Assembly (NCBI GenBank): GCA_963754315.1
Contig: CAVWFS010000019.1
Span: forward strand, 800,001-864,000
DNA from: an uncultured Candidatus Rokubacteria bacterium
Lineage (GTDB): Bacteria > Methylomirabilota > Methylomirabilia > Rokubacteriales > CSP1-6
Direction of reading: 5' to 3'
DNA: 64,000 nt
Shown here: positions 1-64,000 of the stretch, in pieces
Layout of the letters: the number at the start of each line of letters is the position of its first letter
How positions within the stretch are numbered: the stretch's first letter is position 1
The notes under the pieces: generated by a model
What the model was told of the DNA's origin: nothing
The model's database searches: none
What the model saw: the letters and a program-made list of their open reading frames with translations, nothing else
Program-made: the position numbers and the translations under genes

Positions 1-10
1 GTACATCGAA

Positions 11-454
11 CTAGCCGCCCGTTTGGATGACGGCGTCCGCGTCGATCTCGATCAGGCCGCCGTCAGGAATGAGCTGGGCCACCCGGACGAGCGTACTTGC
101 CGGGTACGTGCCCTCCCGGAAGAAGCGCGCCCGCACTTCGTGAACGTCCTTGAGGGACTGCTGATCGAGCTGGGTGACATAGACCCGGACGCGCACGATG
201 TCCTCCATGGTGCCGCCCTCGCGCTGAAGGATCGCCTGAATGCTCGAAAGCACCCGCTCAGTCTGCTCACGCATGGTGCGCCCGACCACCTTGCCCGTGT
301 CGTCGGTGCCGACCTTGCCTGAAATATAGAGCAAAGCACAGCCCGGGAGGTCGATACGGACGGCGTCCGAGAACACCGCAGGGACCCCGGTGCCCTTGAG
401 GGCCTCGATGCCACGCGCCTTGTCCTTCGCGAGGTTGATAGTTGTCCGTTTCAT
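11..454 (-). CDS. RidA/YjgF/YER057c/UK114 family protein
   Basis: LYISGKVG, QTERVL, DIVRVRVYV, YPASTLVRV and LIEIDADA motifs typical of the Rid family; 147 aa. Confidence 0.9.
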   Translation of the reverse strand: MKRTTINLAKDKARGIEALKGTGVPAVFSDAVRIDLPGCALLYISGKVGTDDTGKVVGRTMREQTERVLSSIQAILQREGGTMEDIVRVRVYVTQLDQQSLKDVHEVRARFFREGTYPASTLVRVAQLIPDGGLIEIDADAVIQTGG

Positions 455-481
455 CGTGCCGGCCAGTATACCTGTGAGTCG

Positions 482-2075
482 TCAGTCGCGGGCCGCGTCG
501 TGCGCGAGCGATCGAATAGCCTCCAGACGTGCGCGCACGGCGGGGTCGGTCGCGAGGTCCTCCAGCGGTCGGGGGAGGCGGTATGTCCAGTTTGCCTCGG
601 TGACCGTGCCTGGCGCGTTGATGCGTTCCGCGGTGCCCAGGATTTCTTGGGGCAGCGCGAGGGTGAGCGCTGAGCCCGCGCGTAGCAGCAGGCCGAGTAG
701 CGCTAGGCTCCGCCCGGCGGCATCCACCGTAGGATCGGCGCCGGCCAGGGCCGCTAGTTGCCCGCGGTCGGCCGGCGAAAGGTCCTCCCACCACGAAGTG
801 ATCGGCTTCGTGTCATGGGTGCTCAACGATGCCACACTGAGCGCAGGGAAGTTCCGAGGATCGCGAAGGCCCTGCGGGACGTCCTTCTCCCACGGAATCA
901 CGCGATAGCCGGGGATACCAAGCTCGACCATGGTCGTCCGCACCCACGGGGGAATCAGGCCGAGGTCCTCGGCGATCACATGAACAGCGCCGGCCGCCTC
1001 GGCCAGCATCGTGCGCAGAACGCGCGCGCCTCGATCCAGCTGAGCCGACTCGACACCGGGCTCGAAGCGGCCCGCAGCCATTATGCGGCTTGACCCACAT
1101 GCGGAAGTACCCCACCACATGGTCAAGCCGGAAGCGATCATAGAGGCGCGAGGCGTGGCGGGTGCGGGCTCGAATCCAGCCGAGGTCATCGGCATCCATG
1201 ACCGGCCAGTTGTAGCCCGGCAGCCCCCAGTCCTGCCCTTCCTTCGAAAAGTCGTCGGGCGGCGCCCCCAGCGAAACGTCGCGCATGAACTGTCGTGGCC
1301 GCGCCCACACATCCGCGCTCTCCTCGCCGACCACGAAGGGTAGGTCTCCCATCAGCTCCACGCCAGCGGCCCGCATCCCTGCCCGGGCCCGATCCCATTG
1401 CTCGTGCGCAATCCACTGCAAGTATTGATGACGCAGGACGCTCCGGCCAAGCTCATCAAGGGAACCTTCGGCGGCAGGGGCGCGGCCGAGCGCCAGCACC
1501 TCGTCTGCTCGGTCGCGTTCGGGAGATGGCCAGGTTGTCCAGCCATAGCCGTGGTGGCGCTCGCGGAGGGCGACATACAGGGCAAGGTCGGGCGCCCAGT
1601 ACTCCTCCTGTTTCACGAAGGCGCGCAGGGCGTGCGCACGCTCCGTACCCTTCGCCCACTCCCCCTCGAGGAACCGCTCGAAGGCGCGGCCAAGCACCCG
1701 TCGCTTGAGCGACCTCACCGTGTGATACTCGACGTGCGGCGTCCGCCGGAGGCGCTCGAGGGTAGCCGCTCCCTCCTCCCCCAACACGTCAGTAATGTCG
1801 CGCCGCTCCAGATCCGGAACGCCGGCGATGGAAATGTAGATTGGATCGATGCCGAAGGCTGTCCGCGCGCCGTACGGGCTCGTCTCGCCGTCGGCCAGTT
1901 CGTAGGGCGGAAGGATCTGGAGCAGACGGTGACCGGCCGCGCGGATCCAGGTGGCGCAGGCGGGCAGCGCCTCGATGTCCCCGATGCCCCAATCGTGAGC
2001 TGTCCGGAGGGCAAAGAGGGGGATGGTGACCCCCGCCCGGCGAGAACTCGGCCCCGGATCGCGAGATGAAGTCAC
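482..2075 (-). CDS. malQ: 4-alpha-glucanotransferase (GH77), apparent frameshift near 1070
   Basis: N-part 813..2075 has GIGD, LQILP, SPY, GDLPF, GAPPDDFS, GQDWGLP, RLDHVVGYFR. C-part (frame of 482..1312) has IAEDLG, THDT, RINAPGT..NWTYR. The frames join around 1060-1080. Confidence 0.88.
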
Positions 2076-2560
2076 TCGCGGATCGTGACAGGGACGGACA
2101 CCACGTCGTGAGGGGAAGGAACGAACTCGAGAAACCCACGGTTCACCGAGGTCGGCACCAGAAAGACGAGATCACAGGAGGCGGGCCGGTTCCCCACCAG
2201 GTAGATCAGTCCGCAGCGATTGGCCACCGCTGCCCCACCGCGCAGAGATCCGGTATCGTCAGCCGGCGTGTACGAGGCGCCTTCGTGCGTCATAAGGCGA
2301 AAGACCGCGGGCCGAAGAAAGGTTCGATCGCTGCTCGTCCCCCCGGGGTTGGCCACGGTCACTGGAAGGACCACGTAGTACATTCCGGTCGGCACAAAGC
2401 GCGGTTCGAGGCTGAGGGCCTTGCCTTCGGTCACCCTCACGGCGAGACGGTTACGCTCCGGCGTGTCCATGTCACCGGACGGCTGGGCCTGCACGGGCCG
2501 GGGGGCTACAATGCTCGCCACCGCCAGCGCTATCAAGATCATCCCTTGCCAGAGCGTCAT
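2072..2560 (-). CDS. Exported hypothetical protein, DUF4352-like Ig fold
   Basis: Signal peptide (..VQA/QP), YVVLPVTVAN, FRL...G..Y, LVFLVP pattern. Stop overlaps the malQ GTG start (GTGA). Confidence 0.65.
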   Translation of the reverse strand: MTLWQGMILIALAVASIVAPRPVQAQPSGDMDTPERNRLAVRVTEGKALSLEPRFVPTGMYYVVLPVTVANPGGTSSDRTFLRPAVFRLMTHEGASYTPADDTGSLRGGAAVANRCGLIYLVGNRPASCDLVFLVPTSVNRGFLEFVPSPHDVVSVPVTIRE

Positions 2561-2654
2561 TGGGGCCTCCTGAACGAGTATCGCATGCTCATTGAGCGGC
2601 GCCGGCAGACACCCGGATACTCCATCACCTGGAGCTGGAGTAAGCTAGAGTGAC

Positions 2655-3698
2655 TTGCGAACCGCGTCGCCGCTTGAAGTGCTCATCCGCCGGATCCCTA
2701 AGGCGGAATTGCACATGCACCTCGAGGGATCGCTCGAGCCTGAGCTGATGTTCGAGCTGGCCGCCCGCAACGGCGTGTCACTTCGCTACAGCAGCGTGGA
2801 AGAGCTCCGCCGCGCGTACGAGTTCGAGAACCTGGAAGATTTTCTCGATCTCTACTACCAGGGAGCCCGGGTGCTGCGCACGGTGCGCGATTTTCATGAC
2901 CTGACTGCTGCCTACTTCCGACGCGCGGTCGAGGCCAACATCCGCCACGCGGAAATCTTCTTCGATCCGCAGACACACACCACCCGCGGCATCGCCTTAC
3001 CAGCGGTGGTGGAGGGCATCAGCGCGGCCATGCGGGAGGCCGAGCACACGCATGGCATCTCCTCGGGCTTGATCCCGTGTTTCCTGCGCGACGCGGCACC
3101 CGCCGCTGCCATGACCACTCTGGGGGAGGTTCTCGCCCTCGGCGATCGGATCGTGGCGGTGGGGCTCGACTCGGCCGAGCGGGGCAATCCCCCCGCGGCG
3201 TTTGCCGCCGTGTTCGCCCGCGCACGCGCGGCTGGCTTGCGGACGGTGGCCCACGCCGGCGAGGAGGGACCGCCCGCCTACATTCGCGAAGCGCTCGAGC
3301 TCTTGCAGGTCTCGCGCATCGACCACGGAGTCCGCTGCGAGGAGGACACGGCCCTCGTGTCGGAGCTGGCGGCCAAGCGTACCCCTCTAACGGTCTGCCC
3401 TCTCTCCAATGTCAAGCTTCGCGTGTTCCCCTCGCTGGAACGCCACAATCTCCGGCGCCTGCTCACCCAGGGACTCTGCGTGACCATCAACTCCGACGAC
3501 CCTGCCTACTTCGGCGGCTACGTGAACGAGAATTTCCTGGGCGCCCAGCGAGCGCTGAGCCTCACTGGGGACGAGGTGTATCGCCTCGCTCGAAACTCGT
3601 TCGAAGCAAGCTTCCTGGACGAGACGCGAAAACAGCGCCTCATCGACGAGCTCGAGACGGCCATGGCTACCCATCGCGAGGACAATGTCTCCGCGTGA
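2655..3698 (+). CDS. add: Adenosine/adenine deaminase
   Basis: PKAELHMHLEGSLEPE, AHAGEEG, RIDHGVR, TVCPLSN, INSDDPAYFGG motifs. Confidence 0.93.
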   Translation: MRTASPLEVLIRRIPKAELHMHLEGSLEPELMFELAARNGVSLRYSSVEELRRAYEFENLEDFLDLYYQGARVLRTVRDFHDLTAAYFRRAVEANIRHAEIFFDPQTHTTRGIALPAVVEGISAAMREAEHTHGISSGLIPCFLRDAAPAAAMTTLGEVLALGDRIVAVGLDSAERGNPPAAFAAVFARARAAGLRTVAHAGEEGPPAYIREALELLQVSRIDHGVRCEEDTALVSELAAKRTPLTVCPLSNVKLRVFPSLERHNLRRLLTQGLCVTINSDDPAYFGGYVNENFLGAQRALSLTGDEVYRLARNSFEASFLDETRKQRLIDELETAMATHREDNVSA

Positions 3699-3723
3699 CA
3701 CGAACCATGTCAGACTATGTGAA

Positions 3724-3972
3724 AATTCGAGGGGCGTCACGGGTCCCCCGGGACGGCCCGAGCGTTGGGGGGTTTGGGGGGCCTGTTCGGGGCCCCCACG
3801 TGGAGCGTGAATTCGAGGGGCGTCACGGGTCCCCCGGGACGTCCCGAGCGTTGGGGGGTTTGGGGGGCCTGTTCGGGGCCCCCACGTGGAGCGTGAATTC
3901 GAGGGGCGTCACGGGTCCCCCGGGACGTCCCGAGCGTTGGGGGGTTTGGGGGGCCTGTTCGGGGCCCCCCAT
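3724..3972 (+). repeat. Tandem array, about 3 copies of an 86-bp structured GC-rich unit
   Basis: AATTCGAGGGGCGTCACGGG recurs at 3724, 3810 and 3896. Copies 1 and 2 differ at one position. Each unit has two hairpins and a G6-TTT-G6 tract. Confidence 0.95.
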
Positions 3973-3991
3973 ATTCAACAGGAGGAACACA

Positions 3992-4396
3992 ATGCCCACA
4001 GGTGCTCGGAAGTGGAGACTCTGTGCCGTACTCGCCTCGATGATCGTGGTCGTGGGCGGATGCGCCGCCATGCGCAAATCGGAGGTCGACACCCAGGAAC
4101 AGCTGCTATCGGCGGCCGGCTTTCAGATGAAGCTGGCTGACAGCCCCCAGAAGCTCACGCACCTGCAGACGTTGACCTCCCAGAAACTGGTGCCGCACAC
4201 GCGGGACGGCAAGGTGTACTACGTGTACGCCGATCCCGAGTTCTGCAAGTGCATGTTCGTTGGCAACGACGCCGCGTACCAGAAATACCAGGACCTCGCC
4301 CTCAAAGAGAAGCTCTCGCAGGAACGCCTGAACGCGGCCGCCATGAACGAGAACGCCGCGATGAACTGGGGCATGTGGGGACCTTACTGGTGGTGA
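3992..4396 (+). CDS. Putative lipoprotein (paralog 1)
   Basis: AGGAGG RBS at 3980, lipobox-like VGGC, CKC motif, Trp-rich C-terminus (NWGMWGPYWW). Confidence 0.8.
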   Translation: MPTGARKWRLCAVLASMIVVVGGCAAMRKSEVDTQEQLLSAAGFQMKLADSPQKLTHLQTLTSQKLVPHTRDGKVYYVYADPEFCKCMFVGNDAAYQKYQDLALKEKLSQERLNAAAMNENAAMNWGMWGPYWW

Positions 4397-4786
4397 GGAA
4401 GATCGCACGTAGCGGGAGCGGCCCTGCTGAGCCTCGTGGTGTTGCTCGGCGCCTGTGCAAGCGCCGCGCGGCAGGACGCCAGCGAGATCGAACCGCTGCT
4501 GTTGGCGGCCGGCTTCAAGAAGCGCGTCGCCGACACGCCGGAGAAGCTCGCCCACCTTCGAGCATTACCGGCCCTCAAGATGGTGCCCCAGCAGTACAAG
4601 GACTCCTACCTCTATGTCCTCGCCGATCCAGAGGGCTGTCGCTGCATGTATGTGGGCAACGAGCAGGCCTTCGAGCAATACGAAGCCCTAGCCATTCGGC
4701 ACACCATGGCCCGGGACAGCATCCAGCGCGCCGGCGGAGAGGCGACGCTGAACTGGGATGCGTGGGGACCGTCCTTCTGGCCGTAA
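4393..4786 (+). CDS. Putative lipoprotein (paralog 2); probable GTG start at 4393 with a 1-nt indel near 4408
   Basis: Lipobox LGAC; clearly homologous to the upstream protein (LLxAAGF..ADxPxKLxHL..YVxADPE.CxCMxVGN..NWxxWGP). The annotated ORF starts at 4436 and lacks the charged n-region supplied by GTG AGG AAG at 4393. Confidence 0.75.
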
Positions 4787-4875
4787 GCGCGCACGACGAG
4801 TACCATCTCAGATTCCACAAACCACCGGCGCCTAGGGGGTACTGACGCCGCGGCCGGAAAGTATCTGGGCTACGC

Positions 4876-4909
4876 TGGGGAGCGCCCCGAATACCCGAGA
4901 CGCTCCCCA
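4876..4909 (-). terminator. Hairpin between convergent genes
   Basis: TGGGGAGCG / CGCTCCCCA 9-bp stem, extendable with G-U pairs on the minus strand; no U-tract. Confidence 0.4.
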
Positions 4910-4953
4910 CCAATCGCGCTCACCGCTGACGTAAAACCGTCTGGGCCGACTGC

Positions 4954-6417
4954 TTACTTGGCTTTGGCGGCCCACTCCGGGTGGTACTCAATTCCGATCT
5001 GCTTCATCTCGTCTAGCTTCTCGCCCCAGAAGGCCTTCTGCTTGTCGCGGCCGCGCCGCTCGGTCACCTTGTCCCACTCCTTGGCGGCCGCTTCCAGGGC
5101 GTCCTTGGGCGATTTCCGCTTCGCCAGAGCCTCCGTGATCTCGAAGGAGAGCTTCCGCTGGTACTCGTCGGCGGCGGGGATCACGGGGTCGGGTACCACC
5201 AAGGGGAACGTCTTCTCGATGGCGTCAAGGTACTCCCCGGCTCCCGGGAAGTCCTTTCGGAACTTCTCCGAACGGAAATGCGAGATCCGCCACGGATCCA
5301 TGATCGTCTTGGGATCCATCACGATCTTCAGGCTCTGATCAGGCAGCGAGATGAACTCCAACACTTTCATGGTGGCCTCTTTCTTGCCGGAGTACTTGGA
5401 GACCGCCATGGCCCGGCCGGGGGTGATCGCCGGGCGGTGGATAATCTTGCCGTCGATCTCGGCGCCGGGGACAAGCCCAAAACCCGCCTTGCCGACGATG
5501 AGGGACTCCTTCGCGTTTCCTACGCGCTTGCCGGTGCTCGTCCACGAGTAGAGGAGCGGGACCTCCCCCTTGATCAGCATCGTCTTCGGTTCCTCCGACT
5601 CGAAGAGGAGGACGCCGGGCGGATAGTACGGCATGGTCCGAACCATCTCCTCCAGGGCTCGGAGGCCAGCCGCCGTGTTGATGAGCGGCTTCATCTCCGG
5701 GTCGAAGTACTGGCCGCCGTAGGAGAAGAAACGCTGTCGCCACCAGTAGTACGAGTAGCCGCTGCCGCTCGGCTTGTAGGAGGCCCCCGCCCCGAACAGC
5801 TTGCTCGCGGAGCCGTCCCAGCCCCACCCGTTGAAGAACTCGGCCTGGTCGTCCCACTGCTTCCACGTCTTCGGCGCCGCCAGGTCATAGGCGTACTTGG
5901 CCTTGAACTTGGTGCGGTTGTCCGGACGCTCGAAGGCCGTCTTGTTCCAGAACAGGATGTGGACATCACCGTCGTAGGGCATGCTCACCATCTTGCCGTT
6001 GTGGCGCAGCATGAGCTTCTTGTACACGTCGGCGATGTCGTCCATGTAGAACTCGAGCTTCAGCTTCTGGATCCAGGGTTCCAGCGGCTCGAAGTGGCGG
6101 CCGTAGTCGGGCATGTTGGAGGGTCCGAACATCACGAGGTCCCACGGGCTCTGGCCGCCATTGAATTCCAGCAGGGTCTTGGCCACGAAGGCGTCGGCCG
6201 GGATCACCTCCGTCTCGATCTTGATCCCCAGCTTGTCGTAGAGATCCTTCTCCACCAGGCTGAGCGAGTACTTGACGTACTCCGCGTTGACCACGGCCCG
6301 GATGGTGGTCCCCTCGTAGGGTCGGGCCGCACCCACGTCCCGGACGGGCAGGATTCCGGACGTCACCAGGCCCAGGAGAACGACTGCCACGAACGACACG
6401 AGCGCGAACCTCTTCAT
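4954..6417 (-). CDS. Carbohydrate-type ABC transporter substrate-binding protein
   Basis: Signal peptide; MPYDGDVHILFWNK, PKTWKQW and other SBP family 1 patterns. Confidence 0.88.
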   Translation of the reverse strand: MKRFALVSFVAVVLLGLVTSGILPVRDVGAARPYEGTTIRAVVNAEYVKYSLSLVEKDLYDKLGIKIETEVIPADAFVAKTLLEFNGGQSPWDLVMFGPSNMPDYGRHFEPLEPWIQKLKLEFYMDDIADVYKKLMLRHNGKMVSMPYDGDVHILFWNKTAFERPDNRTKFKAKYAYDLAAPKTWKQWDDQAEFFNGWGWDGSASKLFGAGASYKPSGSGYSYYWWRQRFFSYGGQYFDPEMKPLINTAAGLRALEEMVRTMPYYPPGVLLFESEEPKTMLIKGEVPLLYSWTSTGKRVGNAKESLIVGKAGFGLVPGAEIDGKIIHRPAITPGRAMAVSKYSGKKEATMKVLEFISLPDQSLKIVMDPKTIMDPWRISHFRSEKFRKDFPGAGEYLDAIEKTFPLVVPDPVIPAADEYQRKLSFEITEALAKRKSPKDALEAAAKEWDKVTERRGRDKQKAFWGEKLDEMKQIGIEYHPEWAAKAK

Positions 6418-6443
6418 CAAGAACCTCCTTGGCTGACAGCGGA

Positions 6444-7327
6444 TCATCCCTTGGTACCGCCTAGAGCGAGTCCCTTGACCAGGTAGCGCTGCAGGAGAAA
6501 GGCGACCGCGAAGGCGGGGATGACCCCCAGCACGACCGAGGCCGCGGCCTCGCCGTAGAAGGCGTCGGTACCGCCGGTGGTGAAGGACGTCACCAGCACC
6601 ATCATGGTCTTGGTCTCGATACCGGTCAAAACAATGGCAAACAGGAATTCGTTCCAGGTGGCGATGAAGGCGAACAGCGCCACCACCGCCAGCCCCGGCG
6701 CCACGATGGGGACGACCACCTGACCAGCGCCCCCAGCCGCGAGCAGCCGTCGATCTGGGCCGCTTCCTCGATTTCTACGGGAAAGTCGCGCAAGAATCCC
6801 ACCATCAGCCAGACGGCGAAAGGAATGTAGGTGACCGTGTAGAGGATGATGAGCCCCAGGTAGCTGTTGGTGAGGCCGATGGCCCGGTACATCAGATAGA
6901 TGGGAATGATCAGAGCAATGGCCGGGAGCATGCGCAGCACGAGGAGGAAGACACTGAGGAAGCCGCCCCCGAAACGCCAGCGCGCGATGCTGTAGGCGGT
7001 GGGCAGACTGACCACCAGCGCGGCGATCATGCTGAGCGACGCGATGACCAGGCTGTTGGAGAAATACCGCAGGCCGTTGGAGTTGGTGAACAGCCGCACA
7101 TAATGCGCGAGGGAGGGCTGGTCGGGAATCCACACCGGAGGATAGGCAAAGAAGTCGTCGTTGCCCTTCAGGGACGTGGTGACGATCCAGAAGAACGGAC
7201 CGAGGAAAAAGACGAGGGCGAGAGCCAGGGCGCCGTAGGTCAACGCGTTCCCGATCCAGCGCTGCACCCGGTAGCGCTTCGCGCGGCGCGGCCGAACGCC
7301 CGCGGTCTCGACGGCAACAACGCTCAT
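6444..7327 (-). CDS. Carbohydrate ABC permease (MalG-like), apparent frameshift near 6720
   Basis: EAA motif (EIEEAAQIDGCSR) in frame 6626..7600; VVVPIVAPG..WNEFLFA continues in frame 6444..7133. One G is missing in GTCAGG|TGGTC. Confidence 0.85.
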
Positions 7328-8229
7328 GCCGCCCGTGCCTCTCGGGCGCGCGAGACGCGGAGGAAGATGACCGTGAGGATGAGCACGCCGAAGATGATCA
7401 CGTACGAGAGGGCAGACGCATAGCTCATCCGGAAGTCCTTGAAGCCGGACAGGTAGGTGTTGAAGGCCACCGTTTCGGTGGCCCCTCCCGGCCCGCCGAA
7501 GGTCATGATGAAGATGAGTCCGAAAAGCTTGGTGAGGTCGATCATGCGGATCATTACGGCCACTGCCATGGTGAACTTGAGCAGAGGCAGGGTAATCCAC
7601 CAGAAGCTCTGCCAGGGAGAGGCCCCGTCCGCCTTGGCCGCCTGGTACAGCTCCTGGGGAATCGCCTGCAGGCCAGCCAGCATGACCAGCATCATGAACG
7701 GTGTGTTGTGCCAGACGTCGACCAGGATGACCGTGAACATGGCCAGCAGGGGGCTGGAGAACCAGTCGAAGTAGACATCGAGGATACCAAGCTCACGCCC
7801 CAGGTTGTTGATGGCGCCGTACTTCACCCCGAACATCATGCGCCAGGCCATGCCCGCCATCACCGGCGACACCATGGGCGGGATGGCCAGGAGGGCGGTC
7901 AGGATCGGACGCGCGCGGATGGGACGATTGAGAAGGAGGGCGATGCCGAGCCCCAGCAACAGCTCAACTACCAGGGCGGGCCCGATGATGGCGCCGGTGG
8001 TCCAGATCGAGCTCCGGAAGCGCTCATCCCGGAACAGCGCCTCGGAGTAATTGTCCAGGCCCACGAACTCGGCCCCGGGTCCCACCGACAGATCGTAGTT
8101 CTGCAGGGAGAGAACAAAGGAGAAGGCCAGCGGAAACACGATGACGATGGCGATGAGGATCAAGGAGGGCGAGGCAAAGGCAAGCGGTTCCCACTGCTTT
8201 CGCTTCAGGGCTAGAGCGGCCGTCCGCAT
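7324..8229 (-). CDS. Carbohydrate ABC permease (MalF-like)
   Basis: FVGLDNY, DVWHNTPF, ELYQAAKADGAS, TFGGPG motifs. Confidence 0.9.
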   Translation of the reverse strand: MRTAALALKRKQWEPLAFASPSLILIAIVIVFPLAFSFVLSLQNYDLSVGPGAEFVGLDNYSEALFRDERFRSSIWTTGAIIGPALVVELLLGLGIALLLNRPIRARPILTALLAIPPMVSPVMAGMAWRMMFGVKYGAINNLGRELGILDVYFDWFSSPLLAMFTVILVDVWHNTPFMMLVMLAGLQAIPQELYQAAKADGASPWQSFWWITLPLLKFTMAVAVMIRMIDLTKLFGLIFIMTFGGPGGATETVAFNTYLSGFKDFRMSYASALSYVIIFGVLILTVIFLRVSRAREARAA

Positions 8230-8359
8230 CGACCCTCCTCGTGATCCGCACTGGCGAAAATCCGGCGTTGGTGCCAGGAGCAGACCACACGACGACGAGA
8301 CCTGTCAAGGCGACGGGAAGATTGACAGCGCCCGAACTCTCGGGCCAGTGTCTATCGAC

Positions 8360-10763
8360 GTGACCACGCGGACGATCGGCGCGCGCATCCTCCGTCACGA
8401 AGATCCTCGCCTGCTGCGCGGACACGGTTGCTTCGTGGACGACGTCTCCCTAGCCGGACTGCTGCACGCGGCCTGCGTGCGGAGCCCACACGCGCGGGCC
8501 CGCATCGTCGCCATCGACGCCTCCCGTGCTCGACGGCTCTCCGGTGTTCATCTGATTCTCACCGCTCCCGACCTCGGGACGATGAACGGAGCCCGGACCG
8601 CTTCTCATCCCCCATCCCGCGCTCACCGCTCCCCGTACCCAGCGCCCCCTCGCGCACGACGAGGTCCGCTTCGTCGGCGAGGCGGTGGCGTTCATCGTGG
8701 CCGATACCCGCTACCGCGCCGAGGATGCGGCCGCTCTCATCGAGGTCGAGTACGCGCCGCGGCCTGCGGTCGTCGATGTCGAAACGGCGCTCCACGAGGA
8801 CAGTCCCCGCGTTCACGCGGACGTGCCCGCCAACCGAGCCGCCCGCTTTCCTCAGACGGTCGGGGACCCTGAGCGCGCATGGCGGGAAGCAGCGCGGATC
8901 CTCCGCGAGCGTCTCGTCATCGAACGAAGCTGCGGCAGTCCCCTCGAAGGCCGCGGTGTGGTGGCCGAATACGACCTGCGCACTGGTGTCCTCCGGGTGT
9001 GGGCATCGACCCAGGCGCCCCTCACGATCCGCAATGGCCTCGCGCACATGTTTGGCCTTCCGGAGTTCAACGTCGAGGTCATCGCCCCCGACATCGGCGG
9101 GGGGTTCGGCACCAAGATCATGCTCTTCTATCCGGAAGAGATCCTCGTGCCCTTCGCGGCGATGCGACTGGGGCGACCGGTGAAGTGGACGGAAGACCGG
9201 CGCGAGCATCTGATCGCCGCCAACCAGGAACGCGGTCAGATCCATCACGTGGAGGTGGCGGTCGATGGCGAGGGGCGCATTCTCGCCCTGCGCGACCGTT
9301 TTTTGCACGACACGGGGGCATATACCCCCTACGGCATCGTGGTCCCTATCGTGACCGCCGCCCAGCTCCCCGGCCCCTACCGGCTGCGCAACTATCACGT
9401 CGAGTTCGAGGTGGTCTACACGAACACGGTGAGTGTCAGCCCCTATCGCGGAGCCGGACGCCCCCACGGGGCCTTTGTGATGGAACGCGTCATGGGTCTC
9501 ATCGCGCGCGAGTTCGGCCTGGAGCCGGCCGAGGTGCGTCGCCGTAACCTCATTCAGCCTCACGAGTTTCCCTGGGACGTTGGGCTCACGTTCCAGGACG
9601 GCAGTCCGACCCGGTATGACAGCGGGGACTACCCGGCAGGACTCGAGATGGCCCTCGACATGATCGGGCTCCCAGCCTTTCGCGCACATCAAGCCGAGGC
9701 CCGCCGCGAGGGCCGTCATCTCGGACTCGGCCTGGCCTGCTATGTCGAGGGCACCGGCATCGGCCCCTACGAGGGCGCGCACGTCCGTGTGGAGCCGAGC
9801 GGACGAGTCTTCGTCGCCACCGGTCTCACCACACAGGGTCAGGGCCACTACACCACCTTTGCCCAGATCGCGGCCAGCACCCTGGGTTGCGACCCGAGTC
9901 AAGTGACAGTCGTCACGGGCGACACCCGCAAGTTCAACTGGGGAGCGGGAACATTCGCGAGCCGGGCCCTGGTGACAAGCGGGAACGCTATCCACGCGGC
10001 CGCTCAGAAGGTGCGGGACAAGGTTCTCCGGTTGGCCGCGAGCCTGCTCGAGGCCTCGCCCCACGACCTCGAGCTCGAGGATGGATGGGTGCGCGTCAAG
10101 GGCGCGCCGGACAAAGCGCTGACCTTGGGCGCGCTCGCCACTGTGGCCAATCCCATCCGCTACGCCTACGGCCAGCGGTCTTCCGAGACCGCGCTCCGCC
10201 TGGTCAAGGCGCGCGGGGCCGCCGTCCTGGCCTCCGGCGAGGAGCCCGGCCTCGAGGCCACCGGATATTTCGCGCCCTCCCAGTCCACCTTCGCCAGCGG
10301 CTGCCACGCATGCATCGTGGAAGTCGACGTGGAGACAGGTCAGCTCCAGCTGCTGCGCTACGTCGTTCAGCACGATTGCGGTGTCATGGTGAATCCCACC
10401 ATCGTGGAGGGCCAGATCCGCGGTGGCGTGGCTCAGGGCATCGGCGGTGCGTTCTACGAGAAGATCGTCTACGACGACGGCGGCCAGCCCCTCACCGCCA
10501 GCTACATGGACTTCCTGATGCCGACGGCCATGGAGATTCCGAGCATCGAGATCGGCCACCTGGAGACGCCGTCTCCGCTCAACCCACTCGGGATCAAGGG
10601 CGTCGGCGAGGCGGGTGCCATACCGGGTCCGGCGCTGGTGGCAGAGGCGATCGAAGACGCCCTGGCCCCGTTCGCGCGTCCGCATCCGGGAAATGCCTCT
10701 CAATCCCAGCCGCCTGCGCGCGCTCATCAGGCAAGCGCGCGGGGAGAAGGAACGCAGCCATGA
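8360..10763 (+). CDS. Xanthine dehydrogenase-family molybdopterin-binding large subunit (CoxL/CutL-like), apparent frameshifts near 8589 and 10672
   Basis: IGARILRHEDPRLLRG..DD, RSPHARA, GGGFGTK, PYRGAGRP, QGQGH, GTFASR, KGVGEAG motifs. Confidence 0.88.
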
Positions 10764-11729
10764 ACTTCAAGCTGGTGATGCTTCCGAACCAGACCACTGT
10801 CACCCGCCAGTGGGCCGCCCGCATCGCCGACGCGGGGACGGGCGCGCGCGTGGTGGTGGCGGAAACGCGCGGGGACGCTGCCCGAGAGATCGTCGATGCC
10901 GAGGCGGCCTTCGGAACCCTGCCCGCCGATCTGCTGGCTACCGCGCGTGCTCTACGCTGGCTCCAGGCTCCGCAGGCGGCACCACCGCCCGGCTACTACT
11001 ACGCCGAGCTGATCGCCCATCCCGTTGTCGTGACAAATTTCCGCGAGATCTACAACGACCATATCGCGGCTCACATCATGGCCTTCGTCCTCGCCTTCGC
11101 CCGTGACTTCCATCGCTACCTTCCCCAGCAGCTCCGGCGCGAGTGGCGTCCGGCGCCGCTCGACACGCGTGTGCTCCATCTACCGGAGACGACCGCGTTG
11201 ATCCTGGGAGTAGGCGGCATCGGCGCCGAGACGGCGCGACTCGCGGCCGCCTTCGGCATGCGCGTCATCGGGGTCGACGCGCGGCGGCCGGCGCCGCCGC
11301 CCGGGGTGACCGAGTGGCACCGGCCCGAGGCGCTGGACACGTTGCTGCCCCGTGCCGACTTCGTCATCATGACCGTGCCCCACACGCCGGAGACGGAAGG
11401 GATGATGAACCGGGCACGTCTGCGCCGCATGAAGCCCTCCGCCTTCCTCATCAACATCGGCCGCGGCATGACCGTGAAGCTCGACGACCTGGTGGACGCC
11501 TTGCGTGCGGGGGAACTGGCGGGGGCGGGGCTCGATGTGTTCGAAGCAGGAACCCCTCCCGGCGGACCATCCACTGTGGACCATGCCGGGTGTCCTGATC
11601 ACACCCCACACCGCCGGGTTCGGACCCTACCTCGACGAGCGGCGCTTCGCGATCCTCCTCGAGAATTGCCGTCACTTCGCGGCCGGTGAGCCGCTGCGCA
11701 ACGTGGTCGACAAGCGCCGCTGGTTCTGA
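10760..11729 (+). CDS. D-2-hydroxyacid dehydrogenase, apparent frameshift near 11545
   Basis: ILGVGGIG, LINIGRG, GAGLDVFE; EPLPADHPLW..ITPH continues in frame 11505..11729. Confidence 0.88.
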
Positions 11730-11780
11730 GGCGTCGAGGGGCACCAAGCCCCAGCTGTGCCGTATACGATTACGGCATTC

Positions 11781-11793
11781 ATGCTGGTACAAT
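11781..11793 (+). promoter_or_regulatory. Possible extended -10 promoter for a leaderless vapB
   Basis: TGgTACAAT ends about 6 nt before the vapB ATG (11800); no clear SD. Confidence 0.45.
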
Positions 11794-11799
11794 CAGGGC

Positions 11800-12003
11800 A
11801 TGGCCACCCAGAAGGTCACCGTGCATCTCGACCGCGATCTCCTGCGCCGAGCCCAGGCCCGCACCGGCCAGGGAGTCTCGGCCACCATCCGGCACGGTCT
11901 CGAGCTGGTGGCCGCCCGTCAGGCCTACGAGCGCCTGCGTGCGCTTCGGGGGAAGGTGACCTTCTCCCTCGATCTCCAGGCGCTCCGCCAAGACCGTCGT
12001 TGA
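11800..12003 (+). CDS. vapB: VapB-like antitoxin
   Basis: 67 aa, KVTVHLDRDLL ribbon-helix-helix-like start; TTGA overlap with the PIN gene. Confidence 0.75.
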   Translation: MATQKVTVHLDRDLLRRAQARTGQGVSATIRHGLELVAARQAYERLRALRGKVTFSLDLQALRQDRR

Positions 12004-12392
12004 TTGCCCTCGACACCAGCTCGTTGATTGCCTACCTCTCGGGGGCCGAAGGGCCGGACGTGGAAGCCACCGGCATCGCGCTCGAACACCAGCAGGCGAT
12101 TCTGCCCCCCGTCGTGCTTTCCGAGCTCCTGAGCGATCCCGAGCTGGACAGGCGGGTGAAGGAGCTCTTCGTCCACCTTCCCTTGCTCGAAATCCTAGAC
12201 GGCTACTGGGAGCGAGCCGGGCTCCTCCGCGCCCGAGCGCTCGCGCACGGGCGCCGAGCGCGTTTGGCCGATACCCTCATCGCCCAGTCCTGTCTCGATC
12301 ATGAGGTGGAGCTCGTGACGCGTGACCGTGACTTCCAGTTCTTCGTCAAGGCGGGCGGCTTGAAGCTGTTCGGAGCTCGAGTCCGGAGGTAG
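12000..12392 (+). CDS. vapC: VapC PIN-domain toxin
   Basis: IALDTS..., VLSEL, ADTLIAQ, LVTRDRDF acidic PIN motifs. Confidence 0.88.
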   Translation: MIALDTSSLIAYLSGAEGPDVEATGIALEHQQAILPPVVLSELLSDPELDRRVKELFVHLPLLEILDGYWERAGLLRARALAHGRRARLADTLIAQSCLDHEVELVTRDRDFQFFVKAGGLKLFGARVRR

Positions 12393-12395
12393 ATC

Positions 12396-12935
12396 ATGCT
12401 CAGGAAGATTCGTCGCATCGTGACCGGCCACAACGCGCAGGGAAAGTCGGTGATCGTCTCCGACGCGCCGTCGCCGCACGTCCTCGCCCTCCTCAACGAT
12501 CCGCCATTCGGATTGACCGACCTCTGGGTCACCTCGAGCTCGCCGGCTGATAACTCCGGCCACGCCGACGGCGCCGCTCGATCGACCATCACCCTGGAGC
12601 CGCCCCAAGGGGGAACGATCTTCCGGGTGGTTGAGTTTCCTCCTGACCAGGCGACCGTCGGCAAGCTTGACCGCAAGAAGCTCTTCGAGGCCATGCACGC
12701 CGGCGAGGCTATGGACCACGAGGGCGCCCGGCATCCGGGGATGCACAAGACGACCACAGTGGACTACGCCATCGTGCTCTCCGGCGAGATCTACGCGATG
12801 ATGGACGAGGGCGAGACCTTGATGAAAGCGGGAGACTGCCTGGTACAACGGGGAACGAACCACGCCTGGAGCAACCGCAGCCAGGCGCCGTGCCTGGTTG
12901 CCTTCGTCCTCGTTTCAGCGAGCCCCCTGGCCTAG
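12396..12935 (+). CDS. Cupin domain protein
   Basis: RRIVTGH, MHKTTTVDYAIVLSGE, GDCLVQRGTNHAWSN. Confidence 0.88.
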   Translation: MLRKIRRIVTGHNAQGKSVIVSDAPSPHVLALLNDPPFGLTDLWVTSSSPADNSGHADGAARSTITLEPPQGGTIFRVVEFPPDQATVGKLDRKKLFEAMHAGEAMDHEGARHPGMHKTTTVDYAIVLSGEIYAMMDEGETLMKAGDCLVQRGTNHAWSNRSQAPCLVAFVLVSASPLA

Positions 12936-12947
12936 CGTCCTGTCGCA

Positions 12948-13013
12948 GGCGCCCCGGTGGACCCGGGGCGCCGTGAACATCGGGGGTTAGGGGGATGAAG
13001 TTGGCCCCCCATC
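12948..13013 (+). repeat. Dispersed copy of the 86-bp-family structured element
   Basis: GGCGCCCCGG-loop-CCGGGGCGCC stem, then GGGGG-TTA-GGGGG...CCCCCCAT; colinear with the 3724 unit. Confidence 0.8.
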
Positions 13014-13019
13014 GCTCAA

Positions 13020-13949
13020 TCAATCGAACGCTTTGCGGAGGGCGCCCGCCACCTCGTCGAGGGCGGCCTTGGCAGAGTCAAGAATTCGCGTCATGCGGAA
13101 GAACCCGTGGAACATGCCCGGATAGCGAACGTGGTTGACGGCGACTCCCGCATCGCGCAACCGCGCGGCATAGGCCTCACCCTCATCCCGCAGGGGATCG
13201 CAGCCGGCCGTGATCACAAGAGCCGGCGGCAGCCCGCCCAGGTTCGTCGCGCGTAACGGCGAAGCATAGGGATCCTGTCCCTGCTCTTCGCGGGCGAGGT
13301 AGTGGCCAAAGAACCAGCGCATACCCTCCCGCGTCAGCACATAGCCGGTGGCGTTTTCGAGATAGGACGGCGTGTCCAAGTTGACGTCGGTCACCGGATA
13401 GACCAGAGCCTGGAAAACAGGCACTGGCGTACGCCGATCGCGCGCCATGAGGGAGACCACGGTGGCGAGGTTCCCGCCGGCGCTGTCGCCCCCGACCGCC
13501 ACCCGCCGTGGATCGATCCCAAGTCGAGACGCGTTGGCCGTCACCCACCGAAGGCCGGCATACGCATCCTCGACGGCCACCGGGTAACGGTGCTCCGGGG
13601 CTAGCCGGTAGTCAACGCTGGCGACCACGCAGCGGGCCGCATTGGTGAGCGATCGACAGATGCCGTCGTGAGTCTCGAGATCGCCGATCACCCAGCCGCC
13701 GCCGTGATAGAAGACGAGCGCCGGATGTGGCGCCGAGCCCGCTGGCGCATAGACGCGGACGGTGATCTCGCCGCCGGCGACAGGCACTTGATGATCGGCC
13801 ACGGCGGTTACGTCTTCCACCGGACCGAGGGCGGCCGTACGACTGCGCATGCTCTCTCTCGCCTCGGCCGGCGTGGACTGCTCCACCGGCTTGAGGTTGA
13901 GGGCAGCCATGGCATCGACAACCTTCTGCGCTTGAGGATCGAGCGGCAT
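13020..13949 (-). CDS. Alpha/beta hydrolase, HSL-family esterase/lipase
   Basis: HGGGW, GDSAGG, DPLRDEG, HGF catalytic motifs; AGGAGG RBS. Confidence 0.93.
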   Translation of the reverse strand: MPLDPQAQKVVDAMAALNLKPVEQSTPAEARESMRSRTAALGPVEDVTAVADHQVPVAGGEITVRVYAPAGSAPHPALVFYHGGGWVIGDLETHDGICRSLTNAARCVVASVDYRLAPEHRYPVAVEDAYAGLRWVTANASRLGIDPRRVAVGGDSAGGNLATVVSLMARDRRTPVPVFQALVYPVTDVNLDTPSYLENATGYVLTREGMRWFFGHYLAREEQGQDPYASPLRATNLGGLPPALVITAGCDPLRDEGEAYAARLRDAGVAVNHVRYPGMFHGFFRMTRILDSAKAALDEVAGALRKAFD

Positions 13950-13966
13950 GGTGGCCTCCTATGGGA

Positions 13967-14036
13967 GATGGGGGGTCCGAACTTCACCCCCCAAACCCCC
14001 CACGTTCGGGGCGCCCCGGGGGACCCGGGGCGCCCC
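13967..14036 (-). repeat. Dispersed copy of the 86-bp-family element, inverted relative to 12948-13013
   Basis: GATGGGGGG..AACTTCACCCCCCAAACCCCCC..GGGGCGCCCCGGG-GGA-CCCGGGGCGCCCC; closely matches the reverse complement of 12948-13013. Confidence 0.88.
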
Positions 14037-14146
14037 TCTGTAACAGTCGCACTTCTATAACAGTCGCACCTCTATAGCAGTCCCACCTCTATAACAGCCA
14101 CACCTCTAAACAGGCGCCCCTCTAACAGTGGCCAGGTTACAAGAGG
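14031..14146. repeat. Six degenerate 15-17-bp direct repeats (CGCACCTCTATAACAGT) plus one partial inverted copy
   Basis: Units at 14031, 14048, 14065, 14082, 14099, 14115; inverted GTTACAAGAGG at 14136. Confidence 0.85.
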
Positions 14147-14246
14147 AGGCTGATTTTACGTCATCGGCGGTGGTGAAGCCTAGTGCGATGGCGCGGTGGT
14201 GCTGGCGCTTGCCGGGCGCGGGGTGGGCCGTTACTCTTTACGGTCA

Positions 14247-15239
14247 ATGCGACACCTACGGCTCGGCCGGACCGGGTTGTCGGTTTCTCGGCTTTGTCTC
14301 GGCACCATGACCTTTGGGCTGCAGTGCGACGAGCCCACTTCGATCGGCATCCTGGACCGGGCGGCGGCCGGCGGCATCACGTTCCTGGACACCTCTGACG
14401 TCTATCCGCTGGGCGGCAGTCTGCAGACGGTCGGCCGCACGGAGGAGATCCTTGGACGGTGGCTCGCCGACAGGCGCCACGACTTCGTGGTCGCCACCAA
14501 ATGCTTCGGAGCCACCAGTGCTCGTCCGTGGGATCGTGGCAACTCCCGCAAGCACATCCTCGACGCCATCGAGGGTTCGCTGCGCCGGCTGCGCACCGAC
14601 TATGTGGACCTCTACCAGCTCCATCATCCCGATCCCCACACGCCTCTCGAGGAGTCGCTGCGGGCATTGGACGACATCGTCCGGGCGGGGAAGGCTCGCT
14701 ATATCGGCTGCTCCAACTTCCACGCGTATCAGGTAGCGCGCGCCCTCGGCAAGAGCGAGACGCACGGGCTGGCATCGTTCGCCTCCGTGCAGCCGCGCTA
14801 CAACCTGCTGTTCCGACAGATCGAGCGCGAGCTGCTCCCTCTCTGCCAGGAAGAGGGCATCGGTGTGATTCCGTACAACCCGCTGGCAGGAGGGTTCCTC
14901 TCCGGCAAGCATCGGGCGGAGACGGGGCCCACGGCGGGAACTCGCTTCACCCTGGGCAACGCGGCCCAACGTTACCAGGAGCGATACTGGCACGAGCGCG
15001 AGTTTGCAACCGTCGCTGCCCTCAGCCCTCTCGCCGCTGAGGCCGGTATATCAGTGGTTCAGATGGCCGTGGGGTGGGTCCTGGCGCACCCATCGGTTAC
15101 TGCCCCCATCATCGGGGCGAGCCGGCCTGACCAGCTCGACGAAGTGCTTGCGGCCGTCGACAAGGGGATCCCGACCGACCTTAAGACGCGGCTGGACGAG
15201 CTGACCCTCGAGTACCGCTGGGGCGACGATCCCCGCTGA
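14247..15239 (+). CDS. Aldo/keto reductase
   Basis: LGRTGLSVSRLCLGTMTFG, DTSDVY, ATK, LRTDYVDLYQLH, GCSN, PIIGAS. Confidence 0.93.
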   Translation: MRHLRLGRTGLSVSRLCLGTMTFGLQCDEPTSIGILDRAAAGGITFLDTSDVYPLGGSLQTVGRTEEILGRWLADRRHDFVVATKCFGATSARPWDRGNSRKHILDAIEGSLRRLRTDYVDLYQLHHPDPHTPLEESLRALDDIVRAGKARYIGCSNFHAYQVARALGKSETHGLASFASVQPRYNLLFRQIERELLPLCQEEGIGVIPYNPLAGGFLSGKHRAETGPTAGTRFTLGNAAQRYQERYWHEREFATVAALSPLAAEAGISVVQMAVGWVLAHPSVTAPIIGASRPDQLDEVLAAVDKGIPTDLKTRLDELTLEYRWGDDPR

Positions 15240-15281
15240 AATCTCGCCGCGAATCGAGCCCGCGCCTGGGACGATGGGCGG

Positions 15282-16097
15282 GTGCAGCTCTTCGACCGGA
15301 AGTTCGGCGCCCAATTTCTCGCCGGAGTGCCCTCCCAACCGGGTGTCTACCGTCTGTACGACGAGGCCGGAGCCCTCCTCTATGTCGGCAAGGCTCGCGA
15401 CCTCCGGCGCCGGCTGGCGCAGTACCGAACAACTCGACGAACCAAGAAGGATCGCAAGCGCCGACGGCTGGTGAGGTCGGCCGCGCGGATCGTCTGGGAG
15501 GCCTGCGCATCGGAGCTGGACGCCGCGCTCGACGAGATCCGGCTGATCCAGACGCTGCGTCCGCGAGAGAACGTTGCCGGCGCCTTTTCGTTCCTTTACC
15601 CGTTCATCGGGATCCGCCTCGATGGCCAGGAAACCGACTTCTGCCTCACGACTTCTCCCGAAGCGTTCCCGTCATTCGACCTGTACGGGGCCTTTCGCTC
15701 GCGCGAGGTGACGGGCGAGGCGTTCTTCTCGTTGATGCGGCTGTTACGCTTCATCGGACATCCGAACTACCCACGCCGCAAGATGCGGAGCCGAATAGCC
15801 CCACACTCGTACGTGGTGGGATTTCGTCGTCTGCCGGCGTCATGGCCTGCTCTGTGGAGCCGTGTGCTCCGAGGGGCTTCCCGCGAAGGGCTCGAGCAAC
15901 TCTCGCTGACCCTCCTCGAGCACGCGGGAGCCCGCGCCCGGAGCACCGAAATCCAGGCCGACTTGCGGGCCGTCGCGCGCTTTTTCGACGAGGAGGCTTC
16001 GGCCCTGGCCGCTGCTATCGTCGCGGCGGGCTACTCGCGCTATCCCGTGCCCCAGCAGGAGCGCGATGTACTCTTCCTTCATTTTCGGGGCCGGTAG
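15282..16097 (+). CDS. GIY-YIG nuclease (UvrC N-terminal-like) with unrecognised C-terminal region
   Basis: PSQPGVYRLYD..LLYVGKARDLRRRLAQY; E...I...RPREN. Confidence 0.8.
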   Translation: MQLFDRKFGAQFLAGVPSQPGVYRLYDEAGALLYVGKARDLRRRLAQYRTTRRTKKDRKRRRLVRSAARIVWEACASELDAALDEIRLIQTLRPRENVAGAFSFLYPFIGIRLDGQETDFCLTTSPEAFPSFDLYGAFRSREVTGEAFFSLMRLLRFIGHPNYPRRKMRSRIAPHSYVVGFRRLPASWPALWSRVLRGASREGLEQLSLTLLEHAGARARSTEIQADLRAVARFFDEEASALAAAIVAAGYSRYPVPQQERDVLFLHFRGR

Positions 16098-16098
16098 T

Positions 16099-17080
16099 TC
16101 ATACGACCTCGAACTTCTGGAATGTGTGACAGTCGGCAGGAACATGCCCGCGGCTCACGGAAAACGTCCAGGTGACCTCGCTGACATACACGGCGCCACG
16201 CGAGTCCACAGCCAGGCCGTGCGGCGCCGCGAAGCTGCCGGGCGCGCAGGCGTCGGCACTGCCCCAGCGGGCCAGGACCTGTCCCGTCCTTGTCGTAAAC
16301 GCTCACCCGACCGTAGCGCGCCTCGTGGATCGGCCCGTGGCGCTGGGAAGTCTGACCCTGGTGCCACCACAACTCCGAGACGTAGGCCCGTCCCTTTGCG
16401 TCAAAGACAAGATGGGTCGGCCGCTGGGTGTCGGTCCACTCGCTCAGATACTCACCATCCGGGCTGAAGATCTGGATGCGGTCGTTCTCACGGTCGCATA
16501 CGAAGATGCGTCCATCGGCAGCGGCCGCGATGCCGTGCGGGAGGTGGAACTGACCTGGACCAGTGCCCGAGACTCCCCAGGACTGCTTCAGCTCACCGGT
16601 CGGGGAGAAGCGATGCACTCGGCAATTGCCATAGCCGTCGGAGATGTAGAGGTCTCCTTTGGGGCCGATGGCCAGATTGGTGGGGCGATTGAAAGGGCCC
16701 GCCGGCCTCGGAATTTTGATCGAGTCCTTGCCGTCGTAGCCGGTATCCGAAGGCGTGTTCATGGTACCCAAGGTCATCAAGAGCTTTCCGTCCGGCGTGA
16801 ACTTGCGCACGGTGTGGTTGCCGTCGTCCGTGCAATAGACCATGTTGTCGGGTCCGACCGTGATGCCGTGGGTTCGGTAGGTGAACTCGCCCTCGCCCCA
16901 GGAGCGCAGGAACTTCCCCTCGGGGCTGTAGACGATGATCGGATGATCACCACGGCAAATCAAGAAGACGCGATCCTCCGAGTCGACCGCCACCCCGGCC
17001 ACATCACGATGCACGTAGTCGCGCGGGAGCTGCTCCCACCCTTCGATCACCTGGTATTTCAACGCACTCGTCAGTGCCAT
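16099..17080 (-). CDS. NHL-repeat beta-propeller (PAL/peptidyl-alpha-hydroxyglycine lyase-like), apparent frameshift near 16284
   Basis: Repeats HGITVG..NHTVRKF, FNRPTNLA..DGYGNCRVHRF, FHLPHGIA..DRENDRIQIF. The shifted frame gives QVLARWG..FAAPHGLAVDS..FQKFEVV*. Confidence 0.85.
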
Positions 17081-17099
17081 GCTCACCCTCCTCAGCGAA

Positions 17100-17993
17100 T
17101 CACAATTTAACCTGAACGCCGGCCAGCTGCTCCAAGACCTTGATAATCGCGCTTCCGTCTTCCTTGTTGAGCCCGGCCGCGCGCGCCATCTGGTAGACCT
17201 GTTGACTGATGTTGGCAAGGAGGAGAGGCATCCCCAGTTGCTTGGCAAACGCCGTCTCCAGCTCCTGATCCTTGTACGAGATGTCCACCGTTCCTCCCGG
17301 GGCAAAATCTCGGGCCATGATCCGGGGCACCCGTGTCTCGAAGGCGAAGCTCGTACCCGTGCTCACCCGCACGACATCATAGATCGTCTGCGGATCGAGC
17401 CCCGCCTTCACCCCGAGGACGAGCGCCTCCGCCACCGCCACCGTGTTGACCTGGACCAGCATGTTGTTGACCAGCTTCATGGCCAGCCCCTGGCCGATGC
17501 CGCCCACGTGGAAGATGTTCTTGCCCATTGCCTGGAAGAGGTCGCGGCAGGCTTCGACCGCGTCCCGCGCCCCTCCCGCGATGATCGACAGCTCGCCCGA
17601 GGCGGCACGTCCCGTTCCCCCGCTGACGGGAGCGTCGAGCATGGCCACACCCCGCGTGGCCAACCGGTCGTGCAGTCGACGCGCGGCAAAGGGGTCGATG
17701 GTGCTCATGCAAATCACGATGTGCCCGGCGCTGGCACCGGCCACGATGCCCCGGTCGCCGGCGATGACCGACTCCGCTTGCGAAGTCGTCTCGACCATGC
17801 AGATGGTCCGCCCGGCCGCCTGAGCCACCTGCTCCGGCGAATCGGCCGCCACGGCCCCTCGCTCGCGCAGGGCCGACAGCTTGGTCGAATCGACGTCGTG
17901 CACGACCAGCGAGAACCCGTGCCGGGCGAGATTCAGGGCCATCGGCCGGCCCATGTTTCCAAGCCCGATGAAGCCTACCTTCGCAGCTGGCAT
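17100..17993 (-). CDS. Beta-hydroxyacid dehydrogenase (3-hydroxyisobutyrate DH / tartronate semialdehyde reductase family)
   Basis: GFIGLGNMG, DAPVSGG, KLVNN motifs. Confidence 0.9.
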   Translation of the reverse strand: MPAAKVGFIGLGNMGRPMALNLARHGFSLVVHDVDSTKLSALRERGAVAADSPEQVAQAAGRTICMVETTSQAESVIAGDRGIVAGASAGHIVICMSTIDPFAARRLHDRLATRGVAMLDAPVSGGTGRAASGELSIIAGGARDAVEACRDLFQAMGKNIFHVGGIGQGLAMKLVNNMLVQVNTVAVAEALVLGVKAGLDPQTIYDVVRVSTGTSFAFETRVPRIMARDFAPGGTVDISYKDQELETAFAKQLGMPLLLANISQQVYQMARAAGLNKEDGSAIIKVLEQLAGVQVKL

Positions 17994-18010
17994 CGCGTTG
18001 TCCTTTCAAA

Positions 18011-18497
18011 GTCGGGGGGAGCGGCGCCGCTCCCCCCGACACCCCCCACCGGTTAGCCGCGCCGCCCGTCCCGCTCACCCTCCGGATCCCGCCACCTCAC
18101 GAGCGGCGCCGCTCCCCCCGACACCCCCCACCGGTTAGCCGCGCCGCCCGTCCCGCTCACCCTCCGGATCCCGCCACCTCACGAGCGGCGCCGCTCCCCC
18201 CGACACCCCCCACCGGTTAGCCGCGCCGCCCGTCCCGCTCACCCTCCGGATCCCGCCACCTCACGAGCGGCGCCGCTCCCCCCGACACCCCCCACCGGTT
18301 AGCCGCGCCGCCCGTCCCGCTCACCCTCCGGATCCCGCCACCTCACGAGCGGCGCCGCTCCCCCCGACACCCCCCACCGGTTAGCCGCGCCGCCCGTCCC
18401 GCTCACCCTCCGGATCCCGCCACCTCACGAGCGGCGCCGCTCCCCCCGACACCCCCCACCGGTTAGCCGCGCCGCCCGTCCCGCTCACCCTCCGGAT
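18011..18497. repeat. Tandem array of about 5.8 identical 82-bp C-rich units, starting with a perfect 30-bp palindrome
   Basis: GAGCGGCGCCGCTC recurs at 18019, 18101, 18183, 18265, 18347, 18429. 18011-18040 (GTCGGGGGGAGCGGCGCCGCTCCCCCCGAC) is its own reverse complement. Confidence 0.97.
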
Positions 18498-19261
18498 TAC
18501 AATCCGCCGGTCACGTCGATGGTGACGCCGGTCACGAAGTCTGCGTCGCTCGAAGCGAGGAAGCAGATCACGCGGGCCTGGTCCTTGGCCTCGGCAACGC
18601 GGCGGAGGGGCGTGCGCTCGACTTCCTGAGCCTGCTCGTCTGCCGTTCGCTGCTCCCAGCGCGGGCGGATACGCTCCGTCAAGGTCAAGCTGGGAGCGAT
18701 GGCGTTCACGGTGATGCCGAACGGCCCTAGCTCGTGGGCCAGCTTACGGGTGAAGGCGATGATGCCGCCCTTGGCCGCCGCGTAGGCGCTGCTGCTCGAG
18801 GCGCTGAGCCCGCGTCCGGCGATGGACGAGAGGTTCACGATCTTGCCGCTTCGCTGATGCTTCATGAGTGGGACCACCGCGTGACAGAAGAGAAACGTGC
18901 CATCGAGGTTGAACGTGATCAGGCGCTGCCAGTCGGCCAGCGAGAGCTCGTCCACCGTGGCCGCCGACCGCGCGATGATGGTGCTGCCCCCCACCGCATT
19001 CACGAGAATGTCGATGCGCCCCAGCTCACGCGCCACCTTCGCCACGATATCGGCGACCTGCGTCTGGTCGAGCGCGTCGCCGCCAAAGGCGTGGGCACGG
19101 CCTCCCGCTCCCTGCAACGTCTGAGTGAGCGACGCCAGACGCCCGGCATCTGTGTCCACCGCGGCGATGATCCCGCCCTCGGCCGCAATGATCTCGGCCG
19201 TGGCGCGGCCGATCCCGCTGGCGGCGGCCGTGATGAGCGCCACCTTGTCTCGAAATCGCAT
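18497..19261 (-). CDS. SDR family oxidoreductase
   Basis: TAAASGIG, LVNAVG, SS, YAAAK, VNAIAP motifs. Confidence 0.9.
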   Translation of the reverse strand: MRFRDKVALITAAASGIGRATAEIIAAEGGIIAAVDTDAGRLASLTQTLQGAGGRAHAFGGDALDQTQVADIVAKVARELGRIDILVNAVGGSTIIARSAATVDELSLADWQRLITFNLDGTFLFCHAVVPLMKHQRSGKIVNLSSIAGRGLSASSSSAYAAAKGGIIAFTRKLAHELGPFGITVNAIAPSLTLTERIRPRWEQRTADEQAQEVERTPLRRVAEAKDQARVICFLASSDADFVTGVTIDVTGGL

Positions 19262-19280
19262 GGTCCTCCCTCTCTCTCTA

Positions 19281-21227
19281 TCAGTGACCGTCGCCGTGCG
19301 CGCACGTTCCGTGAGGCATCGGCCGGGCCACGTCCAGGGCCGGGTTGCGGTCGAAGAAACCAACCGGCTTGAGCATGAACCCGATGCAGGTGACCGGCAT
19401 CACCGGCCAGTCTTCGGGACGCACGACGTGATGGGCACCGAAGGTGTACCACACCACCACGTCGGTGTCCTCGAGCGGCCCGTCGTCCTGGACGTACGAG
19501 GGAAGCCCGGCGCCACCCGGGTGCTGATTCGGATAGTCGCCCGCCGCGTACCTCTCCCTCGGATCGTAGCGGGTAACCCAGAGATGCTTGGTCATGAAGG
19601 CTGCGCGCTTGGTGACAGAAGCCTCCCGCCCGGCGAAGGGAAGCACGTTTTCTCCGGGCATCAGCTTGTAGCCAACGGGCTGGCCGAGCCGGTTCCGCAC
19701 CGAGGGATTGACGATCTTCCAGAAGCGCCCGGCGAGCGGATCAATGAGACGCTGGGCCCGTGACTCGCGATCCAGCAAGGTGGCCTCGGTATGGAAGGCA
19801 TTGTGATGCGGATTCTCGGGGCCGGGCGGGTCGGCCACCGTGTTGACCTCGAAGACCGAGTTCCCGAGCCCGTCCACCATCGTGTCGAGCCGCACGTTGA
19901 AGAAGTGCTGGTGGATGGGTCCGTACACCTGGGGCGCCACCAGCTCGCCCCACCGGGGTTGCTCCCCTGGCATGACGGCGCCGTTCGAGATGATCCCGGT
20001 GAGCTTCACCTCGAGCTGGATGGTCCCATCCTGATAGAAATACCAGTAGAAGCCGTACTCGTAGTTGCCAACGGTGGCGATGAACGAAACCACCAGCCGG
20101 CGGGAGCGTCGCACCTCGGTGTACCCTGTCCGCCAGTCGTGGTGCTTCCAGAGGATGCCGTCGTCCTCCTCGTGCAGGCAGATGACATTCTTCAAGGTCA
20201 GCGGCGCGCCCTGGCTATCGTTGACGACGGCGTCCAGATAGCGAATCTCCCCCAGGCAGTCGCAACCCAGTTCCAGCGAGTTGGCGAGGTAGCCGATTCC
20301 GTACTCGCCCACGTCGAAGGCGTTGCGGTGAAAGAAGGTCGGCCGTGGATCGCCGTAGGGCACGACCATGTCGACCACGGACGCGCGATAGAGGATCGGC
20401 CTCGCCCGGCCCTGATCGTGATACGTCACTGTGTGGAGCACCAACCCCTCACGCGGGGTGAAGCCCAGACGCATCTGCCATTTCTGCCAGGACAGCTCGT
20501 GGCCGTGAAGTTCGAAGCTCGGCCCCTCCTCCTGGTGAATGGTGAGGGGTCTCAGGCCCGGACGCGTTCCGGCGACCTCCGGAGAGTAGTTCGCATCCTC
20601 GGGCGGCAAGGGCACCACACCGTAGTCCTCCACGTCGACGACGGTCATGGTGTGCAAGTCAACCACGGTGATGAGGTTGGCCACCGGCCGCGCGTAGCCG
20701 TTATCGTTTGGGCTCCGTCGGACCCAGGTCAACGCACGGACCAGGCGTCGCCCCTCCTCGCCCTTGATGCCGAAGTTTCCGGCCGACCACGGATCGACCA
20801 TGGCCAGGCTAAAGTCGGTGAGGCCCCGCTTGCGCATGGCCTCCTGCCAGCGGGGATCGGCGCGCACGGCAGCTTCCGCCTCGAAGAACTCGTCGAAGAC
20901 GATGGACGGCTGCGCACCCGGGACATGCTCCCAGGCCAGCACCTGCTCACGGGTCAAGGAGACAATGGCCTCGTAAGTCTTCCCGACCGCGGAGTCGATG
21001 AGCACGATGAAGGCCGCACGCTCCAGAGGGTGATCGGGCTGGTGGCTGAGGACGATTTCCTTGGCAGGCTCCTGCAGAGCGATGGAAATGACGCGCGGGC
21101 GGGGGCCCACGGGGCGCTGTCTCCGGAGAATGTCCCAGGCCAAGCTGATCTCGTCAGCGCCGAGTGGATCCAGTGGATGAGCAACGTCCCGGCGAGCCTC
21201 AGTGATGGCACTCATCGTCCTCTCCAT
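19281..21227 (-). CDS. tynA: Copper amine oxidase (primary-amine oxidase)
   Basis: TVGNYEY TPQ motif, HQH copper ligands, HVVRPEDWPVMP, CDCLG; no signal peptide. Confidence 0.93.
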   Translation of the reverse strand: MERTMSAITEARRDVAHPLDPLGADEISLAWDILRRQRPVGPRPRVISIALQEPAKEIVLSHQPDHPLERAAFIVLIDSAVGKTYEAIVSLTREQVLAWEHVPGAQPSIVFDEFFEAEAAVRADPRWQEAMRKRGLTDFSLAMVDPWSAGNFGIKGEEGRRLVRALTWVRRSPNDNGYARPVANLITVVDLHTMTVVDVEDYGVVPLPPEDANYSPEVAGTRPGLRPLTIHQEEGPSFELHGHELSWQKWQMRLGFTPREGLVLHTVTYHDQGRARPILYRASVVDMVVPYGDPRPTFFHRNAFDVGEYGIGYLANSLELGCDCLGEIRYLDAVVNDSQGAPLTLKNVICLHEEDDGILWKHHDWRTGYTEVRRSRRLVVSFIATVGNYEYGFYWYFYQDGTIQLEVKLTGIISNGAVMPGEQPRWGELVAPQVYGPIHQHFFNVRLDTMVDGLGNSVFEVNTVADPPGPENPHHNAFHTEATLLDRESRAQRLIDPLAGRFWKIVNPSVRNRLGQPVGYKLMPGENVLPFAGREASVTKRAAFMTKHLWVTRYDPRERYAAGDYPNQHPGGAGLPSYVQDDGPLEDTDVVVWYTFGAHHVVRPEDWPVMPVTCIGFMLKPVGFFDRNPALDVARPMPHGTCAHGDGH

Positions 21228-21265
21228 GCTCGCGTTCGATCATGATCTGGTTACCCCAACCCTTC

Positions 21266-22933
21266 TCAGACCGCAGCGCCGGCGGCGCGGAAGGCTTTGG
21301 CGATGATCGCTTGCGCTTCGTCCTGGATGCGGCGCAGATGGCTCTCGCCCTTGAAGCTCTCGGCGTAGATCTTGTACACAGCTTCCGTCCCCGACGGACG
21401 GGCAGCGAACCATCCGTGCTCGGTGACGACCTTGACGCCCCCGATGGGAAGCTGGTCGCCGGGGGCCGCTGTCAGCACGTCCTGCACCGGCGCTCCTGCC
21501 AACTCCTTGATGCGGAGATCGGCGCCCGTGAGCTTGGCGAGCGCCGCCTTCTCTTCGGGGGTCGCCTGGGCGTCGATGCGCTCGTAGGCGGGATCGCCGA
21601 ACTCGCGCGTGAGGTCCCGATACCACTCACCCGGCTCGCGGCCGGTGCGGGCCGTCATCTCGGCGGCGAGCAGACCCAGGATCAGTCCGTCCTTGTCGGT
21701 GGTCCACACCGTCCCGTCGCGACGCAGGAACGCGCCCCCGGCACTCTCTTCGCCTCCAAAGCCCAGCGAGCCGTCGAGCAAGCCGTCGACAAAGTACTTG
21801 AAGCCGACCGGAACCTCCAGAAGCCGGCGACCCAGCCGAGCTGCCACTCGATCGATCATGCTGCTACTCACGACGGTCTTGCCCACGGCCACCGTCGGCT
21901 TCCACCCCGGACGATGACGGAAGAGATAGTCGATGGCCACCGCCAGGTAGTGGTTGGGGTTCATGAGCCCGGCGGCGCGGCTCACGATCCCGTGCCGGTC
22001 GGCGTCGGTGTCGTTGGCGAAAGCGAGATCGAACTGATCGCGCAAGCCGATGAGGCGCGCCATCGCGTACCGCGACGAGGGGTCCATCCGGATCTCGCCG
22101 TCCCAGTCCACGGTCATGAACCGGAAGGTGGGATCCACCACATGGTTGACCACCTCCAGGCCGAACCCGTAGCGCTCCCCGATCGGCTCCCAGTAGTCCA
22201 CGCTGGCCCCGCCGAGCGGGTCGACTCCAATCTTCAGGGTCGTGCCCCTCAGCGCATCCATGTCGAGCACGCTTCCAAGGGCGCCGACGTAGGTGTTCAG
22301 ATAGTCAAAGGGGTGCATGGTGGCCAGTCGCCGGGCCCGGTCGTAGGGGACCCGGTCCACACCCCGCAATCCGTCCGCGAGCAACGAGTTGGCCGTGTTC
22401 TCGATCCACGTCGTGACACTCGTGTCAGCGGGGCCGCCAGAGGGCGGATTGTACTTGAAGCCGCCATACTCGGGGGGATTGTGGGAGGGTGTGATGACGA
22501 TGCCGTCCGCCAGGCCCGTCGTGCGCCGGCGATTGTAAGTGAGGATGGCCTCCGAGATCACCGGGGTCGGTGTCGCGCCATCCTTGACATCGAGCATCAC
22601 CTCGACCCCATGGGCCGCCAGCACCTCGAGGGCGCTGGCCCGAGCCGGTTCGGACAGCGCGTGCGTGTCCCAGCCCAGGAAGAGCGGTCCGTCGATCCTC
22701 TGATCCTTCCGGTAGAGACAGATTGCTTGGGTGATGGCGAGAATGTGCCCTTCGTTGAAGCCGACCTTCAGCGAAGAGCCTCGGTGGCCAGAAGTCCCGA
22801 AGGTCACGCGCTGCTCTCGCACGGAGGGATCCGGGCGCTCGGTGTAATACGCCGTGACCAGCTTCGGCACATTGACCAGGAGAGCGAGAGGAGCCGGCTT
22901 CCCGGCCAGCGGGTGGACGGTCGGAGCACTCAT
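21266..22933 (-). CDS. pgm: Phosphoglucomutase (alpha-D-glucose-1,6-bisphosphate dependent)
   Basis: [39 protein letters not shown]. Confidence 0.96.
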
Positions 22934-23024
22934 GCCTCACTCCATACGCAGTCGTGCGCACTGGACGTCGATGCGGCTCGCGTTCCGTGGGGCAAACGGA
23001 TGCATACCGGCCCCACGATAGCTG

Positions 23025-24069
23025 TCACTCGCCCCGGGAGCAAGGGAGCGAAGATGCTCCCCCTCCCTCCTCTCGGGCGTGTGTGTGCCAGACGAGCTCC
23101 GCCCCATGCGGATGGGCGACGGCCAGGAACTCGTCCGACCGACGCCCATGCGCAAAGTGCGTACGGCCGAGCAGGAAGGAACCAGCACGGCGAGATGGCA
23201 CCAGGGCCGCAATCTCGGGAACCACGCCGGAGCCTTCATTCGACACCCACACGATGTCCCGCCGCTCGGATGCCGCGGCCATCACACGGGCAAAGGCCGC
23301 CCGCCGTTCCGGAGTCACATAGCTGAGAACCGCGGAGTGAACGACCACCAGTTGTCCATCCGCGGGTGCCTCGTCCAGCAGGGCTGGAAGGTCGTCGAGC
23401 AGGTCTCCCGCACGGACGAGAGGCGGCTCGGTTCTGGCCAGCTCGAGCGCCGCCTGCAGCCGCTGGCGGCGCTCATGGTGATCCGGCCACACGGACGCCA
23501 GCAACCAGCGAACTGCGTCATCGTCGCGCACGTCGATCGGACGGAGATCGAGACCACAGCGCCAGACAATCCTCGGAACGGCCGGGGGGAGCGGAGTGGG
23601 ACCAGCCAGCGCGCACTTCACGTGCACGCGCGACGAGGCTAGCCCAATCCGAGTCGATCCAAAATCGTAGTAGAACTGGTCGAGGAGCAGACACAGCCCG
23701 GCGCTTGCTCCGACCTCGACGAGGACCAGCGGTCCGGACGGCAGAGCGGGAAGCAACACGGCGCAGCGCCCAACCTCGTTCGTCTGCGTCCGCCGCGATC
23801 GCATCAGCCCGCCAACCTCGCCGCCGTACCGCCTCAAGAACGCCCTCAGCTCGGGACCAGTGCGCGGCATGCGGTCCGGACCGGTTAGGAACTGGATGGA
23901 CGCAAAGAAGAGATTCGGCTGGATGACGGGCATGTCGGCGAGGAAGCTGACCACGTCGTCGTCCGCGGCGACGGCGAGCGCGAGCCGGTAGTAGGCCTCC
24001 GAGTAGCCCTTGCACTCCAGCTCGGCAAACCGTCGATACGTGAGGACGATGTCAGTAGGAGTCGTTCAT
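23025..24069 (-). CDS. DUF2332 family protein; probable start 24069 with a 1-nt indel right after the ATG
   Basis: TQTNEVGR, EVGASAGL, G.DLRP, HSAVLSY, AHPHG motifs. The frame stays open upstream to T-P-T-D-I-V-L-T-Y-R-R-F-A-E. Confidence 0.8.
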
Positions 24070-24151
24070 CGGTTGCGTGAGCTCGAGGCTAGGGCCTACT
24101 ATCCATTTCCACCGACGAAATGCCGAAGACGGGCAGGAATGGAGAAGAGCG

Positions 24152-25096
24152 ATGAAGAATCTTATCGTGGGCGTACACGTCGCCGGCACCAACGTGACCA
24201 AGCTCATCGATGGCATCACGGCGGCCGAACGGGCGGGCATTCAGTGCGCATGGATGACGTGTGGCGGTGTCGCTCCCGATCCATTGGTGGTCTTCGCGGC
24301 CGCTGCGCTGCGGACAACCCGCATCCTGCTCGGGACCTCCATCATCCCGACTTTCCCCCGCCATCCCCTGGCGCTCGTCCAGGGCGCCGTCGCGCTGGAC
24401 GCCCTGGCCCCAGGCCGCCTCCGGCTTGGCGTCGGTCCGAGCCACAAGCCGTCGATCGAGGGCACGTGGGGCATTCCGTTCGAGCGGCCGCAGGAGCACT
24501 TGCGGGAGTATCTCACCATTCTTCGGACCGCCCTGAACGGCGGGAAGGTGGACTTCGATGGCAAGCGCCTGAAGGGCCACGCTCAGCTTCCGGGCCCCAC
24601 CCGGGTAACGGTGATGGCGTCGGCCCTGCGGGCCATTGGCTTTCGCACCTGCGGCGAGCTGGCCGACGGCGCGATCTCGTGGGTGTGCCCTTTGCCGTAC
24701 CTTCGCGACGTCGCCGTCCCGGCGCTCCGGGAAGGCGCCGCCAAGGCCGGCCGGGCGACGCCGCCCCTGATCGTCCACGTTCCCGTCGCGGTAACCGAGG
24801 ACACGGGCGCCGTCCGCAAAGGGGCAACCGAGCAGCTCGGCCGGTACCCGCGCGTCCCGTATTACTCGCAGATGTTCCAGGACGCCGGATTCCCGGAGGC
24901 CAAGGACGGCCAGCTGTCCGACCGCATGATCGACGCGCTGGTCGTCCACGGCAACGCCGCCCACGTTAAGGAGCGCTTGCGCCAGCTTCCGTCGTTCGGG
25001 GCCGATGAGCTGCTCGCCATGCCGATCCTGCCGTCGGGGGACGACCAGGCGCTCGCCCGCACGCTCGCGGCACTCGGCGAGCTGGCCGCCGAGTAG
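24152..25096 (+). CDS. LLM-class flavin-dependent oxidoreductase
   Basis: AERAG, LGTSIIPTFPRHP, GRLRLGVGPSH, GELADG. Confidence 0.9.
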   Translation: MKNLIVGVHVAGTNVTKLIDGITAAERAGIQCAWMTCGGVAPDPLVVFAAAALRTTRILLGTSIIPTFPRHPLALVQGAVALDALAPGRLRLGVGPSHKPSIEGTWGIPFERPQEHLREYLTILRTALNGGKVDFDGKRLKGHAQLPGPTRVTVMASALRAIGFRTCGELADGAISWVCPLPYLRDVAVPALREGAAKAGRATPPLIVHVPVAVTEDTGAVRKGATEQLGRYPRVPYYSQMFQDAGFPEAKDGQLSDRMIDALVVHGNAAHVKERLRQLPSFGADELLAMPILPSGDDQALARTLAALGELAAE

Positions 25097-25167
25097 CGCA
25101 GACCGCGCCGTGCTCAACGCTTGACCCCGACCGCCCCTGGATACAGACTGCCCTCGGGGGAGGCAGG

Positions 25168-25440
25168 ATGGCGCTCTTCAAGGCGGAGAAGAAGCCGCCC
25201 CGAGCGGGGGCAGCCGGCAAGTGGGATGTCGTCGTCAGCGAGGACATGTGCAAGGCGTGCGGTTTCTGCCTCGGCATCTGTCCCGTCCCCGTGTTCGAGT
25301 ACCGGAAGGTGCCCAACAAGCTCGGCTGGTTCCCCATGTACGTGAAGCACGAGGAAAACTGCATCGGCTGCATGCTGTGCTACCAGATCTGCCCCGATTT
25401 CTGCATCCAGGTCTCGGTGAAGGCCGGCGCGGCGCCATGA
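25168..25440 (+). CDS. 2[4Fe-4S] ferredoxin, OFOR delta subunit
   Basis: CKACGFCLGICP and CIGCMLCYQICP. Confidence 0.9.
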   Translation: MALFKAEKKPPRAGAAGKWDVVVSEDMCKACGFCLGICPVPVFEYRKVPNKLGWFPMYVKHEENCIGCMLCYQICPDFCIQVSVKAGAAP

Positions 25441-26666
25441 TCGCCGTCGTGCACGAGGGCCTCGTGGCCCCCTGGACGGAGTGGGAGCGGCAGTGCCAGA
25501 ACGGGCGGCGCCTGCTGGAGGCAGGAACGTACGCGCTGACCGAAGGCGCCATCGCCGCCGGCTGTCGCGTGTTCGCTGGCTATCCGATCACGCCAGCCAC
25601 CGACATCGCCGAGTACATGTCAAAGCGGCTGCCCCAGGTCGGCGGCTACTACGTTCAGTGCGAGGACGAGTTGGCAGGCATGCACGCGTGCGCGGGGGCA
25701 AGCCTCGGCGGACTCAAGGCGATGACGGCCACCTCCGGTCCCGGCTACACGCTCATGCACGACGCCTATGGCTGGTCGATCACCAACGAGATCCCCCTCG
25801 TGGTGGTGGACGCCATGCGCGTGGGGCCCATCAGCGGGATCACCGGCGCTCCCGGGCAGGGCGAGTTCTACATCGCCCGCTACGCCTCCCACGGCGGCAA
25901 TTTCGAGACGATCGTCGTGTCGCCATCGTCCGTGCAGGAGGCGTTTTGGCTCACCATCGATGCCTTCAACCTGTCGGAGCGGTTCCGGACCCCGGTCACC
26001 ATCCTCACCGACCAGGTCGTTTCCGACATGTGGGAGGACCTCTTCATCCCGGCGGAGTATGAGTCGCTCGAGTTCGTCCTTCCGCGCAAGCACAACGTCA
26101 TGATGCCGTTCTATCCAGTAGGCTCCGCCGACATCGACGTGCCGCCGAACGTGATCGGCCACGGAAGCGGTGTGTGTGTATCGGCGTACACGCATACCGA
26201 AGAGGGTTACGACATCGAGGAGATGGAGGCCCAGTGGGCCCAGACGTACCGCCTCGTGAACAAGATCCGTCATCACATGGATCAGCTCGCCCGCTACGAA
26301 ACCCTCGGGCTGGAGGACGCGGAGGTTGTGGCGGTGGCCTACGGGGCCAACGCTCGCACGGTGAAGACGGGGGTGCGGGAGGCGCGGCGGCGCGGGGTGC
26401 GGGCCGGATTCATCCGCCCCATCACGCTCTGGCCCTTCCTCGACGAGCTGTTCGAGCGGGACTGCGCCTACGTGGTCTGCGAGCTGAACTATGACGGGCA
26501 ACTCGTGCGGGAAGTCCAGCGTGCGGCTCCCGACAAGCGCAAGGTCCACTTCATGGGCAAGAGCGCCGAGCTGCACACGGTGGCCGAGGTGGCGGCGGGC
26601 CTGGAAGGTGTGGCCCGCGCAGGTCGCGTGCCCGAGCTGCCTTACATATGGACGCAGATCCGCTGA
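25437..26666 (+). CDS. 2-oxoacid:ferredoxin oxidoreductase alpha subunit
   Basis: GYPITP, EDE, TATSGPG motifs; ATGA overlap with the ferredoxin. Confidence 0.92.
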   Translation: MIAVVHEGLVAPWTEWERQCQNGRRLLEAGTYALTEGAIAAGCRVFAGYPITPATDIAEYMSKRLPQVGGYYVQCEDELAGMHACAGASLGGLKAMTATSGPGYTLMHDAYGWSITNEIPLVVVDAMRVGPISGITGAPGQGEFYIARYASHGGNFETIVVSPSSVQEAFWLTIDAFNLSERFRTPVTILTDQVVSDMWEDLFIPAEYESLEFVLPRKHNVMMPFYPVGSADIDVPPNVIGHGSGVCVSAYTHTEEGYDIEEMEAQWAQTYRLVNKIRHHMDQLARYETLGLEDAEVVAVAYGANARTVKTGVREARRRGVRAGFIRPITLWPFLDELFERDCAYVVCELNYDGQLVREVQRAAPDKRKVHFMGKSAELHTVAEVAAGLEGVARAGRVPELPYIWTQIR

Positions 26667-26693
26667 GACGGACGCGTCGGGAGATCCCCTGAG

Positions 26694-27527
26694 ATGAACA
26701 AGCTGGCGGCGAAGTACCTCCGTCCCAGTCAGATCCCCACCAAAGCCTGCCATGGCTGCGGGATCGGGATGATCGAGAACTGGCTCTTGCAGGCCATCGA
26801 CGAGCTCGGCCTCAAACAGGAGGACGTCATCTTCGGGACCGGCATCGGCTGTGTGGGCCGGCAGACCTTCGCCACCTGGGGCGGCGACAATTTCGGCGCC
26901 ACCCATGGCCGCGCCCTCGCTGTCGCCACCGGCCTCAAGCTGGCCCAGCCCGACAAGACATATCTGATCGTGGTCGGCGACGGTGACGCGGCTTCCATCG
27001 GGACCTCTCACCTGATCCACGCCGCGCGCCGCAACCTCGGGGTCACGGTGATTTGCGAGGACAACATGGGCTACGAGTCCACCGGCGGCCAGTTCTCGCC
27101 GACCACACCCGCGGGCTACGTCACGAACTCGAGCCCCTACGGCATGGTCGAACCGGGCTTCGATCCCTGTGACGTCGTGAAGGCGGCCGGGGCCACTTTC
27201 GTGGCGGAAACGACGGCTACCCAGTGGCACCAGACGGTCAAGATCGTGAAGAAGGCCCTCCAGAACGACGGCTTCTCCTTCGTCCACGTCCGCTTCCCCT
27301 GTAACGAGAACTTCGGGGCCTACGCGCTGGGTACCCGGGACACCCTGAAGAACCTCGAGTGGATCTACGAGCACACGCAGGGTCGCAAGAGCGACGGCAG
27401 CGAAACCGATTTCGTGTGGGAGACCGGCATCAAGCACGATGCCTCCAACAGCCGGCCGGAGTTCTCCAAGGTCATGCGCGACATGAACGCGCGCGTGAAG
27501 GCAGACATGGAGGCGAAGAAGCGTTGA
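26694..27527 (+). CDS. 2-oxoacid:ferredoxin oxidoreductase beta subunit (ThDP-binding)
   Basis: CHGCG, GIGC, HGRA, GDGD...N, TGGQFSPTT, PC. Confidence 0.92.
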   Translation: MNKLAAKYLRPSQIPTKACHGCGIGMIENWLLQAIDELGLKQEDVIFGTGIGCVGRQTFATWGGDNFGATHGRALAVATGLKLAQPDKTYLIVVGDGDAASIGTSHLIHAARRNLGVTVICEDNMGYESTGGQFSPTTPAGYVTNSSPYGMVEPGFDPCDVVKAAGATFVAETTATQWHQTVKIVKKALQNDGFSFVHVRFPCNENFGAYALGTRDTLKNLEWIYEHTQGRKSDGSETDFVWETGIKHDASNSRPEFSKVMRDMNARVKADMEAKKR

Positions 27528-28078
27528 CCGTCACCCCGACCAAGACGCGGACGGAGATCCTCATCTCCGGCTTCGGAGGCCAGGGTGTGGTCCGCATGGG
27601 CCAGATCCTGGGTCTCTGCGCCATCAATCAGGGCCATCGGGTGACGATGCTCAAGAGCCACGGCACCGAGACGCGCGGCGGCTATGTGCGGGCCCAGCTT
27701 GTGATCTCGCCCGAGGACGTCGACAGCCCCGTGGTCGAGCACGCGGACGTCTTCGTCGCTTTCTCCCAGCCGGCCTACCGGCGGTTCTACGACCACTGCG
27801 ATGGCAAGGTCCTGTACGACCCCGAGATGGTGGAGGACGTGCACGGCGACGCCCCCGAACGCCACGTGGCTGTGCCGGCCACCCAGCTCTCCAAGGAGAA
27901 GTTCGCGAACCAGCTCTTCGCGAACATGATCATGCTGGGCGCCCTCACCCGCATCGCCGCGCTCGACTACGAGGCCATGCGTCAGGCCATGCTCGCGGTG
28001 ATCCCGCGCTTTCACGAGCAGAACCTGGCCGCCCTCGAGCTCGGCCACACCCTTCCCGTCGTCAGCTCCCCCTCCTGA
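27524..28078 (+). CDS. 2-oxoacid:ferredoxin oxidoreductase gamma subunit
   Basis: SGFGGQG, GTETRGG, ANMIMLG, NLAALELG; TTGA overlap. Confidence 0.9.
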   Translation: MTVTPTKTRTEILISGFGGQGVVRMGQILGLCAINQGHRVTMLKSHGTETRGGYVRAQLVISPEDVDSPVVEHADVFVAFSQPAYRRFYDHCDGKVLYDPEMVEDVHGDAPERHVAVPATQLSKEKFANQLFANMIMLGALTRIAALDYEAMRQAMLAVIPRFHEQNLAALELGHTLPVVSSPS

Positions 28079-28085
28079 TCCCTGC

Positions 28086-29723
28086 ATGGTCGAGCCCGCG
28101 CGCGCGAGCGGCGGACGTCCCTGGGACAACGCGTGGCCGCCGCACCTGGCATACGGGCTCGACTACCCGGCCGTCCCCGCCTGGTGGCTCCTCGAGCGAA
28201 ACCTGCCAAGCTTCGCCGCGCGCATCGCACTACGCGAGGTGGACCCCGAGACGCTCGCGGAGGGACGTGTGCTCACGTACGAGCAGCTCGTGCGCGCCGC
28301 CCGCGGCATCGCCACCGGCCTACGCGGGCTCGGGGTGGGGCGGAACACGCGCGTCGGATACTGTCTGCCCAATGGCGCCCCGCTAATCCTCGGCTACTAC
28401 GCCACCTGGTGGGCGGGGGGGACCGTGGTGCCCACGAACCCCGGGGCCCGTCCCACCGAGGTCGAGCAACTGCTGGGGGACGCCGATGTCGCGCTCGTCG
28501 TCGGCCTCGCCCACGGGGCCGGCCAGGTGGCCGCCGAGCGGCTCCGCGTGCCCTTCGTGGACCTCGGCGCCTTCGCGGCCATGGAGCAGCTCGATCCTGC
28601 CTTACCAGCGCCGTCCGGCCCCGCCGACGACATCGCGGTGCTGCTCTACACGGGTGGTACCACCGGCACGCCAAAGGGGGCGATGCTCACCCACCGCAAC
28701 ATCGTCACCAACACCGTGCAGTTCGCGCAGTGGTACGCCTTCGTGCCGGGTGAGGAGACATCGATCGGCGCGATCCCGTTCTTCCATTCGGGAGGCATGT
28801 CAGGGGCGATGAACGTTCCCCTCTCGGCGGGGGCGACGCTCATTGTCTTTGCACGCTTCCGGGCCGCCAGTGTGGCACGGGCGGTCGGTCGCTACGGAGT
28901 CACGCGTCTGTTCGGGGTGCCGACGATGTACATCGCGCTGCTCGACGACACTGAGGGTCGCCGCACCGACTACTCCAGGCTCCGCGCCTGTCGTACCAAT
29001 GCGGCCCCCCTTCCGCCGAGCGTGAAGGCGGCCTTTGACGGGCTGGTGGGACGCGAAGTGCTCGTCGAGGGTTATGGCCTCACCGAGACGAGCCCGCTCA
29101 CGCACGCCAACCCCATCCATCGCGCCAAGCCCGGTTCCATCGGGATTCCGCTGCCGGACACCGATGCGCGGATTGTCGATCTCGTATCGGGGGCAGAGGT
29201 CGTGCCGGGTGAGGCGGGTGAGCTCCTCATTCGCGGACCGCAAGTCATGCGTGGTTACTGGCGTCGTCCGGACGAGACGGCGCGCACCATGGCCGACGGT
29301 TGGCTCCGCACGGGTGACGTCGCCACCATGGATGCCGACGGCTACTTCGCCATCGTCGACCGCGCCAAGGACATGATCAACACGGCCGGCTTCAAGGTGT
29401 GGCCGCGCGAGGTGGAGGAGGTCATCTATGGGCACGAGGCGGTGAAGCTGGCGGTGGTCGTGGGCATGCCTGACGACTACCGTGGTGAGGTCGTGAAGGC
29501 GTTCGTGGTGTTGAAGGAGGATCGGCGGCACCGCGTGAGCGCGGCGGAGATTCTCGAGTTCTGTCGCGCTCGCCTGTCCACGTACAAGGTCCCGCGCGTC
29601 CTCGAGTTCCGGACGGAGCTTCCCCTGAGCGGCGCCGGCAAGCTGCTGCGCCGCGCGCTCCGTGACGAGGCCCTGGCCGCTCCATCGCTGGTATCGATCC
29701 CCGATCAGGGAGGACGCGCATGA
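28086..29723 (+). CDS. Long-chain acyl-CoA ligase (AMP-forming)
   Basis: YTGGTTGTPKG, EGYGLTE, WLRTGD, DRAKDMI, GKLLR. Confidence 0.93.
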   Translation: MVEPARASGGRPWDNAWPPHLAYGLDYPAVPAWWLLERNLPSFAARIALREVDPETLAEGRVLTYEQLVRAARGIATGLRGLGVGRNTRVGYCLPNGAPLILGYYATWWAGGTVVPTNPGARPTEVEQLLGDADVALVVGLAHGAGQVAAERLRVPFVDLGAFAAMEQLDPALPAPSGPADDIAVLLYTGGTTGTPKGAMLTHRNIVTNTVQFAQWYAFVPGEETSIGAIPFFHSGGMSGAMNVPLSAGATLIVFARFRAASVARAVGRYGVTRLFGVPTMYIALLDDTEGRRTDYSRLRACRTNAAPLPPSVKAAFDGLVGREVLVEGYGLTETSPLTHANPIHRAKPGSIGIPLPDTDARIVDLVSGAEVVPGEAGELLIRGPQVMRGYWRRPDETARTMADGWLRTGDVATMDADGYFAIVDRAKDMINTAGFKVWPREVEEVIYGHEAVKLAVVVGMPDDYRGEVVKAFVVLKEDRRHRVSAAEILEFCRARLSTYKVPRVLEFRTELPLSGAGKLLRRALRDEALAAPSLVSIPDQGGRA

Positions 29724-30132
29724 AGACGCTTCTCCTCGTGCTGATCCTGGTCCTTGCCGGGCCCGCGGCCGGCCAGGAGAAGTATCCATCTCGCCCCGTT
29801 GACTTCATCGTGACATGGGGTACCGGTGGCGGCGCCGAGTCGTGTTCTGCTTCCTGGGCGCCTTCGCGCTCCGCAACGACATGGCCGACGTGTGGCTGAC
29901 CATGCTCTTCGGGGTGGCCGGCTTCGTCATGCGCCGCTGGGATCTGCCCATTCCGCCCCTCGTGATGGGTATCATCCTGGGACCGATGGCCGAGGGGTAC
30001 TTCCTCACCAGCATGGTGGCGAACGGCAACGACCTCAGCGTGTTCGTCACGCGTCCGGTCAGTGCCGTGGTGCTGGCGCTGGCGGCGGCCATGCTTGTGT
30101 GGCCCGTGGTCAAAGGCTCATGGCGGGGGTAG
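29720..30132 (+). pseudogene. Deleted tripartite tricarboxylate transporter operon: 5' end of tctC (Bug) joined out of frame to 3' end of tctA
   Basis: 29720: MKTLLLVLILVLAGPAAGQEKYPSRPVDFIVTWGTGGGA (Bug N-terminus). From about 29839 another frame reads VVFCFLGAFALRN..FGVAGFVMRR..PLVMGIILGPMAE (TctA C-terminus). Confidence 0.85.
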
Positions 30133-30223
30133 GATCTCCACACGACCTGATTACTCATGAACGAGGAGCCGGTGAAGCGAGCGACGGGCGCGGCATCGCC
30201 CCTTATCGGCCACGGAGGACGGG

Positions 30224-31627
30224 ATGACCTGCACCGATAGCAAAGGACTCGCGCTGTCGACGGCGTCGTCGGACGCCCTGGGAGCCTACGAGCGCGGCGT
30301 CGACCTGTTTCTGCGCTGGCGCGGCGCGCCCATGGATGCCCTGGAGACGGCCACGCAGTGCGACCCGAACTTCGCGCTCGCGTATTGCACGCGGGCTTAC
30401 ATCGCCTGGCGCATGGGGCGAGCGGACCTGGCCACGGCGGCCGGCCGGCAAGCCGCCGCGTTGATCGATGAGGCGCACCACGAGCGAGAACGTCTGCACG
30501 TTCGCGCCGTCGACGCCATGCAGCGCGGTGAGCAGGCCACCGCGTACGACCTCCTGGGGAAGATCGCCGCCGAGTACCCGACGGATCGCATGGCGGTCCG
30601 CATCGTCGGCCTCAATTGCATCACCCAGGGCAACTATCGGGGCGGCATCGACATCGCCCGCCGGAGCCTCGAAGCCAATCCGGGCGAACCACAGTACCAG
30701 ACCATGCTGGGCTTCTTCCTGGAGCAATCCGGCTACAACGACGAAGGGCTCGCCATGAGCCTGCGGTCCCTGGCCCAGGACCCGACGAGTCTCTACACCT
30801 ACCATGCGGTCGCCCACGCGTATCAGGCGCGGGGCGATTACCGCGACGCGCTGGAGACCTTCGAGCGAGCAGCCTCGCTGGAGCGCTACCCGCACATCCT
30901 CTGGCACCTCGCCGAGACGCAGGCCATTCTGGGCCACGAGCGCATGACCCGCGACTATTGGGCCTCTACCACGCCGCCCCTGCCGCTTTACGAGCGCATC
31001 GAGCTCCTGTGGCGTCTGGAAATCCTGCGCGGCACGCCGACGGACGATGCCGTCTGGCAAGACCTGGCCACCCAGGGCGAGAAGCTGCTCGTGCACGGAG
31101 ATTTCTTGACGACGTGGATGCATCACTGGCTCGGGGTCGCCTTCGCCCATGCCGGGAAATGGGACAAAGCCAACCAGCAGCTCGAGCGGCTGCGCCGTCT
31201 GCCGGAGGGCCGTGCTAGCGGCTACTGGTCAACCTTGGGGGCCTCCCTCCTGGAGGGCGAGCTGGCGATCATCCAGGGCGACTACGCGGCGGCCGCGCGG
31301 ATCATGGCGCCGGCGGTGGAACGTATCCATATGATGGGCGGCGGGAGTCGGGAACAGAAGGACATCTTCGTCGACGTGCTTCTGGAGCTGCACCGTCGGC
31401 TCGGAAACGTGGAGAAGGTCATCGACCTGGCGCAGCAGCGCCTGCTGGCCAATCCCCACCACCTCCAGTCGCTCGTGGCCCTCGCCTGGGCCTACGAACG
31501 GCAGGGCAACACTGCCCTCCAGCGGCATGCCTGCCGGCAGCTAGTCCAGCGAGCAGATGACGTCGGGCTAGCCCCGAACGCGCCCGAGCTGCTGGCCGCG
31601 CGGCAGGTGCTGCAGGCGCCTGCCTGA
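30224..31627 (+). CDS. TTC38-like tetratricopeptide repeat protein
   Basis: DPNFALA, HAVAH, HILWHLA, GGSREQKD motifs. Confidence 0.8.
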   Translation: MTCTDSKGLALSTASSDALGAYERGVDLFLRWRGAPMDALETATQCDPNFALAYCTRAYIAWRMGRADLATAAGRQAAALIDEAHHERERLHVRAVDAMQRGEQATAYDLLGKIAAEYPTDRMAVRIVGLNCITQGNYRGGIDIARRSLEANPGEPQYQTMLGFFLEQSGYNDEGLAMSLRSLAQDPTSLYTYHAVAHAYQARGDYRDALETFERAASLERYPHILWHLAETQAILGHERMTRDYWASTTPPLPLYERIELLWRLEILRGTPTDDAVWQDLATQGEKLLVHGDFLTTWMHHWLGVAFAHAGKWDKANQQLERLRRLPEGRASGYWSTLGASLLEGELAIIQGDYAAAARIMAPAVERIHMMGGGSREQKDIFVDVLLELHRRLGNVEKVIDLAQQRLLANPHHLQSLVALAWAYERQGNTALQRHACRQLVQRADDVGLAPNAPELLAARQVLQAPA

Positions 31628-31662
31628 TTCTCAGCGCGCCGCCAGGCGTCGGCTCGGTAAGA

Positions 31663-31887
31663 TTGGCGTCGGTGAATGGCAAGCCCCAACCCAACCATGC
31701 CGTCTATCTGCGCGTGTTGCGTGGTATGACGCCAGAGCAGCGGCTGCAGGCGGCGTTCGAGCTGACGGCCTCGACGCGGGCCCTCTTCGCGTTCGGACTA
31801 CGCCGCCGATTCCCGGCCCTTGACGATGCGGCGTTCGCCCGACTGCTGCGCGAACGCCTAGATCTGTGTCACAACCGCAATTATTGA
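31663..31887 (+). CDS. Small hypothetical protein, putative partner of the downstream nucleotidyltransferase
   Basis: LRGMTPEQRLQAAFEL..GLRRRFP; overlaps the next gene. Confidence 0.6.
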   Translation: MASVNGKPQPNHAVYLRVLRGMTPEQRLQAAFELTASTRALFAFGLRRRFPALDDAAFARLLRERLDLCHNRNY

Positions 31888-32444
31888 AGCACGTCGTCCA
31901 TCAGCTCGACGCGATGGGCATCGAGTACATGATCAGCGGCTCGATCGCCTCGAGCTTGCAGGGTGAGCCGCGTGCCAGCCACGACATCGACATCGTCGTG
32001 GCCGTCCGCGCACCGGCGGCGGAGGTGGCCGCCCAGCTGAAGGCCGCCTTCCCTGAACCCGACTTCTACCTGGACGACGAGGCCGTGCGCGAGGCCATCG
32101 TCGCCCGATCCATGTTCAACCTCCTCGATGCCCGGGAGGGTGGCAAGGTCGACTTCTGGCTGTTGACCGACGAGGACTTCGACCGCGCCCGCTTCGACCG
32201 GCGCTACGTTGAGGTCTTCGAGGGGCAGCGGCTGTTCGTCTCGCGGCCAGAGGACACGATCCTGATGAAGCTCCGGTGGGCAGCCATGCTGGGGGGGAGC
32301 GAGAAGCAGTTCACCGACGCGCTACGCGTATGGGAGGTCCAGCACGGCCGCCTCGACGAGGAATATCTGGACCGATGGGCGCGGGCGCTCCAGGTCGCGG
32401 ACGCGCTCGGTCGGCTCCGGCAGGAAGCGCGGCCGCTCCCGTAG
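31866..32444 (+). CDS. Pol-beta-superfamily nucleotidyltransferase
   Basis: SGSIAS..GEPRASHDIDIVV (GS..DxD), KVD, PEDTILMKL. Confidence 0.8.
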   Translation: MSQPQLLKHVVHQLDAMGIEYMISGSIASSLQGEPRASHDIDIVVAVRAPAAEVAAQLKAAFPEPDFYLDDEAVREAIVARSMFNLLDAREGGKVDFWLLTDEDFDRARFDRRYVEVFEGQRLFVSRPEDTILMKLRWAAMLGGSEKQFTDALRVWEVQHGRLDEEYLDRWARALQVADALGRLRQEARPLP

Positions 32445-32461
32445 TCGGGTCGTCGCTCGGG

Positions 32462-32824
32462 CTACCCGAAGGCCAGGTTCAGCGCGATAGCAACCGCCGC
32501 CAGGCGCTTGTCGCGGGTCCACAAGCGCGCGGGAGCAGCGAGGGCGGTCGATGCCAGCAGATGGACGTCGACGAATCCGATGCCGCGCCCCATCAGCGCG
32601 CGCTGCTCGAGAAAGGCGAGCGCTTCGGCGTGCGTCGCCATGGGTGCCGAGGGCAATCGGCTGAGCAGATCGAGCACCTCGCGCCGATGCTTCAAGGTCC
32701 CGCAGGCTAGCTCGCCGATGACAAAGGGATGGGCCAGCACGCGTCCGATCCCGAGCTCGGCGGAGAGCGCCGCATTCCCCCACCGGAGATGCTCCACCCA
32801 AATCGACGTGTCGACCAGAATCAC
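32462..32824 (-). CDS. vapC: VapC PIN-domain toxin
   Basis: ILVDTSIW, IGELACG, GFVDVHLL, LWTRDKRL. Confidence 0.9.
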   Translation of the reverse strand: MILVDTSIWVEHLRWGNAALSAELGIGRVLAHPFVIGELACGTLKHRREVLDLLSRLPSAPMATHAEALAFLEQRALMGRGIGFVDVHLLASTALAAPARLWTRDKRLAAVAIALNLAFG

Positions 32825-33027
32825 CGGTCATTCGCCCTCTTCGGGCGCCGACGCGGCGAGACCCGTAGCAGCCTCTCGGTCGCGCCGAGCCGTGCCAGTC
32901 GTCGGGCACTCTCGCGCTCTATCAGCGCGCGCAATCCCTCGTGGATGAGGGCGGTGCGCTCGGTCATCCCCGTGAGGCGCTGTGCCTCACCGAGTAAGCG
33001 GTCGTCGAGATTGAACGTTGTGCGCAT
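32821..33027 (-). CDS. vapB: VapB antitoxin
   Basis: MRTTFNLDDRLL..A..LTG..TALIHEGL..RRLARLG. Confidence 0.88.
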   Translation of the reverse strand: MRTTFNLDDRLLGEAQRLTGMTERTALIHEGLRALIERESARRLARLGATERLLRVSPRRRPKRANDR

Positions 33028-33110
33028 GCCCCCTCCGATTCGTATGCATCAAGAGTACATCAAATGATGACGAAAGAGAAGCCCGGCAAGGACATACCCC
33101 TGAATCGCCT

Positions 33111-34001
33111 TCATGGCGATCCTCCTTCCGAGCTCAGCGCGGCGATATCGTCGGCCAGGGTCACGAGGCGCTGGGCCTCCTCGACGTGGAGATTCTCGAC
33201 GAGGCGCCCGTCGACGACGACCACGCCCTTGCCTTGCAGGGTGGCCTCCGCATGAGCGGCCATGACGCGGCGCGCCCATGAGATCTCGTCCGCTGACGGC
33301 GCGAAGATCTCGTTGGCGAGGGTGATCGTCTTCGGATGTATGAGCGTCTTGCCCTCGAAGCCCATCGCGCGGGCCTGGTGGCAGGCTGCGGCAAAGCCCG
33401 CCTCGTCCTCCAGGTCGAGGTGGACACCGTCGAGGGCGGCCAGGCCGTGGGCGCGGGCGGCCAGCACGCACAGGCCGAGGCTCGTCACCAGTGGCTGGCG
33501 GTCGCGCGTATGCCGGGCGTGGAGGTCTTTCGTGAGGTCCGAGGTGCCCATCACCAGGGCGGCCACCCGCGGGCCGGCGGCCGCGATCGCCTCCGCGCGA
33601 AGGATGCCACGCGGGGTCTCCAGCATGCACCACACGGCCAGCCCCTCCGGGGCTCCTTGGATGGCCAGTATGCGGAGCGCCTCGTCCACACCCTCGGCGT
33701 CCTCGACCTTGGGCAGCAGCACCGCGTCGGCACCAGAGCCGGCCGCGGCCGAGAGGTCTGCCTTACCCCAAGGCGTCGCGAGCGCGTTTACGCGAATCAC
33801 GATCTCGCGTCGGCCATAACCGCCGGTCCGGGCCGCCGCGCACGCCATGGCCCGCGCGGTCTCCTTGGCGTCAGGCGCCACCGCGTCTTCGAGATCGAAG
33901 ATCAGCGCGTCTGCCGGGAGCGTCTTGGCCTTGTCCAGCGCACGCGAGTTGGAGGCCGGCATGAAGAGGACGCTGCGTCGAGGTCGTATCCGTCCGTTCA
34001 C
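33111..34001 (-). CDS. CitE/malyl-CoA lyase-family CoA ester lyase
   Basis: RRSVLFMP, DLEDAV, IRVN, ETPRG, GTSDL, GKTLIHP. Confidence 0.9.
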   Translation of the reverse strand: MNGRIRPRRSVLFMPASNSRALDKAKTLPADALIFDLEDAVAPDAKETARAMACAAARTGGYGRREIVIRVNALATPWGKADLSAAAGSGADAVLLPKVEDAEGVDEALRILAIQGAPEGLAVWCMLETPRGILRAEAIAAAGPRVAALVMGTSDLTKDLHARHTRDRQPLVTSLGLCVLAARAHGLAALDGVHLDLEDEAGFAAACHQARAMGFEGKTLIHPKTITLANEIFAPSADEISWARRVMAAHAEATLQGKGVVVVDGRLVENLHVEEAQRLVTLADDIAALSSEGGSP

Positions 34002-34369
34002 ACCTTCCCCAGCGGCTGGTTGAAACTGAGTCGGTTACCGAACGGGTCGGTCACATCCATGACCTTCGCGTTCCACGGCGCCAGCTCGACCCCGGGGTTC
34101 ATGTTCGGGTTCGGGCGTGAATGGAGCTCGCGATGCAAAGCCTCCACGTCATCGGTATTGATGAAGACCTTGGCCCCCGGACAGCAGTCGCCATAGTGCT
34201 CGGTGAGATGGAGCACGACCGGGCGGCGCGAGACTTGGATGTATCGGGGACCCCCCGCCCCCGTCTGGTGCTCCCAGTCGAGCTTGAACCCAAGCCAATC
34301 GACGTAGAAAGCCTTGGCCAAGGTCACGTCGAAGACCCTCAGGACGGGAATCGGTGGCTCCAAGGTCAT
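33998..34369 (-). CDS. VOC/glyoxalase superfamily protein
   Basis: IPVLRVFD..FYVDWLGF..HLTEHYGD..DPFGNRLSF. Confidence 0.88.
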   Translation of the reverse strand: MTLEPPIPVLRVFDVTLAKAFYVDWLGFKLDWEHQTGAGGPRYIQVSRRPVVLHLTEHYGDCCPGAKVFINTDDVEALHRELHSRPNPNMNPGVELAPWNAKVMDVTDPFGNRLSFNQPLGKV

Positions 34370-34539
34370 GGAATCGTCCTCACCCAGAGACGGAGTGCCG
34401 CCAACCTTCGCGCTCGACGGCCGGGGCAGAGGTCGACCACCTCGGCCTCTCACAGACCATGCTAGCCACGTGCAGAGACCGGGTCAACGGCAAGCACTCG
34501 GAGGCCGAGGCTCGTCGGCCCCGTGATACGCTCCGCCGG

Positions 34540-35172
34540 ATGCCGGCGGCCACGAGCTCGTGCCACGACTTTGGGTTCACGGCCCGGGAGCTGCGCACCT
34601 TGCGCGCGTTCCGTACCCCACGCGGCGTCCAGCGCGCGCTCGACAGCATGCCCTACCACCTGGCACCGACGGCGTGGCCGCCCCGCCGGGTTCTCCATGA
34701 GTGGACCGCGCACTGTCTTGAAGGCGCCGTGTTCGCTGCGGTCGCCCTGCGCGTGCTCGGCTTCCCGCCCCTGCTTCTCGACCTGGAGGCCGTGGAGGAT
34801 ACCGACCACGTGATCGCCGTCTTTCGTGAGCGCGGCCACTGGGGCGCCATCGCCAAATCGAACTTCTCCGGGCTCCGGTATCGCGAGCCCGTGCACCGGA
34901 CCTTGCGCGAGCTGGTGATGAGCTACTTCGAGGGCTACGTGAACCTGCGCGGCGACCGTACCTTGCGCGCCTACTCGCGGCCGATCTCGCTGGCCCGCTT
35001 CGATCGTTGGCGTCCGGGCTGGATGACTTCGGATGGTGACGTGTGGTGGGTCGCCGAGCATCTCCTGCACACACCCCACATCCCGCTGTTGACGCCGCTG
35101 ATGATCCGGCGCCTCACCCGGGTCGATCGCCGTTCGCTCGAGGCAGCCCGGCTCGGTTACCAGGGCTCCTGA
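34540..35172 (+). CDS. Hypothetical protein, possible transglutaminase/papain-like fold
   Basis: AHCLEGAVFAA..DTDHVIAVF..WGAIAKSN; Cys then His spacing. Confidence 0.65.
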   Translation: MPAATSSCHDFGFTARELRTLRAFRTPRGVQRALDSMPYHLAPTAWPPRRVLHEWTAHCLEGAVFAAVALRVLGFPPLLLDLEAVEDTDHVIAVFRERGHWGAIAKSNFSGLRYREPVHRTLRELVMSYFEGYVNLRGDRTLRAYSRPISLARFDRWRPGWMTSDGDVWWVAEHLLHTPHIPLLTPLMIRRLTRVDRRSLEAARLGYQGS

Positions 35173-35182
35173 CAAGCTGTCC

Positions 35183-36253
35183 TCAGCGAAACCGAGGAAT
35201 CACTCCCTCGCCGAAGCGCCGCATCGACTCCATGATGGCCGTGTGGGGCAGGTAGCCGGTGCTGAGCTGACACAGGAGGTGATGCGCGCCGGCCGCGCGC
35301 AGCTCGGCCACCTGATCGGCCACCCGGGCCGCCGTACCGTAAAAGGCGGCTGTCTCGAGCGAGTACCGCACGCCATCCTCGTCCGAGACATTAGGATCGT
35401 TCCAGGGATTGACGCGTTCGAGAGGAAGCCCAAAATCGGCGGGGTTGTGGGTGGCGCGGGCGTGGACCATGTGGTGACGCGTCTTCAGGAGCGCGCCGGT
35501 GAGCTCGTCCTCGGCTTGGGCCTGGCTGTCGGAGACGTGAACGAAGCGCCACACGGCTGCCTGTTCGCGGAGCCGTCCCTGGGTCTGCGCATCGAGGCCG
35601 CTCTCGGCCAGGCCCGCCTCGTAGAGGGCAAGCCGCTCGGGAACACGGGCCAGCGGGATGCGCGCGGTCATGATCGGCGCCCCCAGGCGGCCGTACTCGC
35701 GGACGGAAGCGGCCGAGGAGGCGCTGCGCCAGATGGGCGGGTGCGGCAGCTGGCGTGGACGCGGCCGCAGCTCGGGCAACCGGACCTGGTAGAACTTTCC
35801 CTCGTGGACCAGCGGTGCCTGGGTCCACGCGCGAACCATCACCTCCAGGGTTTCCGCCATGCGCTCGCGGCTGTCGTCGCTGCGGAGCCCGAACCCGACG
35901 AACTCGTACTCGTTGTAGTTGGTCCCGTGGCCTACGCCGACGTCGAGCCGGCCATCCGACAGATTATCGAGGAGCGCCAGCTGGGTGGCCAGGCGGATGG
36001 GGTGGCGCAGGGCGAGCTGCAGGACGGCGAAGCCGATCCGGATGCGTGAGGTGCGGGCCGCCACCACGCTGGCCAGCGGAATGGGATCACAGTAGACGCT
36101 CTCGCCCGTGAAGTTGTGCTCGGTCAGCCAGATGCCGTCGAAGCCCACCGCCTCCGCGAAGCACGCCTGGGTGGCGACGTCCTGGATGGCGGCGAAGTCG
36201 GCCTCGGGCGACGGGGACAGGCCAAGGGTCAGCCAGCCGAACCGCATCGTCAT
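35183..36253 (-). CDS. LLM-class flavin-dependent oxidoreductase
   Basis: GFDGIWLTEHNF, HPIRLA, LSDGRLDVGVGHG, PRPRQLPHPPIW. Confidence 0.9.
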   Translation of the reverse strand: MTMRFGWLTLGLSPSPEADFAAIQDVATQACFAEAVGFDGIWLTEHNFTGESVYCDPIPLASVVAARTSRIRIGFAVLQLALRHPIRLATQLALLDNLSDGRLDVGVGHGTNYNEYEFVGFGLRSDDSRERMAETLEVMVRAWTQAPLVHEGKFYQVRLPELRPRPRQLPHPPIWRSASSAASVREYGRLGAPIMTARIPLARVPERLALYEAGLAESGLDAQTQGRLREQAAVWRFVHVSDSQAQAEDELTGALLKTRHHMVHARATHNPADFGLPLERVNPWNDPNVSDEDGVRYSLETAAFYGTAARVADQVAELRAAGAHHLLCQLSTGYLPHTAIMESMRRFGEGVIPRFR

Positions 36254-36254
36254 A

Positions 36255-37163
36255 CTAGGAGGCGAGCGCTCGGCGCACCTCGGCCAGGCGTGCCATGGAG
36301 CCCAGCACCTTGGGCTGGTCGTCGGTGAGGTGCCGGACTATGACGTCGGTATACCCCATGCTTGCCAGAGGTCGGATCTGGCCGACGACCTCGCTGACGT
36401 CGCCGATCACCAGCGACTCACGAGAGAAGCCGCGATAGCCTCGGGCGAGGACCGCGTCGGCGGTGGCTCGGGCCTCGGCGGGGCTCTCCCCCACGTACAG
36501 GTCGCGCCGAATCGCGATGGCGGTGGGTCGACGGCCGTGAGCGGCGCAACGCTCCCTGTAGTAGTCGATCTGGCTTCGTGCGTCGTCGAGCTTCAGGGAT
36601 GGCGACGCCAGAAAGCCGTCGGCGAGTCGCGCCGCCCGGTCGATGGCGGGGAGGGCCTGGCCGCCGATCCAGTACTCCACGTTCTCGGCGGGGCGCAGCG
36701 CCACCATCGCGTTCTCGAAGGCGAAGCGGCGACCGCCGCTCACCGTTTCCCCACGGAGCAGGCGCTGGATGATGCCGAGGGCCTCCTCGAAGGCCGATGG
36801 CCGCTGCTTGATCTCGGCCCCCATGGCGGCGAACTGGGGCTGGCCGTCCCCGAGCCCGCACTGGAAGATGAAACGGCCGCTTGTGATGGAAGCCAGGGTG
36901 CCCACCTGCTCGGCTACCAGCACGGGGTTCCACATCGGCAGCAAAAAGAGGCAGCCGGCGGGCCGGTCACCCCACTCGGCGAGCAGCCGCCCCAGCATGG
37001 GAACGTTCTGGTAGTACGGCGTGGGAGTCGAGTGGTGGTCGCCGACGAAAAGCGAGTCGAGCCCCGCCCGGTGGGCCGCCGCTGCCCGCTCGATCATCCA
37101 GCGGGCGCCCTCCCGCGGATCCTTCACCGCATGACTGCTCGTCAATGAAATCCCGACACGCAT
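36255..37163 (-). CDS. LLM-class flavin-dependent oxidoreductase
   Basis: GLDSLFVGDHH, NPVLVAEQVGTL, GRFIFQCGLG, RAARLADG. Confidence 0.88.
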   Translation of the reverse strand: MRVGISLTSSHAVKDPREGARWMIERAAAAHRAGLDSLFVGDHHSTPTPYYQNVPMLGRLLAEWGDRPAGCLFLLPMWNPVLVAEQVGTLASITSGRFIFQCGLGDGQPQFAAMGAEIKQRPSAFEEALGIIQRLLRGETVSGGRRFAFENAMVALRPAENVEYWIGGQALPAIDRAARLADGFLASPSLKLDDARSQIDYYRERCAAHGRRPTAIAIRRDLYVGESPAEARATADAVLARGYRGFSRESLVIGDVSEVVGQIRPLASMGYTDVIVRHLTDDQPKVLGSMARLAEVRRALAS

Positions 37164-37333
37164 GCGAGACCTCCCCCGCCCTGCTCCGGGCGCGGCTCGA
37201 CCATACACGAAAATTGCCCGCCCCATCCCGTCAGGGGCGCTCATACTGCTATGGCTCGAACACCATATCACCGCGACGGTGACCCGGAACCACGAGCCCG
37301 TGGACGGGTCGACTGTGTCGAGGGAAGGCGGCG

Positions 37334-38515
37334 ATGGACTTCAGCCTGAGCCCAAAGGAGGAAGAATTCCGCTCGGAGTTACGTGGCTGGCTTGCCACGA
37401 ACCTGCCCGACCACCGCAAGAACCATCCGCCGTCCGACGACGAGCTGTCGCTCCACCCCGACAAGTCGTTCGACGCCTGCCGCATCTGGCACCGACGCCT
37501 GAACGCCGGGGGCTGGATCGGCGTCCAGTGGCCGCGCGAGTACGGCGGCCGCGGCGCCGGCCTCGTGGAGCGCCTGCTCTACACCGAGGAGATGATCGCG
37601 GCCGGCGCGCCGCCCGGCGTGAACACCATCGGCTTGGCCATGGTCGGGCCCGCCGTGATGCACCATGGCACACAAGAGCAAAAGACGCGCTGGCTGCGGC
37701 CCATCCTCGCGGCGGACGAGATCTGGTGTCAGGGCTTCTCCGAGCCCGGCGCCGGCAGCGACCTCGCGAATCTGAGCACGCGCGCTCGGCTGGACGGCGA
37801 CGACTTCGTGGTGAGCGGCCAGAAGGTCTGGACGTCCAATGCCCACCGGTCGGACTACTGCATCCTCCTGGCGCGAACCGCCCCGGACGCGCCCAAGCAC
37901 AAGGGCATCTCCTGCCTGCTGGTCGACATGCATAGTCCCGGCGTCACCATCCGACCACTGGTCCAGGTGACGGGGGACGCCGAATTCAACGAGGTGTTCT
38001 TCGACGAGGTGCGGGTGCCGCGCTCGAGCCTGCTCGGACGCCTTCACGGTGGATGGGAGGTGGCCATCACCATTCTCATGTACGAGCGCATGTCGCTGGG
38101 CGGCCTGGTGGGCCTGCACCAGTACGTGGACCGAGTGCTGGCGCTGGCCCGTCACCACGCGGGCGCATCCGGCGATCCGGTCGTGCGCCAGCGCCTGGCC
38201 GATCTCTACATCGCGGGCCGTGCCCTCCGGCTCACGAACCTGCGCTACATGACCCGCGAGCTGCGTGGCGAGGCGCCCGGGGCGGAGGGCTCGGTCCTGA
38301 AGCTGACCTTCACTGACGCCTACAAGCAGATGGCCGACATCGCCACCCAGATCATCGGCCTCTATCACCAGATCTGGGGCGACGACCCGCTCGCCCCCGA
38401 GGGTGGCCGCTGGGCTTTCCAGGCGCTCTTTGCCAATCGCTTTGGCATCGCGGGGGGCACCGACCAGATCCAGCGCAGCATCATCGGAGAGCGCCTGCTC
38501 GGCTTGCCGCGCTGA
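37334..38515 (+). CDS. Acyl-CoA dehydrogenase
   Basis: WCQGFSEPGAGSDLA, GQKVWTS, FNEVFFD, GGTDQIQRSII. Confidence 0.93.
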   Translation: MDFSLSPKEEEFRSELRGWLATNLPDHRKNHPPSDDELSLHPDKSFDACRIWHRRLNAGGWIGVQWPREYGGRGAGLVERLLYTEEMIAAGAPPGVNTIGLAMVGPAVMHHGTQEQKTRWLRPILAADEIWCQGFSEPGAGSDLANLSTRARLDGDDFVVSGQKVWTSNAHRSDYCILLARTAPDAPKHKGISCLLVDMHSPGVTIRPLVQVTGDAEFNEVFFDEVRVPRSSLLGRLHGGWEVAITILMYERMSLGGLVGLHQYVDRVLALARHHAGASGDPVVRQRLADLYIAGRALRLTNLRYMTRELRGEAPGAEGSVLKLTFTDAYKQMADIATQIIGLYHQIWGDDPLAPEGGRWAFQALFANRFGIAGGTDQIQRSIIGERLLGLPR

Positions 38516-38528
38516 GCCCACGAGCCGA

Positions 38529-38661
38529 CGCCGCCTGCCGCGCTGAGCCCGGCGACGAAGGGCACTCGAAAGTGCCTTATCGCTCCAGGAGGTTCACACA
38601 TCAGCCGAGGCGAGCTCACGCCCTAATAGCTGACGCAGGGGCTCCCGTCGGAATGGCGGCG
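38529..38661 (-). ncRNA. Candidate structured RNA (three-way junction), family unknown
   Basis: Nested stems by eye: CGCCGCC/GGCGGCG, GAGCCC/GGGCTC, TCAGC/GCTGA with an inner GGCG/CGCC hairpin, and GGCACT-TTCG-AGTGCC on the minus strand. Confidence 0.4.
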
Positions 38662-38714
38662 GACATACTCGCCATCTTCCCCTGCCTACGGCTCGGAGGG
38701 CGATACTGCGGCGT

Positions 38715-40079
38715 TCAGGCAGCCGGGGCGCGCCGGGTGTTGGGTCTCCTGTGGCGGCCGCCGCGGCGCGGCCACCGGGGGCGATTCGGCGGCACCGGCG
38801 GCGTGAGCGGCGAATCCTTGAGGTTTCCGATGGAATCGGCAGGGTCGAAGTCGTCGTCAGCCTCGCCCTGGGGCGCGACGATCGTGCTGGGGGCTGCAGG
38901 GGCTGCCTCCTCGGTGGAGACCGGGGTCTCGGCCCGCGCTTCGGTCGGCCCGGTCTCCACATGTGCATCGGCCGGGCTGGGCTCGACGAGGGTGATCGTG
39001 CCCGTGCGGTTCACACTGATCTCTTTGATCCGTCTGAGCCGGGTGATCAACCGGGGCGAGCCGGGAGGTCGGCTGAACCCCCGAGTCTTCAGCGCGTTGG
39101 CCAACGTGTCGATCGTCACCGAGCGTGCCGGCGCGCGGTGAATGAGATCGCGAACGACCGCGATGATCTCGTCGTGAGGCGCCGTATGCGGCTCGCCCGA
39201 TGCCGGCTCGGTTCCGTTACCGCTAGCACTCGAAAGCGGCAATTCTGCCACCACGGGAACCGCGGGCGGAGCCGACACGGTCGGAGCGACCACGCTTGGT
39301 ACAACCACGCTTGGCGCAACCGTGGGCGTGCCTCGAACGGCCTCGTGCCAGCCACGGTGCCGGCCGCGGCGGCGATGCCGGCCGCGCGAATCGGTCGCGG
39401 ACGGCCTGACCGGTTCAGGGGTCGGCTCCGGGCCGGCGGTGGCGCCCACCAAGCCCTGGTACGAGAGCCGGCGGAACGCAATGCCCAGGCTCGCCGCCAC
39501 GTCGCCCACCGCGTCGAATGCCCGATCGTTGGTAACGATCTCAATGATGTCGCCCGGACGGGCAGACGCCAGCCACACGCCGGCGCCGACGGCGATCCGT
39601 AGATCGCTCCAGTCGCGCACGCCTGTGGAAGGAGCGCTGTGCAGGAGCTGGGCACCGTGGCGGGCAAGCAGCCGAGCAGTATCCTGCCCGATCACCTTCC
39701 AGTTGCCGACGGCCACGAAATCCGTGCGCCGTCCGAACCGGTCAACCGCGAGATGATCGATGACCTTGGCGATGTGTTCTGCTCGGCTCGTGTTCTCCAC
39801 GTCAAAGAAGATGGCGCGGCGCCCGACGGGGAATGGCCGCTCCGGCTCGGGCGGCACAGCGCGTGTGGCAAAGTCACGCTCGGGCTCGGCCACGACGATC
39901 TCTGGCTCGAGGACCGGGGTCCCCTGGGGCAGGTAGCTCGACTCGGGGCCCGATTCGAGGACGACCTCCGAGGCGGGCTGCGCGGCAGGGGCTAGAGGTG
40001 GTGTCTTCCTGGCCCTGGAACGGGAACGGCCTCGTTTGGCCGGCCGCCGGGCGACTGTCTTGGTCGGTGTTTTCTTCAC
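38715..40079 (-). CDS. NYN (LabA/DUF88)-domain protein with C-terminal LOTUS/OST-HTH-like domain
   Basis: AIFFDVEN, VGNW, DLRIAV, IVTNDRAF; C-terminal LANALKTRGF..LITRLRRI; low-complexity linkers. GTG start is inferred. Confidence 0.75.
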   Translation of the reverse strand: MKKTPTKTVARRPAKRGRSRSRARKTPPLAPAAQPASEVVLESGPESSYLPQGTPVLEPEIVVAEPERDFATRAVPPEPERPFPVGRRAIFFDVENTSRAEHIAKVIDHLAVDRFGRRTDFVAVGNWKVIGQDTARLLARHGAQLLHSAPSTGVRDWSDLRIAVGAGVWLASARPGDIIEIVTNDRAFDAVGDVAASLGIAFRRLSYQGLVGATAGPEPTPEPVRPSATDSRGRHRRRGRHRGWHEAVRGTPTVAPSVVVPSVVAPTVSAPPAVPVVAELPLSSASGNGTEPASGEPHTAPHDEIIAVVRDLIHRAPARSVTIDTLANALKTRGFSRPPGSPRLITRLRRIKEISVNRTGTITLVEPSPADAHVETGPTEARAETPVSTEEAAPAAPSTIVAPQGEADDDFDPADSIGNLKDSPLTPPVPPNRPRWPRRGGRHRRPNTRRAPAA

Positions 40080-40270
40080 TGGTCTCTCCGGTTGTTTAGG
40101 TCGGCGCACGACGACAGCGGCGACAGCCTCATCGAGGCGGAGGAGGGCAGACGGCGGAGAGCAGTTCTGGCCTGAGCCTTCAATGACTGACTTGTAGCTC
40201 GATGACTGCAGTCGTGAGCGTACCTCCAGCATACCACGCCGTACCGGCGCGCTCGAGGAAACCCTGCCTG

Positions 40271-41239
40271 TCAAGCCAATGGGCTAGCCCTGCCGGGAAT
40301 CCTCCTTCTTGGGGGGGACTGGCTGTCGCCAGCGTCACCCGGCGTCGTCCGGTCGTACCATCCACCGCCGTAGCCCCCCCAACTGCGCTCTTCGCCATGC
40401 CGGAACTGGCCATGGCCTCTCGCGCTTTCTGCGATGCCCCCCGACGTGACGATCAGTCCATCTCGCACCGCGGTCACGCCCGGCACCTTTGCGACCGTCT
40501 CGAGAACAGCCGACCGCTCGGCTTCCGTGCCCACCATACCCGTGAGCGTCAGGGCCCCGTTTTCGCACGCGAGGGAAACGAAGCGTGACCTGGTCGTCGG
40601 ATTGGCCATCAGCGCCGCCTTGGCTTGGGACGTTACGCTCAAGTCCAGCATCGAGCGACGCCCGTCGGGTCGCAACCCGAACCGTTCGTCGGCAAGCGCC
40701 TGCTCAATCATCCGCACGGCAGTGGCCACCGAGAGACGTTCGGTGTTGAGGACGAGGTCGTACAGGGACGGATCGTCCCAATCGACGTGATAGAGGAACC
40801 TGACGCGGGCCGCCCGTTCACGATCGGCCTGCCGGACATAGTCGCTTGCCGCTTCTCGGGTCAGCCCCAGATGGCTCTGAATCCACTCGGCGCGCAGACG
40901 CTGCGGAGCATTGGTTCGCACGCGCAGCACGTGGGGTATACGGCCAAGGACGATGGTCGAAGCGAGGCCCACCAGCACGACGTTGTCCCGGGCCGCTAGC
41001 TCGCAGATGGTGGACTCGATGTAGGTCACGTAGCGCTGCTGGCTGTGGGTGAGCCGCTCCCACAAGGTCGGCTTCTCCAAGGTGGCATGGGTCAGCTCCG
41101 TCACGTCTTCCCCATAGCTCTCGGCCGCCTTCGCGATGATCTCCCGGTCAGCGAACTCGTAACCGAGAGCCGAAGCAACCCCCCGCCCGATCTCCGGACC
41201 CCCGCTGCCCGCGCTTTCCGAAATGGCCACGATGCTCAT
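40271..41239 (-). CDS. Cytidylate kinase-like protein with C-terminal BON domain
   Basis: VAISESAGSGG, VVLVG, DRER..YDLVLNT; then ENGALTLTG..KVPGVTAVRDGL. Confidence 0.85.
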   Translation of the reverse strand: MSIVAISESAGSGGPEIGRGVASALGYEFADREIIAKAAESYGEDVTELTHATLEKPTLWERLTHSQQRYVTYIESTICELAARDNVVLVGLASTIVLGRIPHVLRVRTNAPQRLRAEWIQSHLGLTREAASDYVRQADRERAARVRFLYHVDWDDPSLYDLVLNTERLSVATAVRMIEQALADERFGLRPDGRRSMLDLSVTSQAKAALMANPTTRSRFVSLACENGALTLTGMVGTEAERSAVLETVAKVPGVTAVRDGLIVTSGGIAESARGHGQFRHGEERSWGGYGGGWYDRTTPGDAGDSQSPPRRRIPGRASPLA

Positions 41240-41427
41240 CGCCCACCTCCCCTGGTGACTAGGCCCCAGAAAGCAAAATGCCCCCGCCAGCCGCCGCAGC
41301 GGCCAACGAGGGCATCGTTACGCTAGGAGCATGCTCCGCTCCTTTACTCTCCGAACGTGTCGAGCCTCGAACCTACAGCGAAGTCTAGGCGCACGCCCGG
41401 TCACCCGTCAACCGGGCCCGGCCAGCC

Positions 41428-41850
41428 TTAGTGGTTGTCCCCGCGGTGGGGGCGATGACCGTGGTGCTTGTAGCCGTGCTTGACCTTCCAGTGGCCCGGG
41501 GGCACCCACTTGTGCGTGTGGTAGATGACCGGTCGGGGCTGGACATACACCACCGCCGGCGGCCGGGGCGATGCGTACACGAACGCCGGGGGCGGTACGT
41601 ACACGAACGCCGGGGGCGGCGCATACACGACGGGTGGAGGCGCCACGACCACAGGACGGTGGACCACCACCGGCGCTGGCCGGCCGAAGAAGATGTCGTG
41701 GAGGACCGTCTCGCCCCGCACGAGCTGGTTGAAGACGGCAAACGCCCCAAGCCCCAGCGCCGCATCGGTGGCAGCCCCGGCCCGGGCGGGCTGGGCCGTC
41801 GCCACGAGCGTCGTGCCGCTGACGAGCACTGCCGCGAGCAATTTTTTCAT
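41428..41850 (-). CDS. Exported proline-rich protein
   Basis: Signal peptide ..PARA, repeated VY(A/V)PPP, WVPPGHW, His-rich tail; GGAGG RBS. Confidence 0.75.
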   Translation of the reverse strand: MKKLLAAVLVSGTTLVATAQPARAGAATDAALGLGAFAVFNQLVRGETVLHDIFFGRPAPVVVHRPVVVAPPPVVYAPPPAFVYVPPPAFVYASPRPPAVVYVQPRPVIYHTHKWVPPGHWKVKHGYKHHGHRPHRGDNH

Positions 41851-42026
41851 GGCACCCTCCTATTTCTTCCTGCCCTGCGTTTCTGAGCGACTGCCAATCG
41901 CTGAGTAAGAGACGTTCGAGCATGTCGCGTCCTTTACACGGATCCTCCCTGGTCACGCCACTCATCGATGAGCTTCGCTGGGGCGCTACCCCCTTTCCGC
42001 TCAACCTTGTATGCTGTCGCTCACCT

Positions 42027-43574
42027 ATGCACTGGAAGCCTGAACTCGACGAACTGAAGCGCCGTGAAGCCTTCGCAGACCAGCTCGGCGGCCCGGAGCG
42101 CGTGAAGCGCCAACACGACGGTGGTCGCTTCACGATCCGCGAGCGGATCGAGAAGCTGGCCGACCGAGGAAGCTTCCACGAGATCGGCAAGATTGCGGGG
42201 CTGGCCACCTACGACAGCAAGAACGACCTCGTCAACCTCGTTCCAAGCAATTTCGTGTTCGGGCGGGCCCGACTCGATGGCCGGCCGGTGGTAATCGGCG
42301 GCGACGACTTCACCGTGCGCGGAGGCTCGGCGGACGCGACCATCAAGGAAAAGCATCTGCAGTGCGAGGAGATGGCCCACGAGCTGCGCCTGCCCCTCGT
42401 CCGGCTGGTCGAGGGCTCGGGCGGCGGGGGGTCGGTCAAGACCATCGAGACGACCGGGCGTGCCAACGTGCCCGGTGTGTCGGGCTGGGACACGGTCGTC
42501 GCGAACATGGGAACCGTACCTCGGGTTGCCCTGGGCCTCGGCTCGGTGGCGGGGCTGGGGGCCGCCCACCTGGCCGCCGCCCACTACTCGGTGATGGTCA
42601 AGGATCTCTCGGCTCTGTTCGTGGCCGGGCCCCCGGTGGTAGAGCGCCTGGGTCAGAAGCTGACTAAGAATGAGTTGGGAGGCTGGCAAATCCAGCTGAA
42701 GGCCGGCGCCGTCGACCAGGCCGTAGATTCCGAAGAGGAGGCGTTTGCGTGCGCGCGCCGCTTCCTCTCGTATCTGCCCTCATCGATCTGGGACCTACCG
42801 CCGCGCGGACCCCAGGTCGACGATCCCGAGCGCCGTGAGGCCTGGCTGGTGGACGCCATTCCGCGCGAGTCGCGCAAGGTGTACAAGATGCGCGCGATCG
42901 TCGAAGGTGTCGTGGACAGGGGCTCCTTTTTCGAGATCGCGCCACTCTATGGCCGCTCGGTCATCACCGGTCTCGCACGGCTGGACGGCTGGCCGGTGGC
43001 CGTCATGGCGAGCGACCCCTTCTTCTATGCGGGCGCCTGGACGGCCGATGCCTGCCAGAAGGTCGAACGCTTCGTCGACATCGCGCAGACCTTTCATCTG
43101 CCCATGGTGTACCTGGTCGATTGCCCCGGCTTTCTGATCGGCCGGGAGGCCGAGCAGACCGGAACGATCAAGCAGGGTGTACGGGCCATGGCCGCCATGT
43201 GGCAGACAACCATCCCGTGGTGCGCGATGATCATCCGTAATGTCTTCGGGGTGGCAGGGGCGGCCCATCGGAACGGCGGCCGCTACTGCCTGCGCTACGC
43301 GTGGCCATCCGGGCGCTGGGGATCGCTGCCCCTAGAAGGTGGTATCGAGGCGGCCTATCGTGCCGAGATCGACGCGGCAGCGGATCCCGCCGCCAAGCTT
43401 CGTGAGATCGAGGAGCGGCTGGAGAAGCTGCGCTCTCCCTTCCGGTCGGCGGAGACATTCTGGATCGAGGAGATCATCGACCCGCGCAACACGCGCCCGC
43501 TGCTGTGTGAGTTCGCCAACCTCGCGGCCCCCCTTCGCACACCCGGGTCGTCCCTGCACGCCATGCGGCCGTAG
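42027..43574 (+). CDS. Acyl-CoA carboxylase carboxyltransferase subunit
   Basis: RERIEKLAD, DDFTVRGGS, FVAGPPVV, VDCPGFLIG, IIDPRNTR. Confidence 0.9.
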   Translation: MHWKPELDELKRREAFADQLGGPERVKRQHDGGRFTIRERIEKLADRGSFHEIGKIAGLATYDSKNDLVNLVPSNFVFGRARLDGRPVVIGGDDFTVRGGSADATIKEKHLQCEEMAHELRLPLVRLVEGSGGGGSVKTIETTGRANVPGVSGWDTVVANMGTVPRVALGLGSVAGLGAAHLAAAHYSVMVKDLSALFVAGPPVVERLGQKLTKNELGGWQIQLKAGAVDQAVDSEEEAFACARRFLSYLPSSIWDLPPRGPQVDDPERREAWLVDAIPRESRKVYKMRAIVEGVVDRGSFFEIAPLYGRSVITGLARLDGWPVAVMASDPFFYAGAWTADACQKVERFVDIAQTFHLPMVYLVDCPGFLIGREAEQTGTIKQGVRAMAAMWQTTIPWCAMIIRNVFGVAGAAHRNGGRYCLRYAWPSGRWGSLPLEGGIEAAYRAEIDAAADPAAKLREIEERLEKLRSPFRSAETFWIEEIIDPRNTRPLLCEFANLAAPLRTPGSSLHAMRP

Positions 43575-43592
43575 TAATGCCGTAGGAATAGT

Positions 43593-43664
43593 GAGGGGGC
43601 TCTTCAGTGCCCCCATGCCCGCTTGACCGCTCACGGCGCCCCGGGCTCGAGATCGGGACGCCCC
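43593..43664 (-). repeat. Degenerate copy of the 86-bp-family element between convergent genes
   Basis: GGGGGC..GCCCCC hairpin then TCACGGCGCCCCGGG, a 15-mer identical to the reverse complement of the 12948 copy. Confidence 0.6.
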
Positions 43665-43669
43665 AAGGT

Positions 43670-44341
43670 TCACGAGGCGGGGAGGACCAGGGTGAACTCG
43701 CCGCGGATGGGGGCGGCGGCCAGGCGCGTCAGGTGCTCGGAAGGAATGGCGCTCACGATCTCCTCGAACTGTTTGGTCAGCTCGCGCGCGACGACCAAAG
43801 GCGCTTCCCCAAACACCTCTCGGATGGCCTCCAAGGTCGCCACGATGCGGTGGGGCGACTCGTAGAGGACGAGCGTCGTCTCCAGGTCGCGCAGGGCGCG
43901 CAGCCGGTTCAAACGCCGACCCGGCTTGATCGGAAGAAACCCGTCGAAGGCGAAGCGATCGGCGGGAATGCCGGCTGCCGACAGGGCCGTGATCACCGCC
44001 GACGGTCCCGGGACCGGCACCACAGGAATGCCTGCCGCCCGCGCCTCACGCACCAACAAGAATCCCGGGTCCGAGATGCCCGGCGTCCCCGCATCACTCA
44101 CCAACGCCACCGACTTGCCGTCCGCCAGGAGGTCGAGGAGATACGGCCCCTTGCGCAACTTGTTGTGCTCGAAGTAGCTGGTGGTCGGCGTATGAATGTC
44201 GTGACGCGTCAGCAACGCCCGCGTCCTCCGGGTGTCCTCGCACGCGATCAGGCTCACCTCGCACAGCACGCGCAGAGCCCGCAACGAGATGTCCTCGAGG
44301 TTCCCAAGCGGCGTCGCGACGACATACAAAGTGCCGGACAT
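43670..44341 (-). CDS. rsmI: 16S rRNA (cytidine1402-2'-O)-methyltransferase
   Basis: LYVVATPLGNLEDIS, ACEDTR, SDAGTPGISDPG, YESPHR, RELTK. Confidence 0.95.
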   Translation of the reverse strand: MSGTLYVVATPLGNLEDISLRALRVLCEVSLIACEDTRRTRALLTRHDIHTPTTSYFEHNKLRKGPYLLDLLADGKSVALVSDAGTPGISDPGFLLVREARAAGIPVVPVPGPSAVITALSAAGIPADRFAFDGFLPIKPGRRLNRLRALRDLETTLVLYESPHRIVATLEAIREVFGEAPLVVARELTKQFEEIVSAIPSEHLTRLAAAPIRGEFTLVLPAS

Positions 44342-44350
44342 GGCCGCACG

Positions 44351-44423
44351 CTTTCCGAGCGCGGGCTTCGCCCGCGCAATCCTGGGGGGAGGTTGGGAGG
44401 GGGCCGTCGAGGCCCCCTCCCAG
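44351..44423. repeat. REP-like double hairpin between clpX and rsmI
   Basis: GCGCGGGC-TTC-GCCCGCGC hairpin, G-rich tract, then GGGAGGGGGCC-GTCGA-GGCCCCCTCCC hairpin. Confidence 0.65.
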
Positions 44424-44424
44424 A

Positions 44425-45672
<1,248 letters not shown>

Positions 45673-45694
45673 GCTGCCCCGTTCCTTCGCGTCC

Positions 45695-46327
45695 TTACTG
45701 CTGAACGGCCGCGAGGGCCGCTGCCTCCGTGACCGGCCGCGTGGTCGGCTTCGAGGAGATCACATCGTCGATGATTCTATATTCCTTGGCTTGCTCGGCG
45801 GTCATGAAAAAGTCTCGATCCGTGTCGCGCTGGATCTTCTCCACCGACTGACCCGTGTGATGGACCAGGATGCGGTTCAACTCCTCCCGCATCCGGAGAA
45901 TTTCGCGGGCCTGGATGTCGATGTCGGTGGCCTGTCCCTGCACGCCGCCGAGCGGCTGGTGGATCATGATCCGCGCGTGGGGAAGGGCGAAGCGCTTGCC
46001 CTTGGCTCCTGCCGTGAGGAGGAGGGCGCCCATGGAGGCGGCCTGCCCCATGCAGATGGTGGAGATGGCCGGCTTGACGTACTGCATGGTGTCGTAGATG
46101 GCCATGCCGGCCGTGACCGATCCACCCGGCGAGTTGATGTAGAGGTAAATGTCCTTGTCGGGGTCTTCCGCCTCCAGGAACAGCATCTGGGCGATCACCA
46201 GGTTGGCCAGCTCGTCCTCGATGAAGGTGGGCAGGAAGATGATGCGCTCCTTCAGGAGTCGGGAAAAGATGTCGAACGCGCGCTCGCCGCGCGGTGTCTG
46301 CTCGATGACCATCGGGACCAAAGCCAT
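45695..46327 (-). CDS. clpP: ATP-dependent Clp protease proteolytic subunit
   Basis: [31 protein letters not shown]. Confidence 0.98.
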
Positions 46328-46352
46328 GGACCTTCTCCTTCGGTTGTCGACT

Positions 46353-47642
46353 CTACCCACGAGGGTGAACCGTCGCGTGGCGGATCAGGAAGTCGAGCGT
46401 CTGCTGCTCGCGCAGACCCGAGCGCAGGGCGTCCAGATCTCCGCTCTTCTCCATCATACGACGAACGGCGGGGGCGGGGCGACGGCTGGCCGTGGCCAGC
46501 TTCTCGATCTCGGCCTCCACATCGGCCTCGGTGGGCGCAATCGTCTCGGCATCGGAGATGGCCTCGAGCAGGAGCGTACGCCGGACGGCTCGCTCTGCTC
46601 CCGGCCGAAGATCGGTGATCAGCTTGTCGTAGTCCCACTGGATGCGATCGGGATCCACCCCCTGGCGGCGCAGCCGCTCCCGTGTGTGCTCGACCTGGTG
46701 CTGGAGCTGGCGCATCACCATGGCGTCGGGCACCGAGAACTCGTGGCGGGCCAGGAGCGCGTCGACCACCTTGCCCTCCAGGGCCAGCTTGTCCTCCCGC
46801 TCACGACGGCTCTCGAGCTGGCGGCGCACTTCGGCCCGCAGGGCGTCCAGGGTGTCGAACTCGCCGAGCTGCTTGGCGAAGTCGTCGTCCAGGAGGGGGA
46901 GGACCTTTTCTTTGACCTCGGAGAGCTTCACCGTGGCCTGGCCCGACTTGCCGCGCAATTCTTCGCGTCGGTGCTCGGCCGAGAAGCGAACGCCGACCTC
47001 GCGCTCTTCCCCGGCTTGCATGCCGACCACAGCCTGGTCGATCTCGGGCAGCACCGCCCCTTCGCCGATCGGAAAAGCGTAGCCGCTCTCATGGCTCGGC
47101 TCGAGCCCCTCGGGGGCAAGTGTGTAATCGACGATAGCCACGTCACCGGGGGCGGCCGCGCGCTCGACGCTGCGCAGCTCGGCGTGCTGCTCGCGCATCT
47201 GTCCGAGGGTTGTGCCGACGTTATCGTCGGTGACCGGGGTAGGGCCATGCTCGATGTCGAGGTCTTTGTATTCCCCGAGGGTGATGGTGGGCCGGATCTC
47301 CACCACCGCCTTGAAGCTGAGCGGCGTCCCTTCCTCCAGCCGGACGTCACTCAGGTCAGGCTCGTTGACGGGCTCGAGCTTGGCCTCGCTGACGGCCTGT
47401 CGGTACAGATCCGGAATGAGGTGCTCGGCGACCTCGCGTCGGACGTCATCCGCGAAGTGCAGCTTGACCAGCGAGCGCGGCACGTGCCCCTTGCGGAAGC
47501 CGGGCAGGCTCGCCTGCTTCTGGACGCGGGTGTAAGCACGCTCCCACGCCTTGTCCACCACGTCGAGCGGGGCCTCGACGGAAAGGCGCCGCTTGCACGT
47601 CTCCAGCGATTCGACGTCCACCTTCATGGCCGCTTCGGGCAT
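46353..47642 (-). CDS. tig: Trigger factor
   Basis: PGFRKGHVP ribosome-binding motif, FKBP domain, synteny with clpP-clpX. Confidence 0.96.
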
Positions 47643-47654
47643 CGTGTCTCCAGA

Positions 47655-47742
47655 TGGTGCGAGAGGGGGGAGTCGAACCCCCAAGGGCTTTTGGCCCACT
47701 GGATCCTAAGTCCAGCGCGTCTGCCAGTTTCGCCACTCTCGC
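47655..47742 (-). tRNA. tRNA-Leu(TAG)
   Basis: GCGAGAG acceptor stem, CTGGA-CTTAGGA-TCCAG anticodon arm, long variable arm, GGTTCGACTCC, encoded CCA. Confidence 0.97.
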
Positions 47743-47852
47743 GAGGATTTCGCGCGATCGCGTACGCCAGTGAAGCATACCGAGGACGCCTCGGCGCCGC
47801 AAGCCACGTGCGGTATAGACATCCGGCCGGAAGTCGTGGATGCTTGGGTTCT

Positions 47853-48278
47853 ATGAACACCTTGCTGACACTCCTCGCCCTGGTCCTGCTCGCGTCGTCT
47901 GGTTGCTCGTTCTCGGCGTCGTCGGCGGCAAGCTCGGACAGCTCGGCAGCATCGTCGGAGAGCAGTGCGAACTCCTCGGCGAGCAGCTCGCCGGCCAGCA
48001 AGGAAGCGACCTACCGCGACGACGTGCGCGATTACACCGAGGCCTACGTCAAGTCCGGTGGGCAGTTCGACGCCTACCAGAAGCGCCTCGGGGAGCTGGC
48101 CAAGAGGCACGACATCACGAACTGGGAAGACAGCATGGTCACCTATGAGGGTATAGGCGAGGGTCTCGGTCGGGCGAAGGTGAGCACAGTCCAGCTCGAC
48201 ACCTACAAGCAGAATCTGGCCAAAGGTAATCCCCAGAGGATGGCGGCCATCCAGAAGGCGTACGACTCGCAGAAGTAG
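47853..48278 (+). CDS. Putative lipoprotein with Ser-rich linker
   Basis: Hydrophobic signal ending SSGC, Ser/Ala tract, small helical domain. Confidence 0.8.
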   Translation: MNTLLTLLALVLLASSGCSFSASSAASSDSSAASSESSANSSASSSPASKEATYRDDVRDYTEAYVKSGGQFDAYQKRLGELAKRHDITNWEDSMVTYEGIGEGLGRAKVSTVQLDTYKQNLAKGNPQRMAAIQKAYDSQK

Positions 48279-48279
48279 G

Positions 48280-50236
48280 ATGTGGCGCCTGAGCGCGGGG
48301 CTCGCTTTCGCGAGCCTGCTGGGCGCGGTGTCAGCGGGCGCGGGTGTTCAGGCCGAGCCTGCACGGTTCATCGACTATCTCTACGTCGAGTCCAATGAGG
48401 GCGGCTCCAGCGGGGGACATGTTGCCCTGCGCTTCGGAGACCGGATCTTTCATTTTCAATATGCGGGCACCGGCTTCCTGCGCGTGAGCCGGGAGAGTTT
48501 CGAAGGGTTCCGGCGCCACTACACGCTTCTCGAGAATCGGCCGATCCACCTCACACGCATCCCGGTCAGTGCGGAAACCTTCGATCTCGTACACGACTTC
48601 TTCACCCGCCGCCGGATCATTCAGCATGAGCACTTTCAGGTGCTGGGGTCTCTGGAGGGAGACCGCGCGCTGCTGGAGACCTTGCGAGCCGTCGCGCAGG
48701 GCGAGCCTGGCCGCCCGGTCGTCCTGGAAGGAGCTGGCTACTTCTTCGACGATACTGGCTCGCCCCGTGTGATCGAGACGTCACCGAGTATGCTGGCCCT
48801 CCGTGATCGTATCGCCGCTCGGCACGGCCGCGACTTTCTGAGCGGACGTCTGGAGGACGTTCAGCAGCAGATCGAGCGCCTCGACCCCCAGAACATCGAG
48901 CCGCCGAGCCTGGACGTCACGGCCGAGCGGGCACCTGCCCCGGTCTACGGATTCGCGCAACGATACAAGGACGTTCTGCTCGCCGAGCGGGCCCTGGAGG
49001 TGCTCCAGACGGCGCGCCCTCTGCGCCCGGGCAGCTACGTCCAGGCCGGCTTACGCCGATATCGCTCTGCGTGAGGACGAGCGGGAGTTGGTCGGGGATC
49101 TCGCGGAGGCGCTTGCCGCAAGCCTGGTGCGGCTCGTGCGATCCGACCGTCCCGACTGGGGGTCGGCCCTCATGGTCGGCCTGGCTCGTCTGGCCGCGCT
49201 GGAGAAAACCAGGCAATCGGGATCGTGGGTCTTCCTCGAGGTGTTTGAGGTCGATTCGCCCCGCCTGGCGCGGGATCGGCTGGCCAAACAGCCGGGGCTC
49301 GGCCAAGCCTTGCTGCGCGAAGGGCGCGCCGACTTCGAACGTGCCCGCTCCCACCTCCTCCTACGCCATGAGATCGATCCGGGATTCCACGAGATCGCCT
49401 TCGCCGAGCTGGAGGCATCAGGCAATCGCCTCGTCGAGGCTCTGCGGGCGGCTCACGAGGGCCGCGACCTGCGCTTGTGGCGGGGCCGACAGCCGCCCGC
49501 GCGGGCGGCGGGCGTGCGCGATCTGGTGGTTCCGGCGCGACTGCAGGAGGGCCTGAACGAGCGACTCGCGGTGGCCTCAAACCGGGAGACAGAGTACGCG
49601 GCCCGTCTTCAGCGGCTCTATGGGTACCAGCTCCTCACGCGCAACTGCGTGACCGAGATCTTTCGGGAGATCGACCTCGCCTTCGCTCAGGCGCCGGGCG
49701 TCACTACTCGTTCTGGGCTTGCCGCCATCACTCGTGCTGAGCCAGGCACCGATGCGGCGGTTCGCGACGAGTCCATTCGACGGCTGGGCGGACACGTCGA
49801 GATGACGGGATTGCGCTTCATCCCGGCTGTCTCCGCGGACGCGGTGGCGTCGACCTACACCGTGTCCGAGCGGATCGCGATCCCGTCCTACCGCCAGGCC
49901 CGCCTGGCCCGCCTCTATCGCGACGAGCCGTCCCTCCGAGTCTTCCTTCGGGAGTCGAATACCCTGACCTCGACGCTCTATAATCGGAACACAGAGGATT
50001 CGTACTTTTTGTTCTTCACCGACGACACGATCGTGGCTCGTCCGCTGTTCGGGATGCTCAACGTGGCCACAGGCCTAGGCGCCACTCTGGCCGGCGTGGC
50101 CACGCTGCCCTTCGACCGGGGCAAGACACTGTGGGCCGGGCTCAAGGGCATGGTGTTCAGCCTGCCCGAGCTGGTCTTCTTCAACATTCGCAAGGGATCG
50201 TTCGACTACATCGAGGACGATCGGAGGCTAAGATAG
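48280..50236 (+). CDS. Exported/membrane protein with permuted papain-like (His...Cys) motifs, apparent frameshift near 49054
   Basis: Signal peptide, GGHVALRFG, YQLLTRNCVTE, C-terminal hydrophobic segments. The frames join as GL-ADIALREDERELV. Confidence 0.7.
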
Positions 50237-50241
50237 CGGCT

Positions 50242-51753
50242 ATGCGTGTACTTCTCGTTCACCCAAGTCCGCTGATGTACTCCGAGATCTACCTCCGGCT
50301 CGAGCCCCTCGGCCTCGAGCGGGTGGCGGCTGCCGTACGGGCGGCCGGGCACGACGTGCGGTTGCTCGATCTCCAGATCTTCCGCCACGATGACTACTTC
50401 CGCGAGCTCACGAGCTGGGAGCCGGAGGCGGTTGGGTTCTCGCTGAACTACCTGGCTAACGTGCCGGAGGTCATCGACCTCGCCCTCGAAACCCAGCGCC
50501 GCCGGCCGACGTGCTTCGTGTTCGCCGGCGGTCACAGCGCCTCCTTCATCGCCCCCGAGATCCTCGCGCACGCGCGGGGCGCTATCCGCGCCCTCGTTCG
50601 AGGGGAAGGCGAGGTGGTGACCCCACTGCTCGTCGACGCCTGCCGAGACGGTGGCCTCGAGAAGCTGCCAGGTGTGGTTACGCCGCACGGGGCCGGCCCC
50701 AACCCGACCCTGCTCGACGACCTCGACCGGTTCCTGCCCGCCCGCGACCTCACCCGCCGCCGGCGCAAGTACTTCATCGGTGTCCTCGATCCGTGCGCTT
50801 CGGTGGAGTTCACCCGCGGCTGCCCGTGGGACTGCTCCTTCTGCAGCGCGTGGACGTTCTACGGGCGCAGCTACCGCAAGTCATCGCCGGAGGCGGCGGC
50901 CGAGGACGTGGCGCGGATTCGCGAGCCCAACGTCTTCCTGGTGGACGACGTGGCCTTCATCCAGTCCGAGCACGGCTACGCCATCGGCCGTGAGCTGGAG
51001 CGCCGGGGAGTCAAGAAGGAGTACTACCTCGAGACCCGCTGCGACGTGCTCGTCAAGAACCGCGAGGTCTTCGCCTACTGGAAGCGGCTGGGCCTGCACT
51101 ACATGTTCCTCGGCCTGGAGGCCATCGACGAAGAGGGCCTCAAGCTCCACCGAAAGCGTGTGGTTCCCGGGGACAACTTCAAGGCGCTGGAGGTGGCTCG
51201 CGAGCTGGGCATCACGGTGGCGCTCAACATCATCGCCGACCCCGACTGGGACGAAGCGCGCTTCACCACCATTCGTGAATGGGCCCTGAGCATCCCGGAG
51301 ATCGTGCACCTGACCGTGAACACGCCTTATCCGGGGACGGAGACCTGGCTCACCGAGTCGCGCAAGCTCGACACCCTGGACTATCGGCTCTTCGACGTGC
51401 AGCACGCCGTGCTGCCCACCCGGCTCCCCCTCGAGCGCTTCTACGGGGAGCTGGTGAAGACGCAGGCCGTGCTTCGCCAGAAGCATCTGGGCTTCTCGGC
51501 CATCCGGGCGGCGACGGGCATCATTGCCGGCCAGCTCCTACGCGGGCAGACCAACTTTGTCAAGGCGATCTGGAAGTTCAACCGGGTGTACAGCGTGAAG
51601 CGGCAGCTGGCCGATCACGCGCGGCCGGTGACGTACACCATGACGCCGCCCAAGCCGCCGTTGACGACGAAGCCGCGGCCGGATCAGCTGTACGTGCACA
51701 TGCCGGTGCGGCGGGAGGCGGCGGGGGCGGCGACGACCTTACCGGCGCTGTAA
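50242..51753 (+). CDS. hpnR: Hopanoid C-3 methylase, B12-binding radical SAM
   Basis: N-terminus MRVLLVHPSPLMYSEIYLRLEPLGLE, LNYLANVPEV, CPWDCSFC, LFDVQHAVLPTRLPL recognised as HpnR-like. Confidence 0.85.
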   Translation: MRVLLVHPSPLMYSEIYLRLEPLGLERVAAAVRAAGHDVRLLDLQIFRHDDYFRELTSWEPEAVGFSLNYLANVPEVIDLALETQRRRPTCFVFAGGHSASFIAPEILAHARGAIRALVRGEGEVVTPLLVDACRDGGLEKLPGVVTPHGAGPNPTLLDDLDRFLPARDLTRRRRKYFIGVLDPCASVEFTRGCPWDCSFCSAWTFYGRSYRKSSPEAAAEDVARIREPNVFLVDDVAFIQSEHGYAIGRELERRGVKKEYYLETRCDVLVKNREVFAYWKRLGLHYMFLGLEAIDEEGLKLHRKRVVPGDNFKALEVARELGITVALNIIADPDWDEARFTTIREWALSIPEIVHLTVNTPYPGTETWLTESRKLDTLDYRLFDVQHAVLPTRLPLERFYGELVKTQAVLRQKHLGFSAIRAATGIIAGQLLRGQTNFVKAIWKFNRVYSVKRQLADHARPVTYTMTPPKPPLTTKPRPDQLYVHMPVRREAAGAATTLPAL

Positions 51754-51757
51754 GAAA

Positions 51758-52452
51758 TCACGGGCAGGCCAGCGATCGAGAAGGAGCCTTGACACTAGGA
51801 ACGCGTGAACTCTCGAGCGGCCTCGCGTTCAGTTCATCCAGGCTCCGCAGCCGCATTGCGGCCCCGGTGAAGTCGTGATCGACCGTGAGTCCGCTGGCAC
51901 GACGATCACGCGCATGCCGGCGGCGAGGCCCGAGCGAAGACCACGTTGCGTGTCCTCGACGACCGCGCACTCGTCCGGCGCTATTCCCAGTCGCGCCGCT
52001 GCCACACGGTACGCACCAGGGGCAGGTTTGGGCTGGTCGTAATCCTCTCGGGCAATGGTCTCGTGGAGTAGGCCTTCAAACCGGAGTTTGCCGAGGATGA
52101 CATTGAGCTCGTGGCGCACGGTGTTGGTGGCGATTGCCAGGCGGTGGGTCGGTCGTAGTCGAACAAGCGCCTGGCGGGCCCCATGGCACGGCGGGAGTTG
52201 GCCATCGATGAGCTCGCGGTACAGCTGAGCTTTGCGAGTCCGCAGCACGCTCGGCGGCACCGGAAGTCGAAACGCCCGACATGCGTACTCCGCACCACCG
52301 TCGCCGGCAATCCAGTGGGCGCGGTACTCGTCGATGTCGACATCGACACCGTACTCGAGCAAGGTGTGTCGGTACGCCTGCCATTGCAGTCGTTCGGTGT
52401 CAGCGAGGGTCCCGTCGAGGTCAAAGAGAACGGCGCGTACCATCAGCCCCAT
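51758..52452 (-). CDS. HAD-family phosphatase (beta-PGM/CbbY-like), apparent frameshift near 51895
   Basis: FDLDGTL, ATN, KPAP, VVEDT..G..AAGM; C-terminus continues in frame 51758..51970. Confidence 0.85.
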
Positions 52453-52506
52453 GGCTCGCCAAGGACGCGGAGGGCGTCCAACCTCTGCGAACGGTCGCGT
52501 CGCCCC

Positions 52507-55500
52507 TCAGCCGCCCGCCGTGGCCAGAACCTGACGGGCCTGCTTGGCTTCGGCGAAGTTCGAATCGATCGTCAGCGCGCGACGGAGTTCATCCACTGCC
52601 TCCTCCTTCCGGCCCTGCTTCAGGTAGACCAGACCGAGATGAAAGCGAATGGTCGGCTGACGCGGCAACAGCGTGGCCGCTTCCCGGAGCGCCTCGCCCG
52701 CCGCGTCGTACTTGGCTGTCTGGAAGTAGACCCAGCCGAGGGTGTCGAGAATCTCGCCCCGGTGGGGAGTCAGTTCATTCGCTCGCTTGGCAAACTTGAC
52801 GGCATCATCGAGGTCGCTCTTCCGGTCAGCCAGGATCAGGGCGAGATTGTTGTAGGGTCGCGCATCCCTCGGAGCGAGGGCGATTGCCTTACGGTACCAG
52901 GGGATCGCCTGCTCGAGTAACCCTTTCTGCTGGTAGGCGAGACCAAGCCCCGTGTAGGCTAGCGCGTTCTTGGGCTCCAGGCCCACTGCCTTTTGGAACT
53001 CCGCGATGGCCCGCTCCTCCTGTCGCTTCTCAAGGTAGGCGCCACCTAGCACCATATGGACTTTGGTCAACCGGGGATTCAGGGTGAGGGCATCGTTGGC
53101 GCGGGCGATCGCATCGTCCGGCCGCTGCTGGGCTAGATACAATTCGGCTAGAGCAAGGTTCGCTGCGGGCAGCTTCGGATTCACCCGGACCACCGTCTCA
53201 AGGTGCCCCAGCGCTTTGTCTCGACGTCCTTGCCGAAGATGCAGATTGGCCAGGGCTAGATTCGTTCCGATGTGACTGGAATTGACCTTCAACGCTGCGG
53301 TCAAGTCCTGGACGGCCTGTTCGGTACGCCCATCTTGCAGGGCAAGCGTCGCGAGCGCGGCCCAGGCGGGAATCAGGCCGGGATTCAGCTCGACCGCCTT
53401 GCGAAGCGAGGCCTCGGCCTCAGCATGCCGACGACTAGCAAGGTAGGCTTGGCCCAACGCATACTGGGCCGTGGCGCTTCCGGGCGACTTCATCACATCC
53501 CCTCGAAGCTGATCGATGGCCAGCCTGTCTTTGGTGGCCGCGCCCAGGAGCGCGGTCAGCTCCTGCGCTTGCTCGGCCATCTTGGGCTCGAGCTCGAGGG
53601 CCCGTTGGTACTCCGCCCGCGCCTCCTTGACTCGCCCCAGGAGTACGTACGTACGGGCCAGCTGATAGTGAGGTGCCGCCGCCTTAGGCGCCTCCGCGGC
53701 AGCGCGCCTGAACTCGTCCACGGCGAGATCGAGCTGCCAGGTCTCACGATACACGACCCCGAGCAGCACGCGCGCTTCCGGCGATTTCGGCGTGACCTTC
53801 AGGATCGCCTTAGCGGCCCGGATCGCCTCGTCGTACTGGCCGGTCTTGACGGCGAGATCCCCGATCGGCAGGTGCAGACCGGTCAGCTCGGGGTGTGTCT
53901 GGATGAGCGCCTTGAGATGCGTGGACGCCTGGAGGTACTGCCCCTGTTTGGCATGGATACCGGCAGCTCCCAGCCCGGCGCTCAGATTCGAGGGGTCGAT
54001 CTTCAGGACACTCTTGAAGTGCTCGAGAGCATCGTCACGCTTGTCGTCGAGCAGGGCTAACAAGGCGAGGTTGAGATGGGCGGGCACTGATGTGGGGTCG
54101 GTAGCCAAGATCCTCTTGAACTCGGACGATGCCCGGGCGCGCTGCCCCTTTCCGGCCAGGGCCGCACCAAGGAAGGCACGGGCCCGGATGTCCTTCGGGT
54201 TGGTTTTGAGGAGATCTTCCGCCCGGTGGATCACTTCGTCGTATGCCTTCTGGTTCAGATGGGCGGACAACAGCGCAGTCTGCGCCCGAGGGTTCTGCGG
54301 TTCGGCGCGAAGAACCTCAGAAAAGATGCCGAGCGCCGCCGGAGCGTCGCCCTGCACGTCGCGGAGCACACCGAGGCTGAGCTTGGCCGATGTGAAAGAG
54401 GGGTCTTGCTGGAGTGCCTTCTGGAACGCCGACTGAGCGCGCCCATAATCCTTGAGGCCCATGAGCGCCATTCCCAGGATCTCGTGACCAGCAGGGTCAT
54501 CGGGGCGCTCGAGAAGATAGAGATCGGCATGCTTGATCGCCTCTTCATACCGGGCCAGCTGAAGGTTCGCCGCGGCCAACTGACGTTGCACGCCCGGGAC
54601 GCTGGGTTGGAGGCGCCGGGCACTCTCGAAGGCCGTCAAGGCCTGTAGGGGGCGGGCATCGAGCGCATAGGCCAAGCCCAGACGAAACTGGGCTACTGCG
54701 CTCTTGGGCTGGGCCTTGACGACGATCTCGAACTCGCCAACGGCCTCCGCCCCGCGGCGTGTGCCGAGATACGCCGTCCCGAGCAGAAAGTGCGGGGCGG
54801 GGAGCTGCGGATAGCGGCGCACGAGTGGCGCCACGACGGCCTCGGCCTTGGCATACTCGCCCTTACTCAGGTAGAGCTCTCCGCGAAGCAGCTCCATAGG
54901 ATAGTCTTGCACGCTCTTGGCGACAGCCTCGATCGTCTCGAGGGCGAGGTCTGGCTTGCCCTGCTGGCGGTAGGTCAAAGCGAGGTTGAGTCGCCCCTCT
55001 CGGTGAAAGCGATCGATGGTCAGCACCTTCTGAAACGCCTGTTCGGCCTCGCCGAGACGGTTGTTCCTCGCGTGAAGGACGCCGATGCGCAGATGGGCTC
55101 CGGCATGGGTCGCGTCGAGGGCGAGGGCTCGATTCAGGTCGCGAAGAGCATCGTGTGTCTTTCCTTGGGCGAGATAGATGCTGCTTCGCCCGACATACGC
55201 GTCGGCGAAGGCAGGGTCGATGCTCAACACCGTGTCGAAGGCCCTGAGGGCCTCGTCGACTTTTCCGAGCCCGATCAGGGCGTTTGCCAACAGCGTCTGC
55301 CCACGTGTCGACCGCGGATCCTGCTTCAAAAGGTCGCGGGCGACCCGTTCTGCTTCTCCCGAGCCTCCGATCTCGAGGAGCACGTCTCCGAGTTCGAGCG
55401 CGGCTTGACTGAGACTTGGATTGAGTTCTAATGCTCTCTCGAGTTCGCGGCGGGCATCCAGGACCATCCCCTTTCGCCGGTAGGTCCGACCCAGGTGCCA

Positions 55501-55695
55501 TCGTCCCTCCGCGTCGTCGGGAACGAGTTGCAGGCCATTGCGAAAGGCGATGACCGCTTCGTTGTACCTGCCCCCGTTGAGGTCCCTCACGCCTTGGTCG
55601 TAATACTTCTGCCGCTGGACCGAAGGATCGCCGCCGCAGCCGCTACTGACAATCCCCGCCAACAGAAACGTGAAAAGCAGCCGGCGGGTCATCAT
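52507..55695 (-). CDS. Long TPR-repeat lipoprotein (PrsT-like)
   Basis: Lipobox SSGC, many TPRs, terminal YNNLA..LDTLGW..IRFHLG segment typical of PrsT-like proteins. Confidence 0.85.
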   Translation of the reverse strand: MMTRRLLFTFLLAGIVSSGCGGDPSVQRQKYYDQGVRDLNGGRYNEAVIAFRNGLQLVPDDAEGRWHLGRTYRRKGMVLDARRELERALELNPSLSQAALELGDVLLEIGGSGEAERVARDLLKQDPRSTRGQTLLANALIGLGKVDEALRAFDTVLSIDPAFADAYVGRSSIYLAQGKTHDALRDLNRALALDATHAGAHLRIGVLHARNNRLGEAEQAFQKVLTIDRFHREGRLNLALTYRQQGKPDLALETIEAVAKSVQDYPMELLRGELYLSKGEYAKAEAVVAPLVRRYPQLPAPHFLLGTAYLGTRRGAEAVGEFEIVVKAQPKSAVAQFRLGLAYALDARPLQALTAFESARRLQPSVPGVQRQLAAANLQLARYEEAIKHADLYLLERPDDPAGHEILGMALMGLKDYGRAQSAFQKALQQDPSFTSAKLSLGVLRDVQGDAPAALGIFSEVLRAEPQNPRAQTALLSAHLNQKAYDEVIHRAEDLLKTNPKDIRARAFLGAALAGKGQRARASSEFKRILATDPTSVPAHLNLALLALLDDKRDDALEHFKSVLKIDPSNLSAGLGAAGIHAKQGQYLQASTHLKALIQTHPELTGLHLPIGDLAVKTGQYDEAIRAAKAILKVTPKSPEARVLLGVVYRETWQLDLAVDEFRRAAAEAPKAAAPHYQLARTYVLLGRVKEARAEYQRALELEPKMAEQAQELTALLGAATKDRLAIDQLRGDVMKSPGSATAQYALGQAYLASRRHAEAEASLRKAVELNPGLIPAWAALATLALQDGRTEQAVQDLTAALKVNSSHIGTNLALANLHLRQGRRDKALGHLETVVRVNPKLPAANLALAELYLAQQRPDDAIARANDALTLNPRLTKVHMVLGGAYLEKRQEERAIAEFQKAVGLEPKNALAYTGLGLAYQQKGLLEQAIPWYRKAIALAPRDARPYNNLALILADRKSDLDDAVKFAKRANELTPHRGEILDTLGWVYFQTAKYDAAGEALREAATLLPRQPTIRFHLGLVYLKQGRKEEAVDELRRALTIDSNFAEAKQARQVLATAGG

Positions 55696-55779
55696 AAGGG
55701 TCGTCTCCCTGGTGTCTCGACATACCATTGGATCGTGGCCTCGAAGAAGAAGCCAAACTTCACTGGAACCTTGGGGAAT

Positions 55780-55796
55780 AGCAAACTCCGGGCCAG
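55780..55796 (-). promoter_or_regulatory. Sigma54 (-24/-12) promoter of the TPR lipoprotein gene
   Basis: Minus strand CTGGCCCGGAGTTTGCT: GG-N10-GC with TGGC and TTGC, about 85 bp upstream of the ATG. Confidence 0.7.
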
Positions 55797-55869
55797 AGAT
55801 GCCAGGGACAAGAGCTCATGCAGAAGCACCGGACCGTGCGGGGTTGCCGAGCGGGGCCCAGGCGGTCAG

Positions 55870-55925
55870 CTTTGGCGGCGGCGATGCCCTTTGGCGGCGG
55901 CGGTGCCCTTTGGCGGCGCGATGCC
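55870..55925. repeat. Three 18-19-bp direct repeats CTTTGGCGGCGGCGRTGCC
   Basis: Units at 55870, 55889, 55908. Confidence 0.85.
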
Positions 55926-56029
55926 CTAACGTGACCTCCGCGACTCAGAACTGGTCACCCACGGGAGCTATCGTCAAGAGTTGTGGATTGAGTGAGTTCG
56001 GGGCCGGCTGGCCCGGGCTCCTCAACACG

Positions 56030-56098
56030 CTGACACCGCATCGCGAGCAGCTCGCCGCGTGGCTTGGCGAAGGCCTGCGGCTGACGAAGATCCACCGA
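56030..56098 (+). pseudogene. Probable IS21-family istA fragment (N-terminal part)
   Basis: LTPHREQLAAWLGEGLRLTKIHR resembles the IstA HTH region. Confidence 0.5.
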
Positions 56099-56140
56099 CC
56101 CCGCCCTCGTTCGCCACGCGACGGGCAAGGGCTAGTTGCA

Positions 56141-56545
56141 TCACGCCGAACGCTCCTCGATCTGCTGCACCAGGGTCGTGATCGATCGTGGCTCGCCGGC
56201 CCGCGCCTCCGTGACGTACGCCATCACGGCCGGAGTCAGCTTGTGCGCGCTCCGCCGTCCCCGCTTGCGCGGGACCAGTCCGCCCAGCCCGGCTTGCACG
56301 AAGGCCGCGTGCGCTTGGTAGAAGGTGGGCCGCGACACGCCGAAGGCCTCGGCCGCGCGCGTCACCGGCGCGCGCTCGACCCGGACGCGGCGCAGCATCT
56401 CGTACTTGACCTGTACCAGGTCGCGGGCACCGAAGAAGGCGCTCGCCCGAAAGGTCTCGTCGGCGACGCTTGCCGGCCGTGGGTTGAGCGTGCCGTTCCC
56501 GCGGAGGGCACCCAGCTTGGGATCGGGCTGCGGGCGCCGAGGCAT
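56141..56545 (-). mobile_element. HTH protein of mobile-element recombinase/transposase modules
   Basis: GTLNPRP..V.DETF....FF.ARDLVQVKYEMLR, FGVSRPTFY, AHKLT. Confidence 0.7.
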
Positions 56546-56740
56546 CTGTAAGTATATTTCCGCCTTTTACCCGAAGACACGCACCCAGTTCGCCAGCATT
56601 CACGTCGGTATAGTCGCTAGAATGCCCGCCACCGGGCTCGCGGCCCCCTCTATACATTCGGCGTCTATTTCTTAACATAAACGGCGCAATTTCCTTTACA
56701 CCGGATCGCCCGTTCCAGCACCACGTCCGGCGCGCCACCC

Positions 56741-56975
56741 TCACGGCGTCAGCCTTTCCAGCAGGTCGGCCACGCGAAACAGGCATCGGCCCGCCGCCAG
56801 CGTCAGCAATGGATCGGGCTCGACGACGCTCGTCCACGTGGCGGGGACCGCCCGCAGCCGTCCGTGCTCGTCGTAAAAGCACACCCGATCCTCGCCCCAG
56901 GCCTGGTGCCACGCGACCAGTTCGATCTCCCGGCCGCGCTGCGGGTGGAACGGGTGCGTTATGCGAACAACTCGC
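56741..56975 (-). mobile_element. DUF5372-like small protein (mobile-element associated), no clear start
   Basis: RITHPFHP.RG..WGEDRV...PATWTS motif. Confidence 0.6.
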
Positions 56976-57009
56976 GGCGCTTCGTGCCTATCCCGTGCAG
57001 TTGACGACC

Positions 57010-57200
57010 CTGACCAAGCCGAAAGTGGAGCGCGGAATTCCCTACTGTCGCGAGGATTTCTCCGCGGCGAGACCTTCCGTGATCTGGCCGAGATGCAGGC
57101 GCCCGCCGTGCGGTGGTGTCGGGATATCGCTGGCCCGCGTGTGCACGGCACCGCGCGCCAGGTGCCCCGCGTCGTGTCTGAGACGGCGGAGCAAACCGAC
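57010..57200 (+). pseudogene. IS21-family istA transposase fragment, frameshifted
   Basis: KPKVERGIPYCREDF, then RGETFRDLAEMQ..WCRDIAGPRVHGT..QVP in the next frame. Confidence 0.75.
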
Positions 57201-57214
57201 GCTCTTGCCGCTTC

Positions 57215-57295
57215 ACGGGGGCACGACGGCCCGGAACTCACCTTCTGCGGATGCCGGCTGCAGGTGCGGCGGCCCCGCGTGCGCGGGAGAGCGAT
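57215..57295 (+). pseudogene. Possible IS256-type transposase fragment
   Basis: GHDGPELTFCGCRLQVRRPRVR resembles the G..VxRPRVR segment of IS256-type transposases. Confidence 0.35.
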
Positions 57296-57392
57296 CAGGA
57301 GGCGACCCTGTCACCGCCGAGTTGGACAATCCCTGAAAGCGGGGTCGGCGATGAGGCCGTTGTCCCGCTCAGATGGAGGATCCGGACGCTTG

Positions 57393-57788
57393 TCAGATCC
57401 TCCCCGCGAGCCAGATTCCGGTGAGCGTTGCCGAGAGGGCAGGCCGGCCGATGACGTAAGCCCAGACCCTTCCTCGAGTTCGGCCACCGGGGCACACCAA
57501 CATCATGGCAATCTCGCGTTTGGCATCTTCTTGTGATCCAAATGTCCCTATTTCGGAAGATAATGACAGTTTTGCTGTGCATCGTGTCCGCCGAGAGACT
57601 TCGAGGGCGTCGATGCGAATAACTCTCCAGAGGCTGCCAGGCTTCAAGGGACCTCCGGAGAAGACGGGATCTGAATAGTCATTCCTCGACCCAGGACAGC
57701 ACCCCACGTCAGAAACCTGTTCCACCAGCCACTTACGATACCGGTCCTTCCGAACTCTGACCGCTCTCCCCATGAAGGGCGCTTCCAT
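57393..57788 (-). CDS. Hypothetical protein (uncertain)
   Basis: 131-aa open frame preceded by GAGGGAGG; no recognisable motif. Confidence 0.25.
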   Translation of the reverse strand: MEAPFMGRAVRVRKDRYRKWLVEQVSDVGCCPGSRNDYSDPVFSGGPLKPGSLWRVIRIDALEVSRRTRCTAKLSLSSEIGTFGSQEDAKREIAMMLVCPGGRTRGRVWAYVIGRPALSATLTGIWLAGRI

Positions 57789-58116
57789 ACCTCCCTCACC
57801 CGATGTGTCGGGTGCAAGCGGTCTCCGCCGTGGCCGATGGTGGACGAAAATCTTGAACTTGGCCAGATAATTGCGGGGCGCTTCATGCGGTGAGGGCACG
57901 CGTGGCCGTCGATCTGAGGCAGTGTCAGGGCCAGCCAGCTGACGCAACGTCAAGCGGACCTAGGCGGACCACCATGTCACTCACTTGACCTAAGGAAGAG
58001 ACGCTGAGAGGCGGCGCCGCTGCGGCGAAGTATGACCCTTTGGTGACAAGCCTTGCACAAGGGCCCTCGCCTGCGTCATAGTCGTCCGCGGGTCGGGTAA
58101 GGGCGCCGTCGGAGAG

Positions 58117-59532
58117 GTGACACCGTTGCGGGTGATCGTTCTGGATGAACATCGCGAGGTGAGTGAGCGCGCGAAGCGCGTCCTGGGACGTTTGGGCGTA
58201 CGCGTCTCCTTCGCCGGCTCTGTTGCCGAGCTCGATCTGCTGTTGGCCAAGAGCGTGCCCACGGATGTCCTCATCGCCAACCTTGCCGGGGAGGCCACGG
58301 CCTGGGAGCTCGCCGCCCAGCTTCGCTCTGTGCGTTTCCTCGGCAAGACGCTGATCCTCGTCGAACGGCCCGCCGAGGCTGACATGGTACGCTCGATGCG
58401 GGTTCCTCGGAGTGAATGCGTCATCCGCCCCGCTTCCGTAGGTCTTATCGATGATCTTCTTCAGCAGGTCGCAACGGACTCGCTCGAGCCGGTGTCAGAA
58501 CGCTCCTTCGAGCCTCATCGCGCCCACGACCATGAAGCCTTCAACCACATCGAAGCCTTCAACCACATCGTTGGTCGATCGAAACCCATGCGCGAAATCT
58601 TCTGGCGCATCGAGAAGGTCGCCAACAGCGACGCCAACGTGTGCATCTACGGCGAGAGCGGTACGGGGAAGGAGCTCATCGCACGCGCTCTTCACCATGC
58701 GAGTGGGCGGCGCGATCGCCCCTTCATCGCTCTCGACTGCACGACGATCCCGGAGGGGCTGATGGAGAGCCACCTTTTCGGACACGTCAAGGGGGCGTTC
58801 ACGGGGGCGGTCGACCACCGAGAGGGTGTTTTCTCCCTAGCCCACAGCGGCACGCTCTTCATGGACGAGCTTTGTGAACTGAGCCTGCCCCTCCAGGCAA
58901 AGCTTCTCCGCGTGGTTCAAAGCCGCGAGTTTGTAAAAGTGGGGGGGACCAAGCCCGTTCAGACCGACATCCGCCTAATCACCGCCACCAACAAGGAGCC
59001 GAAACAGGAAGTCGATCACGGCAACTTCAGGGAGGACCTCTACTATCGGTTGGCGGTAGTCATGATCAAGGTGCCTCCACTGCGGGAACGGAGCCATGAT
59101 ATTCCTCTCCTCGTGGAGCACTTCGTGAGGAAATTTGCCGCCGCCTACAATCGGCCCATTCGTGCGATCTCGCCAGCGGCCATGCGGCGCCTGGTCGCCT
59201 CACCGTGGCCGGGAAACGTCAGGCAGCTCGAGAATCTTCTCGAGCAGGCGGTGGTGCTGGCCGACGGGGAGACGCTCAATGAGTGCGATCTCTTCACCGA
59301 GGACCCGATCGAGGAGACATTAGCCCAGACGTCCTTTGTCAGTTTGGAGCGGGGGCTTCCTCTTCGCGAAGTCGAGCGACGGTATATCCTCCGAACGCTT
59401 CAAACCTGTCAGGACAACCGGACGGAGACAGCTCGTCGTCTCGGCATTAGCGTCAGGTGCCTTCAGTATAAATTGAAGTCCTACTCACTCGCGGACGGGG
59501 CGCCGCTCGTCGACGGTCGACAAGCGCGGTAG
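58117..59532 (+). CDS. Sigma54-dependent enhancer-binding protein with degenerate receiver domain
   Basis: GESGTGKE, GAFTGA, LFMDE, FREDLYYRL, WPGNVRQL, Fis-type HTH. Confidence 0.93.
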   Translation: MTPLRVIVLDEHREVSERAKRVLGRLGVRVSFAGSVAELDLLLAKSVPTDVLIANLAGEATAWELAAQLRSVRFLGKTLILVERPAEADMVRSMRVPRSECVIRPASVGLIDDLLQQVATDSLEPVSERSFEPHRAHDHEAFNHIEAFNHIVGRSKPMREIFWRIEKVANSDANVCIYGESGTGKELIARALHHASGRRDRPFIALDCTTIPEGLMESHLFGHVKGAFTGAVDHREGVFSLAHSGTLFMDELCELSLPLQAKLLRVVQSREFVKVGGTKPVQTDIRLITATNKEPKQEVDHGNFREDLYYRLAVVMIKVPPLRERSHDIPLLVEHFVRKFAAAYNRPIRAISPAAMRRLVASPWPGNVRQLENLLEQAVVLADGETLNECDLFTEDPIEETLAQTSFVSLERGLPLREVERRYILRTLQTCQDNRTETARRLGISVRCLQYKLKSYSLADGAPLVDGRQAR

Positions 59533-59560
59533 CAGCGGCTTTTATGGCGGAGAATGGCCG

Positions 59561-60430
59561 ATGAGGGTAGGAAGACTGATGCGGCTTTGGGCGGCAGTGG
59601 TGATGGCACTCGTCCTCTCGCCTTCGCCAGGGCCGGTGTCAGGCCAGGATGAAGTGCCGTATCGCATCGGACCGGACGATGTGCTTGTGGTTTCCGTCTG
59701 GGACAATAAGGATCTCGACCAGGAGGTATTCGTCCGGCCCGACGGCAAGGTCTCACTGCCCCTCGCGGGAGAAATCCAGGCCGGAGGCCTGACGGTCGCC
59801 GAACTCACCAGCAAACTTGCCGAGATCTACGGCAATTACGTCCAAGGAGCGCGGGTGACGGTCGGAGTCCGGGAGATCCGGAGCCGTCCCATCTTCTTCG
59901 TGGGAGGCGTCGGGCGGGCAGGAGTCGGACCGGGCGGTCCCGCCACCGCCGCCGGCGCGGGGACTATGCAGCTCACTCAAGGGTTGCGGTTGCTTCAGGC
60001 AATCTCCCTGGCCGGTGGGCTGGTGCCTGGCGCGGATTTGGAGTCGTCGTTCGTGCTCCGCGGCGACAAACGCATCCCTGTCGATTTCGTCAAGCTCATC
60101 CAGAGGGGTGATCTGTCGCAGAACATTCGGCTCGAGCCCGGAGATACCATCGTGGTCCCGGTGGCGGACGGGGTGTTCGTGCAAGGTGAGGTGAGGACTC
60201 CGGGAATCGTCAGGTTTTCTAGGGATCTCACTATTGTGAGGGCCATCGCGCAGGCAGGGGGGTTCACACCGTTGGCGGCACCATCGAGGGTGACCGTGCT
60301 GAGAAATGAGGGTGGGAAGCGGGAAAATATCAAAGTCGATGTCGCCGACCTCATCGACCGACCGCACGTCAAGGAAGACGTGCCGCTGAGGCCGAACGAT
60401 ATCGTCATTGTTCCTCAGAGGCTCTTCTAG
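59561..60430 (+). CDS. Polysaccharide biosynthesis/export protein (Wza-like, SLBB domains)
   Basis: YRIGPDDVL, VRPDGKVSLPLAGEI, GEVRTPG, AIAQAGG, LRPNDIVIVP. Confidence 0.9.
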   Translation: MRVGRLMRLWAAVVMALVLSPSPGPVSGQDEVPYRIGPDDVLVVSVWDNKDLDQEVFVRPDGKVSLPLAGEIQAGGLTVAELTSKLAEIYGNYVQGARVTVGVREIRSRPIFFVGGVGRAGVGPGGPATAAGAGTMQLTQGLRLLQAISLAGGLVPGADLESSFVLRGDKRIPVDFVKLIQRGDLSQNIRLEPGDTIVVPVADGVFVQGEVRTPGIVRFSRDLTIVRAIAQAGGFTPLAAPSRVTVLRNEGGKRENIKVDVADLIDRPHVKEDVPLRPNDIVIVPQRLF

Positions 60431-62225
60431 ACATTGTCGCCCCGCCGCGGGGGGACGAGTCCTTCCGGCCTTGATCCTGACGGTATTGCTTGCTCCGGCA
60501 AGCGGGTTTTCGCAGCAGCCACCGATCATGTCCCAGACGCAGGTCGCGCCTCCGGCTCCCGGTCTGCCCGAATCACCAAGGTTTCTCCCCGAGCCTGGAG
60601 TGTTCCAGCCCTCGAGTCCGCCGTCCAGCGCGCCACAAAGGCCACCCGGGTTCCTCGAATCACCTAATTTCCTGCCCGCGCCAGGGCATCCACAACCGCC
60701 AGCGCCAGTGCCGGATCCGGCCGTACCTCAAACACCGACACAACTCGCCCCAGGCGTTCCCCAGATTGCTCCGGGACTGCCACTGCCGTCTTCGGGCGGG
60801 GTTCCCGGCTTCCCCGCCGCCCCGGGTTTTCAAGCGCCCGGACTGCCCGGATCGACGCTCAGCCCGGCGACTCCGACCTCCCCTACCCTGACGTTGCCGA
60901 ACACACCCACCGCACCTCTAATTCCCTACGGACCGATCGGCCCGCGCCTCGGACCGGCAGATTCGCTGGCGACCCCTCCGCTGCCGCCGCTGCCCACGGT
61001 TCCCTCGGTCGCCCCTCTTTCGTTGCCGTACGGGGCTCTCGACGTGCCAGCGCGGGCCCGATTCACCCTGCTGCCAACACTAAGCCTCTTCGAGGAGTAC
61101 TCGGACAACTTCAACCAGACCACGACGAACAAGCAGTCGAACTTTCGATCGGGAATCGCCCCCGGCCTAGCGGTCTTGTTCAGCGAGGGGCCGACGCAGG
61201 GCCTCGCCGGTATCACGTTGGCGGGTACCTACGACACCTCCGACGATGAATTCAGCCTGTTCCCCGCACTCTCAGCTCAGGTGAGTTGGCGGGCAACACC
61301 GCGTCTCATACTGACAGTGGCCAACAGCTTCACCGTGAGCGATCAGGCGACTCAAGCCGATACGTTGGGCCTGCGGACAGGGCGCGACCAGTATACGAGC
61401 AATCTCTTAGCAGTCACCGCCGATTACTTCTTCCCCACTGTCGCCATGCGCGGGTACTACCGGCTGGGAACCTTCTCGGGAATCGGCGGCAGTACCACCA
61501 ACGCGGTTGGGCTAGGCGCAACCACGGCCTACGCGACAAACGTCTTGAGCGTCGGCTACGAATACCTCAACAGCCGGAGCAGCGACGACCCCTCCCAGGA
61601 CATCGATTCACAACTGGTCGTCGCTTCAGTGGGTCGACCGCTGAGTGCCCTGCTCTTTGCCGGCGTGGCTGCCTCCTACATCTACACCACCGAGAGCGAA
61701 AGCCAGGGGGGGAACTTCCAGATCGCGACCGTCGAGGTGTTCGGCCGTTACGTGATCCAGGGAAGGTGGCTGCTGAACGGCAGCATCGGGGTGAGCCAAC
61801 TCTTCGCTGAGTCTGAGCCGAATAGAACCGTCCCGGCCGGATCTGGCAATCTCTCGTACTTCTTCCCGGATGGGGTGGCGACTATCGGCTTCAGCACGGG
61901 CTTCGCGAATACCTTCGCCTACGGCCAGAACTTCGGAGTCATCTACACGTCGGGCGTCACCGGCGCCGTGTCCTACCGTTTCACGCCGCTGATCTCCGGG
62001 TTCGCGGGTGCCTACTACCGAATCAATATTCCCGCCGACGTCGGCGGCGGTCTCGATAGCATCAACAGAGACGTCCGCGGAGCGTCGATAGGCTTAGGAG
62101 TTCAGCTCCGTCCCTGGCTCAATCTTAATCTTGGTTACTCCTATATCGATCAGAGCAACCCGACCGGCGGGGCCCAACCCTTTACGGAGAATCGCGGTTT
62201 CATCTCCTTCAATGCAGCGTTCTAA
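60408..62225 (+). CDS. Outer-membrane beta-barrel (EPS-locus associated) with long Pro-rich N-terminal region; start uncertain
   Basis: Signal-like VLPALILTVLLAPASG, long Pro-rich tract, PTLSLFEEYSDN, amphipathic strands, terminal Phe. Confidence 0.75.
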   Translation: MFLRGSSRHCRPAAGGRVLPALILTVLLAPASGFSQQPPIMSQTQVAPPAPGLPESPRFLPEPGVFQPSSPPSSAPQRPPGFLESPNFLPAPGHPQPPAPVPDPAVPQTPTQLAPGVPQIAPGLPLPSSGGVPGFPAAPGFQAPGLPGSTLSPATPTSPTLTLPNTPTAPLIPYGPIGPRLGPADSLATPPLPPLPTVPSVAPLSLPYGALDVPARARFTLLPTLSLFEEYSDNFNQTTTNKQSNFRSGIAPGLAVLFSEGPTQGLAGITLAGTYDTSDDEFSLFPALSAQVSWRATPRLILTVANSFTVSDQATQADTLGLRTGRDQYTSNLLAVTADYFFPTVAMRGYYRLGTFSGIGGSTTNAVGLGATTAYATNVLSVGYEYLNSRSSDDPSQDIDSQLVVASVGRPLSALLFAGVAASYIYTTESESQGGNFQIATVEVFGRYVIQGRWLLNGSIGVSQLFAESEPNRTVPAGSGNLSYFFPDGVATIGFSTGFANTFAYGQNFGVIYTSGVTGAVSYRFTPLISGFAGAYYRINIPADVGGGLDSINRDVRGASIGLGVQLRPWLNLNLGYSYIDQSNPTGGAQPFTENRGFISFNAAF

Positions 62226-62262
62226 GCAGCATCGCTCCGATGCCGGCGGTCTCTATGCGCAC

Positions 62263-63750
62263 TCAAGGCGAGAAAGTCAGCTCAGCGACGCTCAGGGCAA
62301 CGATGTCGCCGAGATCGACGGCATTGTCGTTCAGGCTCCCCGGGCGGATCAGCGCCGAGAACACGCGGTAGACACCGCTGGCGATGACCCCAGCCGGGGG
62401 GAAAATGTACTGAAAAAAGCTCGAGGCATCGAGCTGGAAGCCAGGGGGGACGACCTGCATCGGCGACAGAGAGGTTGGCGCCGACAGCGATCCCGTCCGC
62501 TCGAGGACGCCGTGGCCAGAGAACAGGACCAGCGTCTTTCGGTCAGGGAGCAGGGCACCGACGTAGAGGTCCAGGGCCGAGCTGGCGTCCGGATTGTGTA
62601 CCGACAATCCGAGGCTTAGCGTCTGCCCTGAGCCGAACCGAGTTCCATTGAGCCAGACTCGCGTGTTGGCAAGTAGGGCGGCGCTCGGTCGCAACACATA
62701 GGCGTCCTCGTCGACGTCCGTCACCGTCACCAACAGACCAAAACCGGGCACATGGCCCAATCGACCGAACATACCATTCGGCGACGCGGCCCCGGGGCCG
62801 CCGGAAACCGTTGCCGACGACCACGAACGAGTCTCTGTGTCGAGGAAGTAAACGATGTCCCCGCCGCTCCAGACTATCATCCGATCGGTATCCGGGTCGT
62901 AGGCGAGGCCTGGCGACGTGTTGTTCGCGAGCAGAGGCGTGCCCGGCCACTTCTCGCGAATGAACGAGCTCCCTGGCCCGATGTCGTAGACTGACACGCC
63001 TCCGTTGTTGTCGTCTGGTCCTCCGATGATGACGAGCTTGCTCCTCACCGGATCCACGGCACTCGTCATGTGGTAGTCAATGAAATTGTCACTGGCCAGC
63101 CGATCGTAACTGTTGGTTTCGAAGGTGTACGCGTAGAGATCCCGAGAGTCATGCAGATATACTTTCTTCGAGTTCGGGTCGTATGCGGCCACCACTCCGG
63201 CGTCGGGACCTGGTTGTGGACCCGACGGATCCATCCGCTGCCAGATAAGGGACGGGAAGTGGAACGTCCACGTGACACGACTGAAGTGCCCCGGGCCACA
63301 GGCGAGGCTTCCACCGTACACGAAGAGCCGGTCGGCATGGGCAATGTAGGCCATGCCACCGTAGCTGTGCCGGGAATTGGGCCGCCCGTCCGCCAGCGTC
63401 TCCTGGCAGTCGCGAGTACCAATCGGTAAATTAGGCGGGCTCGGGTCGGTCAAGCGCTGGATCGTCCGCGTGGCCAGATCCAGTGCGTACAGCTCGTTTC
63501 CTGCGTAGTCGTTATGGCCGCCGCCCCACATGATAAGGCGGTCTCGAGTCGAGTCCACCACCCCACCGTTCCAAGCTAGGATCACGTTCTTGCAGCGCCC
63601 AGCAAAGTCGTAGTCCGGTGTGGACGGCGGGCACACCGCTCGCATCTTCGTGTTGGGAATGGCTGTCCAGCCGGAAGGAAAATCCTGCGCGTTGGCCCGC
63701 GATGCTTGCGGGGGAAGCAACCAGGGCACCAGGAGCATCACGGTGGCCAT
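62263..63750 (-). CDS. Secreted Kelch/galactose-oxidase-like beta-propeller protein
   Basis: Signal peptide, AWNGG, WGGGHNDYAGNELY, PNSRHSYGG, repeated YDP/W blades, separate C-terminal beta-domain. Confidence 0.75.
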   Translation of the reverse strand: MATVMLLVPWLLPPQASRANAQDFPSGWTAIPNTKMRAVCPPSTPDYDFAGRCKNVILAWNGGVVDSTRDRLIMWGGGHNDYAGNELYALDLATRTIQRLTDPSPPNLPIGTRDCQETLADGRPNSRHSYGGMAYIAHADRLFVYGGSLACGPGHFSRVTWTFHFPSLIWQRMDPSGPQPGPDAGVVAAYDPNSKKVYLHDSRDLYAYTFETNSYDRLASDNFIDYHMTSAVDPVRSKLVIIGGPDDNNGGVSVYDIGPGSSFIREKWPGTPLLANNTSPGLAYDPDTDRMIVWSGGDIVYFLDTETRSWSSATVSGGPGAASPNGMFGRLGHVPGFGLLVTVTDVDEDAYVLRPSAALLANTRVWLNGTRFGSGQTLSLGLSVHNPDASSALDLYVGALLPDRKTLVLFSGHGVLERTGSLSAPTSLSPMQVVPPGFQLDASSFFQYIFPPAGVIASGVYRVFSALIRPGSLNDNAVDLGDIVALSVAELTFSP

Positions 63751-63806
63751 CAGCAGATACCGAATCAAGTGAGCGTCCCTCCACTTGTGTCGTGGACACC
63801 AGGGAT

Positions 63807-64000
63807 CGTGTCCCCAGCAGTGGTGCACGAGCGGTGATTCGCGGAGGGCAGGTGCCCCTTCAGTTCAGCACGGCCGACAGCCACACGGACTGATTGTCGC
63901 TGAGCGCGTGCAGCCCTTCAAGCTGCATATATTGCCGCTGCAGCTGCCACTCGTCGTTCGGCTCGAGCAGCGGCCCCCACCAGCCGGATGATCGCCGCCT
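63807..64000 (-). mobile_element. IS256-family element: transposase C-terminus (degenerate) and putative right end, cut by window edge
   Basis: AAIIRLVG..LLEPNDEWQLQRQYMQLEG (stop 63860), followed by TGCACCACTGCTGGGGACAC resembling IS256-type ends. Confidence 0.75.

Follow-up and report, generated by a model that had tools for sequence, protein, structure and literature searches.

Why does the same arrangement of two G-runs and one C-run stand at the same short distance from the Shine-Dalgarno sequence (SD) of three unrelated genes? The arrangement is found in a 64,000-nt stretch of a Rokubacteria genome (contig CAVWFS010000019.1, positions 800,001 to 864,000), referred to here as the window. 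An earlier note on this DNA had described it as docked exactly 9 nt before the SDs of a lipoprotein, an esterase, and a dehydrogenase gene. It had proposed either an RNA element acting through alternative pairing or a G-quadruplex, or a REP/MITE-like element with a strict position relative to ribosome-binding sites (RBSs). The letters were rechecked, and the three sites and their 9-nt gap are exactly as had been written. On the plus strand, the C-run ends at 3970 and AGGAGG begins at 3980; on the minus strand, it ends at 13970 before the esterase gene and at 18014 before the dehydrogenase gene. The label lipoprotein is that of the note, and Pfam gave no match for the 134-aa ORF at 3992. The pattern of G-run, G-run, and C-run produced 11 overlapping matches at six sites in the window, compared with a shuffle mean of 0.07 and a shuffle maximum of 3.

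A two-hairpin repeat that differs between relatives

The flagged motif is only the 3' hairpin, or right-hand end, of a longer repeat with two hairpins (Table 1). At 3724, the site is a three-copy array of an 86-nt unit. In its terminal copy, the CGA(G/A)CG motif is followed by the first G-run and then by hairpin 2, in which the second G-run is paired with C6. The array at the dehydrogenase site belongs to a sister subfamily (family B) and not to family A. The 17-nt tandem beside the esterase copy is a local re-duplication that decays outward. Two further copies, at 12948 and 43593, had been placed between convergent genes, and they do lie there. The C-run of the first ends 9 nt short of the stop codon of the esterase gene on the other strand, and the second is degenerate.

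Table 1. Copies of the repeat and adjoining features in the window
Position	Strand	Feature	Details
3724..3895	+	Two internal 86-nt family A array units	Each with a shortened C-run plus linker, without A/T tail
3896..3970	+	Terminal family A copy	Hairpin 1 about 3903-3932, then invariant CGA(G/A)CG motif
3971..3979	+	A/T-rich 9-nt tail	
3980..4396	+	Host SD and 134-aa ORF	SD 3980-3985; ORF from 3992
12948..13019	+	Family A copy	Between convergent cupin and esterase genes; C-run end 13010, 9 nt from esterase stop codon 13020-13022 (minus strand)
13961..14045	-	Family A copy and tail	Esterase 5' region; SD 13960-13955
14031..14124	-	5.6 tandem copies of a 17-nt unit	Overlap the 5' end of the 13961..14045 copy
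18005..18497	-	Family B array, 5.8 identical 82-nt units	Before a 3-hydroxyisobutyrate-dehydrogenase-type gene; full hairpin (18014-18047) and tail in last unit only, ahead of AGGA 18004-18001
43592..43664	-	Degenerate family A-like copy (E 3.4)	Between convergent genes; C-run end faces carboxyl transferase stop

The genome under study (G000) holds 246 copies in 147 loci, and its reversed sequence holds none. The element is ~100 nt long (87-118 nt, mostly 96-102) and has no coding capacity. Hundreds of copies occur in Rokubacteria genomes, the relative G021 has 72 in 378 kb, and the repeat is confined to Rokubacteria relatives. Arrays at multi-copy loci run head-to-tail on one strand in 60 of 61 cases. 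All four orientations relative to neighboring genes are present in this genome, and the genes next to copies have no function in common. Genes were called with a home-made codon model (6,244 genes, 84% coding) whose stops are reliable and whose starts are less so; the 10 of 147 loci that fall inside called genes are probably miscalls. An Rfam search of the window brought only a tRNA to gathering score, and the repeat was left without a family, in agreement with the first impression that it matches no named one. In the fragmented assembly of the congener G117, the repeat often lies at contig ends. The idea that decayed 5' copies are a sequencing artefact was rejected on the basis of assemblies rather than reads, with like remnants present in other assemblies.

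The element is polymorphic between relatives. Among 23 distinct syntenic junctions of the congener G165 with this genome, read by eye, it was missing in 16, in another place or orientation in three, and matching in four. Congeners often lack a copy at the orthologous site and nevertheless keep the SD. At the 3992 locus, G117 has the SD without the repeat and G165 has one copy. The esterase copy is missing from both congeners, both of which keep the SD, and the family B array is likewise missing from both.

An IS1182 terminal repeat and a target duplication

Where does such a repeat come from? Evidence comes from intact copies in relatives, which start with an IS1182 terminal inverted repeat (the leader) and carry a TCA or TGA direct repeat on both sides. 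The order observed there is the 3-nt direct repeat, the 17-bp terminal repeat, hairpin 1, a G-run that is left unpaired, hairpin 2, a tail of 6 nt or 2 nt, and the same 3 nt again. The leader is identical at 17 of 17 positions to the ends of two insertion sequence (IS) loci (L339 and L285). The leader serves as inverted repeat to an element of 1,550 bp, whose 449-aa ORF scores 345.7 bits against a cut-off of 270 for IS1182 (NF033551). Leader variants of the short elements mirror variants of the IS repeat, and family B has its leader and TCA end in common with family A.

A 3-nt direct repeat flanks six of the seven IS copies that have both ends, and in five of the six it is TCA or TGA. Short elements with TCA on the left have TCA on the right in 50 of 75 cases and TGA never, and those with TGA on the left have TGA on the right in three of six (Fisher p 2.3e-4 for the association, with 39 of 120 leaders dropped from the test for having no C-run in range). 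Most leader loci were picked by the left TCA in the search pattern; among unselected leaders, it was present in 10 of 27 (G021) and 6 of 9 (G165). Further evidence of target duplication comes from a filled site (L282) whose empty orthologue in G000 has a single TCA. Eleven of the 120 leaders stand immediately after the tail of another copy. Of the 50 copies with sufficient flanking sequence, 40 have a right TCA that forms the stop codon of a convergent ORF; in the two TGA cases, the repeat is an upstream stop. Of the 2,520 CTCAG/CTGAG sites in the non-coding DNA of G000, only 626 are stop codons, so the target word and purifying selection alone are insufficient for this 80%.

The family is old in this genome: its terminal repeat is eroded, its tail is A-rich, and its arrays are decaying from the 5' side. 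A recognizable leader is kept in none of 131 copies in G000 and in 5 of 64 in G165, and the exact leader is present in 15 of 201 genomes. The terminal-repeat relic in G000 is weak and non-random (score 12.94, shuffle maximum 12.22), and a relic is detectable in G165 and G021 as well. The three window copies have AAC, CAT, and GAA at +7 to +9, not TCA, with no visible target duplication.

We consider it probable, at somewhat better than even odds, that the motif forms the right end of a MITE-like element, ~100 nt long and non-coding, that derives from an IS1182-family insertion sequence. Of the two options first offered, the REP/MITE-like one is upheld by the hundreds of copies, the differences between congeners in presence and orientation, the IS1182 repeat, and the target duplication. 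The element is probably a parasite that the genome tolerates and not a translation switch. An IS1182 DDE transposase would move it in trans into C-TCA-G or C-TGA-G sites. TGA is a stop codon, and the copies are seen to sit on stops; insertions there may survive selection because duplication of TGA would restore the stop and leave the protein intact. Each insertion restores a target at its own end, and this yields the head-to-tail arrays. The right end counts against this derivation. The reverse complement of 19 distinct right ends has no GTGAA core, and no short element is closed by an inverted leader. The inverted repeat therefore stands at one end only, and cutting by a DDE transposase at the other is unexplained.

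An unlikely alternative, though the best placed of those considered, is that the repeat is an older, independent REP-like replicator moved by another enzyme. IS1182 would target it or its neighborhood, and one sublineage would have captured an IS end. In its favor, intact leaders are missing from most copies in most genomes, including G000 and G165; two different internal modules (A and B) stand behind the same leader; one IS1182 copy (L402) lies within the hairpin 1 loop; and IS1272, of the IS1182 family, is reported to target hairpins (PMC4923244). However, the whole unit is enclosed by matching 3-nt repeats, the leader variants track those of the IS, the relic is found in G000, G165, and G021, and no Y1, TnpB, or reverse-transcriptase partner was found.

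Position relative to stop codons, starts, and SDs

Of 141 loci, 82 have the C-run end facing an opposite-strand stop codon, at a median of 6 nt, and 59 have it facing a start. In 25 of the 59 start-facing loci, the C-run is followed by an SD, 24 times at 2-11 nt and once at 23 nt, with a mode at 8-9 (eight cases at offset 8, six at offset 9). In the other 34, the co-oriented gene downstream lacks an SD within 30 nt. Hence, the distance of exactly 9 nt is not borne out by the genome-wide histogram, in which offsets fall mostly at 2-11. A strict RBS position is also unsupported because stop codons are the commoner neighbor and the SD exists in sites without the element. SD-like words are enriched after the C-run, at offsets 3-11 in 24 of 141 terminal copies vs. 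6 of 141 beyond the opposite end (background, a start within 13 nt, 3.7%).

Under an IS1182 origin, the 9-nt spacing would arise because a 6-nt tail plus the 3-nt duplication puts host sequence 9 nt past the C-run, where in the three cases that sequence is an SD; the A/T-rich stretch ahead of the SD of the 3992 ORF would match this tail plus duplication in length. SD docking itself counts against the IS1182-derived model, being common in this genome and rare in intact copies of relatives (6 of 57 on a loose word test, with one or more of the six being coding sequence). The docking in divergent regions, where the C-run end is at the RBS in 11 of 12, downstream of apparently intact promoters, is not fully explained. 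An outward promoter in the A/T tail was considered and rejected: it would lie too close to the SD, and the promoters of the host genes are retained upstream.

One possibility, put forward tentatively, is a one-ended MITE that has a single IS1182 repeat and a hairpin as its second end, read by the transposase as a structure on one strand. Re-insertion at the right end and collapse between direct repeats may then walk the C-run end, as a ratchet, to the first essential base, be it a stop, SD, start, -35 box, or tRNA end. Such positions would then be marked by the repeat throughout a whole bacterial family, and real stops may draw insertions more strongly than the target word explains.

Could some copies have been co-opted? 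Copies in 5' untranslated regions would be kept by the SD for mRNA stabilization or as an A-rich standby site, and those at stops would tune termination or decay as REPs do. The divergent regions point this way, as do the A-rich tail (69% A+T vs. 37% before SDs genome-wide) and the conservation of structure by compensatory change. REPs within 15 nt of a stop can reduce translation, according to earlier work cited in PMC12306157. We nevertheless regard co-option as improbable. Orthologous genes usually lack a copy and keep the SD, and the adjoining genes share no function. Wobble pairs are biased to one strand (64 vs. 5), and this G.U bias favors the G-first strand in all four orientation classes; even where that strand is antisense to both neighbors, it is still 15 vs. 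2. The fold is therefore tied to the element and not to host mRNA.

A single supported fold

Covariation links the base just ahead of the second G-run to the one just behind the C-run (the two pair in 89 of 91, compared with at most 79 in shuffles). The same test for the first G-run gave 45, with a shuffle mean of 39.5 and a maximum of 49, and thus no covariation signal; G165 offered too little variation for the test. The second G-run is the pairing partner of the C-run, and a single fold is supported. A switch in which the two G-runs compete for the C-run, or form a G-quadruplex, to gate the SD is accordingly very unlikely, although both runs are nearly invariant (alignment A1) and the first can still pair, at a cost of 6-13 kcal/mol, once the second is forced open. 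Enabling the G-quadruplex option left the predicted folds of the three sites unchanged, neither state needs an SD, and most copies have none nearby. With all four orientations present and one supported fold, the element is not like a cis-regulatory RNA or riboswitch. Neither copy in 12800-14400 was called as an intrinsic terminator, and the tail is A-rich, not a U-run.

Search for the mobilizing enzyme

No IS1182 transposase was found in G000 (95.6% complete), and this missing partner counts against the IS1182-derived model. Close homologues (E 1e-20) are present in 13 of 159 family genomes, without clean co-distribution with the element. The RAYT/Y1 partner suggested as a check in the earlier note did not turn up. 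Spread by an HUH transposase (RAYT or IS200/IS605) or by a reverse transcriptase is highly improbable: the one-strand wobble bias and polar arrays would fit a single-stranded intermediate, and the subterminal hairpin ~10 nt from a fixed tetranucleotide may resemble IS200/IS605 right ends, but Y1 is missing from G000 and nine genera (g1, g2, g6, g14, g15, g19, g20, g24, and g26) and most frequent in g7, a genus in which the element is rare, TnpB is absent from G000, reverse transcriptases are patchy (36 of 159), and the leader matches a DDE element. The one Y1 match in a high-copy genome (L019) has no repeat copy within the 1.8 kb of sequence covered there. An IS200/IS605 reading with guide tetranucleotides was dropped, the leader being a DDE repeat. 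An IS91-type Y2 partner was set aside after one weak partial match (E 3e-4), and an attC-like site because its box order was judged to depart from the consensus.

Comparison with known elements and implications

MITEPye1 of Paracoccus yeei is described as an IS1182-derived MITE 159 bp long that has an 18-bp repeat at each end, direct repeats of 4 bp, and one to three copies per chromosome (PMC11578231). As far as that description goes, the Rokubacteria element has in common with it that it is short, non-coding, and intergenic, with hairpins, an IS1182-type repeat, and short direct repeats. It differs in that the repeat stands at one end only, the direct repeats measure 3 bp, the copies number in the hundreds, and the tandem arrays are polar. 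IS1272 is reported to insert in hairpin stems with target deletion and no duplication (PMC4923244), and the far end of TnSha1 to be an imperfect repeat of 69% identity (PMC5678879). The transposase family, the affinity for hairpins, and the ability of one IS to move a unit with an imperfect far end are shared with these accounts. Unlike IS1272, the Rokubacteria IS and short elements duplicate 3 bp at TCA/TGA, and unlike both, the far end here consists of a hairpin and a tail, without a clear repeat.

High copy number, intergenic location, imperfect palindromes, clusters, and frequent proximity to stop codons are also features of REPs, BIMEs, and REPINs, as these are portrayed in PMC3733652 and PMC12306157. 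Alignment A1, in contrast, has no GTAG or CGTC tag, and there is no RAYT. The head-to-tail arrays differ from the inverted doublets of REPs so portrayed, and intact copies have an IS1182 end and a target duplication, which sets them apart from REPs.

An apparent RBS-linked RNA motif is thus accounted for, at the strength given above, as the end of a mobile element, and it cautions that a fixed spacing to an SD can arise from element geometry. If a hairpin does replace one transposon end, a DDE transposase would be acting on an unusual substrate. Rokubacteria carry the family in abundance, and it remodels the ends of their genes.

Sites in the window and the genome-wide family

The motif of the earlier note, two runs of six G followed by a run of six C, was present as described upstream of three genes (3992, 13949, and 17993), and 9 nt separated the C-run from AGGA at each of them. 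The pattern occurred at six places in the window as 11 overlapping matches, compared to a mean of 0.07 and a maximum of 3 in shuffled sequence. The motif does not stand alone. It forms the terminal part of longer repeat units of two kinds: a two-hairpin repeat at 3724, 12948, and 13949 (family A) and a sister subfamily at 17993 (family B).

Features located in the window
Position	Feature	Description
3724-3970	Repeat array	Three 86-nt units; the motif closes the third unit
12948	Repeat copy	9 nt separate the copy from a stop codon
18014	Repeat array	5.8 identical 82-nt units, sequence unlike the 3724 type; the motif closes the last unit
47658-47742 (-)	tRNA match	Lies over the first codons of called ORF 46353-47699
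41565-41630	Short tandem repeat, unrelated	Period 24
55870-55927	Short tandem repeat, unrelated	Period 19
58534-58570	Short tandem repeat, unrelated	Period 18
39289-39321	Short tandem repeat, unrelated	Period 15

A regular expression of the motif gave 165 matches in the 6.5-Mb genome. A profile built on 141 of these matches detected 246 copies with E-values up to 0.01; the reversed genome gave none with E up to 1. The copies group into 147 loci; 61 loci contain multiple copies, which lie on a single strand in 60 of the 61. Rfam contained no family that matched.

Structure of the element

The element consists of a 5' hairpin, an invariant CGA(G/A)CG motif, the first G-run, and a 3' hairpin. In 69 aligned terminal copies, taken from other Rokubacteria records as well as from this genome and two congeners, pairing held in 92% of cells and changes on both sides were found in 9 of 21 pairs. 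None of 500 shuffles reached that number, which is not a probability since the copies are related. G.U wobbles were biased to the G-first strand (64 vs 5 on the other strand in 109 copies), and the bias was common to all four gene-orientation classes. Arrays have a polarity: an upstream unit or remnant was found beside 78 of 125 terminal copies, and the number of substitutions per 100 nt climbed with distance, from 4.8 to 11.3.

Does the element act as a switch? The earlier note proposed, as one of two readings, that two G-runs compete for one C-run or form a G-quadruplex, and the results support neither. In 89 of 91 copies, the base just 5' of the second G-run can pair with the one just 3' of the C-run (78 T-A, 11 A-T), compared to a shuffle mean of 70 and maximum of 79. 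The base before the first G-run was paired in 45, which is no signal (shuffle mean 39.5, maximum 49). Copies of the congener G165 vary too little for this comparison. In predicted folds, opening the second G-run costs 6-13 kcal/mol, and allowing G-quadruplexes in the folding of the three sites left the folds unchanged. A second C-run was present within about 30 nt downstream in 12 of 125 terminal copies (3% background). On present evidence, the element is no translation switch. The first G-run is conserved, and no reason for its conservation was found. Co-option for mRNA stability or translation may still have occurred.

Position relative to genes

A terminal C-run was present at 141 of the 147 loci. 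In 82 of the 141 its end faces an opposite-strand stop codon, at a median distance of 6 nt; in the other 59 it faces a co-oriented start, at a median of 20 nt. Of these 59 start-facing loci, 25 have a Shine-Dalgarno sequence (SD) no more than 30 nt away, with offsets of 2-11 in 24 of the 25 (8 loci at offset 8, 6 at offset 9). The enrichment of SDs is real (24 of 141 vs 3.7% background), but the genome-wide spread of offsets speaks against a strict distance of 9 nt, and the link to ribosome-binding sites is not obligatory. In divergent regions, the C-run end lay within the last tenth, adjoining the ribosome-binding site, in 11 of 12 cases, a fraction that is inflated by the array's own length. 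One copy (contig C3) adjoins an apparent tRNA 3' end, as judged by eye.

Stop docking was found again in five other genera, and in G165 the stop lay at exactly +6 in 15 of 29 stop-facing copies. In 23 of 52 genes with a tail-facing stop, the tail being the bases after the C-run, the last sense base was T, vs 9% genome-wide (p 3.5e-11). A different target preference, stops supplied by the tail, or local mutation could account for this excess.

Comparison with congeners

Both congeners, G117 and G165, still have an SD-like word at the esterase and dehydrogenase genes but no copy of the element. At the deaminase-3992 junction, G117 has no copy and G165 has one. Among 23 distinct syntenic junctions compared by eye with G165 (1.6 of its 5.0 Mb), 16 were empty, 3 had the element elsewhere or reversed, and 4 matched. 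At one promoter, the element sits at the SD in this genome and against the -35 box in G165. In the rho-rpmE region, the two elements lie at opposite edges.

Near 152235 of contig C19 (minus strand; compared with stretch L132), an array parts two genes that overlap stop-to-start in G165, and the tail appears to be the source of A in a new ATG that replaces GTG. At C19:211455-211824, a six-unit array stops 6 nt short of the ATG of a gene that is presumably hrcA, while its G165 counterpart (L129) has promoter-like sequence directly before that ATG. In G165, at least three further hairpin repeat families are found at the same gene junctions (L070, L118, L151, L153), and two of them share the element's layout, with a G-run ahead of a terminal hairpin that is docked at a gene edge.

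Probable origin from an IS1182-type element

Intact copies begin with a conserved 5' leader, present in 31 of 72 copies in the high-copy relative G021, 5 of 64 in G165, and 0 of 131 in this genome. A leader search recovered 88 metagenome stretches and, of 201 genomes, matched 15, all from the host's family; the G-run module follows in at least 61 of 108 distinct contexts. The same leader forms the terminal inverted repeat of L339, a 1,550-bp element whose 449-aa ORF scored above the NCBIfam IS1182 transposase cut-off and matched DUF772 and DDE_Tnp_1_6. Six of seven IS copies with both ends had a 3-nt direct repeat, which was TCA or TGA in five; the flanks of L339 itself, TCA and TGA, are unlike. 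After 39 of 120 leaders with no C-run in range were dropped, short elements with TCA on the left had TCA on the right in 50 of 75 cases and TGA never, and those with TGA on the left had TGA on the right in 3 of 6 (p 2.3e-4 for the association). Of the 57 copies with TCA or TGA at both sides, 36 had a 6-nt tail and 21 a 2-nt tail. Among the matches listed, family B has the same leader upstream and the same TCA end.

In 40 of 50 copies with enough flank, a convergent ORF has the right TCA as its stop (codon-score test); stop codons make up 626 of the 2,520 non-coding CTCAG/CTGAG sites of this genome, far below 80%. Few intact copies are docked at an SD (6 of 57 by a loose test), yet such docking is common in this genome. 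A search for empty sites with 52 copies gave four non-repeat orthologues at 69-82% identity, and the one clear case, L282, has an empty orthologue with a single TCA in this genome.

Several variants were observed. At L402 (G196:C284), a 1,378-bp IS1182-type element lies in the 3-nt loop of family A hairpin 1 with a 3-nt duplication. Two leader-bearing copies (L287 and L308) lie in inverted orientation, with about 655 nt between them and their terminal repeats on the outside; such an arrangement could mobilise the enclosed DNA as a composite. Derivatives of about 20-50 nt (L353, L362, L320) have only the leader and a few right-end bases between two TCA repeats. In G021 (L233-L248), the hairpin 1 loop often carries one or more tandem 19-nt inserts, and another repeat adjoins the element at TCA on either side.

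Distribution among relatives

The exact pattern was found in 67 of 125 genomes of the host's family and 0 of 75 other genomes of the phylum. A covariance model detected the element in 68 of 86 family genomes, 2 of 9 in the sister family, and 0 of 45 elsewhere. All 17 named database matches were Rokuibacteriota/Methylomirabilota records, which suggests a Rokubacterium as host. G021 had 72 copies in 378 kb. Close transposase homologues occurred in only 13 of 159 family genomes, in a setting where fragmented assemblies often lose IS copies. Tallies for the exact pattern, covariance model, leader, reverse transcriptase, and transposase homologues include rows from the unpublished genomes G101, G029, and G058, and the pooled leader-bearing copies include loci L260 and L371 of G058; no claim depends on unpublished genomes alone.

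A Y1 transposase-like gene (L091-L111; frames of about 300 aa) was seen in genera g7, g13, g17, and g36. It is common where the repeat is scarce or escaped detection (in g7, 12 of 21) and may serve a different repeat family. This genome has reverse-transcriptase frames at C1:412027, C7:897156, C11:7433, and C19:554508-557845, three full (446-470 aa) and one in two pieces 3 kb apart.

Relation to known systems and proposed mechanism

The closest known system is MITEPye1 (PMC11578231), an IS1182-derived MITE of 159 bp that has repeats at both ends and 4-bp duplications. IS1272 of the same IS1182 family has hairpin targets and no duplication (PMC4923244), TnSha1 has a surrogate end 69% identical (PMC5678879), and REP families are placed close to stops (PMC3733652, PMC12306157). 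The literature search found no description of the family in Rokubacteria and, among the entries listed, no one-ended IS1182 MITE; bioRxiv 10.1101/2025.07.22.666184 yielded nothing specific. Most subscription journals and ISfinder lay outside the search, so a printed description may exist, and this IS or MITE could be listed in ISfinder or in supplementary tables.

It appears that an IS1182 transposase acting in trans would insert the unit at C-TCA-G or C-TGA-G, with the observed duplication of the central 3 nt. Insertion on a stop codon would be tolerated because the duplication restores the stop. Six tail bases and three duplicated bases would place host sequence 9 nt after the C-run, and would thus give the spacing of the earlier note wherever that sequence is an SD. 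The window copies have no TCA at +7 to +9. Copies would insert side by side because both ends recreate the target; a leader directly followed another copy's tail in 11 of 120 cases. Re-insertion together with repeat collapse at the right end may act as a ratchet, which would dock the element wherever the first essential base lies. The family appears old in this genome, given a weak leader relic (score 12.94 vs shuffle maximum 12.22), a tail of 69% A+T, and no IS1182 transposase found in a search.

The likeliest reading is a mini-element derived from IS1182 that carries a terminal repeat at one end and a hairpin at the other. It behaves as an IS1182 MITE would, and is classed as a variant because its right end is not the inverted repeat that a MITE should have. 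The repeat family is real, very abundant, and apparently undescribed so far.
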